A DNA stretch of 32,000 bases, taken from positions 480,001 through 512,000 of the forward strand of contig OY969938.1 of the NCBI GenBank assembly GCA_963704755.1. Direction: 5' to 3'. Position 1 is the stretch's first letter; each line of letters begins with the position of its first letter. Under the pieces are notes generated by a model that was not told the origin of the DNA, made no database searches, and was given only the letters and a program-made list of their open reading frames with translations. Position numbers and translations under genes: made by a program. Source of the stretch: an uncultured Chloroflexia bacterium. Its GTDB lineage: Bacteria > Chloroflexota > Anaerolineae > Anaerolineales > Anaerolineaceae. Shown piece by piece: positions 1 through 32,000 of this stretch.

Positions 1-1
1 A

Positions 2-718
2 GTAAGCGACTTGCTGGATGATCTCGCGGACGAGGACGGTATCGTCTGCTTGGTCCCTGTTGCTGGAGAACCTTTGCTAGCGGAACGCCTACGCAAAATT
101 CTAGCAGCAGCCTACAGCAGCGAGTGGTCTCCACGTTTACAAGCAGAATTGCTTTCTACCGCTGGTATGGCGGGCAAATCATTAGAGGATTGGCTGCGGG
201 ACGATTTCTTCGCCAACCACTGTCGATTATTCCAAAACCGGCCTTTCCTTTGGCAAATCTGGGATGGACGTATCGACGGTTTTTCTGCATTGGTGAATTA
301 TCACAAGCTCAATGCAGCCCGCCTGGATAAACTAATTTATACATACTTGGGCGATTGGATTCGCTTCCAGCGCGCTCGACGCGATCACGGGGAGCCAGGC
401 GCTGATGGACGGCTGGTTGCGGCGCTCGAATTGGAGAAAAAACTTAAGCTGATCAAAGATGGCGAACCGCCATACGACATTTATGTGCGTTGGAAGCCGC
501 TGGCGCACCAGCCTATAGGCTGGGACCCGGACTTAAATGATGGAGTGCGACTGAATATCCGTCCCTTTGTTAACGCTGGGGTGCTGCGCAGCAAATTTAC
601 GATCAACTGGAACCAAGATCGTGGTTCAGATCTAGATGGCAGCGAGCGATTGAATGATAAACATTTCAGTATCGCGGAAAAAATGGAAGCGCGGCGGATT
701 TCTGGAACGCATAGATAA
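2..718 (+). CDS. pglX: C-terminal fragment of a BREX-type N6-adenine DNA methyltransferase (PglX-like); the 5' end lies upstream of the window
   Basis: The frame is open from nt 2 to the stop at 716-718. The motifs NRPFLWQIWDG..GFSALVNYHKL and GWDPDLNDGVRLNIRPF match the conserved C-terminal pattern I recall for PglX (RP-I/F-Y/L-W ... GF.AL..YH). pglZ and brxL follow on the same strand. Confidence 0.6.
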   Translation, partial: VSDLLDDLADEDGIVCLVPVAGEPLLAERLRKILAAAYSSEWSPRLQAELLSTAGMAGKSLEDWLRDDFFANHCRLFQNRPFLWQIWDGRIDGFSALVNYHKLNAARLDKLIYTYLGDWIRFQRARRDHGEPGADGRLVAALELEKKLKLIKDGEPPYDIYVRWKPLAHQPIGWDPDLNDGVRLNIRPFVNAGVLRSKFTINWNQDRGSDLDGSERLNDKHFSIAEKMEARRISGTHR

Positions 719-752
719 GGAATTATGAAAAATGACGAATTAATCTTCACAG

Positions 753-2091
753 TTGAATCTGCCCATTCCTGAAGATATTAGCGATGAAGACGTTGATATC
801 AGTGTGCCAGAAGAAAAGCGCAAAATTAATGCAATTCCTTCTGATCAGGAAATTCACTCAATAGTTCATAAATGGCAAAATGGCATTCTGATTCTTCAGC
901 CGGATTTTCAACGTTATTATGTTTGGGATGAGAAAAAAGCCAGCCGTTTAATCGAATCAGCGCTCTTGTCAGTTCCTTTACCATTGATTTACCTTTCAGA
1001 AGACCCGAATGGTAACTTATCCGTAATTGACGGGCAGCAGCGTTTACACACGTTTATTTCATTTATTCACGGCAAGTATATCCATAACAACAAACCATTT
1101 GTTCTCAAAGACCTACGTGTTTTCAAGGAACTAAATGGACAGTCATTTAAAAATATCCCGGCGGTTTACCAGAATCGTTTGCGATATTTCACCCTCCGTG
1201 TAATTACCATTAAGCAGCGATTCGGATCCTCGCTTGAAGCATGAAATATTCGAACGGCTGAATACGGGCGCAGTTGCTTTGAACAATATGGAATTGCGCA
1301 ATTGTTTAAATCAAGGCCGAATTTTAACCCTTTTGAAAGAACTATCCGCATATCCTCCATTCAGAGAATTGTTAGGCCTGCAAGATGCCGATCCACGTAT
1401 GCGTGATGTTGAACTCGTTCTGCGTTTTTCCGCCTTTTATCATCATGGGTATACTGGCTATAGCAGCCCGATGAAAAAGTTTCTGAATGATGAGATGGAA
1501 ACTTATCAGAACATTACCGAACAGGATGCGGTTGCATTAAAGAAGAAATTCAAAATAACAGTGACGATAATCAAATCATTATTTGGAGAAAACGCATTCC
1601 ATCGGTATGTTGCCGGAAAAGTCGGTTCTATTGACGGTAACTGGGAGACAAAAACCTTTAACGCGGCACTTTATGACGTTTATATGAACGTTTTCAGTAA
1701 TAAAGATCGTAATCAGGTCCAAAAGTCGGCAGATTTAATCCGAGAATCGATAATCGACCTGATGTCAAACAATCAGGATTTCATTGATGCGATCCTTCTT
1801 GCCACCAGTAATACAGATCGAGTAAAAAAGCGCTTCTCTTTAATGTATCAACTGACCGATAATATCCTGGCAAAGAAACCAAAACAAGCGCGCCTGTTTT
1901 CTTATGAAATCAAAAAGCAATTATTTGATGCCAATCCTGTGTGCGAAATATGCAGTCAACAGATTTTTTCGATTGATGATGCTGCTGTAGATCACATTGA
2001 ACAGTATTGGAAAGGTGGCCAGACGACTGTGGACAACGCCCGCCTGACCCATCGTTTTTGTAACAATTCACGCCCCAGGAAAGACGCCTGA
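753..2091 (+). pseudogene. DUF262 (GmrSD/BrxU-like, DGQQR motif) protein with a C-terminal HNH nuclease, split by a +1 frame break between nt 1204 and 1233
   Basis: ORF 753-1244 carries the DUF262 hallmark VIDGQQRL (nt ~1029-1043). ORF 1234-2091, in the next frame, continues with the DUF262 motif KHEIFERLNTG...ELRN. It ends with a CxxC ... DHIEQYWKGGQTTVDNARLTHRFCNNSR HNH/zinc motif. Deleting one base near c1218 joins ...ITIKQ to DSDPRLKHEIFERLNTG. It has a TTG start and is AT-rich (20/60 GC in one counted line), unlike the flanking BREX genes. Confidence 0.75.
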
Positions 2092-2092
2092 T

Positions 2093-4447
2093 ATGCCTGT
2101 GTTTACTTCGACCGCAATGACATTCCTGGAGAGTCTGATCGAAACGATCCGACAGGCTGGGGTATACGACAAGGCTGATCAAACTCCCCCGGCAGCAATC
2201 CTCTGGACGGACAAAGATCGCCACTGGGAAGCCCTAATCCCGATCCTTCGCACCCGGCTGCCCTTATTATCCCTGGGGAGTTATTCGCCCCAGCATCGTA
2301 CTGGATCCGCTTATTGGATTCGCTGTATGATTGCTGGCACCCTGCCGGATGACATGCTCCCAGACGGTGTCGTGCCGGTGATCTATCTACCTGGAGTTAG
2401 CCGGGCTGATATTCGTGCGATAGAAGAGTGCCCACCGGAATTGCAGCCTCTGTCCGAATTGCAATATCGGGGAGTGCTTTTCACCCAGAAAAACGGACAC
2501 GACTGGACGCCCTCAGCTTTTTTACAGACGAAAAGCGGCGGTATGGGACTGGAGGTGGCCGGGGATCAGGCTACCAAAGATGCAATCAAGCGCGCTCTGG
2601 TTAAGCTCTCAGACGAATCGGTCGAACGGCTGCGAAAAGAAGCCCCATTGAAAGCCGCTTTTTTCGATGCCCTGCTCACACCCGATGATGCCCGCAGCAT
2701 GCTGCTTTGGTTGAATGATCCGGCAGCCTATAAGCTCAAGGCGACCTACGAAGAGTGGCAGGCGTTTTGCAGCGTTTGCAAAGCCAAGTATAAGTTTCAT
2801 CCCGAGGAAGATGGCCCGATTTCCGCAGCGCAATCGCTGGGCCTTCTGGAAGGCAATTGGAAACAGGTCTGGACCCGTTTCAAGGAATCCCCCCGAGCGT
2901 ATTCTAACTTGCCCGGGTTGCTGCGTGCGGCCCGCCTTCCACAGCCCGAACTGTTTGATATCTCTGAAAGCTGGCCTCAAGATAACGAAACCGCAGAAGA
3001 ACAGCTGCAACAACGATTAGACACACTGGGCGGTCTTTCTGCTCAGGACGCCAGGACAACAGTGGCCGATTTGGAACAGCTGCATGGCTTACGGCGGGAA
3101 TGGGTGTGGGCAGCATTAGGGGTTTCTCCATTGGCGCAGGCACTGGAGCCGCTTTCCACCCTGGCCACACTATCCGCGAAAAACCTTGTTGGGGCCAAGG
3201 TCAGTGAAATCGCACAGGCTTATCTGGAATGGGGCTGGAAAGTTGACCAGGCTGTTCTCGATGCTCTTGAAATGATTCAAAGGCCTGGCAACTCGAACGA
3301 GAATATCCGGACCGTAAAAAGCGCTATCCTGGCAATTTATCGACCCTGGCTTGAGGCTGCTGCCAATGCTTTCCAAAAGGTCATCACATCCGGTCCTGTC
3401 GGATCTACCTATCCATATGAGGCGTTCAAAAAGCCGGATAAAGGCACCTGCGTCTTGTTCAGCGACGCGCTGCGCCTGGATGTTGGTAAAAAGCTAGCAT
3501 CCGCTTTGATTTATGAAGGATGTCAGGTCAAAATTTCTTCTCGTCTGGCAGCTTTGCCACCTATTACCTCCACCTCGAAGTTCTCTTTTGCCACAGATCT
3601 GGCCAAGATTAGCGGTGTGAATTCAGAATCTTTGACACCTCATCTTGCCGGAAAGGGAGCTCCTATCACAGCCGAATTGTTCCGGAAGCTGTTGGAGGAG
3701 TCCGGTTTCCAAATCTTGCGCGGAGAGGATCTCGGTGATCCTTCTGGGCTGGCCTGGACAGAAATAGGTGAAATTGATGCCTACGGACACGAGCATGCCT
3801 GCAAACTGGCCGTGCATATCCCGGGCGAACTGTATGCCCTACGCGACCGGATCGAGACCCTGTTGAATTTTGGCTGGAAAAAGGTGATTGTGGTCACCGA
3901 TCACGGCTGGTTGTTGCTGCCTGGAGGGTTGCCGAAAACGAGTCTTATAGAGGGGCTGACCGACATTCGCAAGGGCCGTTGCGCAAGAATTAAGGAAGGG
4001 GCGCTGATAGATGATCAACAAATCGTGCCCTGGTTCTGGGACAAAGATGCGCGCATCTCCGAAGCGCCAGGAATTTACTGTTATGAGGCAGGCAAAGAGT
4101 ATGAACACGGTGGGCTGAGCCCACAAGAATGCATCACGCCGGTGTTAGAGGTGACGAAAGGCAGTGATGAGATGGAAACGCCGGTCACAATCGAGGCGAT
4201 GAAGTGGCGAGGGCTGCGTTTCAGCGCCAAAATCGGCGGTATCCGATCGGGTATGACCATCGATATCCGTGAAAAAGCAGGGGATGCCTCTTCTTCGATT
4301 GTTTCCGCCACCGCCAGCCCGGCAGAAAAAGGCGAGGTCTCATTGATCATCGAAGATGAAGACAAACAGGGTACGGCGGCTTTTGTTGTGGCGCTTACCG
4401 CGGCCGGGGTCGTTTGCGCACAGACATTAACCATCATCGGGGAATAA
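2093..4447 (+). CDS. pglZ: BREX alkaline-phosphatase-superfamily protein PglZ
   Basis: 784 aa. The PglZ-domain core is VLFSDALRLD ... GHEHA ... VIVVTDHGWLL. The ATG lies 1 nt after the DUF262/HNH stop, and brxL follows 3 nt after its own stop. Confidence 0.85.
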   Translation: MPVFTSTAMTFLESLIETIRQAGVYDKADQTPPAAILWTDKDRHWEALIPILRTRLPLLSLGSYSPQHRTGSAYWIRCMIAGTLPDDMLPDGVVPVIYLPGVSRADIRAIEECPPELQPLSELQYRGVLFTQKNGHDWTPSAFLQTKSGGMGLEVAGDQATKDAIKRALVKLSDESVERLRKEAPLKAAFFDALLTPDDARSMLLWLNDPAAYKLKATYEEWQAFCSVCKAKYKFHPEEDGPISAAQSLGLLEGNWKQVWTRFKESPRAYSNLPGLLRAARLPQPELFDISESWPQDNETAEEQLQQRLDTLGGLSAQDARTTVADLEQLHGLRREWVWAALGVSPLAQALEPLSTLATLSAKNLVGAKVSEIAQAYLEWGWKVDQAVLDALEMIQRPGNSNENIRTVKSAILAIYRPWLEAAANAFQKVITSGPVGSTYPYEAFKKPDKGTCVLFSDALRLDVGKKLASALIYEGCQVKISSRLAALPPITSTSKFSFATDLAKISGVNSESLTPHLAGKGAPITAELFRKLLEESGFQILRGEDLGDPSGLAWTEIGEIDAYGHEHACKLAVHIPGELYALRDRIETLLNFGWKKVIVVTDHGWLLLPGGLPKTSLIEGLTDIRKGRCARIKEGALIDDQQIVPWFWDKDARISEAPGIYCYEAGKEYEHGGLSPQECITPVLEVTKGSDEMETPVTIEAMKWRGLRFSAKIGGIRSGMTIDIREKAGDASSSIVSATASPAEKGEVSLIIEDEDKQGTAAFVVALTAAGVVCAQTLTIIGE

Positions 4448-4450
4448 AAC

Positions 4451-6496
4451 ATGGAACTGGACCATCTGGATCAACTGGCTGCCACAGCATTTGAAGGCTA
4501 CACCGTACGCAAGGATCTTGCGCTGCGCTTCCGCGGCCAGTATCCTGTGCCAACCTACGTGGGTGAATTCCTGCTCGGGCGGTACTGTGCCAGCACCAAC
4601 GACCAGGAAATCACTGAAGGACTGGCGATCGTTGAGCGCCAGATGCGCGAGCGCACGGTTCGTCCAGGCGAAGAGGAGCTGTTCAAATCCAGGGCACGCG
4701 AGAAAGGCTCGATCAAACTGATTGACTTGATCACCGCCAGGCTCGATTCTTCCACCGATTCCTATCTTGCCAGCCTGCCCAGCCTGCGCCTGACCGATGC
4801 CCGGATCGAACCCGATGTGGTCGCGGCCAACGAGCGCATGCTTACCGGCGGTTTTTATGCCGAAATTACACTGGAGTATGACGCTTCGATCGCCCAGGAA
4901 AAGAACGGCAGGCCGTTTGGGATTAACAGTCTGCGCCCGATCCAGCTCTCCAAACGCGGCGTGTTCGATGAACTGGCCAAAGGCAGGCAAGCGTTTACCA
5001 CTACCGAATGGAAGGAGCTCCTGCTGCGCAGCATTGGGTTCGAGCCAGCTGCGCTGACCCCTCGTGCCCAAGACGTGCTCTTGCTGCGCATGGTCCCATT
5101 TGTCGAGCGCAATTACAACGTGGTCGAGCTCGGACCGCGAGGCACGGGTAAATCTCACCTCTATCAGCAGGTATCACCTTACTCACACCTGGTCTCAGGT
5201 GGTAAGGCAACTGTGGCGCGCATGTTTGTCAACAACAGCAATGGCGCGCGCGGCCTGGTCTGCCAGTACGATGTGGTCTGCTTTGACGAAGTCTCGGGGA
5301 TTTCTTTCGATCAAAAAGATGGCGTCAACATCATGAAGGGGTACATGGAGTCCGGTGAGTTCAGCCGCGGTCGCGAAAGCATCCGCGCCTTCGGCAGCAT
5401 CGTCTTGCTGGGCAACTTTGATGTTGACGTTGAGCACCAACAGCGCATTGGCCACCTGTTTGGTCCAATGCCCCCGGAGATGCGAAATGACACCGCCTTT
5501 ATGGACCGCATCCATGCCTTTTTGCCCGGCTGGGACATTCCCAAGATGGATAAGTCGCTTTTCACCAGCCACTTTGGCCTGGTTAGCGATTTCCTTTCAG
5601 AGTGTTTTGACCAGTTGCGCATTCAAAGTCGACTGAATGTGTTGCAGAACAGGGTGAATTTCGGGGGGGCTCTCAGTGGGCGTGACACCAACGCGGTCAA
5701 TCACACGATCAATGGGCTGCTTAAACTGGTCTATCCTAATCCGGAAATGCCCATTTCCGATGAGGACATCGAATGGGCGGTGCGCCTGGCGATGGAGTGC
5801 CGCAGGCGGGTCAAGGAGCAGCAAAAGCGCATCGGCTCGGCAGAGTTCCGCAATACGCATTTCAGCTATACCATCGGTCAGGAAGGCGTTGAGAAATTCG
5901 TTGTCACCCCAGAACTGCGCAGTGAGAAATCTATTGGTAGCGATCCATTGGCGCCTGGCCAGGTCTGGACGATCAGCCCCGGTGGTCAGGATGAAAATGC
6001 CGGGCTGTTCCGTATCGAGGTCAACGAAGGCCCGGGGAACGGAGTGCGGATCGTCAACGTCCCTGCGCCAGGGCCTTTCCGCGAAAGCGTCAAAACCGGT
6101 GAGCAGAACCTGTTGTCCCGCGCTCGCGAACTGGTCGGGGATCGCGATCCCCGCGAGCACGAATTCACCGTGCAACTGCTCGCTTTCGACACTGCTCGGA
6201 CTGGTTCTTCAGTTGGGCTGGCTGTTCTACTGGCATTTTGCAGTGCGCTGCTCAAGAAAAGCTTGAAGGGCGGATTGATCGTGGTCGGAGGTTTAAACCT
6301 GGGCGGCGGGATTGACCCAGTTTACAACGCCGTAAACGTCGCCGAACTGGCGATTGAAAAAGGCGCCACCACCCTGCTGGCGCCGATCTCGGCTCGCAGG
6401 CAGCTCAATGATCTGTCCGATGATATGGCGATGAAGATCAGTATTCTTTTTTATGCCGATGCGAGGGAAGCCTTGTTAAAAGCTCTTGTAGAATAA
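4451..6496 (+). CDS. brxL: BREX Lon-like protease/ATPase BrxL
   Basis: 681 aa. It has a P-loop (LGPRGTGKSHLYQQVSPYSHLVSGGKATVARMFVNN), a Walker-B-like VVCFDEV, and a C-terminal Lon-like domain (GSSVGLAVLLAFCSALL ... GLNLGGGI). It is the last gene of the pglX-pglZ-brxL order typical of type-1 BREX. Confidence 0.85.
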   Translation: MELDHLDQLAATAFEGYTVRKDLALRFRGQYPVPTYVGEFLLGRYCASTNDQEITEGLAIVERQMRERTVRPGEEELFKSRAREKGSIKLIDLITARLDSSTDSYLASLPSLRLTDARIEPDVVAANERMLTGGFYAEITLEYDASIAQEKNGRPFGINSLRPIQLSKRGVFDELAKGRQAFTTTEWKELLLRSIGFEPAALTPRAQDVLLLRMVPFVERNYNVVELGPRGTGKSHLYQQVSPYSHLVSGGKATVARMFVNNSNGARGLVCQYDVVCFDEVSGISFDQKDGVNIMKGYMESGEFSRGRESIRAFGSIVLLGNFDVDVEHQQRIGHLFGPMPPEMRNDTAFMDRIHAFLPGWDIPKMDKSLFTSHFGLVSDFLSECFDQLRIQSRLNVLQNRVNFGGALSGRDTNAVNHTINGLLKLVYPNPEMPISDEDIEWAVRLAMECRRRVKEQQKRIGSAEFRNTHFSYTIGQEGVEKFVVTPELRSEKSIGSDPLAPGQVWTISPGGQDENAGLFRIEVNEGPGNGVRIVNVPAPGPFRESVKTGEQNLLSRARELVGDRDPREHEFTVQLLAFDTARTGSSVGLAVLLAFCSALLKKSLKGGLIVVGGLNLGGGIDPVYNAVNVAELAIEKGATTLLAPISARRQLNDLSDDMAMKISILFYADAREALLKALVE

Positions 6497-6590
6497 AGAC
6501 ACCAATATTCGGAGATTGTTGGAAAAATCATTCGATTCTTTGTTTATTAATTGTTGAAAGCAATTTAGATAACAAGGAGACCGCAATGAT

Positions 6591-7028
6591 GTGAGCAACG
6601 AATCAATAAAAAAGGTACAAACTCTGAACGATTTACGAGCTTTACTTACCCAAGACGAAACGGGGCGTGAAGATTATTTGTACCCCCACCTTGAGTTTGG
6701 TGATATGTGGTGGATTCCTGATCAGATTACGCGTTTTTCGAATACCAAGGAAAAACATCCCTGGGTAATCGTCACCGGGTATTCACCTCGAATAGCGAGT
6801 GTAATTGTAAGTCCTCGAACAAGCTCTTTTCGGTCGAATCAATTATCCCGCGGTTTACTAACCCCTGCTAACATCTTACCAGGCCTTGATAGAGAGGGAC
6901 TTCTTGTGCTCACCCTTAGGCGTCCATTTGCTACCGCGAAATTTAGTGATTTCGAATATATTGGTAGATTGCCCAAATCCTGGATCAAACAGATCCGAAA
7001 ATTCCTACAAGCTGGTAGCAGAGGGTAA
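6591..7028 (+). CDS. PemK/MazF-like (SH3-fold toxin-like) protein
   Basis: 145 aa. The GTG start lies 10 nt after the AAGGAGA Shine-Dalgarno sequence (6574-6580). The pattern GDMWWIP..KEKHPWVIV..ASVIVSPRTSS..GLLVLTLRRPF..YIGRLPKSWIKQIRKFL follows the PemK/MazF layout (GD-I-W, K.RP.VVV, V.P.TS, IG.L....M..I...L). Confidence 0.5.
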   Translation: MSNESIKKVQTLNDLRALLTQDETGREDYLYPHLEFGDMWWIPDQITRFSNTKEKHPWVIVTGYSPRIASVIVSPRTSSFRSNQLSRGLLTPANILPGLDREGLLVLTLRRPFATAKFSDFEYIGRLPKSWIKQIRKFLQAGSRG

Positions 7029-7034
7029 AAAAAT

Positions 7035-8063
7035 ATGATAAATGCCCCTGTTTTCTCTGACTACCTAAATGAATACCAATCGATTGGTATAGGCCAGTTG
7101 ATTTATGACCTCATCTATCGAACTGTAGAAAGGACAGTCCATCGCTATCCACCCAGTGTTTATTCAAAGAACCAAGCCTGGGATGAAGACGCAATTTCCG
7201 GGATATGCCATGATTTTATAATAGAAAAACTTCTAATCAAGGGGTGGCTTGATTTTTACTTATTTTCATTGAGCGAGATTGATGGTCTCAAAAGAGTATT
7301 AAAGCGTGATTTTCGCCATTATTTGATAAACAAGAAGGCACACACAGAAAAAACGAACCTGTATCTCCGAGTGAAGAAGATCTTAAACACCTCTACAAGA
7401 TTTACCACTTTACAGGAGAATGGCACTCGTGGAGTTTTTTGGGGACTTACGGGATGGGATCGTAGGAGCGTTACGCAAGACCCATATGAAGTGACTAAAG
7501 CAATGATCTTAGTGCAACTGCCAGACATGATTCGTTATCGCCCTGATAGTCACAAGGTTTCGCCATTATTAAGCAATCCTGATTTGACTCAAATGATTGA
7601 GGGCGCTCTTTTCTTCTTGGATAAATGGACAACCTTTGATGTTTTGTTTGATTCAATTTGCAATCGCTTAGGTATTATTACAGATGAGGTTATCTCTTTT
7701 GATGAGCCAATTGGAGAAGACACCGGATCAACCTTCGCGGATATTATTGCCGATCCGGAAAATTCCATTGAAACTGATTTGTCCGCTAAACAAACCGCCG
7801 AGGATATCTACAATCGCTTATCTGATCGGCAAAGAGAAGTTTTAGCGCTTCAGTTCGAACTGCAAAACCCTACTCTTGTTGATATCGGCGAGAAAATCGG
7901 TGTTTCAAAAAGTACGGTGAGTAACGAAATGTCGGCCATTGAACGAATAATCAGGAATAGTCATCCTAGTCAATTAGAGGTAGATGACGTTTTCCTGGCA
8001 TTGAAAGAAATCTTTGCGGCTAATACTCACCGATCTATCTTGGATACAAAAAGAGAGTTTTGA
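7035..8063 (+). CDS. Sigma-70 family (ECF-like) sigma-factor-like protein with a large insertion between regions 2 and 4
   Basis: 342 aa. The C-terminus LSDRQREVLALQFELQNPTLVDIGEKIGVSKSTVSNEMSAIERII (nt ~7818-7955) is a typical sigma region-4 HTH. The N-terminus AWDEDAISGICHDFIIEKLL ... FRHYLINKK is region-2-like. The start lies 6 nt after the upstream stop. Confidence 0.5.
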   Translation: MINAPVFSDYLNEYQSIGIGQLIYDLIYRTVERTVHRYPPSVYSKNQAWDEDAISGICHDFIIEKLLIKGWLDFYLFSLSEIDGLKRVLKRDFRHYLINKKAHTEKTNLYLRVKKILNTSTRFTTLQENGTRGVFWGLTGWDRRSVTQDPYEVTKAMILVQLPDMIRYRPDSHKVSPLLSNPDLTQMIEGALFFLDKWTTFDVLFDSICNRLGIITDEVISFDEPIGEDTGSTFADIIADPENSIETDLSAKQTAEDIYNRLSDRQREVLALQFELQNPTLVDIGEKIGVSKSTVSNEMSAIERIIRNSHPSQLEVDDVFLALKEIFAANTHRSILDTKREF

Positions 8064-8064
8064 A

Positions 8065-9066
8065 ATGAATACATCCAAAGTTCCGAATGATATAAGCGAA
8101 CTCTCACGCTTAAAGGCCGTGAATTTCTATCGGCAATCACAGAAATCTACACCGAGTGAATTGGAACCCGGTCAAATTTGGTCTACCCACTCTTCATTCC
8201 AGCTGCCTAACAACGAGCAATTCCACACCGATGAGCCTAAGATGGTAGTAATCCTTTTGGGAAGCGGGGCACGTTCAAAGAGGTTTGAATCAATAACAGT
8301 CGCTCCTATTTCAAATCTTACCTCAATGGCTTCAGAATTCGATTTTATTATCAGGAAAGATGAAAAAAACTCATCTTCTTTTACCTTTGATATGATGATC
8401 GAAGTATGGAATGAAACGCCTGCATTAAAAGGCCAGCTAAAGAACTTCATCGGTTCTCTTCCAGATGAAGCTATCAAATCTTTGCATCAATTGTATTCTT
8501 CGAGATTACTCGGTACGGAAATTCCTGAGAATTTGAAGAACAGAATTGGATTGAGCATCATTGCCGAGGATGACCCTCGTCTTTCATTTCAGGAAGATGA
8601 AATCAACGCTGCATCTTATCTGGCTAATGCTGCAACTGCATCTCTGAGTTTAGACATCGTAGAAGAAGAAAGCCCCGTCGAATTTTCTGATTGGCTCAAA
8701 CTTGACATTGTTCCATTTCTGGGAAGGTTATCAAGCTTTCTGAACAACCCGATTGTGGCTAGCGCGGCCAACAACATCGATTCCGAAATAGAGCAGTGCT
8801 TAATTGTGCAATTAGAAAAGAGAGAAAAGCTGATCTTTGAATTGCTCAATAGTCGCATGCGCCCCTATATGATTTACCTGAAGGCTTATTCCATCGCGCC
8901 TGAATTTATTGGGCGGAAATGCTTTGTTTCGGTCATTACAAATGAGCATAAATATTCTTCCCAAATCATCTCATTACGCGAAGATATCACTATTGAGGTG
9001 GGAAATGACGCTCATTTTCGATGTGAGAATGTGGAATCTGTAGAATTCGCAATTGAGCCTCGGTAG
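8065..9066 (+). CDS. Hypothetical protein with an N-terminal PemK/MazF-like fold signature and an unknown C-terminal half
   Basis: The ATG at 8065 lies 1 nt after the upstream stop (the ORF track's 8014 start overlaps the previous gene). The pattern GQIWSTH..PKMVVILL..ITVAPISN..DMMIEVWNETPALKGQL..FIGSLPDEAIKSLHQLY parallels the 6591-7028 product. Confidence 0.45.
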   Translation: MNTSKVPNDISELSRLKAVNFYRQSQKSTPSELEPGQIWSTHSSFQLPNNEQFHTDEPKMVVILLGSGARSKRFESITVAPISNLTSMASEFDFIIRKDEKNSSSFTFDMMIEVWNETPALKGQLKNFIGSLPDEAIKSLHQLYSSRLLGTEIPENLKNRIGLSIIAEDDPRLSFQEDEINAASYLANAATASLSLDIVEEESPVEFSDWLKLDIVPFLGRLSSFLNNPIVASAANNIDSEIEQCLIVQLEKREKLIFELLNSRMRPYMIYLKAYSIAPEFIGRKCFVSVITNEHKYSSQIISLREDITIEVGNDAHFRCENVESVEFAIEPR

Positions 9067-9075
9067 GAAGAAAAC

Positions 9076-11394
9076 ATGGAAGAACTGATTTCCTTAGTAT
9101 GTGCTGATATCCAAAAATTACAATTGGCTTTGGGGAAAAATGAAACCCAGGCCATTGATAGAGCCGTACAATCCCTCGAAAGACGGTTGTTTTCTGATCG
9201 CAGTTTCGAAAAGATAGGAGATGAGAGAGCTTTATTTTCTGCAACCAGGCTTCTTACCTCGATATACGATGAGGAAATTAAAGATCAACTTACACCGTTG
9301 GTAGATTGGCTTGATGTTATCAGGGATATCAATAACAAATTCTATGCCATTCTCAATCATGAGATCGGCCTCGATGATTTGCTATTGGCCCACCTATCAT
9401 CTTGGAAAATACTATCTGATGAGGTTCATTGCAACTATGATGAGAATATCAAGCTAAGGTTGAAAGATGCGCGGGAAAAAAATAGGGATGAACTAAAAAT
9501 TCGATCTTTCGTATCCTTATATATAGAGTACATCAGACAGCAATCTCCAATGCTAAATACTTCTGAGCTTGAGAGAGTCATTGAAGTGGTTTTAGAGAGT
9601 TATAAAGCCCTAAACCAATGGAATGCTCAAGCTCTATTTTCATTAGGCAATATAGGCGACGTTTACGGAACAAAGATTAAAGCTACACCGAATGGAACAG
9701 GAAGCATAGAATCGCTGAATGAAACTGATTTAGAAATGAAGAAAGCAGCAAACGGCGCCTTCACATTTATTAAAAGCAAATATCCCTTTGCAAAAACTTG
9801 GGATATCAATTGGGAAATAGAAAGAGGGGACATCCCGTACCAAGGGAACTCAATAGGTTTAGCATTATCTACTGGTATTCTATCTACCATCGAAGGATTT
9901 GAAATTGATCCTTACACTGCCTTCACAGGTCACGTCGAATGGAATACCGGTGATGTAAAGGCTGTTGGAGAGATAAGTGTTAAATTAATAGCAGCCAAGG
10001 ATCAAGGAATCCGAAGGGTATTTATCCCTTTGTCAAACTCAAAGGATGTACCAGATAATATCGGTTTAGATGTTGTTACGGTAAGCACTGTGGAAGAGGC
10101 CAGGAATAAATTAACGGTAAAGGCCTATATTAGTTCTAATATTCCTTTAGAAAAGCAGGCTGAATTAAAACTTAAGCAGCTAGAGATAGAGCTTTCCAAT
10201 CAAGGGATTAAGGCTACGGGGCCAATTGAGAACGGAAATTCCTTCAAGAGAATTGTTTTCACTGATTACCGTGATCAAGTTTTCGTGAACATGTATTACG
10301 GCAGAAGTGGAATAACCGCTAATGTTCAGCAAAAAAAATGTTCCTTGAAGGATAAACTGCAAGCAGCGTGTGACAGAATTATTGGAAAACAAATTACTGA
10401 AACATCAGACGAAGTGAAGCGAGACAAGTACGTCATTAAAGATCAAGATATCCAAAAGCGGGTTGAAGATTATCTCTTTGCCTTTCCAAACTCGTTACGG
10501 GAGGCTGAACAGAATTGCCAATACAGATCAAAAATTAATCAAAATGGCCAAACGGTTCGTGTTCGCCAATTTAATAACGGGACACTTACTATAGATGGCC
10601 AAGATCCCCTTTTCACTACTATTAATTCTAGTTTACAAGCCCTTTTAGGAGTCGCTTCTTCTAAAACACAGGATGATCCTAAGAGTTCGAAATTAGCAGC
10701 ACAAATAGATGCTGTAAAGGCAATTCCCTTAGGAGATCAATGGATTGGTACAGATGAGGCTGGAAAAGGAGACTACTTTGGCCCTCTTGTGGCTGCGGCA
10801 GTGATGGTTGATCGTCAAATTGCGGATCAGTTGTCAAAAATAGGAGTGAAGGATAGCAAAGAACTCTCCGATAATCGAAACAAAGAGTTAGCAATTCAAA
10901 TACAAACAATCTGTGGAAAACATGCGCAAGTAGTCATGATCCCTCCGGCCAAATATAATGCCCTTTATGAACAATTTCAAAAAGAAGGTAAAAACCTCAA
11001 TACATTATTAGCTTGGGCTCATACTCGAGCGCTAGAAGACATCTTGACTTCCTTTCCTCAAAACCAGATCACAGTAATCATCGATAAGTTCGCAGACGAG
11101 CAATATATCAAAAGCAAGCTTCTTGAAAATACAAGGCGAGCGAATTTGAATCTTATTCAGCTTCCAAAAGCAGAGGCAAATATAGCAGTAGCTGCGGCAT
11201 CAATCCTAGCAAGGGCGCAATTTCTTATTTGGCTGGAGCGGAGTTCTCAGCTACTTAACGTTTCTCTACCTAAAGGCGCATCCGATCCTAGAATCACTCT
11301 GGTCGCCCGACAGATTGTTAAAAATCAAGGCCCCGCGAAATTAACTGAGTATGTAAAACTGCATTTTAAAACCACCAAGGAAGTTCTCTCATAA
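9076..11394 (+). CDS. Multidomain fusion: N-terminal helical region, Lon-protease (S16) proteolytic-domain homolog, two RNase HIII N-terminal (DUF3378/TBP-like) modules, and an RNase HIII catalytic domain
   Basis: 772 aa.
- Lon_C-like: GTKIKATPNGTGSIESL..MKKAANGAFTFIKS..YQGNSIGLALSTGILSTIEG..AFTGHVEWNTGDVKAVGEISVKLIAAKDQGIRRVFIPLSNSKDV aligns residue for residue with E. coli Lon DGPSAGIAM...[35 protein letters not shown].
- RNase HIII: GTDEAGKGDYFGPLVAAAVMVD..KDSKELSD..VIIDKFADE (D560/E561, nt 10753-10758).
- N-domain-like segments: VFVNMYYGRSGITANVQQKK and VRVRQFNNGTLTIDGQD. Confidence 0.75.
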   Translation: MEELISLVCADIQKLQLALGKNETQAIDRAVQSLERRLFSDRSFEKIGDERALFSATRLLTSIYDEEIKDQLTPLVDWLDVIRDINNKFYAILNHEIGLDDLLLAHLSSWKILSDEVHCNYDENIKLRLKDAREKNRDELKIRSFVSLYIEYIRQQSPMLNTSELERVIEVVLESYKALNQWNAQALFSLGNIGDVYGTKIKATPNGTGSIESLNETDLEMKKAANGAFTFIKSKYPFAKTWDINWEIERGDIPYQGNSIGLALSTGILSTIEGFEIDPYTAFTGHVEWNTGDVKAVGEISVKLIAAKDQGIRRVFIPLSNSKDVPDNIGLDVVTVSTVEEARNKLTVKAYISSNIPLEKQAELKLKQLEIELSNQGIKATGPIENGNSFKRIVFTDYRDQVFVNMYYGRSGITANVQQKKCSLKDKLQAACDRIIGKQITETSDEVKRDKYVIKDQDIQKRVEDYLFAFPNSLREAEQNCQYRSKINQNGQTVRVRQFNNGTLTIDGQDPLFTTINSSLQALLGVASSKTQDDPKSSKLAAQIDAVKAIPLGDQWIGTDEAGKGDYFGPLVAAAVMVDRQIADQLSKIGVKDSKELSDNRNKELAIQIQTICGKHAQVVMIPPAKYNALYEQFQKEGKNLNTLLAWAHTRALEDILTSFPQNQITVIIDKFADEQYIKSKLLENTRRANLNLIQLPKAEANIAVAAASILARAQFLIWLERSSQLLNVSLPKGASDPRITLVARQIVKNQGPAKLTEYVKLHFKTTKEVLS

Positions 11395-11404
11395 AGGCAG
11401 AAAC

Positions 11405-12682
11405 ATGGTTACCCCACAGCTTACAACACAAATCGAAGATTTGTTGAAACGCGCTGAACTACTAGCAGAAAAACATGATTGGTCTGGAGCCGCAGATATT
11501 TGTGATGAGGCTGTCAAGGAAGCTCCGGCCAATATTTCTGTCATTGGACAACTCGGTTGGTATTTATCTCGATCCAAACGATACGCTGAAGCAATCAAAA
11601 TTTATGAAAAATTAAGCGAATTGGAACCAAAATTAGCCAAATGGCCATATATGGTTGGATATCAATACTACGATCAAAAGCTGTATAAGGAAGCTGTCAT
11701 CTGGTTCGATAGAGCATTAAACCGGCACGAAAATTACTTGGTTGTACTATATCGTAAAGGCTATGCACATTCTCAATTGAACGAAAAAGATGCTGCTATT
11801 GGCGCATTTGAAAAATGTATCAATATTTGGAAGAGTCTCGATGACCAGAATAAAGAGAAAGAAAAAAAATCCTACGCAGATGCTTGCTTCCAATTAGGAA
11901 AAATCTATTTATTGTCAGCCCAGTCAAGAAAAGCGGAAGCTGTTCTGGCTGAAGCTGTTCGCCTAGATAACCAGGATGCATATAAGTACTACGAGTACGG
12001 AAAATCTTTATTGAAGAATCAGAAACCAGAAGAAGCATTGGCTCAACTTCAGAAGGCGGAAAAACTTGAACCTCGTAAAGATTTTATTCTCGCTTATATT
12101 GCTCAGGCTTTGATGGAACTTAAAAGAATTGATGAAGCAGATAAGTTTTTAGCAAAGATTCCTGAACGATCTAGAAAGGAATATATCTGGCGAACTGTTG
12201 GAAGGGTCAGATTAGCACAAGGAAGAACCACTGAAGCTATAAGTGCTTTTAAGCAGGGGATTCGTCTAGATTCCGAAAACCATAATTCTTATTATCACCT
12301 TGGATTAGCTTATCTTGCGTGCAACGACTATCCCCAGGCATTTCAAGAATTAACTAAGGCAATAAATGTCAGAAAAGATAAATATAATCTGGACTTCCCT
12401 GAAGTAAGTCAGAAACTCGAGGAAGTTATTGAATACGCAAAAAATAACGGGATCGATTTATCCGCTGACAAGCCTATCCTTGAGAGCAAACCGATGGGTA
12501 CTATAACAAATTACAATGCGACAAGGGGTTTTGGGTTTATAAAAATGAACAGCGGTGAAGACCTGTTCTTTCATATATCCAGCGTAACCAATCCAGATAT
12601 GATCGAGGTCGGTCGTGGTGTTCATTTTGGTATTGAGGAGACACCAAAAGGGAAAAGGGCCAAAGAGGTAAAGATTCAATAA
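11405..12682 (+). CDS. TPR-repeat protein with a C-terminal cold-shock (CSD/OB) nucleic-acid-binding domain
   Basis: 425 aa. It has repeated 34-residue A/Y/L patterns (e.g. YAEAIKIYEKLSELEPK, YKEAVIWFDRALNRHEN, YPQAFQELTKAINV). The C-terminus GTITNYNATRGFGFIKMNSGEDLFFHISSV matches the CspA-type motif G.V.WFN..KGFGFI...G.D.FVH.S. Confidence 0.8.
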   Translation: MVTPQLTTQIEDLLKRAELLAEKHDWSGAADICDEAVKEAPANISVIGQLGWYLSRSKRYAEAIKIYEKLSELEPKLAKWPYMVGYQYYDQKLYKEAVIWFDRALNRHENYLVVLYRKGYAHSQLNEKDAAIGAFEKCINIWKSLDDQNKEKEKKSYADACFQLGKIYLLSAQSRKAEAVLAEAVRLDNQDAYKYYEYGKSLLKNQKPEEALAQLQKAEKLEPRKDFILAYIAQALMELKRIDEADKFLAKIPERSRKEYIWRTVGRVRLAQGRTTEAISAFKQGIRLDSENHNSYYHLGLAYLACNDYPQAFQELTKAINVRKDKYNLDFPEVSQKLEEVIEYAKNNGIDLSADKPILESKPMGTITNYNATRGFGFIKMNSGEDLFFHISSVTNPDMIEVGRGVHFGIEETPKGKRAKEVKIQ

Positions 12683-12959
12683 TAAGGTTATATTGGCAGA
12701 TTTCCATCGAACCTAGGCTCCCCTGGTATCGGAAATTAATTGAACTAATTTTATTTCAAAATGTTAGTTGCACCTGAAGTCTTTATTCTAAAGTGGATAC
12801 TGTCGAAAAAAAGTATATCTAATGAGTGCTATTTCCATTAATATCCCGTTAGATGTACGTAACGGCTACTACCTAATCAAGAAAAACAACTTTATTGGTT
12901 CACAAGTTTGAAAATGTTTTCTGCTCAGTTATTAAGTAGCGAAATGGGGGATATGATCA

Positions 12960-15954
12960 ATGCCTACAAAAAACAAAAAGAGGAAACAGCCTGATGATTA
13001 TCATCTTTTGGCCGCTAATAGAGGTTTTCGTTGGTTAGGCCCAGAGGTACCTACAACAAAAACTTTAACTACATGGGAATGTCCTAAGGGACACCAGTGG
13101 AGGGCTATTTATAATAATTTACAACAAGGCCGCGATTGCCCATTTTGTGCAAGAAAAAAGACAGCAATTGATTACCAATTACTGGCTCAAAAACGAGACT
13201 ATGAATGGTTAGGACCTTTTGTTAAAAAATACGTCATTCCGACAAAATGGAAATGCCAATTAGGTCATGAGTGGTTAGCGAGTTATCGCGAAATATTACG
13301 TGGTGATCTCTGTCCATTATGCTTTTCTACCTTTGAGAGAAAAGAGATAACTGAAAGCCGGGAAGTTTCTATAGAATCAAACGCTTCTGATGGTTTAACA
13401 ACTAATGGTGAATTATCAGAAATGGAAAATATCAATGAAGAACTCATTTTTGATTGGTGGGAAAAGAATTCTATTAAATTCCTAATGCCATTGTTTGCGT
13501 CAACAAAAAAGTTCATTCGACTTTCCACCGGTTTTTTCTCAATACAAGGTTATAACTTACTCAAGTCGTATCTTGTAAATAAACATATAGATATTCTTGT
13601 CGGTTATGACGATCGATCAAGACATGAGCTAAGAATGACATTGATCGAAGAAATAATGGAAGATTTAAGTAAATGGAAAGGAAATCGTCGCGAAGCAGTT
13701 TTAAATCTCATAGAGAAGTTAGAAAAAAGAGAATTAAGAATCGTCGATGCTCGTCTTAAGAAAAAGGACCATTCAAAAATATATATTTTTGATGGGCAAT
13801 TTGTTGCTAGTGGATCAACCAATTTAACAAAAAATGGTTTGCTGCTGAACCAAGAAGGAGATTTGGCAATTTCCAGTGCTGACAAACCTGAACGAGTGGG
13901 ATGGTGGTGCGATCAATATGAAAAATTTTGGAATGATCCTGACGCGATAGATGTTAGCCAGGTTTTATTAGATCGTTTAAAGGGGTGGTTAGGCCTGTGT
14001 AAGCCTTGGGATGTATATCTCAAAACGATTCAGATACTTTCCCCGGAAAACAAACCAATTGCTCCACGTGAAAACTATAAAGTACCTACTGAATTTCAGA
14101 TGGTGGTTGTTGCTCGTGCTATTCGTCAATTAGATGAATGGCGAGGAGCAATGATCGTTGCGTCGACAGGGTTAGGAAAAACAATCATAGCTACTCACAT
14201 AGCCTATCAGTTGCTCCACGAAGAACAAACCATCCTAAATGTTTTAATTGTCGCGCCAAAGCCAGTTAAGGATGAATGGCAAAAACGTATGCGAAGTGCA
14301 GGGGTGCCAGCATCGATACATACAAGGAACATTCTTGATATGCCATTGAATGATGATCAAAATCAGATAGCTCTAGGTGAGTTACTCGAAGCACTTTCTG
14401 AAGTTGATGAGAAGTGGTTGATAATTATTGACGAAAGTCAGCATTTTAAAAATCAGGAACGTGGAATTGGTGGAGAAAGGCGGTCCTTTTCTCGCCTAAT
14501 AGATATTGTCAATGAGAAAAAATGTAAGGTTATACTCCTGACCGCTACTCCATACGCAACGGAGCTAGATAATATTAACCACCAGCTTTTATTACTGCCC
14601 CATACATGTCCAAATGAAAAACCTCATCAACGAGCAATTCCAGGGCTTGAGTTAGGTAAGCTGTATTTGCACTCTTGGAAGGTATTGCATGTAGAAGATT
14701 TAGTAAACCTGCCCGTTGGAACGGTAATCAATACACCTTATGTTGCCCAAAATTTTGCAATTCAAAGTGAAGATGGCGACTATTTAATGTTTGGTGACAA
14801 GAAAAATTACATACCAAAGATCCAAATAAGCAAAGTAAAGGTCCCTGTTTTTTTGGAGACCTCTGTTACTAAGGCCCTTGACGAAAACTATTTTAAACAC
14901 CACAAAATACGGTATATGTCTCGCGGTAAATGGACTCACTCCACGGCTGGAGCCGAAAATGAAGCGATTATTTCTTGGGGTAGTTCGCCTTGGGCGTTAA
15001 AGGAAGTCGTTGAAAAAACAATCAGAAGAGAAAGATGGATACGATTTTCCATTTATATTCGATATAGAAGAAAGGAAAAAAGCATTAACGCCACTATTAT
15101 TAGAATTAGGAAATATGAAATATGAAGACGATGAAAAATTTATGATCTTACTTAGGCTTGTAAAGGAGTTACGCAAAGTAGGGCATAAAATTTTACTCTT
15201 TTCAGAGCGTCTAATAACAGCAGTTTATATTGAGAAAGGTTTGAAAGCTGCATTTCCCGAATTGAGAATTGCAAACACAGTAATGAGTCACGGCACCGAA
15301 TATATTCAAAAAGAATTTCGGGATGTCTATCAACTGATGGTCGGTTTTGCCCCTCGCTCAAATTCCAGAGATGATGGGTTTGTTCCGGATGATAAGTACG
15401 ACATTTTAATTACTACAGATGCTTATAGTCAGGGTGTCAATCTACAGGATGCAAGCACGGTTATTCATTATGACATAGCCTGGACTCCAGATACAATTAT
15501 CCAAAGGGCAGGTCGGATATTGCGGTTTTGGCCGGACCCCAGGCTGATCCACTTTTATGTGTTTGCTGGAACCTACCAAAACGATATTCCCCGTAATAAA
15601 CAGTCATTTAGATTGCAGGGTCGGCTCGATAAACTAATTTCTAGAACAAAAGAGGCAGAAAAATTTAGTGAAATTCCGAGTATTCCAGAAGAAACTCAAC
15701 GATTTGACAGCCTAAGAGGACTCTCATCACTACCAATTGAATTGTTGGGATATATCGAAACACAAAACTTGGAAGATAATAGACTCGAAGTCTCTACGTT
15801 TTTGACGCATTTGACAGAGTTAAAGAATAATTCTGAATACGCAAAAACAATTCCTGATGACATTACAAGTGCTTTATATGTTAGCAAGTTGCATACACCA
15901 AAACTGTATGTTTTGATTAAAGTATCAGAAGAAATATCACTGGATGATGTATGA
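12960..15954 (+). pseudogene. Zn-ribbon x2 / PLD (HKD) nuclease / SNF2-family helicase, interrupted by a +1 frame break at the A6 run 15013-15018
   Basis: - N-terminus: two copies of W.C..GH.W......GR.CP.C (DUF4379-like zinc ribbons).
- Single HKD motif: DHSKIYIFDGQFVASGSTNLTKNGL (nt ~13766-13830).
- Helicase motifs: ASTGLGKT, IIIDESQHF and LLTATP.
- After the frame break, ORF 15010-15954 supplies KILLFSER, ITTDAYSQGVNLQD and IIQRAGRILR (motifs IV-VI).
- Removing one A gives ...EVVEKQSEEKDGYDF...
- The frame-0 tail (IRRERWIRFSIYIRYRRKEK) looks like out-of-frame junk. Confidence 0.8.
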
Positions 15955-16201
15955 CATCATAGAAAATAGATTGGAAAAGCTTGAAGAAGATCAACTCCTC
16001 AATAGAATTAAATGTACAAAAGATACTCCAACTGCCCTCATTGATGCCAATGTTATAGAAAAATATCAACAAAATTGCATTAATCTATGGTGTGAAAAAA
16101 GCAATTTGGACGATTTAGAACGTGAAGATGTCGTTCATATATGCTCGTTGTATTTATCTCCGGATGAAAAAACAATTCGAAGTTTTTTATCACAAAGCTA
16201 A
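15944..16201 (+). CDS. Small hypothetical ORF (85 aa) overlapping the helicase stop by 11 nt; it is either a coupled small gene or a further frame-shifted C-terminal extension of the helicase
   Basis: The ATGATGTATGA overlap joins it to the helicase stop. Its frame is open from 15917. I recognise no motif. Confidence 0.35.
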   Translation: MMYDIIENRLEKLEEDQLLNRIKCTKDTPTALIDANVIEKYQQNCINLWCEKSNLDDLEREDVVHICSLYLSPDEKTIRSFLSQS

Positions 16202-16435
16202 TTAATCTCCAGAGCATGGATTGCCTTCAAAATTGATATTGATTTCCACTCAAGTCAATTGTTCCTGGATGCAACTGCGGTTACCATGTGGCACTTTTGC
16301 TAAACAACAAGGGAAATAAAAATATCCGAAATTACATCCCTAAACCAATCGCAAGATGAAACCTACATGGTTATCCTCGGCAACTCTGCGGTTTTTACTT
16401 TACAATTGGTTTAGTCTATATCCAGGAGAACATTC

Positions 16436-19400
16436 ATGGCATTTGAACCGGGAGGAATGGCAGACAAGCTTGGCAATCGCTATGAGGGACGATGGGTTGC
16501 CAAGCAGTTTCTGAGGCTAATAAACGAAGAAATACAATCTCTGACAATTGAATTGATCGGTCCCAATGAGCAGGGGGTTGATCTACTGATAGTCAAGAAA
16601 GATGGGATTCGGCAATTGCAGCAATGCAAGGCGCGATTAGCAAACAGTGAGAATTGGACTGTAACGCATTTACAGAATAAGGGGATTTTACTTAGCCTGG
16701 AAAAGCATTTATCCCGTGATCCAAAGCAAGAATTTGCCTTGATCTCGCCAATCCCAGCTAGAAATTTAGCCGACATCTGTGAGAGTGCCAGGAATTCCAA
16801 TGACCGCCCAACGGATTTCTACCAACATCAGATTTTAGATATCGGAACAGAGCGGCGTAAAACATTCCAAAAATTATGCAATGGAATAGGATTAGACCCA
16901 ACCGAAGAATACGATCTGGGATTGGCTTACAATTATTTAAAGTGCACCTACTTTGAACTTTTTCCTGATGATCAAAATAGTTGGTCAGATATATTAACCC
17001 GTGCAGGTTTCCTACTAACTGGTGAACCTGAAACTGTAATTTCCGTCCTACTTACTTATGCAGAAAATGAAGATAGATACCGCAAACCAATCTACTCGGA
17101 CGAACTACTGCAATACTTGGAGAATACGCACAAAATTTTTCCTAGGCAGCTTCAACATGATCGAAGAATTGGGCCTGCTATTAAAAATCTACAAAGTGAA
17201 TTTTCAGAATCCATAGGTCCTGGATTGATTTGCAACAAAGTTATACCGAGAAACGAGACAGCACAAATTATTGAATTTATTGATAATGAAAAAGATGTAG
17301 TCTTACATGGCGCTGCTGGAAATGGCAAGAGCGGTGTTCTATACGAACTGACCGAATACCTTAGAAATCAAAAAATCCCATATCTTCCTATACGCCTTGA
17401 TCGGAGAATACCAAATGCAAATGCCAAATTATTCGGCGAAGATATGAGCTTACCAGAATTGCCCGCCTATTGCCTTGCTGGTTGGGCAATCGGTAGAAAA
17501 AGTGTTCTTATCTTAGATCAGCTAGACGCTATCCGATGGACTTCTGCTCACTCGTCGACTGCTATGAATGTATGCAAGGAACTGGTTAGGCAAGTTCGGT
17601 CATTGCGCCGAGATGGAAAGAAAATCGTCATCGTTTTTGCCTGCCGTACTTTTGATTTGGAAAATGACCCAGAAATCAAGAATTTACTCAGCGAATTTGA
17701 AAATCAAAGTTTCGTCCAAATCTCAGTTAACGTATTTTCAGAAGAACAATTGAAAGAGGTTCTTGGCGCGGATATTGCTGCTCTTACCAATTCTCAAAAA
17801 AGAATTCTCTCGATGCCGCAAAATTTGGCCATCTGGATGCAACTGAAACAGGATGGGATAAGACCAGAATTTCATTCCGCAACCGAATTGATGCGACGGT
17901 TTTGGGAAAACCGCCGTCAAATCTTAGAGCAGAAGGCGGGAATATCTGCTGAGCAAATTAACGAATTCTTACACCGCTTACTCGACTATATGGAAAATCA
18001 AGGGGAGATTTCGGCGCCTGTTGTTATGGCGCAGCAAAAAACTAGAGTCAGAAATGCATTAATATCATATGGGGTGTTGCAAAAAAATCAAAATAGGATT
18101 AGTTTCTGCCACCAACGATATTTAGATTACCTGATCGCAGAACGGCTACTGATACGGATTTATGAAAAGAGCAGTTCTATTAAAGAATGGCTAGGCGGAA
18201 AGGAGAAACAAACTCTTTTTCGGCGAGAACAATTGCGTCAGGTTCTTGCTTCTCTAGCAGATGAATCTCTAAAAGAGTTCTTTGATAACGCTAGAACACT
18301 TTTAGAGTCAGAAGAAGTACGTTTCCACCTCAAACATCTCATTCTCCAAATGATAGGCCAGTTGGATGAGCTCACTGAAGATATCGGCAATTATTGCCTT
18401 GCTCTGGCTCGTAATGATTATTGGCAAGACCACATTCTTCAAACTGTATATTTTGGGCACCATCAATGGGTATCATATCTCCTGAATGCCGGGGTTGTTA
18501 ATAAATGGTTATCCTCCTCTGAGGATTATATAGTTAATCAAACTTTGTGGCTGTTGCGATCAGTGGCTGAACATATTCCAGACCAGGTAACCGAGATATT
18601 GAGCCCGTTCGTGAACGCAGGTGGCATGTGGCCTGAGCGTGTCTTGAATGCGATTTGCTGGAGTGAATTTGATGATTCCGAGCAGATGTTCGAGTTTAGG
18701 TTGCAATTAATAAGAATTGGTCAGGTGAAGGATTTTGTCGACTGGAAATCACTATGTGAAAAATACCCGTTACGTGCGTTTCGTTTAATAGAAGCTGTGA
18801 TTTCAACAATTAAGATGGATGACGAAGATGAGACAAAACAAAGGAAAAGTCGCCTTGAGACCTGGTATGACCATGATCTGGAGGCACTTTATATTGCAGC
18901 GAAAAGGCACCCTATTCAGACCTGGGATCTTTTGATGCCTCATGTTGAGAAAATTACCAGCGAGCAAAAATATGGTAAGGGATGGATAGAGAGAAGCTTC
19001 TCTGGTCAGGAAACGGGAATGGCCCGTGGAGTAGTCAATATTCTTATCTTGTCTGGACAGCTTCTCGCGTCCGAACAGACCGATGAACTATTAGCACGTA
19101 CAACTCCTTTTGAATATAGCATTTCGTCTGGGGTACAGGGAATTATCGTAGCATCATATACGCATCTCCCTGGAAGCTATGCACAGAAAGGAATAGAATG
19201 GTTGCTTGCCGATTCAGCGCGGTTTCAGCTAGGTTCAGGTTTCAAAGAGCCGAAATGGATGCCAGCAGCGCGTCTTATAACGGCTCTATCACCTTTCTGC
19301 ACCGAGGGTTTATTTCGTAAACTTGAAGACGCCATTATCCACTACCATGCTCCAGAAGAAAAACGGGAGGCTGAATATTGCCTGAAAGGATGGCGGGAAG

Positions 19401-21061
19401 GCTTCTTCGATCATTACTGGGGAGAGGCACAGTATTTTCTATTACCTGCACTAGACTCAAAAAGAATTCGACCAACCACTGCCGATTTGATTCGAGTGTT
19501 GGAAAGAAAATTTAGTCATTATTCAAAGGATCATTTCCTGAGATACGGATCTTCCGGTGTTGAGGTTGGTTCTAAGTTAGATCCAAATCTTGATAAAATC
19601 AGCGACCGAGCCTGGCTCAAGATTGTAAATAACCAAAAAATTGGCAAACGACATAGCCACAAGTGGATCCAGGTAGATTCTGACCATGTATTGGAAGCAT
19701 CGATTGAGCAGTTTGCCGGGAGTTTTTCCCGGATAGCCCAGCGGTTTCCAGAACGTTTTGGCCAACTCGCGCTTAAGTTTCCAGAAAATGTCGATCCATT
19801 GTACATTTCAGCCATCCTCGGGGGTCTCAAAGGAAAACAACCGGGAAATGAAGTGCCAGAATCTGAGAAAAGAACTTGGGAACCAGCCCAGATTGAGACA
19901 ATCGAAGCTGTTTTAGATAAATACCAAGCTGGTGATGACCGAGAAATTGCTATGGCATTCTGCTGGCTTATGGCTGAACGGGCTGAGGAAAATTGGTCGG
20001 ATAAAACAATTGCTAGATTAGTAGATTATGCTTGCAACCATCCAGACCCAAATAATGACAAGTTAATAATCCATTCTGATAAAACCTCTGAGGAGGCTAC
20101 AATTGAAATGCTTTTTCAGAATACGATAAATTGTGTTCGCGGAATGGCTGCTGAGGCTATCGGTAAATTTTTGTGGAATCATCAAGACTGGAAAGAAAAA
20201 CTTTTGCCCGGAATAAAGTCCCTAGTTCATGATCCTCATCCTGCGGTCCGAATGGCTGCTCTTGAAGCAATTTATCCTGTTTTAAACATCGACAAGAATT
20301 TGGCAGCTCAGTGGTTTCGCGAGGCTTGCGAAGATGATTTAAGAGTAGCGGCTTCTCCCCGAGCTTTGCCTTTTTTCAACTACGTTATTCCGAGTCACAT
20401 TGACCTAGTTGGACCTATTATTAAGAGAATGGTAATTTCCCCGATAGATGAAGTGGCATTGCAAGGTGCGAGACAGGTGACAGCTCGTTGGTTCTTTCAT
20501 GGTTATTTTGAAAATGAGTTTAGAGAATGCATTAAGGGAAAGAGTGTACACCGGAAAAGTGTTGCAGACGTCGCTGTATACTTGCTAAAAGATGAACAGT
20601 ATTCCAGAAAGTGCCAAGAAATTCTATACCAATTTATGAATGACCCAGATAAAGATGTACGCAATGAATTGCATAGTATGTTAAATCATAACTACCTTTT
20701 TGATAATCAGGAATATCAAGCTTTTATCAGAACATATATTAAATCACAAGCGTTTGCGGACAATCCCGATCTTTTTATCGTGAGCAGCAAGGAGGTCGCG
20801 GTAAATATTATTCCTTTAGCAGATGCAATTTTCACCATCTGCGAAGTATTTTCAACATCTTTAAAAGAAAAGACACGCGATATTAGTTCAAGATACCCTT
20901 ACTTGGTGTCTGAGATTTCGGCTGTTTTGCTGAGACTTTATGAACAAGCTCAGGGCGAACGAAACCAACACATTGCGGGCCGATGCCTGGATATTTGGGA
21001 CCTATTTTTCGAGAATAGAGTGGGCAGAACTTTAGAATTGACTAAAGCAATCGAACAATAA
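16436..21061 (+). CDS. 1541-aa protein with an N-terminal PD-(D/E)xK (Cap4/DUF4297-like) nuclease, a P-loop NTPase (STAND/AAA-like) and long C-terminal helical/HEAT-like repeats (Avs-like architecture)
   Basis: AGGAGA lies 7-8 nt before the ATG.
- N-terminus: GGMADKLGNRYEGRWVAKQFLRL...ELIGPNEQGVDLLIVKKDGIRQLQQCKAR (E ... D ... QxK).
- Walker A: VVLHGAAGNGKSGVLYEL (nt ~17308-17337).
- Walker B: VLILDQLDAIRW.
- C-terminal HEAT signature: VHDPHPAVRMAALEAIYPVL (nt ~20228-20285). Confidence 0.7.
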   Translation: MAFEPGGMADKLGNRYEGRWVAKQFLRLINEEIQSLTIELIGPNEQGVDLLIVKKDGIRQLQQCKARLANSENWTVTHLQNKGILLSLEKHLSRDPKQEFALISPIPARNLADICESARNSNDRPTDFYQHQILDIGTERRKTFQKLCNGIGLDPTEEYDLGLAYNYLKCTYFELFPDDQNSWSDILTRAGFLLTGEPETVISVLLTYAENEDRYRKPIYSDELLQYLENTHKIFPRQLQHDRRIGPAIKNLQSEFSESIGPGLICNKVIPRNETAQIIEFIDNEKDVVLHGAAGNGKSGVLYELTEYLRNQKIPYLPIRLDRRIPNANAKLFGEDMSLPELPAYCLAGWAIGRKSVLILDQLDAIRWTSAHSSTAMNVCKELVRQVRSLRRDGKKIVIVFACRTFDLENDPEIKNLLSEFENQSFVQISVNVFSEEQLKEVLGADIAALTNSQKRILSMPQNLAIWMQLKQDGIRPEFHSATELMRRFWENRRQILEQKAGISAEQINEFLHRLLDYMENQGEISAPVVMAQQKTRVRNALISYGVLQKNQNRISFCHQRYLDYLIAERLLIRIYEKSSSIKEWLGGKEKQTLFRREQLRQVLASLADESLKEFFDNARTLLESEEVRFHLKHLILQMIGQLDELTEDIGNYCLALARNDYWQDHILQTVYFGHHQWVSYLLNAGVVNKWLSSSEDYIVNQTLWLLRSVAEHIPDQVTEILSPFVNAGGMWPERVLNAICWSEFDDSEQMFEFRLQLIRIGQVKDFVDWKSLCEKYPLRAFRLIEAVISTIKMDDEDETKQRKSRLETWYDHDLEALYIAAKRHPIQTWDLLMPHVEKITSEQKYGKGWIERSFSGQETGMARGVVNILILSGQLLASEQTDELLARTTPFEYSISSGVQGIIVASYTHLPGSYAQKGIEWLLADSARFQLGSGFKEPKWMPAARLITALSPFCTEGLFRKLEDAIIHYHAPEEKREAEYCLKGWREGFFDHYWGEAQYFLLPALDSKRIRPTTADLIRVLERKFSHYSKDHFLRYGSSGVEVGSKLDPNLDKISDRAWLKIVNNQKIGKRHSHKWIQVDSDHVLEASIEQFAGSFSRIAQRFPERFGQLALKFPENVDPLYISAILGGLKGKQPGNEVPESEKRTWEPAQIETIEAVLDKYQAGDDREIAMAFCWLMAERAEENWSDKTIARLVDYACNHPDPNNDKLIIHSDKTSEEATIEMLFQNTINCVRGMAAEAIGKFLWNHQDWKEKLLPGIKSLVHDPHPAVRMAALEAIYPVLNIDKNLAAQWFREACEDDLRVAASPRALPFFNYVIPSHIDLVGPIIKRMVISPIDEVALQGARQVTARWFFHGYFENEFRECIKGKSVHRKSVADVAVYLLKDEQYSRKCQEILYQFMNDPDKDVRNELHSMLNHNYLFDNQEYQAFIRTYIKSQAFADNPDLFIVSSKEVAVNIIPLADAIFTICEVFSTSLKEKTRDISSRYPYLVSEISAVLLRLYEQAQGERNQHIAGRCLDIWDLFFENRVGRTLELTKAIEQ

Positions 21062-21303
21062 ATCCTTAACTGAGCGTATAGAAATTCACATACAGAAGTG
21101 AAACTTCGAGGAAATTGGTGATTTCAAGAGCTATACACAATTGACCTCACATTTTTAAAATGTCTACAACCTCGGGATGATTGATCACATTCATCTAGCA
21201 ATTGTCACCTTCTTTGAGAAATCTGAGACTGTTTACGTTTTCGCAAATCAGTAGGTCCGCCTCTATCCTACCACAGCGCTGCGGGTCTCATTCTGCGATC
21301 AGT

Positions 21304-21837
21304 TTAGTCGTAGGCTCTTTTTAGAGCTATTCTGTTGGCTTCTCGCAAGTTCATTCCGGGATTCTCCATTAGAATTCGGTATGCAACTACCCTAAGAGCC
21401 AAATCGCTGATTTCACAGCCCTGACGAAATCGATCGGCCGGGGTCAATTTTTGATAAATTTCAATTTGTCGACTATCGACCTCATCTGCACTGTTCTTGA
21501 TTTCAACCGCTAATTCTTCCGATATCGCTGGTTCCCCAACTAGAAAATAGCCACCATGTGATCTTCGGTGGTTAAAGGCTAATTTAATGTCAACCGCTTG
21601 AAATGCCTTCTCTATGATTTTCATGTCACTATAAAAAGCTGATTTTGTTGCTGATTTCCCGAATGAATTTCTTCCCAGTTTCTGGTTAACCCGACAGATC
21701 AGTTGTTGACGAGTAAGGTATCGCTCATCCCACAGTATTCTTAATAATTCCATTCGTCGCTTCAAGGTTGAAGCATGGCTGGTGGATTGCTGGCTTATAA
21801 CTTCTTTCACTTTCTGAAATAATGCTTGGTCAAGCAT
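21304..21837 (-). CDS. Hypothetical protein, possible N-terminal winged-HTH regulator
   Basis: 177 aa. RRMELLRILWDERYLTRQQLICRVNQKLG...KSAFYSDMKIIEKAFQAVDIKLAFNHRRSHGGYFL resembles HTH_11/DeoR-N-type wHTH modules (R..LL..L....T...L......S.RT..RD...L...G..I.......GY.L). It lies 42 nt downstream of the 210-aa gene. Confidence 0.4.
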   Translation of the reverse strand: MLDQALFQKVKEVISQQSTSHASTLKRRMELLRILWDERYLTRQQLICRVNQKLGRNSFGKSATKSAFYSDMKIIEKAFQAVDIKLAFNHRRSHGGYFLVGEPAISEELAVEIKNSADEVDSRQIEIYQKLTPADRFRQGCEISDLALRVVAYRILMENPGMNLREANRIALKRAYD

Positions 21838-21879
21838 ATAATTAATTACAATCCTGATGTTTTCTATACCGGAAATAAA

Positions 21880-22512
21880 TTATTTGCTAACAGAAGAGTC
21901 TGCATCTGGTGGTTTTTTGTCATGATTTTTACAATTTCGGCAGGGTGGAAGCTCATCAAGAATAATGTCCTTTGCTAAATCAAGAGATTTCATGCTTTTT
22001 AATTTCGGATTTTGGTTATCTACCCAGGAGCCCAATAATTCCATCAATCGATCAACAAAGTGTTCTCCAAAATAATCATATTTACAAAATGATTTGCGAC
22101 GATTATTGTCCTCAACTTCTTTTGCTTCTGACCACAAATCAACCAAACCTGGCTCAAGACGGCAAAGTTCTTTCCAGGTAATTTCGGAATCATTCATATC
22201 ATCATCTTGAACAATCTTTCCTGCAATTTCACGCTTATCAGGAAATTCAATTGCAGCTCTATCGTTTGTCCTAATAATTAATTCTTCGAGAGAAACATCA
22301 ACAATTTTCGCCAATCTAAAGTATTCTGGAGCATCGGCGTTGATTAATTTTACCAAAATGATTTTTAAACGATCGTGGATATCATTTAGTTCAGCGTTGA
22401 TTTGCTGAAAATCACTCCGCGTAAAACCAGATTCTAAACTTCTTACATCCTTGGAAGATAAGCTGAAAATCTCATCTTGTTTATGAAAACGGCCAGAAAT
22501 ACTTTTTCTCAT
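21880..22512 (-). CDS. Hypothetical protein (210 aa)
   Basis: A long ORF with GGAGGG 4-5 nt upstream of the ATG (minus strand). I recognise no family. The C-terminal CRNC motif is followed by a basic tail. Confidence 0.5.
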   Translation of the reverse strand: MRKSISGRFHKQDEIFSLSSKDVRSLESGFTRSDFQQINAELNDIHDRLKIILVKLINADAPEYFRLAKIVDVSLEELIIRTNDRAAIEFPDKREIAGKIVQDDDMNDSEITWKELCRLEPGLVDLWSEAKEVEDNNRRKSFCKYDYFGEHFVDRLMELLGSWVDNQNPKLKSMKSLDLAKDIILDELPPCRNCKNHDKKPPDADSSVSK

Positions 22513-22740
22513 TTACCCTCCATACGTTAAGTATATTAGACTACAAGAACGCATTCTTATCCATATTAAGATTCATAAATTTTTATTGGACCTTTATCCA
22601 TTTATTCATGAACGACCAAATAAGGGCAATTTTTCAAGCAAATTAACTCATATAAAAGGCATTTTATAGCAAAAGTGGGACAAGAATTTCAAGATTCACC
22701 GAATAGTAGAGTAAGTGGGGAAGGAGTGATTAAAGGATAT

Positions 22741-22783
22741 CTAAAAATAAACATATTCAGGTTGTCAATATGGCAACCTGAAT
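22741..22783 (-). terminator. Rho-independent terminator downstream of the 166-aa gene
   Basis: A 10-bp perfect stem ATTCAGGTTG/CAACCTGAAT (22755-22764 / 22774-22783) with a 9-nt loop. It is followed on the minus strand by ATGTTTATTTTTAG. Confidence 0.5.
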
Positions 22784-22841
22784 TAATGCCTTGACACTTG
22801 CAAAGAAATTATTGCACCCGAGATTTTCCCTCTATATTGAC

Positions 22842-23342
22842 CTAACCAGGATTGATGACTAAGCGTATAGTATATCCATGATATTCTCGAATATGCTCGA
22901 CATTGAACTTATAGTCACCCAACAGCCAAACCATGTCCTCGTAAGAAAGCGTCTCGATCTCTTCCGCTTGTTCATGGGATATAGCATCCTGGCGACACCA
23001 AAGCATGACCCGCAGAATCCATTGCCCGATCAGAGTAGACCAAAATTCGATCGGGATACGGATTGGGCGCAGGCGGCGATCGGGATAATCGAACATCCAC
23101 TCAATTAGATCCTCACAATCCTTTAGGACTATACCGACTTCCATTCTGTCCCACTTCACCTCTCCAACAACAATTCTTGCAAACTGCTGGAGCATAAGAC
23201 TCAGATGGCTCGATCTAAGTTCCTCCCTGGTATATCTGGGAATGCCGTCGGGCACAATACTACACATCGCATTCCAGTTGGTCTGGTGCTCCCACTCGCG
23301 TAAAAACGCATCGATGATTTCAAACTCGGCTTCTTTCAACAC
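22842..23342 (-). CDS. Hypothetical protein (166 aa)
   Basis: GTG start with GAGGAG 7 nt upstream (minus strand). I recognise no family. Confidence 0.5.
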   Translation of the reverse strand: MLKEAEFEIIDAFLREWEHQTNWNAMCSIVPDGIPRYTREELRSSHLSLMLQQFARIVVGEVKWDRMEVGIVLKDCEDLIEWMFDYPDRRLRPIRIPIEFWSTLIGQWILRVMLWCRQDAISHEQAEEIETLSYEDMVWLLGDYKFNVEHIREYHGYTIRLVINPG

Positions 23343-23495
23343 AGGTCGACTCCTCGTCTAAATTTTTTCAAACTTCACATGATGTAATTTTGCGCCTCTT
23401 TTATACATCATATGAGGATCAACCTCGGACGAATATTTTGACGAGTTCACCAGACCTTTTTGCACTTTATCGAAAGTTTAAGAGAATTAAAATTT

Positions 23496-23542
23496 AAAGG
23501 ACCATTTTCGTGACATCACGAAAATGATCCTTTGTCTTTTTT
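23496..23542 (+). terminator. Long hairpin plus T-run (terminator-like on the plus strand, with no plus-strand gene upstream)
   Basis: 18-nt arms AAAGGACCATTTTCGTGA / TCACGAAAATGATCCTTT (one mismatch, 2-nt centre), followed by GTCTTTTTT. Confidence 0.35.
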
Positions 23543-23564
23543 GGGCCAAATTTTGATGGATTGT

Positions 23565-23608
23565 CAGTTACCAACATTCAGGCCCAGTTACCAACATTCA
23601 TAGTTACC
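23565..23608. repeat. Two perfect 16-bp direct repeats CAGTTACCAACATTCA spaced 20 bp apart, plus a partial third copy (AGTTACC)
   Basis: Read directly: 23565-23580 and 23585-23600 are identical; AGTTACC recurs at 23602-23608. Confidence 0.9.
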
Positions 23609-23655
23609 GAGATAATTATACGAATACAACTTAATTAAGAAACTCGATAAATTGA

Positions 23656-23695
23656 CAAAAAGACAACGATTTCATTAGGAATCGTTGTCTTTTTA
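23656..23695. terminator. Bidirectional intrinsic terminator, probably the glmS terminator
   Basis: An 11-bp perfect stem AGACAACGATT/AATCGTTGTCT (23661-23671 / 23680-23690) with an 8-nt loop, flanked by an A-run and a T-run. It lies ~135 nt downstream of the glmS stop. Confidence 0.6.
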
Positions 23696-23828
23696 AGCCC
23701 TTTCCTAACCTTTTCTCGATTTTAAATCCTAAAATCTAAGAAGGAAATGTGGTTTTGGGGACAAACTTTACACTTGGGGCATACTTAATTACAAATCTCC
23801 ACGTCCCTCGCCTAGATCTATTTCCTTC

Positions 23829-25670
23829 TTACTCGACCGTCACACTCTTGGCCAGGTTCCTGGGCTGATCGACGTCCAGGCCGCGCAGCGAAGCGATGTG
23901 ATAGGCAAACAGTTGCAGCGGGATGACCGTGATCACCGGTGAGAGCATCCAGGGGGTGTCCGGCACCCAGAAGATCTGGTCGGCCAGGTCCGGCACGCGT
24001 GTGTCGCCCTCGGTGGCTACCGCAATGACGCTGCCGCCGCGGGCCTTGGCCTGCTCGATCTGGCTGATCATCTTCTCGTACCAGGGATCCTTGGTCGCCA
24101 GGGCCAGCACCGGCATGTCCCGGTCCACCAGCGCGATCGGGCCGTGTTTCATCTCCCCGGCCGGGTAAGCCTCGGCGTGGACGTAGGAAATCTCCTTGAG
24201 CTTGAGCGCGCCTTCGTAGGCAATCGGCATGTTGATGCCCCGCCCCAGGTAGAGAATATTGCGGATGTAGCGCATCTCGCGGGCCACCTGGACGACCTCG
24301 GGCTCGCGGTCCAGGCAGCGGCCCACCAGTGAGGGCACCAGGCGCAGGTCGGCCACCAGCGCACGCCGCTTTTCCTCGCTTAGCGTGCCGCGCAGGTCGG
24401 CCAGCAGGATGGCCAGCATGTACAGGTCCAGCATCGGTGCGGTGAAGGCCTTGGTCGAGGCCACCCCGATCTCCGGGCCGGTCTGCATCGAGATGTAGCC
24501 GTCGGCGATACGCATGGCTTGCGAGCCGATCGCGTTGACGATCGACCACAGCGTCGCACCCCGTTTGCGGCCCTCGTCCATGGCCGCCAGGGTGTCGGCC
24601 GTCTCGCCTGACTGGCTGATGGCCAGTACTACCGTATTTTCATCCACGATCGGGTCGGCGTAACGGAACTCGGAGCCGATGGCTACCTCGACCGGGATGC
24701 GGGCGATGCGCTCCAGCATGATCTTGCCGACCATGCCCACGTGCGAAGCGGTGCCGCAGGCCGTGATGATAATTTTGTGGATCTTTTTGGCCAGCTCGGG
24801 GGTCAGGTTCAGGTTTGGCAGGCGGATCGTGCCGGAGTCGAAATCTACCCGCCCGGCCAGGGTGTCGGTCAGCGAGCGGACTTGTTCGTGAATTTCCTTC
24901 TGCATAAAATGGCGGTACTCCCCCTTCTCGGCCGCCACCGGGTCCCAACCAATGGTGTGTTCTTCGAAGGACACGACCTTGCCGTCCAGGGTTTTGACTT
25001 GCACGCCCTGGCGGGTGATGATGGCCATTTGTTGCGATTCGAGGAAGACCACCCGGCGGGTGTGCTCCAGGATGGCGGGGATATCCGAGGCCACGAACAT
25101 CTCGCCTTCGCCGATGCCGACCACCACGCCGCCGGCATTGCCGATGCGGGCCGCCACGATTTTATCCGGCTCGCGGGACGAGAACACCACCACCCCATGG
25201 GCGCCCTTGAGTTGTTTCAGCGCCAGGCGGGTGGCTTCTTCCAGCGGGGTGCCGTCGGCCATAAAGCGCTCGACCAGCATCACAATTACCTCGGTATCGG
25301 TATCCGAGTTGAAGTGTACGCCTTCGGCTACCAGCTCTTCGCGCAGCTCCAGAAAGTTTTCGACGATGCCATTGTGCACCACCACCACCTCTTTGGTGCT
25401 GCCCAGGTGCGGATGCGCGTTACGCGCGCTGGGTTCGCCGTGGGTGGCCCAGCGGGTGTGTCCAATCCCCATTTTCCCGGCCACGGGCTGCATTTCGACC
25501 AGCCCGGTCAACTTGCTCAACTTACCGGCATCCCGGCGTACCTGGATGTGACCGTCTTCCAGCACGGCCAAACCGGCCGAATCGTAGCCGCGATATTCCA
25601 ATTTCTTCAAGCCGTTCAAAATGATCGGCGTGGCATTTTGCTCTCCGATGTAACCAACAATACCACACAT
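23829..25670 (-). CDS. glmS: Glutamine--fructose-6-phosphate aminotransferase (isomerizing)
   Basis: The canonical N-terminus MCGIVGYIG (Cys2 nucleophile), SIS-domain motifs and the universal C-terminus PRNLAKSVTVE. The start is placed at the MCGIVG Met, not at the upstream in-frame extension given by the ORF track. Confidence 0.95.
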   Translation of the reverse strand: MCGIVGYIGEQNATPIILNGLKKLEYRGYDSAGLAVLEDGHIQVRRDAGKLSKLTGLVEMQPVAGKMGIGHTRWATHGEPSARNAHPHLGSTKEVVVVHNGIVENFLELREELVAEGVHFNSDTDTEVIVMLVERFMADGTPLEEATRLALKQLKGAHGVVVFSSREPDKIVAARIGNAGGVVVGIGEGEMFVASDIPAILEHTRRVVFLESQQMAIITRQGVQVKTLDGKVVSFEEHTIGWDPVAAEKGEYRHFMQKEIHEQVRSLTDTLAGRVDFDSGTIRLPNLNLTPELAKKIHKIIITACGTASHVGMVGKIMLERIARIPVEVAIGSEFRYADPIVDENTVVLAISQSGETADTLAAMDEGRKRGATLWSIVNAIGSQAMRIADGYISMQTGPEIGVASTKAFTAPMLDLYMLAILLADLRGTLSEEKRRALVADLRLVPSLVGRCLDREPEVVQVAREMRYIRNILYLGRGINMPIAYEGALKLKEISYVHAEAYPAGEMKHGPIALVDRDMPVLALATKDPWYEKMISQIEQAKARGGSVIAVATEGDTRVPDLADQIFWVPDTPWMLSPVITVIPLQLFAYHIASLRGLDVDQPRNLAKSVTVE

Positions 25671-25784
25671 TGCAAACTCCTTTGAATGGTTATCGAGCAT
25701 AGCAGAATCGCAGTAAGGGGCATACCCCTGCGAACGATTCACAATCCGCCCATGCTATTGATGAGCGAAGCGAATATTTTGTTG

Positions 25785-25970
25785 TGGTTTCAACCTGGGA
25801 AAGGGTCAGGTGCTTTAGAGCACCAGGAAGGCTTCCGCTGATCTGTCGATTTTCCCGGCGGCCAGAGATCCAATCTGTTTTCGCCGGTTAACCCTGCCTC
25901 GCGGTAGGGAACCTTCATCCTCGTCAACCTGCCAGCCTGTTACCCCCAGGCCCGGCAGGACCATGCGCTA
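25785..25970 (-). ncRNA. glmS ribozyme: glmS ribozyme (GlcN6P-dependent self-cleaving riboswitch) in the glmS 5' leader
   Basis: The minus strand reads ...AAUAGCGCAUGGUCCUGCC...GGCAGGUUGACGAGGAUGAAGGUU...CGGCGAAAACAG...GACAGAUCAGCGGAAGCC...CCAGGUUGAAACC. This parallels the Bacillus ribozyme I recall (A/GCGCC cleavage site, GGUUGACGAGGAUGGAGGUU core, CAGAUCACAGCCGUAAGG, CAAACCAAGG). It sits immediately 5' of glmS. The exact 3' boundary is uncertain. Confidence 0.8.
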
Positions 25971-26018
25971 TTACTTTCCCTTGTAAGCATGAAAAATATT
26001 GAGGAATACACCTCCATC

Positions 26019-26042
26019 GCTATAAGATACTTATCTTATAGC
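26019..26042. promoter_or_regulatory. Perfect 11-bp inverted repeat with a 2-bp spacer (operator-like) upstream of the glmS ribozyme
   Basis: GCTATAAGATA-CT-TATCTTATAGC, read directly. It lies ~50 nt upstream (minus-strand sense) of the ribozyme 5' end, where the glmS promoter should be. Confidence 0.3.
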
Positions 26043-26084
26043 ATAAATGCCCTAAAACGCAAGGGGTAAAGATATTAGAAATGT

Positions 26085-26128
26085 GAGAGAAAAGAGATTA
26101 GGCAATGAGTAAGAAGGCAATGAGGGGG
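26085..26128. repeat. Left arm of a 44-nt imperfect inverted repeat (39/44 match to 26408-26451)
   Basis: GAGAGAAAAGAGATTAGGCAATGAGTAAGAAGGCAATGAGGGGG versus the reverse complement of the right arm, GAGAGAATAGAGATTAGTCGATGAGTAATAAGGCAACGAGGGGG. There are five mismatches and no gaps. Confidence 0.85.
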
Positions 26129-26183
26129 AGTGGATCGGCCCGGTCTCCAGACCGATCGCTTTGACCAATCGTATGGTTTTTTT

Positions 26184-26264
26184 GCTTTTAGCTTTTAGCT
26201 GTTGGCTGTTGGCTGTTGGCTCTTGGCTGTTGGCTCTTGGCTGTTGGCTCTTGGCTGTTGGCTT
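26184..26264. repeat. 7-bp tandem repeat array, ~11.5 units (GCTTTTA x2, then alternating GCTGTTG / GCTCTTG)
   Basis: Read directly. The units are contiguous with no spacers. Confidence 0.9.
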
Positions 26265-26407
26265 AAAAGATTTAGGCGCATAACTAATCGCTAACAGCTA
26301 ATTACCAACCGCCAATTCCGGTGGGTTACGGGCAAGACCTGTGAATTCCAAACCGTCTGTAATTCCACCGAATTCTTAACAAGCCCTGCACCCACCCTAC
26401 GGAGTTC

Positions 26408-26451
26408 CCCCCTCGTTGCCTTATTACTCATCGACTAATCTCTATTCTCTC
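26408..26451. repeat. Right arm of the 44-nt imperfect inverted repeat
   Basis: See the left arm. It lies 279 nt from the left arm and ends ~58 nt upstream of the AAA-ATPase start. Confidence 0.85.
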
Positions 26452-26509
26452 CTCTCCCTTCTTTACGTTATAATCGTTTCTAGTTTTTACCAATGAATGG
26501 TTCCTGATT

Positions 26510-28051
26510 ATGGATTTTGAAGAACGACTGGATATCTATCTGCGAGCCCGCTTTACCCTCATCGTCCTGGTGACGCCGGAGGAAGAGCGCGCTTTACAAA
26601 CGATCAAATCGGTCTGCGAGCGCACCCAACGCCGCTGCCTTACCTGGGATGCCGCCGATGGCTTCCAGGTGCTGGCCGGCTCGGGCGCCAACCCGCCCAC
26701 CGCGCGCGACCCGCTGACCGCCCTGGAGCACATCGACCAGGCTGACCCTAACGTTTCGTCATTGTTTATTCTCAAGGATTTCCACGAGGCCTGGAACAAC
26801 CCCCAGCTCAAGCGCAAATTACGCAGCGTCAGCCAGCGCTTGAAATTTGCCAAAAAATCCATCCTGATTACCTCGGTCAGCAGCGCGATCCCGGAAGAAT
26901 TAAAGGACGAATCCGTGCTGGTCGAATTTCCCCTGCCCAACACCGACGACCTGGACGAGGTGCTCAACCGCCTGACTCAGACCCCCGGCGTAAAGGTCAA
27001 CCTGACCCCGCTGGGCCGCGAAAAGCTGGTCCAGGCCGCCGTCGGGCTGACCGCCTCGCAGGCTCAGCGCGTCTTCGCCAAGTCCATCGTCCGGGATGGC
27101 CGCCTGGACGACCGCGACATTGACCTGGTCACCGAAGAAAAGAAACAGATCATCCGCGAATCCGAAGCGCTGGAATTTTACCCGGTCACCGAAACGCCGG
27201 ATAACGTCGGCGGGTTGGGTGTGCTCAAGGATTGGCTGCGTTTACGCGAGAAAGCCTTCACCCAGGAGGCGCGCAGCTACGGCTTGCCGGCCCCCAAGGG
27301 CATTGGCCTGATCGGCATCCCCGGCACCGGCAAGAGCCTGACCGCAAAAATGATCGGCGGTCTCTGGCGCCTGCCCCTGCTGCGTCTGGATATCGGCGCA
27401 CTGTTCGGCAGCCTGGTCGGCGAATCCGAGGAGCGTGCCCGGCGAGCCCTGCGCCTGGCCGAGACGGTCGCTCCCTGCATCGTCTGGATCGACGAGATGG
27501 AAAAAGGGCTGGCCCACGGCGGACAGGACAGCGGCACCAGCGCGCGCGTTTTCGGAACTATCCTGACCTGGATGCAGGAAAAAACGGCGCCCTGCTTCGT
27601 GGTCGCTACCGCCAACGATATCACCAGCCTGCCGCCCGAACTTCTGCGCAAGGGCCGCTTCGACGATATCTTCTTCCTCGACCTGCCCACCCAATACGAG
27701 CGCCAGGAGATCTTCAGCGTCCACCTGCGCAAACGCAAGCGCCTGCCGGAAGATTACGACCTGGAAAGCCTGGCCAAAGCCTCGGCCGGGTTGGTCGGCG
27801 CCGAAATCGAGCAGGCTATCATCGATGCCATGTACGTGGGCTTCAACGACGGCCGGCGCGAATTCACCACCGCCGACCTGCTGGCTGCCCTCAAGCGCCA
27901 GGTACCGCTATCCATCTCACAGCGCGAGACGATCAATTCGCTGCGCAACTGGCTGCGCGAAGGCCGGGCCCAATCGGCCTCCTTCCGCGAAGCCGAAGAA
28001 GCCGAAAACCAATTCGTGCCCATTGAGCTAGAAATCCGCAAAGGAGCCTGA
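26510..28051 (+). CDS. Classic-clade AAA+ ATPase (Ycf46-like)
   Basis: 513 aa. It has Walker [19 protein letters not shown], Walker [12 protein letters not shown], and the second region of homology with Arg fingers ([28 protein letters not shown]). The N-terminal ...[15 protein letters not shown]... is typical of Ycf46-type ATPases as I recall them. Confidence 0.8.
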
Positions 28052-28052
28052 C

Positions 28053-29645
28053 ATGCCCGGTCGCCTGGCAATCGATTTTGGCACATCCAACACCGTGGTC
28101 TCCCTCTGGAACGAGGAACGCAAAGAGGGCAGCTCACTCACCATCCCCGGCTACAGCCGCCAGGCCAACCAACTGGGCGAACCCGTCGCGATCATCCCTT
28201 CGCTGATCCATTACGCCGGCCCCAATAGTGTCTGGATCGGTGACCAGGTCCTTTCCCGCGGGCTGTATAACTCGCGCCATACTTTTCGCTGGATGAAACA
28301 GTACATCAGCAACCGCAGCCCCATCCAGGTGCGGGTCGGCGACCGTGAAATCAGCCCTTACCAGGCCGGCAAAGATTTTTTGCAGGCCGTCCTGGCTTCA
28401 GCTACCGGCGGGTTGGATTTAAAAGATGAAGAAGTAGCCTTCAGCGTGCCGGTCGAATCCTTCGAGCACTACGAAGATTGGCTCAGTCACGTGGCCGAGG
28501 CGGCCGGAATCGGCCGTTATCGCGTCATCGACGAACCCTCCGCGGCTGCCCTGGGTTACAACGAGCACATCCAGCCCGGCAGCGTGTACCTGATCTTCGA
28601 TTTTGGCGGTGGTACGTTGCATACCTCGGTCGTCCTGATCGAGCCGGGCGAATCCGCCCGGGGTGGCCGGCGCTGCCGCGTACTGGGCAAAGCCGGCAAA
28701 TCCATCGGCGGTACGCGCATCGACCAGTGGCTTTATCAGGAAGTGCTGAAACGCAATCACTACAGCGAAGACCACGAGCTGATCCGCCAGGCCAGTACAG
28801 CCTTGCTGGTGGCTTGTGAACAGCTCAAAGAGCGCCTGTCGTTCGAAGACCAGGCCGATCTGCTGACGGTTCCCCTGGCGGACGGCAGCGCGTTGGCCGC
28901 CCACTTTAGCCGGGCCGAATTCGAAGACCTGCTCGATCGCAACAACCTGTTCACCGACGCCGGCTACACCATCCGCACGGCCCTGAATGCCGCCCAGGAA
29001 CGGGGTTACACGGAAGACCGGATCCAGTCGGTGTTGATGGTCGGCGGGAGTTGCCAGATACCCGCGATCCAGCGCCAGATCCGCCAGACCTTCGGCCGCG
29101 AAAAGGTGCGCTACGAGCGCCCGTTGGATGCGGTTGCGCGCGGTACGGCCGCCTTTATCTCCGGCGCCGATTTCTTCGACCACATTCAGCACGACTACGC
29201 CATTCGCTACGTCGATCCGAACACCAACGCCTATGAGTATTACACCATCGTCAAGCGCGGCACGGCCTACCCCACCCAGGAACCGGTCGCGCGCCTGTCG
29301 GTCAAGGGCTCTCACACCCGCCAGCGCCAGTTAGGCCTGTCGATCTTCGAGATCGGTGAACGGCGCCACATCACCCTGGACGAAGCCGTCGAGCTGGTAT
29401 TCGATCCCTCCGGAGCAGCCCGCATCACTCAAATCACCCCGCAGGATGCCCTGGATCGCTCCCTTTATTGGATGAACGAAAAGTCACCGACTTTTTTGGT
29501 CGCCGAGCCGCCCGCCGAGACGGGCGAGCCGCGTTTTGAGGTCACTTTCGATATCGACGCAAATAAACGCCTGCTGGTCACCGCCCGGGATCTGTTGACC
29601 GGGTCGCTGGTGCTGCAAGATATACCGGTCGTTCATTTGAGTTGA
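28053..29645 (+). CDS. Hsp70/actin-fold ATPase (DnaK-like, short divergent C-terminal domain)
   Basis: 530 aa. It has the phosphate-1 motif LAIDFGTSNTVVS, IDEPSAAALGY, the phosphate-2 motif IFDFGGGTLHTSVV, and the adenosine motif LMVGGSCQIPAIQ. The ATG lies 1 nt after the AAA stop. Confidence 0.85.
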   Translation: MPGRLAIDFGTSNTVVSLWNEERKEGSSLTIPGYSRQANQLGEPVAIIPSLIHYAGPNSVWIGDQVLSRGLYNSRHTFRWMKQYISNRSPIQVRVGDREISPYQAGKDFLQAVLASATGGLDLKDEEVAFSVPVESFEHYEDWLSHVAEAAGIGRYRVIDEPSAAALGYNEHIQPGSVYLIFDFGGGTLHTSVVLIEPGESARGGRRCRVLGKAGKSIGGTRIDQWLYQEVLKRNHYSEDHELIRQASTALLVACEQLKERLSFEDQADLLTVPLADGSALAAHFSRAEFEDLLDRNNLFTDAGYTIRTALNAAQERGYTEDRIQSVLMVGGSCQIPAIQRQIRQTFGREKVRYERPLDAVARGTAAFISGADFFDHIQHDYAIRYVDPNTNAYEYYTIVKRGTAYPTQEPVARLSVKGSHTRQRQLGLSIFEIGERRHITLDEAVELVFDPSGAARITQITPQDALDRSLYWMNEKSPTFLVAEPPAETGEPRFEVTFDIDANKRLLVTARDLLTGSLVLQDIPVVHLS

Positions 29646-29659
29646 CCTACGGAGTACAA

Positions 29660-30037
29660 ATGTCTCACATATCCAAAATCAAGACCCAGGTCGTCGAAAA
29701 AGAATATTTATTGGCTGCTTTAGCCGATCTGGGTTATGATGTGCAGCAAGGGGAGCTTTCCGTGGCCGGTTTTCGCGGCCAGGAAACCCCGGTAGAAATC
29801 TTACTCAAACTGCCCTTGAGCAATGATATCGGTTTCCGCCTGGAAGACGGCCGCTATACTATCGTGGCTGATTGGTACGGGGTTCATGGTGTCACCGCCA
29901 GGGCCTTTACAAACCAACTCACCCAGCGCTACGCTTATCACACCACCAAAGCCAAAATGGAAGAACAGGGCTTTTCACTGGTGGAGGAAACCAACGAAAA
30001 AGGAAAAATACACCTGGTTCTGCGCCGCATGGCCTGA
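29660..30037 (+). CDS. DUF1257 family protein (Ycf35-like family, as I recall)
   Basis: MSHISKIKTQVVEKEYLLAALADLGY ... DIGFRLEDGRYTIVADWYGV ... LTQRYAY ... QGFSLVEE...GKIHLVLRR matches the DUF1257 pattern MSHFS.IKT......L..AL.DLG. The start is taken at the ATG with GGAG 5 nt upstream, rather than the TTG at 29642. Confidence 0.7.
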   Translation: MSHISKIKTQVVEKEYLLAALADLGYDVQQGELSVAGFRGQETPVEILLKLPLSNDIGFRLEDGRYTIVADWYGVHGVTARAFTNQLTQRYAYHTTKAKMEEQGFSLVEETNEKGKIHLVLRRMA

Positions 30038-30060
30038 GCCGGTCGAGGATTTAAGTAATC

Positions 30061-30270
30061 ATGGATGTCCAGGAAATGGAAATCACAATCAGTAAAACCG
30101 GCCAGGTGGAAGTGCATGTCCGTGGCGTAACGGGGCCGGCCTGCCTCGCACTGACCCACGACCTCGAAGAGGCCCTGGGCGGCCAGGTGATCCTGCGCCA
30201 GATGACCCCTGAGGCGGGAGAAACCGTAGCCAATCCGGTGGACAACCGCTTGAACCTCAAAGGTGGTTAG
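30061..30270 (+). CDS. DUF2997 family small protein
   Basis: 69 aa. MEITISKTGQVEVHVRGVTGPACLALTHDLEEALGGQV matches the DUF2997 pattern (I.I..DG.V.....G..G..C...T..LE..LG). It is a known neighbour of DUF1257 and AAA genes, as I recall. Confidence 0.6.
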   Translation: MDVQEMEITISKTGQVEVHVRGVTGPACLALTHDLEEALGGQVILRQMTPEAGETVANPVDNRLNLKGG

Positions 30271-30276
30271 CGGATT

Positions 30277-30846
30277 GTGAGGCAAGTTCGTTTACGTGTC
30301 CATCATATCGAACCGGCCAGCCGGGTCAACGGGCCGGGTTTGCGAAGTGTCATCTGGACCCAGGGATGCAGCCTGGGCTGCCCGGGTTGTTTTAATCCGC
30401 AGACTCATTCGATCCAGGGCGGTGATGAGATTGCCCCACGGGATTTAGCCGACAAGGCAATTGGCTATGCGCATAATATTGAGGGGGTCACGATCAGCGG
30501 CGGCGAACCGCTCCAGCAAATTCGCCCGTTGGTCGAATTTCTGCGCATTTTACGGCCCAAATCCGCACTGTCGGTGATATTATTCAGTGGCTTTACCTGG
30601 GACGAAATCCAGGCCATGCCACTTGGGCGAGAAATCCCCGGCCTGGTGGATGTGCTTATTGCCGGCCGATATATCGCCGCTCAAAACGTGGGCCATAACC
30701 TGACCGGCTCTGCCAACAAAACGTTCCACTTCTTTTCGGAACGCTATACTATCGCCGACTTCACCGACCTTCCCGAGGCTGAAATCATCATTCTGCCCGA
30801 TGGCGGAATTATCTCCAGCGGAATCGCACCGCTCCACCTGCGCTAA
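30277..30846 (+). CDS. NrdG/PflA-type radical-SAM activating-enzyme-like protein (4Fe-4S single-cluster domain)
   Basis: GTG start. VNGPGLRSVIWTQGCSLGCPGCFNPQTH carries the CxxxCxxC cluster motif and the GPG.R leader typical of anaerobic RNR / glycyl-radical activases. GVTISGGEPL is the SAM-binding GGE motif. Confidence 0.75.
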   Translation: MRQVRLRVHHIEPASRVNGPGLRSVIWTQGCSLGCPGCFNPQTHSIQGGDEIAPRDLADKAIGYAHNIEGVTISGGEPLQQIRPLVEFLRILRPKSALSVILFSGFTWDEIQAMPLGREIPGLVDVLIAGRYIAAQNVGHNLTGSANKTFHFFSERYTIADFTDLPEAEIIILPDGGIISSGIAPLHLR

Positions 30847-30850
30847 TCGC

Positions 30851-32000
30851 ATGATCGATTCTGACGAACGCAATTTACTGTCCAATATCCTTGCCTCCAT
30901 CCAACCGCCCGACGGCCTGGATGAGGCTTTCCATTTAAAGCTGTTGATGAAAGGCGCATTGGCTGCCTTGCAAGCCGACGGCGCACCCGAATCGGTTTTG
31001 ACCCTGGAACAAGCCGCGATCCATGCGCCCGTGCCCGAGATTAGCATCGAAGCCCTGGCCGGCTTGAAAACCCTGGTCGAAAAGGGATCGCGCGATGCCG
31101 TCGCTGCCCTGGCCCGCCTGGCGGTATATCAGGCCAAACCGGATGCCATCGCAGCCCTCAAAGATAAATCCCTCGATCTTACCGATCGTTCCTTGCAAGC
31201 TGCATTCCTTTTTCTTTTCACCTCTCTGGATGACTACACGCAGTTCGATCCGGATTATGAAACACTGGTGGGTTTTTACCTCACGCCTGAGAACAGCACT
31301 ATCCGCGAGCGCATCCGTAATTCAGCCAGCGCCCGCCATCTGGAAAACCTGGCCTGGATTCTGCTGTCCCTGGCCGAGCCCGGGCAGGACGTCCTCGAGC
31401 TGGTCGTCGATCTCTATCCTTCGATGACCCAGGCCGAACGTGATTTGGTCCTGCGCCGTTTTGGACAGTTCGCCCTGGCCGGTGACAGCCCCTTCCGCGA
31501 AGCGGTCTGCCGCCTGGCCATCGCCAGCGAGGAAAACCCCTTCCGCCCGTTTGCTCAGCAGTACGGCCTGGAACCCGAAGATCCCATCCAACGCGCCTTG
31601 TTCTTGTTCCTGACCGAACAGTGGGAACGATACGAGACGGTTGACTTTACCCATAAATACCTGGCCACGGCCTACAGCCTGTCTGACCCGGCCCAGCGGC
31701 GTAGAATTCTTTCTCAGGCTCGTTACGCCGGACAAATCGGATGGTTGGGCCAGGTCGCCCAGCTCCAGGATGTACGCTGGATCCGCGACTTGAGCGACGC
31801 CGACTGGCAATCGGTGGTTCGCCAACTGGTCGATGCGGGCCGCTGGCCTGAATTGTGGCAATTGAGCCAATCCGCACCCGCAGTCTGGTCGGTCGAAATA
31901 TTGAGCCGGCTGGATCAATCCGCTTGGCGGCCGGCAGACGGGGACGAAAGGGCCGGCTTCGCAGAAATTCTCGAGCTGGCCAAAGCCTGTGCTGGCGACC
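30851..32000 (+). CDS. Hypothetical protein, 5' part only (open to the window end), alpha-helical/HEAT-like by composition
   Basis: The ATG lies 4 nt after the radical-SAM stop. I translated the frame by hand and found no stop through nt 32000 (MIDSDERNLLSNILASIQPPDGL...RWPELWQLSQSAPAVWSVEILSRL...). It is missing from the ORF track because it lacks a stop. Confidence 0.6.
   Translation, partial: MIDSDERNLLSNILASIQPPDGLDEAFHLKLLMKGALAALQADGAPESVLTLEQAAIHAPVPEISIEALAGLKTLVEKGSRDAVAALARLAVYQAKPDAIAALKDKSLDLTDRSLQAAFLFLFTSLDDYTQFDPDYETLVGFYLTPENSTIRERIRNSASARHLENLAWILLSLAEPGQDVLELVVDLYPSMTQAERDLVLRRFGQFALAGDSPFREAVCRLAIASEENPFRPFAQQYGLEPEDPIQRALFLFLTEQWERYETVDFTHKYLATAYSLSDPAQRRRILSQARYAGQIGWLGQVAQLQDVRWIRDLSDADWQSVVRQLVDAGRWPELWQLSQSAPAVWSVEILSRLDQSAWRPADGDERAGFAEILELAKACAGD

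Follow-up and report, generated by a model that had tools for sequence, protein, structure and literature searches.

Gene D (nt 9076-11394, forward strand), which encodes a protein of 772 aa, combines a Lon-type protease with a complete RNase HIII in a real and rare fusion. It is one of five genes of a tightly packed, conserved operon, A-B-C-D-E (nt 6591-12682), on the 32,000 nt stretch of DNA analysed here (the window). D is tentatively proposed (probability of approximately 0.45) to be the sensor-protease of this self-contained five-gene cassette, as an analogue of the CalpL-CalpT-CalpS system in which RNase HIII takes the place of the SAVED domain. The ORF was found to be genuine, and the fusion, which an initial annotation had claimed from the sequence, was borne out.

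D, whose AF2 model has a pLDDT of 85, consists of five parts. Residues 1-180 (nt 9076-9615) form an all-helical domain (pLDDT about 85-95) that gave no match in Pfam, NCBIfam or PADLOC, so that structure prediction and family searches agree with the earlier description of a helical N-terminus belonging to no recognisable family. Conservation of this domain is confined to the fusion family. It is followed by a Lon (S16) proteolytic domain that lacks an AAA+ module (residues 181-348, nt 9616-10119), by two TBP-like modules with the predicted secondary structures alpha-beta4-alpha (residues about 356-440, nt 10141-10395) and beta-alpha-beta4-alpha (residues about 445-525, nt 10408-10650), and by the RNase HIII catalytic domain (residues 553-772, nt 10732-11391), all on the forward strand.

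Pfam searches supported both the Lon_C and the RNase_HII homologies that had been claimed for D. Lon_C was matched at residues 218-341 (E 1.5e-13), and a profile built from the family stretched this match to residues 182-349 against solved Lon P-domains of the PDB (E 1e-18 to 1e-20). Comparison of the AF2 model using Foldseek gave a TMt of 0.8 and an rmsd of 2.2-2.4 Å to the E. coli Lon P-domain. S259 (nt 9850-9852) lies within the motif GNSIG, as had been described, and together with K303 (nt 9982-9984) aligns to S679 and K722 of E. coli Lon. The catalytic lysine had previously been thought to be replaced by a serine, S301, but this doubt arose from taking the first lysine of GGLKEK as the catalytic one; K722 is the second lysine of that motif, and when D is aligned to 1rr9 with HMMER (construct 585-784, with S679A at chain index 95 and K722 at index 138), K303 is the residue that falls opposite K722. 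Neither S259 nor K303 varies among 36 diverse homologues of D with identities down to about 26%, and at least 90% of these 36 sequences keep T284 (nt 9925-9927), which aligns to T704. S259-K303 is the canonical Ser-Lys dyad of Lon and is predicted from these alignments to be catalytically intact. No AAA-type ATPase was matched in D using Pfam, NCBIfam or PADLOC, and the AAA+ module that lies upstream of the protease in LonA and LonB is absent, residues 1-180 being all-helical. By its fold and its dyad, D is a member of the Lon protease family (MEROPS S16) that has no ATPase.

The C-terminal part of D was matched by the full RNase_HII model of Pfam at residues 557-767 (E 1.3e-30), and by the NCBIfam model rnhC (TIGR00716) with 169 bits, above the curated cut-off of 161.2, while the NCBIfam RNase HII model remained under its cut-off. 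Foldseek related the model of D to Bst RNase HIII (2D0A/3ASM) with an E-value of 1e-15 and a TMt of 0.62. The DEDE positions of D, namely D560 (nt 10753-10755), E561 (nt 10756-10758), D670 (nt 11083-11085) and E700 (nt 11173-11175), align to the catalytic residues D97, E98, D202 and E232 of Bst RNase HIII. These four residues are invariant in the 36 homologues (identities down to about 26%), as is the motif GKGDYFGP, and the RNase HIII active site of D is accordingly predicted, at the level of sequence, to be intact.

The N-terminal TBP-like substrate-binding domain of RNase HIII is also present in D, at residues 445-525; position 34 of the rnhC model aligns at residue 490, and the Foldseek alignments of D to the 308-aa RNase HIII extend over 336-353 columns. 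A duplication of this module had been suggested, and is supported both by the matching secondary structure patterns and by a profile-profile comparison (hhalign) of residues 352-442 with residues 443-532, which gave a probability of 93.8% and an E-value of 1.7e-7, as against E-values of 0.012-0.31 for fourteen controls. A weak match to RnlA_toxin_N was identified in module 1 (E 0.032), and DUF3378 and RnlA_toxin were matched below threshold in homologues of D.

The genes of the cassette are separated by gaps of 1-10 nt. The five-gene operon was absent from the initial annotation. Gene A (nt 6591-7028, forward strand, 145 aa), the first of the cassette, has a GTG start with AAGGAG situated 12 nt upstream, and encodes a MazF/PemK-like protein whose gene holds the identical position in all loci of the A-B-C type. 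PemK_toxin of Pfam was matched by six of seven orthologues of A, with a best E-value of 6.7e-6 and with positions 2-106 of the 109 in the model covered. A keeps a His-Pro that is invariant and a Pro-Arg-Thr motif at the positions of the catalytic Arg and Thr of MazF; the canonical MazF Arg itself has been substituted in A, and its counterpart in C varies.

Gene B (nt 7035-8063, forward strand, 342 aa) encodes a sigma-like protein that is similar in its C-terminal half to sigma-70 regions 3 to 4. This was indicated by a match to Sigma70_r4 (Pfam, E 2e-7), by comparison of the family profile with SigA of the PDB (E 5e-6), and by comparison of residues 168-299 with a bona fide sigma factor (hhalign, probability 95.6%, E 1.2e-8). 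Sigma region 2 was searched for in residues 1-170 and was not detected, these 170 aa having no known family, and it is therefore possible that B is no true sigma factor but a regulator that binds DNA. Homologues of B were found in 61 clusters, all of about 330 aa.

Gene C (nt 8065-9066, forward strand, 333 aa) encodes a MazF-fold N-terminal domain (residues about 30-131), a helical segment (residues 134-193), a linker that is disordered and, at the C-terminus, a beta domain (residues 241-330). Translation starts from the ATG at 8065 and not from the TTG at 8014, as judged from orthologue alignment and P0019. The AF2 model of C (pLDDT 82, falling below 50 at residues 228-239) matches MazF structures with a TMt of 0.66-0.78 and a probability of 1.0 in Foldseek; this fold was found by structure prediction, as profile searches of the PDB with A and C gave no match. 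The cassette thus holds two MazF-like proteins, A and C. Clade-2 orthologues of C bear an N-terminal HxxxCxxC anti-sigma motif of the zf-HC2 type, which was matched in 7 of the 32 members of the family with a best E-value of 8.8e-4. The linker of C carries an Ala-rich motif, VASAAN (residues 231-236, nt 8755-8772, forward strand), recognised by its conservation and low pLDDT, which among 32 sequences takes the form [VA]A[SHRY]AA for clade 1 and LAAA[ED] for clade 2. By analogy, it is a candidate Lon cleavage site and degron.

Gene E (nt 11405-12682, forward strand, 425 aa) encodes TPR repeats, matched by Pfam TPR families, and a C-terminal cold-shock domain (CSD, E 1e-11). The NCBIfam model of the retron Se72 effector-like CSD gave 50.8 bits for E, under its cut-off of 82. 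A TPR(-CSD) gene lies immediately 3’ of D in all 14 loci that reach that far.

In variant clades the gene upstream of D differs in its N-terminal, “output” part, which consists of a zinc ribbon with an HTH in loci L007 and L016 and of another type in L015. These partners retain an Ala-rich motif similar to that of C, of the [LI]AA type, followed by a C-terminal region of about 95 aa; similarity of this module in L015 is weak (E 0.007), and it was not detected by profile in L007. In L007 and L016, A-B-C is replaced by a small protein and a protein with a zinc ribbon and XRE-HTH. An MqsR/MqsA-like identity was considered for the L007 pair and rejected, the Pfam and PDB searches giving HTH_3 at E 0.067, HigA-2 at E 0.8 and no match for the small protein.

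Among 1.84 billion representative proteins, the fusion family makes up about 35-45 clusters (50% identity), mostly from Chloroflexota, and no full-length relative was found in phage and plasmid collections. Of 185,579 species representatives, at least 4 carry the cassette, a lower bound since the scan used two peptide patterns only. Searching databases for the architecture thus confirmed it to be rare and not a common housekeeping RnhC, and a housekeeping RnhC variant was rejected on rarity and genomic context. The order A-B-C-D-E is kept in the window, in L001-L005, L008-L010 and L012-L014, and on the P0145 contig, with flanks that differ each time; all of these flanks are defence genes, namely BREX, type I/III R-M, TIR-NB-ARC, CHAT, pAgo/pPIWI_RE, DUF499/DUF1156 and Ub-like E1/E2. 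One copy of the cassette is broken by an IS110 element and another adjoins an integrase. The GC content is 40% for the cassette, 55% for PglZ-BrxL and 62% for glmS, and the view of the region as a horizontally acquired, AT-rich defence island beside core genes of 62% GC held up.

A connection of D with brxL (nt 4451-6496), which ends 2.58 kb upstream of D, did not. Eleven of the 12 loci with sufficient flank have the same operon with no BREX nearby, and the GC contents differ; membership of D in BREX was rejected on this context and GC, BREX adjoining the cassette only in the window. The adjacent brxL appears incidental, as the cassette is also found beside R-M, pAgo, TIR-STAND and ubiquitin-like systems. 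No cas genes were identified among the called genes of the window and 14 related loci. PADLOC, which includes no model of this system, gave no system-level match, its hits being confined to generic models for TPR and CSD and to a marginal match of its CARF-Lon model to the Lon part of D (E 5.8e-4). An Rfam scan of the whole window returned no RNA family, and scans for promoter and terminator consensus sequences around the cassette gave no excess over shuffled sequence. A description of the Lon-RNase HIII fusion or of the cassette was not found in the literature covered, which lay largely outside subscription journals.

The mechanism suggested for D follows from the other members of the operon (MazF-like, sigma-like, MazF-fold/anti-sigma-like and TPR-CSD). 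The RNase HIII/TBP part of D would bind RNA:DNA hybrids arising from an invading phage or other mobile element, and the cold-shock domain of E may assist by attaching to the neighbouring single strand. Hybrid binding, probably by way of several molecules of D that assemble on the hybrid, would switch on the Lon domain, which would then cleave C in its Ala-rich linker and expose a C-terminal degron ending in ...AA. Housekeeping proteases would clear the MazF-fold/anti-sigma part of C, freeing the sigma-like B, and possibly A, with a change in transcription or growth arrest as the outcome. Cutting of the hybrid by the RNase H would destroy the signal and reset the switch. The most reasonable reading of the RNase HIII part is the role of “effector or sensor” that had been suggested for it, and an intact RNase H active site suits an effector equally as well as a self-limiting sensor.

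Parts of the cassette parallel CalpLTS, by analogy and with no homology being claimed. CalpL consists of an N-domain, Lon and a sensor, its SAVED domain binds cA4 and also degrades it, CalpS is an ECF-like sigma factor, and CalpT is an anti-sigma factor, not a toxin, combining a MazF-like domain with a small C-terminal domain, which CalpL cleaves at the poorly structured motif LAA|A to create a degron (bioRxiv 10.1101/2024.05.08.593097). D likewise has an N-domain, a Lon Ser-Lys domain with no ATPase and a C-terminal domain predicted to bind and degrade its ligand, while C has a MazF fold, a disordered Ala-rich linker and a small C-terminal domain, with zf-HC2 in clade 2, and B is an adjacent protein of sigma type with regions 3-4, although at about 330 aa and with no recognisable region 2. 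DUF2080 was not matched in C. The sensor of D differs in being RNase HIII with two TBP-like modules, for which the expected ligand is an RNA:DNA hybrid and not cA4, and no SAVED or CARF domain was identified in this C-terminal part. Furthermore, CalpLTS is associated with type III CRISPR, whereas the present cassette has no CRISPR-Cas genes at any locus examined and adds two conserved genes, the MazF-like A and the TPR-CSD E. The Lon domain of D is nearer to LonA/LonB-type domains than to CalpL, which was absent from the best 60 of 70 PDB matches (E <= 0.01) and from the top 50 fold hits for D. As it is not specifically related to that of CalpL, the cassette looks like an independent assembly of CalpLTS logic.

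Other known systems share single features with D. RnhC of Geobacillus stearothermophilus (RNase HIII, 2D0A) has the same type 2 RNase H fold, DEDE site and TBP-like N-domain, but is a stand-alone housekeeping enzyme of about 300 aa that cleaves RNA:DNA hybrids, whereas D, at 772 aa, carries the TBP-like module in duplicate behind a helical domain of 180 aa and a Lon domain, and has a rare and patchy occurrence in an operon of defence islands. BrxL shares with D a Lon_C-type domain and a defence-island location; however, BrxL possesses an N-domain of its own together with an ATPase domain of AAA+ type and is reported to be without the Ser-Lys dyad (PMC12839542) that D, itself lacking an ATPase, keeps, and the match of D to the BrxL model is marginal (E 0.0018). 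In the anti-phage protein RnlA (RNase LS toxin), tandem TBP-like modules (NTD-NRD) likewise precede an RNase domain, and the modules of D gave sub-threshold matches to RnlA_toxin_N and RnlA_toxin. RnlA-type defence RNases have been linked to RNase H, and a connection with RNA:DNA hybrids has been proposed (PMC3710099). RnlA differs from D in its HEPN catalytic domain, in lacking a protease and in its partner genes. In the Craspase (gRAMP-TPR-CHAT)/Csx30/CASP-sigma system of type III-E CRISPR, a protease triggered by nucleic-acid recognition cuts a sigma-bound inhibitor and a TPR protein takes part, but the protease is a caspase-like CHAT with crRNA-guided recognition, whereas that of D is Lon, and the TPR protein of the cassette, E, has a cold-shock domain and no protease.

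An output other than a sigma factor is conceivable, if unlikely, namely protease-triggered release of an RNase toxin (abortive infection), with A or the MazF-fold domain of C kept inactive in a complex until the Lon domain of D, upon infection, cuts or degrades the inhibitor, and with B being an autoregulator only. The PemK/MazF match of A over the whole model with its His-Pro and Pro-Arg-Thr motifs kept, the MazF fold of C, and the resemblance of the L007/L016 arrangement to a toxin-antitoxin pair would fit such a scheme. However, the MazF-like domain of CalpT serves as an anti-sigma factor, the zinc anti-sigma motif of clade-2 C proteins points the same way, and the canonical Arg of MazF is substituted in A and variable in C. 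B is conserved as strictly as the other genes and is far larger than an autoregulator requires, and the MqsR/MqsA-like reading of the L007 pair is without statistical support.

It is quite improbable that D acts mainly as a nuclease effector, its RNase HIII removing RNA primers, R-loops and hybridised transcripts to block replication of the invader while the Lon domain merely controls D or its partners through autoprocessing or turnover and relays no signal. The invariant catalytic residues and GKGDYFGP, the doubled TBP-like module, which suggests stronger or more specific hybrid binding, and the precedent of the RnlA-type RNases speak for it, but the Lon dyad is equally invariant, and the co-inherited sigma-like and MazF-fold/anti-sigma-like genes and the Ala-rich linker would be left unexplained. 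Cells also already possess RNase H, and an unregulated extra RNase HIII would presumably be unlikely to tell self from non-self. That RNase HIII is normally an enzyme of genome maintenance, and that the named genomes with the cassette are all Chloroflexota MAGs, could instead suggest a housekeeping or stress module of this phylum, with no immune function, that would watch for R-loops or replication stress and adapt transcription by means of a sigma/anti-sigma pair. This is very unlikely given the species and cluster counts above, the location of the cassette always amid defence genes with neighbours varying by locus, its 40% GC beside core genes of 62% GC in the window, and the IS110 interruption and adjoining integrase.

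The sensor-protease reading remains the one preferred. A bolder form of it, which we regard as doubtful, is that the cassette is a CRISPR-independent innate immune receptor in which the doubled-TBP RNase HIII would sense hybrids directly and in a self-limiting way, their binding activating the fused Lon domain and their cleavage resetting it, and in which Lon would cut a MazF-fold anti-sigma protein so that a sigma-like factor of a new type is released. If true, RNA:DNA hybrids would be a pathogen-associated pattern in bacteria, with RNase H acting as a sensor domain and not as an enzyme of repair.

Few bacterial immune systems answer infection by a transcriptional switch rather than by cell killing, and the known protease/anti-sigma/sigma cascades, CalpLTS and Craspase-Csx30-CASP-sigma, both rely on CRISPR recognition. 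Were the proposed role of D to hold, the same signalling logic would have been assembled independently with a different input, and RNA:DNA hybrids, which occur as replication primers, R-loops and reverse-transcription intermediates, would be a signal of invasion. D would then represent a compact, possibly hybrid-activated protease with a defined Ala-rich substrate motif, a potential molecular tool, and a function would be provided for four gene families now annotated as hypothetical.

Gene D of the five-gene cassette was found to be an intact ORF (9076-11394, + strand) with a product of 772 amino acids. The initial annotation had proposed that a Lon-type domain and a complete RNase HIII are joined in this one ORF, and Pfam, NCBIfam, profile and Foldseek matches all supported it. 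The profile check called for there matched both Lon_C (residues 218-341, E 1.5e-13) and the whole RNase_HII model (residues 557-767, E 1.3e-30) in Pfam, while against the NCBIfam RNase HIII equivalog TIGR00716 the protein scored 169 bits, above the curated cut-off of 161.2, with scores for the RNase HII models below their cut-offs. A profile built from 15 D homologues matched solved structures of RNase HIII at E 2e-44 and Lon proteolytic domains over residues 182-349, corresponding to the entire P-domain. The AlphaFold2 model (mean pLDDT 85) was divided into five units, of which residues 1-180 form an all-helical domain, 181-348 the Lon domain, 358-436 and 448-523 two modules (alpha-beta4-alpha and beta-alpha-beta4-alpha, respectively) and 555-772 the RNase H domain. 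In Foldseek, Bst RNase HIII aligned to this model over 336-353 columns (E 1e-15, TMt 0.62-0.65), and the P-domain of E. coli Lon was matched at a TMt of about 0.8 with an rmsd of 2.2-2.4 A. No AAA+ module was detected in D by Pfam, NCBIfam or PADLOC scans.

The Lon and RNase H domains are separated by two modules, which share one secondary-structure pattern in the model. Profile-profile comparison of residues 352-442 with 443-532, using a 36-sequence alignment, paired 74 columns in register with a probability of 93.8% and an E-value of 1.7e-7, compared to E 0.012-0.31 for 14 control comparisons with other segments of D, thus upholding the earlier proposal that two TBP-like modules precede the catalytic domain of the RNase HIII. 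The second is the counterpart of the TBP-like N-terminal domain of RNase HIII; the rnhC model aligns to it starting at model position 34, and among D homologues it gave sub-threshold matches to DUF3378 and RnlA_toxin. The first gave a weak match to RnlA_toxin_N alone (E 0.032). Tandem TBP-like domains are also found in the anti-phage RNase RnlA (PMC3710099).

Catalytic residues of the Lon domain were assigned by aligning D with HMMER to E. coli Lon (1rr9, construct 585-784, in which S679A is chain index 95). It had been suggested that the catalytic lysine is replaced by serine in D; this proved incorrect, as K303 aligns to the catalytic K722 (chain index 138, the second lysine of GGLKEK). S301 pairs with K720, which is not catalytic, and T284 with T704. 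Among 36 aligned D homologues, with identity down to about 26%, S259, K303 and G257 were invariant and T284 was present in at least 90%. The RNase HIII residues D560, E561, D670 and E700 were likewise invariant, and align to D97, E98, D202 and E232 of Bst RNase HIII, which make up its active site. This conservation of catalytic residues across the homologues indicates that selection acts on both enzymes to preserve activity.

The description of the domain architecture as unusual was borne out by its rarity in database searches. Among 5.8 billion proteins, a word-indexed search returned 15 full-length clusters. When 1.84 billion representatives were searched exhaustively with HMMER, with residues 1-350 of D only as the query, about 35-45 representatives of 706-798 amino acids with the N-terminal layout of D were returned; Lon_C and RNase_HII were both present in all ten of those sampled. 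A pattern scan of 185,579 species (one genome each) identified D in at least four genomes, each of them a Chloroflexota MAG, and zero full-length relatives were found in the plasmid and phage collections searched. PADLOC v2 includes no model of the cassette system, and neither the fusion nor the cassette was found to be described in a full-text literature search, within the coverage of that collection.

The genes of the cassette all lie on the + strand and are separated by gaps of 1-10 nt: A (6591-7028, MazF/PemK-like), B (7035-8063, sigma-like), C (8065-9066, MazF fold), D, and E (11405-12682), a TPR protein with a cold-shock domain at its end. The order A-B-C-D-E is common to twelve related loci from elsewhere (L001-L005, L008-L010, L012-L014 and the P0145 contig), and a TPR(-CSD) gene directly follows D in every locus reaching that far, variant clades included. 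In L013, the cassette is intact except for an IS110-family transposase (7531-8739) inserted between B and C. The flanks change from locus to locus but carry defence genes nearly throughout, including type I and type III R-M, TIR-NB-ARC-WD40, CHAT, pAgo, pPIWI_RE, DUF499/DUF1156 and Multi_ubiq/E2/ThiF. BREX adjoins the cassette in the window only, where the cassette has a lower GC content (40%) than PglZ-BrxL (55%) and the core gene glmS (62%). The proximity of brxL to D, to which significance had been attached, is therefore incidental, and the cassette behaves as a self-contained, mobile unit.

Further features were observed in the window. Immediately upstream of PglZ, a GmrSD_N (DUF262) ORF and an HNH ORF (753-2091, +) overlap by 11 nt at 40% GC and resemble a type IV restriction module that is split or made of two genes, inserted within or lying beside the BREX genes. 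Downstream of the cassette, a PLD-nuclease, treble-clef zinc finger and DEAD/SNF2 helicase protein, of the type named 'phospholipase D-like anti-phage protein', DrmD or DpdE, is split into two overlapping ORFs (12960-15125, PLD and helicase N-lobe; 15010-15954, helicase C-lobe; both +), which could be due to a frameshift, a pseudogene or a programmed event. Further downstream lies a 1541-amino-acid STAND-type NTPase with C-terminal HEAT repeats (16436-21061, +), which NCBIfam leaves unnamed and which matches PADLOC's candidate system PDC-M54A (E 2.6e-19). At precisely the 3' end of glmS (23829-25742, - strand; junction 23343-23829), GC content steps from ~39% to 62%, placing the entire AT-rich defence island directly downstream of glmS, the position classically used for attachment by Tn7-type elements. 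The window showed neither a transposase nor a Tns gene. At this junction there are three small ORFs (21304-23342, - strand) that match no family, and in high-GC sequence a 513-amino-acid AAA ATPase is immediately followed by a 530-amino-acid Hsp70/MreB-like protein (26510-29645, +).

Among orthologues of A, six of seven gave a PemK/MazF match spanning the full Pfam model (best E 6.7e-6). A and all its orthologues carry an invariant His-Pro-Trp in place of the catalytic Arg-Pro of MazF, and an invariant Pro-Arg-Thr at the position of the catalytic Thr; these could represent an altered active site or merely a structural relic. B possesses sigma-70 region 4 (Pfam) and was matched to regions 3-4 of a genuine sigma factor (probability 95.6%, E 1.2e-8) and, as a family profile, to SigA in the PDB (E 5e-6), with no signal for region 2 in its first 170 residues. 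Its homologues formed 61 clusters, every one about 330 amino acids in length.

No family was found for C at the sequence level. Its AlphaFold2 model (pLDDT 82) showed an N-terminal MazF fold (TMt 0.66-0.78, Foldseek), a helical segment, a disordered linker (pLDDT <50 at residues 228-239) and a C-terminal beta domain. The sole strongly conserved short motif of C lies in this linker, being [VA]A[SHRY]AA in clade 1 (in the window VASAAN, nt 8755-8772) and LAAA[ED] in clade 2. One clade carries HxxxCxxC at the N-terminus, with seven of 32 members matching the zinc anti-sigma finger zf-HC2 of Pfam (best E 8.8e-4). In the clade with this zinc motif, a Multi_ubiq, Prok-E2_E and ThiF (E1) set always follows the cassette (L005 10060-11907; L012 14331-16372; L013 14751-16804; L014 14360-16401); this ubiquitin-like conjugation set could be functionally linked or a second system that is co-transferred.

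In loci L007 and L016, A-B-C are swapped for a protein of ~115 amino acids and one of ~280 amino acids in which a CxxC zinc ribbon accompanies an XRE-type HTH, while in L015 the protein in the position of C has no MazF domain. All three keep an [LI]AA-type motif (RLAAAS, TIAADS and LALAAS) followed by a C-terminal region of ~95 amino acids. This module of L015 aligned with the C-terminal module of C over their full length at E 0.007 (controls 0.19-0.52), while that of L007 gave no significance in profile comparison. Such sequences hint at a constant linker and docking domain joined to exchangeable output domains.

A comparable arrangement has been experimentally characterised in CalpL-CalpT-CalpS, in which CalpL (N-domain, Lon and SAVED) forms filaments on binding cA4, with the CalpT held by one subunit being cut by the Lon domain of the adjacent subunit (bioRxiv 10.1101/2024.05.08.593097). 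CalpT combines a MazF-like domain with a small C-terminal domain and is cleaved in a poorly structured LAA/A sequence (the slash marking the cut), the resulting ...LAA end being a degron, such that CalpS, the sigma factor, is freed once the MazF-like fragment is removed; degradation of cA4 by SAVED then times the response (bioRxiv 10.1101/2024.05.08.593097). Each of these parts has a putative counterpart in the cassette. The SAVED of CalpL is replaced by RNase HIII in D, and the Lon domain of D is nearer to LonA/LonB-type domains than to CalpL among the matches listed. The cassette looks like a convergence on the logic of this system from outside the Calp family.

Since each part of CalpL-CalpT-CalpS has a putative counterpart, a switch mechanism is proposed for the cassette, all steps of which we infer by analogy, beyond the domain content, conservation and gene context observed. 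The TBP-like/RNase H part of D would bind invader RNA:DNA hybrids, possibly with the cold-shock domain of E assisting on the neighbouring single strand, and binding would switch on the Lon domain. This would cut C within its Ala-rich linker, causing C to let go of the sigma-like B, and possibly also of A. Cleavage of the hybrid by D would then return the switch to rest.

Other readings were weighed against this switch. It is unlikely that the protease acts instead to release a MazF-type toxin, in a cassette where both A and C resemble MazF. Somewhat less likely again is that D, with its invariant RNase HIII residues, is chiefly a nuclease effector whose protease domain serves to regulate itself. 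A non-immune module for R-loop or replication stress appears improbable. The cassette would be classed as a protease/anti-sigma/sigma immune switch, with a sensor domain that would be new in such a role.

Follow-up and report, generated by a model that had tools for sequence, protein, structure and literature searches.

The closest described system to the gene examined here is Avs7, an anti-phage family with SeAvs7 of Salmonella enterica as its prototype, the structure and mechanism of which were published in 2026 (Lee et al., Nature 2026, PMC13581612). In the SeAvs7 protein, D358 coordinates ATP and Mg2+, R395 has a described role towards the ATP gamma-phosphate, and H545 contacts the ADP beta-phosphate (Lee et al., PMC13581612). 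The SeAvs7 sensor was named 'TPR' by its authors (Lee et al., PMC13581612), and the Avs7 sensor is reported to be very diverse and to span many STAND clades. The terminal helix of SeAvs7 (residues 1511-1521 of 1523), which is conserved in Avs7, clashes with the nucleotide-binding domain (NBD) on activation. Defence-associated sirtuin 1 (Dsr1) has also been reported with an Avs7-type sensor and a capsid-protein trigger.

In the current study, a gene encoding a 1541-aa protein was analysed in a window of 32,000 nucleotides, the window being the whole stretch of DNA under study. The encoded protein, hitherto without annotation, is distantly related to Avs7, and the gene is accordingly a real defence gene, though not one of a new kind.

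Domain organisation of the 1541-aa protein

The open reading frame, on the plus strand, has exactly the positions originally given, and every motif quoted in that prediction was found in the translation. The features of the locus are as follows.

16377..16406, +, match to a sigma-70-like promoter, 30 nt 5' of the ATG (consensus scan, 9/12 matches; weak evidence)
16436..21061, +, entire gene for the 1541-aa protein, with its stop codon, ATG start, uninterrupted (ORF list and translation)
16436..17215, +, Cap4-type PD-(D/E)xK dsDNA nuclease effector domain, aa 1-260 (profiles, Pfam, AF2)
16580..16630, +, predicted catalytic residues D49 ... Q63-C64-K65 (fully or almost fully conserved in two family alignments; SeAvs7 D46 ... 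QCK aligned)
17228..17725, +, STAND nucleotide-binding domain, aa 265-430 (AF2 pLDDT ~90; Foldseek; PADLOC PDC-M54A)
17309..17332, +, Walker A GAAGNGKS, aa 292-299, with K298/S299 (aligns with SeAvs7 GLPGSGKT)
17501..17527, +, Walker B VLILDQLD, aa 356-364, with D361 and D364 (D361 aligns with SeAvs7 D358)
17645..17647, +, R404, predicted ATP gamma-phosphate contact (CRTFD aligns with SeAvs7 CRDFD, R395)
17741..18001, +, helical domain HD1, aa 436-522 (AF2 helices 436-522; colinear with SeAvs7)
18011..18235, +, winged-helix domain (WHD), aa 526-600 (AF2 beta-hairpin aa 548-557, then helix)
18110-18112, +, STAND histidine H559 within the winged-helix domain (FCHQ aligns with SeAvs7 FGHQ, H545)
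18386..21058, +, C-terminal HEAT-like alpha-solenoid sensor, aa 651-1541 (AF2 almost all helical, pLDDT 87, pTM 0.60)
19016..20155, +, central sensor region, aa 861-1240, homologous to the Avs7 sensor (hhalign; hmmsearch)
20135..20338, +, HEAT-scoring segment, aa 1234-1301, including HDPHPAVRMAALEAI (Pfam HEAT_2, HEAT)
21029..21055, +, C-terminal helix, aa 1532-1540, one residue short of the stop (AF2 helix 932-940 of the sensor model)

In the same consensus scan, promoter-like sites in the region did not exceed the shuffled expectation in number.

The N-terminal motifs GNRYEGRW (aa 13-20), GVDLLIV (aa 47-53) and QQCK (aa 62-65) had been read as a Cap4/DUF4297-type nuclease of ~110 aa; profiles, Pfam and AF2 agree with this fold but not with this size, as the domain, comprising a core and a helical part, extends over ~250 aa. 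The motifs are no chance resemblance: D49, Q63 and C64 are the same in every one of 47 full-length homologues (47-80% identity) and K65 in nearly every one, and the family profile aligned aa 49-260 with the SeAvs7 Cap4 domain, placing QCK opposite QCK. A profile of the N-terminus only retrieved 9n00 as its sole match in the PDB (E 0.0015). Pfam PF14130 (Cap4_nuclease) is matched by seven of 20 family N-termini (best E 2.9e-5), the window protein's own N-terminus falling below every Cap4 threshold. In the AF2 model, aa 33-64 and 99-104 form the core beta-sheet. One close sensor relative, P0350, possesses an HNH endonuclease where Cap4 would stand, an instance of the effector swapping that is typical of Avs families.

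The STAND NTPase as a whole (NBD-HD1-WHD) spans aa 265-600. The earlier call of a P-loop NTPase from the string GAAGNGKSG (aa 292-300) and Walker B is substantiated by the STAND fold obtained with AF2 and Foldseek and by the invariance of the motif residues: G295, G297, K298, S299, D361, D364 and H559 are identical in all 47 full-length homologues (47-80% identity), and R404 is conserved in at least 90% of them. K298/S299, D361, R404 and H559 correspond to K291/T292, D358, R395 and H545 of SeAvs7. The model of the N-terminal 720 aa (AF2, pLDDT 89, pTM 0.84) found its best PDB folds by Foldseek in Avs4, Avs3, NLRP3, NLRC4, NLRP9, EfAvs5, SAMD9 and NOD2, a ranking from a library that lacks 9N00. 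The sole PADLOC model matched by the protein was PDC-M54A (aa 284-607, E 2.6e-19). The domain had not been placed in a named clade by eye; it is colinear, distantly, with the NTPase of SeAvs7.

The predicted helical-repeat region was recovered as an AF2 model of aa 651-1541 that is nearly all helix, and the HEAT signature, with HDPHPAVRMAALEAI at aa 1265-1279 of the translation, was confirmed by HEAT_2 (33.4 bits, cut-off 27.7) and HEAT (28.6 bits, cut-off 23.5), which both exceed the Pfam curated thresholds over aa 1234-1301. The contrast drawn earlier between a HEAT sensor and a TPR sensor was not sustained, the HEAT-scoring segment aligning in register, albeit weakly (~5 bits), with SeAvs7 1203-1274 around DKHPAVR, a stretch labelled 'TPR'. 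Foldseek with the sensor model returned generic solenoids only (CAND1, importins; TM <0.3). The C-terminal helix may parallel the terminal helix of SeAvs7.

Relationship to Avs7 and genomic context

A phmmer search of the PDB sequences yielded a single match, SeAvs7 (9n00, E 3e-9), and the family profile matched the same chain with an E of 2.7e-24 (profile 49-648 against chain residues 46-629). When the profile of 99 family sequences was compared at full length with an alignment of SeAvs7-like proteins, 1132 colinear columns were obtained (probability 100%, E 2.4e-50). The sensor on its own gave a colinear hhalign match to Avs7 (probability 94%, E 1.4e-7), as against 0.6% for the reversed control and at most 5.8% for 10 block-shuffled controls. 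Searching two rebuilt SeAvs7-like genes with hmmsearch gave an E of ~1e-50 overall, with a sensor segment (hmm 997-1250) matching residues 969-1210 of a rebuilt gene at an i-E of 1.7e-8, and the motifs GGxVxSP..SD, PxRFxrL and iNxxRG are common to both sensors. Identity to SeAvs7-like proteins is ~21-22% over the first 640 aa; by BLAST alone, sensor similarity to these proteins is not detected (E ~1). The confident sensor alignment covers ~40% of the sensor (aa 861-1240), the SeAvs7-like sequences compared being fragments, which hampers comparison of the C-lobe. The PADLOC models for Avs, bNACHT and Dsr1 all fail to match the protein, as do those of NCBIfam.

The original prediction of an Avs layout, and with it the functional class, holds, with nuclease effector, STAND NTPase and helical sensor in that order and in a defence-island setting. 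It had left the choice between a new NLR-like family and a distant Avs, and had itself set a match to an existing named family as counting against it. Such a match, though a distant one, was found with Avs7 (9N00), and 'distant Avs' is the correct alternative, as nuclease, NTPase and central sensor are all colinear with Avs7; the notion of a new family is not upheld.

Homologues numbered 857, the best 120 of which are mostly ~1545 aa long. Among species-representative genomes, at least 256, from many phyla, contain a relative, and the family is patchily spread at 27-80% identity. The sensor profile retrieved 2196 clusters among 1.84e9 representatives, 839 of which reach an E of 1e-30 or lower and nearly all measure ~1540 aa.

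The gene lies within a low-GC defence island adjoining BREX, GmrSD and PLD-helicase genes; GmrSD, BREX PglZ/BrxL, a PLD-helicase and a TPR-CSD protein are all encoded in the window. Of the defence genes nearby in the window, two appear to carry frameshifts. At the loci of relatives, type I R-M, Schlafen-AlbA_2, DISARM-like helicase and toxin-antitoxin genes are found nearby, the neighbours differing entirely from locus to locus and no family recurring in more than six of 64 loci. The gene is stand-alone.

Proposed mechanism and alternative interpretations

We consider it likely that the protein is a stand-alone Avs of the Avs7 lineage, composed of a Cap4-type nuclease, a STAND switch (NBD-HD1-WHD) and a ~900-aa HEAT-like sensor. 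If it works as its homologue SeAvs7 does, the protein at rest would be an ADP-bound, autoinhibited monomer, the sensor of which would clamp a phage protein produced in infection; ADP would then leave and ATP would be bound via K298/S299, D361 and R404, leading to oligomerisation, probably as a tetramer, in which the Cap4 domains would form an active nuclease that degrades dsDNA and aborts the infection. A major capsid protein of the HK97 fold may serve as the trigger, by analogy with the Avs7 and Dsr1 sensors, a tentative proposal that we regard as rather less than an even prospect. It is the weakest step of the scheme, since sensor identity to SeAvs7 amounts to no more than ~10-20%. A role for EF-Tu is not predicted since it is used by one Avs7 sub-clade only.

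It is conceivable, but unlikely, that only the Cap4-NTPase chassis belongs to Avs7 and that the sensor has evolved, or been exchanged, for another phage protein, making this a separate Avs family outside the authors' curated Avs7 set. The limited extent of the sensor similarity (~380 residues, invisible to BLAST), the lack of a match to the PADLOC Dsr1 and Avs models, and the large, self-contained nature of the family, with its 839 sensor clusters, are all consistent with such a family, as is the description of 90 or more structurally distinct Avs families whose sensors are sometimes shared and sometimes clade-specific (Lee et al., PMC13581612). The sensor match nevertheless follows immediately on the NTPase, colinear and in register, and survives reversed and shuffled controls; moreover, total length is alike (1541 versus 1523 aa), the terminal helix is likewise placed, and the Avs7 sensor is itself reported to be highly diverse across many STAND clades.

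Membership of the multi-gene PADLOC candidate PDC-M54, as its A component requiring a partner gene, is suggested by the sole PADLOC match and its E of 2.6e-19, yet this match concerns the NTPase alone (aa 284-607 against positions 316-643 of a 1621-position model), and, with neighbours that differ between loci and no neighbour family present in more than six of the 64, this reading is very improbable. SeAvs7-like proteins also match PDC-M54A, weakly, and the match therefore reflects a common NTPase clade. As non-defence STAND clades are interspersed among defence clades, and given the two apparently frameshifted neighbours, a non-immune ATPase active in signalling or regulation, or a functionless decaying relic, might also be envisaged; we accord this hardly any probability, as the ORF is intact, all catalytic motifs are kept without change in 47-99 homologues, the N-terminal nuclease effector is of a defence-specific type, defence-island contexts occur repeatedly, and the wide, patchy spread of the family over phyla indicates selection and horizontal transfer.

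Comparison with known systems

The eukaryotic NLRs (NLRP3, NLRC4, NOD2) and SAMD9 have the NBD-HD1-WHD fold in common with the protein (Foldseek E 3e-8 to 1e-5) but differ in their effectors and sensors and show no sequence-level similarity. PDC-M54A possesses a related NTPase and is of comparable size (its models have 1621-1657 positions), but only ~20% of the model is matched and no partner gene occurs at the 64 loci; the literature search found no paper naming this candidate. Unlike Dsr1, the protein has no SIR2 domain and no PADLOC Dsr1 match, and no SIR2-bearing, Dsr1-like architecture occurs among the 150 sensor relatives listed. Avs3 and Avs4 (SeAvs3 8DGC, EcAvs4 8DGF; Gao et al. 2022) provide the best fold matches to the N-terminal 720 aa (E 2.4e-11 to 2.5e-10), Avs3 also carrying a Cap4 nuclease, and they follow the same logic, in which binding of a phage protein makes them assemble into tetramers and switches on the nuclease; however, neither their PDB chains nor the PADLOC Avs models are matched in sequence, and their sensors, which bind terminase and portal, respectively, differ from that of the 1541-aa protein.

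Compared with SeAvs7 (PDB 9N00/9N01/9YIX, PMC13581612), the start of the sensor N-lobe and the C-lobe have no demonstrable alignment, and the present clade belongs mainly to environmental phyla (Desulfobacterota, Planctomycetota, Nitrospirota and others) in contrast to the enterobacteria of SeAvs7. The two proteins nevertheless share the order of Cap4 nuclease, STAND NTPase and ~900-960-aa helical sensor at nearly equal size, profile homology that is colinear from residue 5 to ~1250, and the nuclease D...QCK together with the four nucleotide-contact residues. Both are single-gene systems that have spread horizontally over many phyla and exchange effectors within the family.

Domain architecture and conserved residues

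The original prediction of a nuclease-NTPase-HEAT protein referred to an open reading frame that was found exactly as described and without interruption, and all of the motifs then quoted were recovered from its translation in the order stated. The gene and its nucleotide-binding motifs are as follows:

16436-21061, + strand: Avs7-like ORF, ATG start, 1541 aa, uninterrupted
aa 292-299: Walker A motif GAAGNGKS, invariant in 47 homologues
aa 356-364: Walker B motif VLILDQLD, invariant in 47 homologues

Alignment of these 47 full-length homologues (47-80% identity) gave a mean column identity of 63%, with D49, Q63, C64, G295, G297, K298, S299, D361, D364 and H559 invariant and K65 and R404 kept in at least 90% of the sequences. 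Judged from this alignment, the motifs of the protein are under selection rather than the product of chance.

Across the first 260 aa, an alignment of 20 sequences (30-77% identity) revealed that GGxADKLGNRYE, E39, D49 and QCK are almost invariant. Seven of these 20 N-termini match the Pfam family PF14130, Cap4_nuclease (DUF4297), with a best E-value of 2.9e-5, and no other Pfam family recurs among them; the window's own N-terminal sequence falls below the PF14130 threshold. A PDB search with the N-terminal profile returned a single match, the Cap4 domain of 9N00 (E 0.0015), a structure of Avs7 from Salmonella enterica (SeAvs7). The proposed Cap4/DUF4297-type nuclease is thereby substantiated by the conserved D49 and Q63-C64-K65, by PF14130 in the family and by the 9N00 match.

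An AlphaFold2 model of aa 1-720 (pLDDT 89, pTM 0.84) begins with the nuclease, whose small alpha/beta core is extended by helices, and continues with a P-loop nucleotide-binding domain (NBD), a helical domain and a winged helix. When this model was compared with the PDB using Foldseek, the best folds were Avs4 (8DGF), Avs3 (8DGC), NLRP3, NLRC4, NLRP9, EfAvs5, SAMD9 and NOD2; since these Avs/NLR folds rank before ORC/Cdc6 and NSF, the NTPase is assigned to the STAND class. Its layout is that of STAND proteins: the NBD precedes a helical and then a winged-helix domain, the latter carrying the invariant H559, which aligns with the ADP-contacting H545 of SeAvs7. The P-loop NTPase that had been recognised by eye is therefore a STAND NTPase by fold, as indicated by the model, the Foldseek ranking and the invariant Walker motifs.

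The sensor (aa 601-1541) was modelled as almost entirely helical, with a pLDDT of 87 and a pTM of 0.60, values that would fit two lobes of uncertain mutual placement. Foldseek retrieved generic HEAT/ARM solenoids only (CAND1, importins, mTOR; TM <0.3), so that the predicted fold does no more than confirm a HEAT-like solenoid. Above threshold, Pfam recognised only HEAT_2 and HEAT on the whole protein (aa 1234-1301), with nSTAND3, nSTAND_NTPase5 and AAA_16 below threshold around the P-loop, while an NCBIfam search of the protein gave no match. The helical repeats put forward from the sequence are thus borne out by the model, the solenoid folds and the Pfam matches, and the order of effector, NTPase and sensor is likewise as proposed, with Cap4 at aa 1-260, the NTPase at 265-600 and the solenoid at 650-1541 (Avs sensors being taken as at least 400 aa).

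Relationship to Avs7

Among solved structures, only 9N00, 9N01 and 9YIX, deposited as an 'AAA family ATPase' of 1523 aa and representing SeAvs7, display sequence similarity to the protein; SeAvs7 was the only PDB sequence match with an E-value <0.01, reaching 3e-9 with a single-sequence query. A family profile aligned with SeAvs7 at an E-value of 2.7e-24, profile positions 49-648 corresponding to residues 46-629 with QCK superposed on QCK, and aa 1236-1303 matched SeAvs7 1203-1274 weakly, in register, around HPAVR. The nucleotide-contacting residues K291/T292, D358, R395 and H545 of SeAvs7 correspond to K298/S299, D361, R404 and H559.

Residues 46-629 of SeAvs7, rebuilt from the profile alignment, were used as a query with which 120 SeAvs7-like proteins were collected, all of them fragments of at most 1017 aa. 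The family HMM matched 109 of these 120 (hmmsearch, E down to 7e-33), typically from ~49 to ~645 in those fragments carrying the N-terminus. Comparison of a wider family alignment (99 sequences, 26-74% identity) with the SeAvs7-like alignment using hhalign yielded a probability of 100% (E 2.4e-50) over 1132 colinear columns. Sensor against sensor, the probability was 94% (E 1.4e-7), with aa 861-1240 aligned colinearly to SeAvs7-like ~860-1210, as against 0.6% for a reversed template and at most 5.8% for ten block-shuffled templates.

Nearly full-length SeAvs7-like genes were reconstructed at two frameshifted loci, L088 and L089. They matched the family profile at E ~1e-50, with coverage of the whole Cap4 domain (residue 5 onwards); in a search of these two sequences only, a sensor segment (hmm 997-1250 against rebuilt-gene residues 969-1210) reached an i-E of 1.7e-8. 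The motifs GGxVxSP...SD, PxRFxrL, WxP and iNxxRG are common to the family and the rebuilt genes. At their loci (5726-10638 in L089, from Aeromonas caviae CP120942, and 4232-8386 in L088) these close SeAvs7 relatives are broken by frameshifts into two to three ORFs and are decaying Avs7 genes; in A. caviae the next gene encodes IS-type transposase domains. As a bridge to SeAvs7, distant members of the family from Aeromonas sobria (L061) and a further locus (L080) were considered and rejected, as they have no PDB sequence match and are therefore not intermediates towards it.

The main rival explanation is that of a sister family with a trigger different from that of Avs7. Pairwise identity to SeAvs7-like proteins is low (~21-22%), and approximately 40% of the sensor (aa 861-1240) aligns confidently, the SeAvs7-like sequences being fragments with thin coverage of the C-lobe; this lobe is poorly comparable because few of the fragments reach it. 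At a permissive setting the sensor alignment extends to sensor residues 7-754, an extension without support; for comparison, Lee et al. (PMC13581612) required at least 70% coverage of Avs7 sensor homologues. On the side of common descent stand the colinear sensor alignment with its controls, the shared motifs and the correspondence of nucleotide-contacting residues. Since confidence in the sensor is limited to aa 861-1240 and the C-lobe is poorly covered, membership of the protein in the Avs7 lineage is rated, on these comparisons, as likely and not as proven. The Avs-like reading of the original prediction was correct, and the family which it had left unplaced probably belongs, by homology to SeAvs7, with Avs7 as a divergent and so far unannotated member.

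Distribution and genomic neighbourhood

A word-indexed protein search returned 857 relatives, the best 120 of which are mostly ~1545 aa in length, share 47-80% identity, derive from many phyla and, wherever a source name is given, are labelled hypothetical. Scanning one genome per species placed relatives in at least 256 genomes, with identity down to 27%, in phyla including Desulfobacterota, Planctomycetota and Nitrospirota, in Firmicutes (Paenibacillus, Clostridium, Anaerospora) and in gamma-proteobacteria (Aeromonas, Motilimonas, Rheinheimera). The sensor profile alone, searched against 1.84 billion cluster representatives, matched 2196 clusters at E <=1e-3 and 839, at 50% identity, at E <=1e-30. 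Among the sensor matches listed, nearly all full-length proteins are ~1540 aa long, their sensors beginning at around residue 650. One sensor relative (P0350) carries a CBASS-effector-type HNH endonuclease where Cap4 would be, and two others (P0361 and P0387) have longer N-termini; exchange of effectors in this way is characteristic of Avs families. A Dsr1-like architecture was considered for the sensor relatives of ~1160-1250 aa and rejected, as SIR2 is present in none; these proteins are probably 5'-truncated fragments.

The gene lies within a low-GC block (~6400-23800; GC ~0.36-0.45 or, more widely, 0.32-0.48; surrounding DNA 0.55-0.68) bounded by BREX genes (PglZ, BrxL) and by the 3' end of glmS (23829). 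The block boundaries showed neither a tRNA nor a flanking direct repeat of at least 11 nt, and the ORFs scanned yielded no integrase domain. The neighbouring features are:

753-1244: GmrSD_N ORF of a GmrSD-like gene in two ORFs
1234-2091: HNH-bearing part of the GmrSD-like gene
2093-4447: PglZ, at the end of a BREX system after the GmrSD-like gene
4451-6496: BrxL of the same BREX system
7035-12682: ORFs of 342 aa (sigma-70 region-4 HTH), 350 aa (no match), 772 aa and 425 aa (TPR)
21304-23342, - strand: three consecutive ORFs of 177, 210 and 166 aa between the Avs-like gene and glmS

The four ORFs of the 7035-12682 run lie on the same strand, tightly spaced or overlapping, and may form an uncharacterised defence operon; in the 772-aa product a Lon protease C-terminal domain (Lon_C) is fused to RNase HIII, and the 425-aa TPR protein has at its end a cold-shock domain similar to the retron Se72 effector (E 1e-13). 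At 12960-15954, two ORFs of 721 aa (treble-clef zinc finger, PLD domain, ResIII/DEAD) and 314 aa (Helicase_C) overlap in different frames and match the N- and C-terminal parts, respectively, of NF042964, the NCBIfam 'phospholipase D-like anti-phage protein'; the pair would seem to be a single PLD-helicase defence gene interrupted by a frameshift, which may mark a pseudogene or stem from a sequencing error. The ORFs of 21304-23342 had no significant match in Pfam, NCBIfam, PADLOC or PHROGs. At 23565-23600, CAGTTACCAACATTCA occurs twice in exact form at a spacing of 20 nt, next to a degenerate third copy and ~230 nt away from the stop codon of glmS. No transposase genes occur near these copies, which may serve as binding sites for a protein, such as those of a remnant transposon end at the glmS attachment site. 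On the other side of glmS (26510-30846), a same-strand cluster encodes an AAA ATPase, an Hsp70-like protein, DUF1257 and a radical-SAM protein (Fer4_12).

Association with defence islands is, in qualitative terms, evident from GmrSD, BREX PglZ/BrxL and the PLD-helicase in the window and from the type I R-M, Schlafen-AlbA_2, DISARM-like helicase and toxin-antitoxin genes at other loci. The neighbours in other genomes differ markedly: toxin-antitoxin genes, an HTH-M78 peptidase pair, SbcCD, DNA methyltransferases with a recombinase, DISARM-like helicases and a type I R-M system with Schlafen-AlbA_2. When the flanking ORFs of 64 loci were clustered, no neighbour family occurred in more than six loci, and small upstream ORFs at two loci (L004 and L007) were rejected as partner genes because they are not conserved. 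The gene would thus appear to work alone and to travel between defence islands as a single-gene cassette.

Proposed mechanism and comparison with known systems

SeAvs7 was reported by Lee et al. in bioRxiv in January 2026 and in Nature in July 2026 (PMC13581612). The protein combines a Cap4 nuclease with a STAND NTPase and a bilobed helical sensor, senses the phage major capsid protein with the help of EF-Tu and, once activated, forms a tetramer that cleaves dsDNA (Lee et al., PMC13581612). The sets assembled by these authors hold 3,272 Avs7 homologues and 9,097 Avs7-sensor proteins, and EF-Tu use is confined to a clade of 192 Avs7 homologues (PMC13581612).

The current study has established the domain identities of the 1541-aa protein, its conserved catalytic and switch residues, its homology to SeAvs7, its stand-alone organisation and its defence-island context. 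Extrapolating from SeAvs7, the resting protein would be an ADP-bound, autoinhibited monomer whose sensor clamps a phage protein, upon which ADP would be exchanged for ATP and the protein would oligomerise, probably into a tetramer; the Cap4 domains so assembled would form an active dsDNA nuclease, with abortive infection as the presumed outcome. The least secure element of this scheme is the nature of the trigger, for which an HK97-fold capsid protein is the candidate suggested by analogy. EF-Tu use is not predicted for the protein, because Lee et al. confine it to the 192-homologue clade.

It is conceivable, albeit rather unlikely in our estimation, that the environmentally widespread clade of at least 839 sensor clusters, which spans Desulfobacterota, Planctomycetota, Nitrospirota, Firmicutes and others, forms a branch of its own within the Avs7 superfamily, with a remodelled HEAT-like sensor that has a target other than the HK97-fold capsid protein; such a branch may work without EF-Tu. 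If true, this would add to the phage proteins that bacterial STAND receptors are known to sense.

Among defence models, PDC-M54A was the sole PADLOC model to match the protein at E <=0.01 (E 2.6e-19), over the NTPase only (aa 284-607), and the PADLOC models for Avs1-5, bNACHT and Dsr1 gave no match. The likeness to PDC-M54A is confined to the NTPase, and a multi-gene PDC-M54 system was rejected, as only positions 316-643 of 1621 were matched and no neighbour gene is conserved. The family escapes PADLOC (bar this partial candidate-model match), NCBIfam and Pfam (bar the HEAT repeat), and current defence annotation therefore misses a family present in hundreds of species. These findings do not reveal a new principle of immunity; they offer better annotation and a test case for sensor divergence. 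The link to Avs7 provides this unannotated family with a testable mechanism and a solved structural template, and its very divergent sensor could serve to gauge how far the Avs7 sensor can drift while its target is kept or changed.
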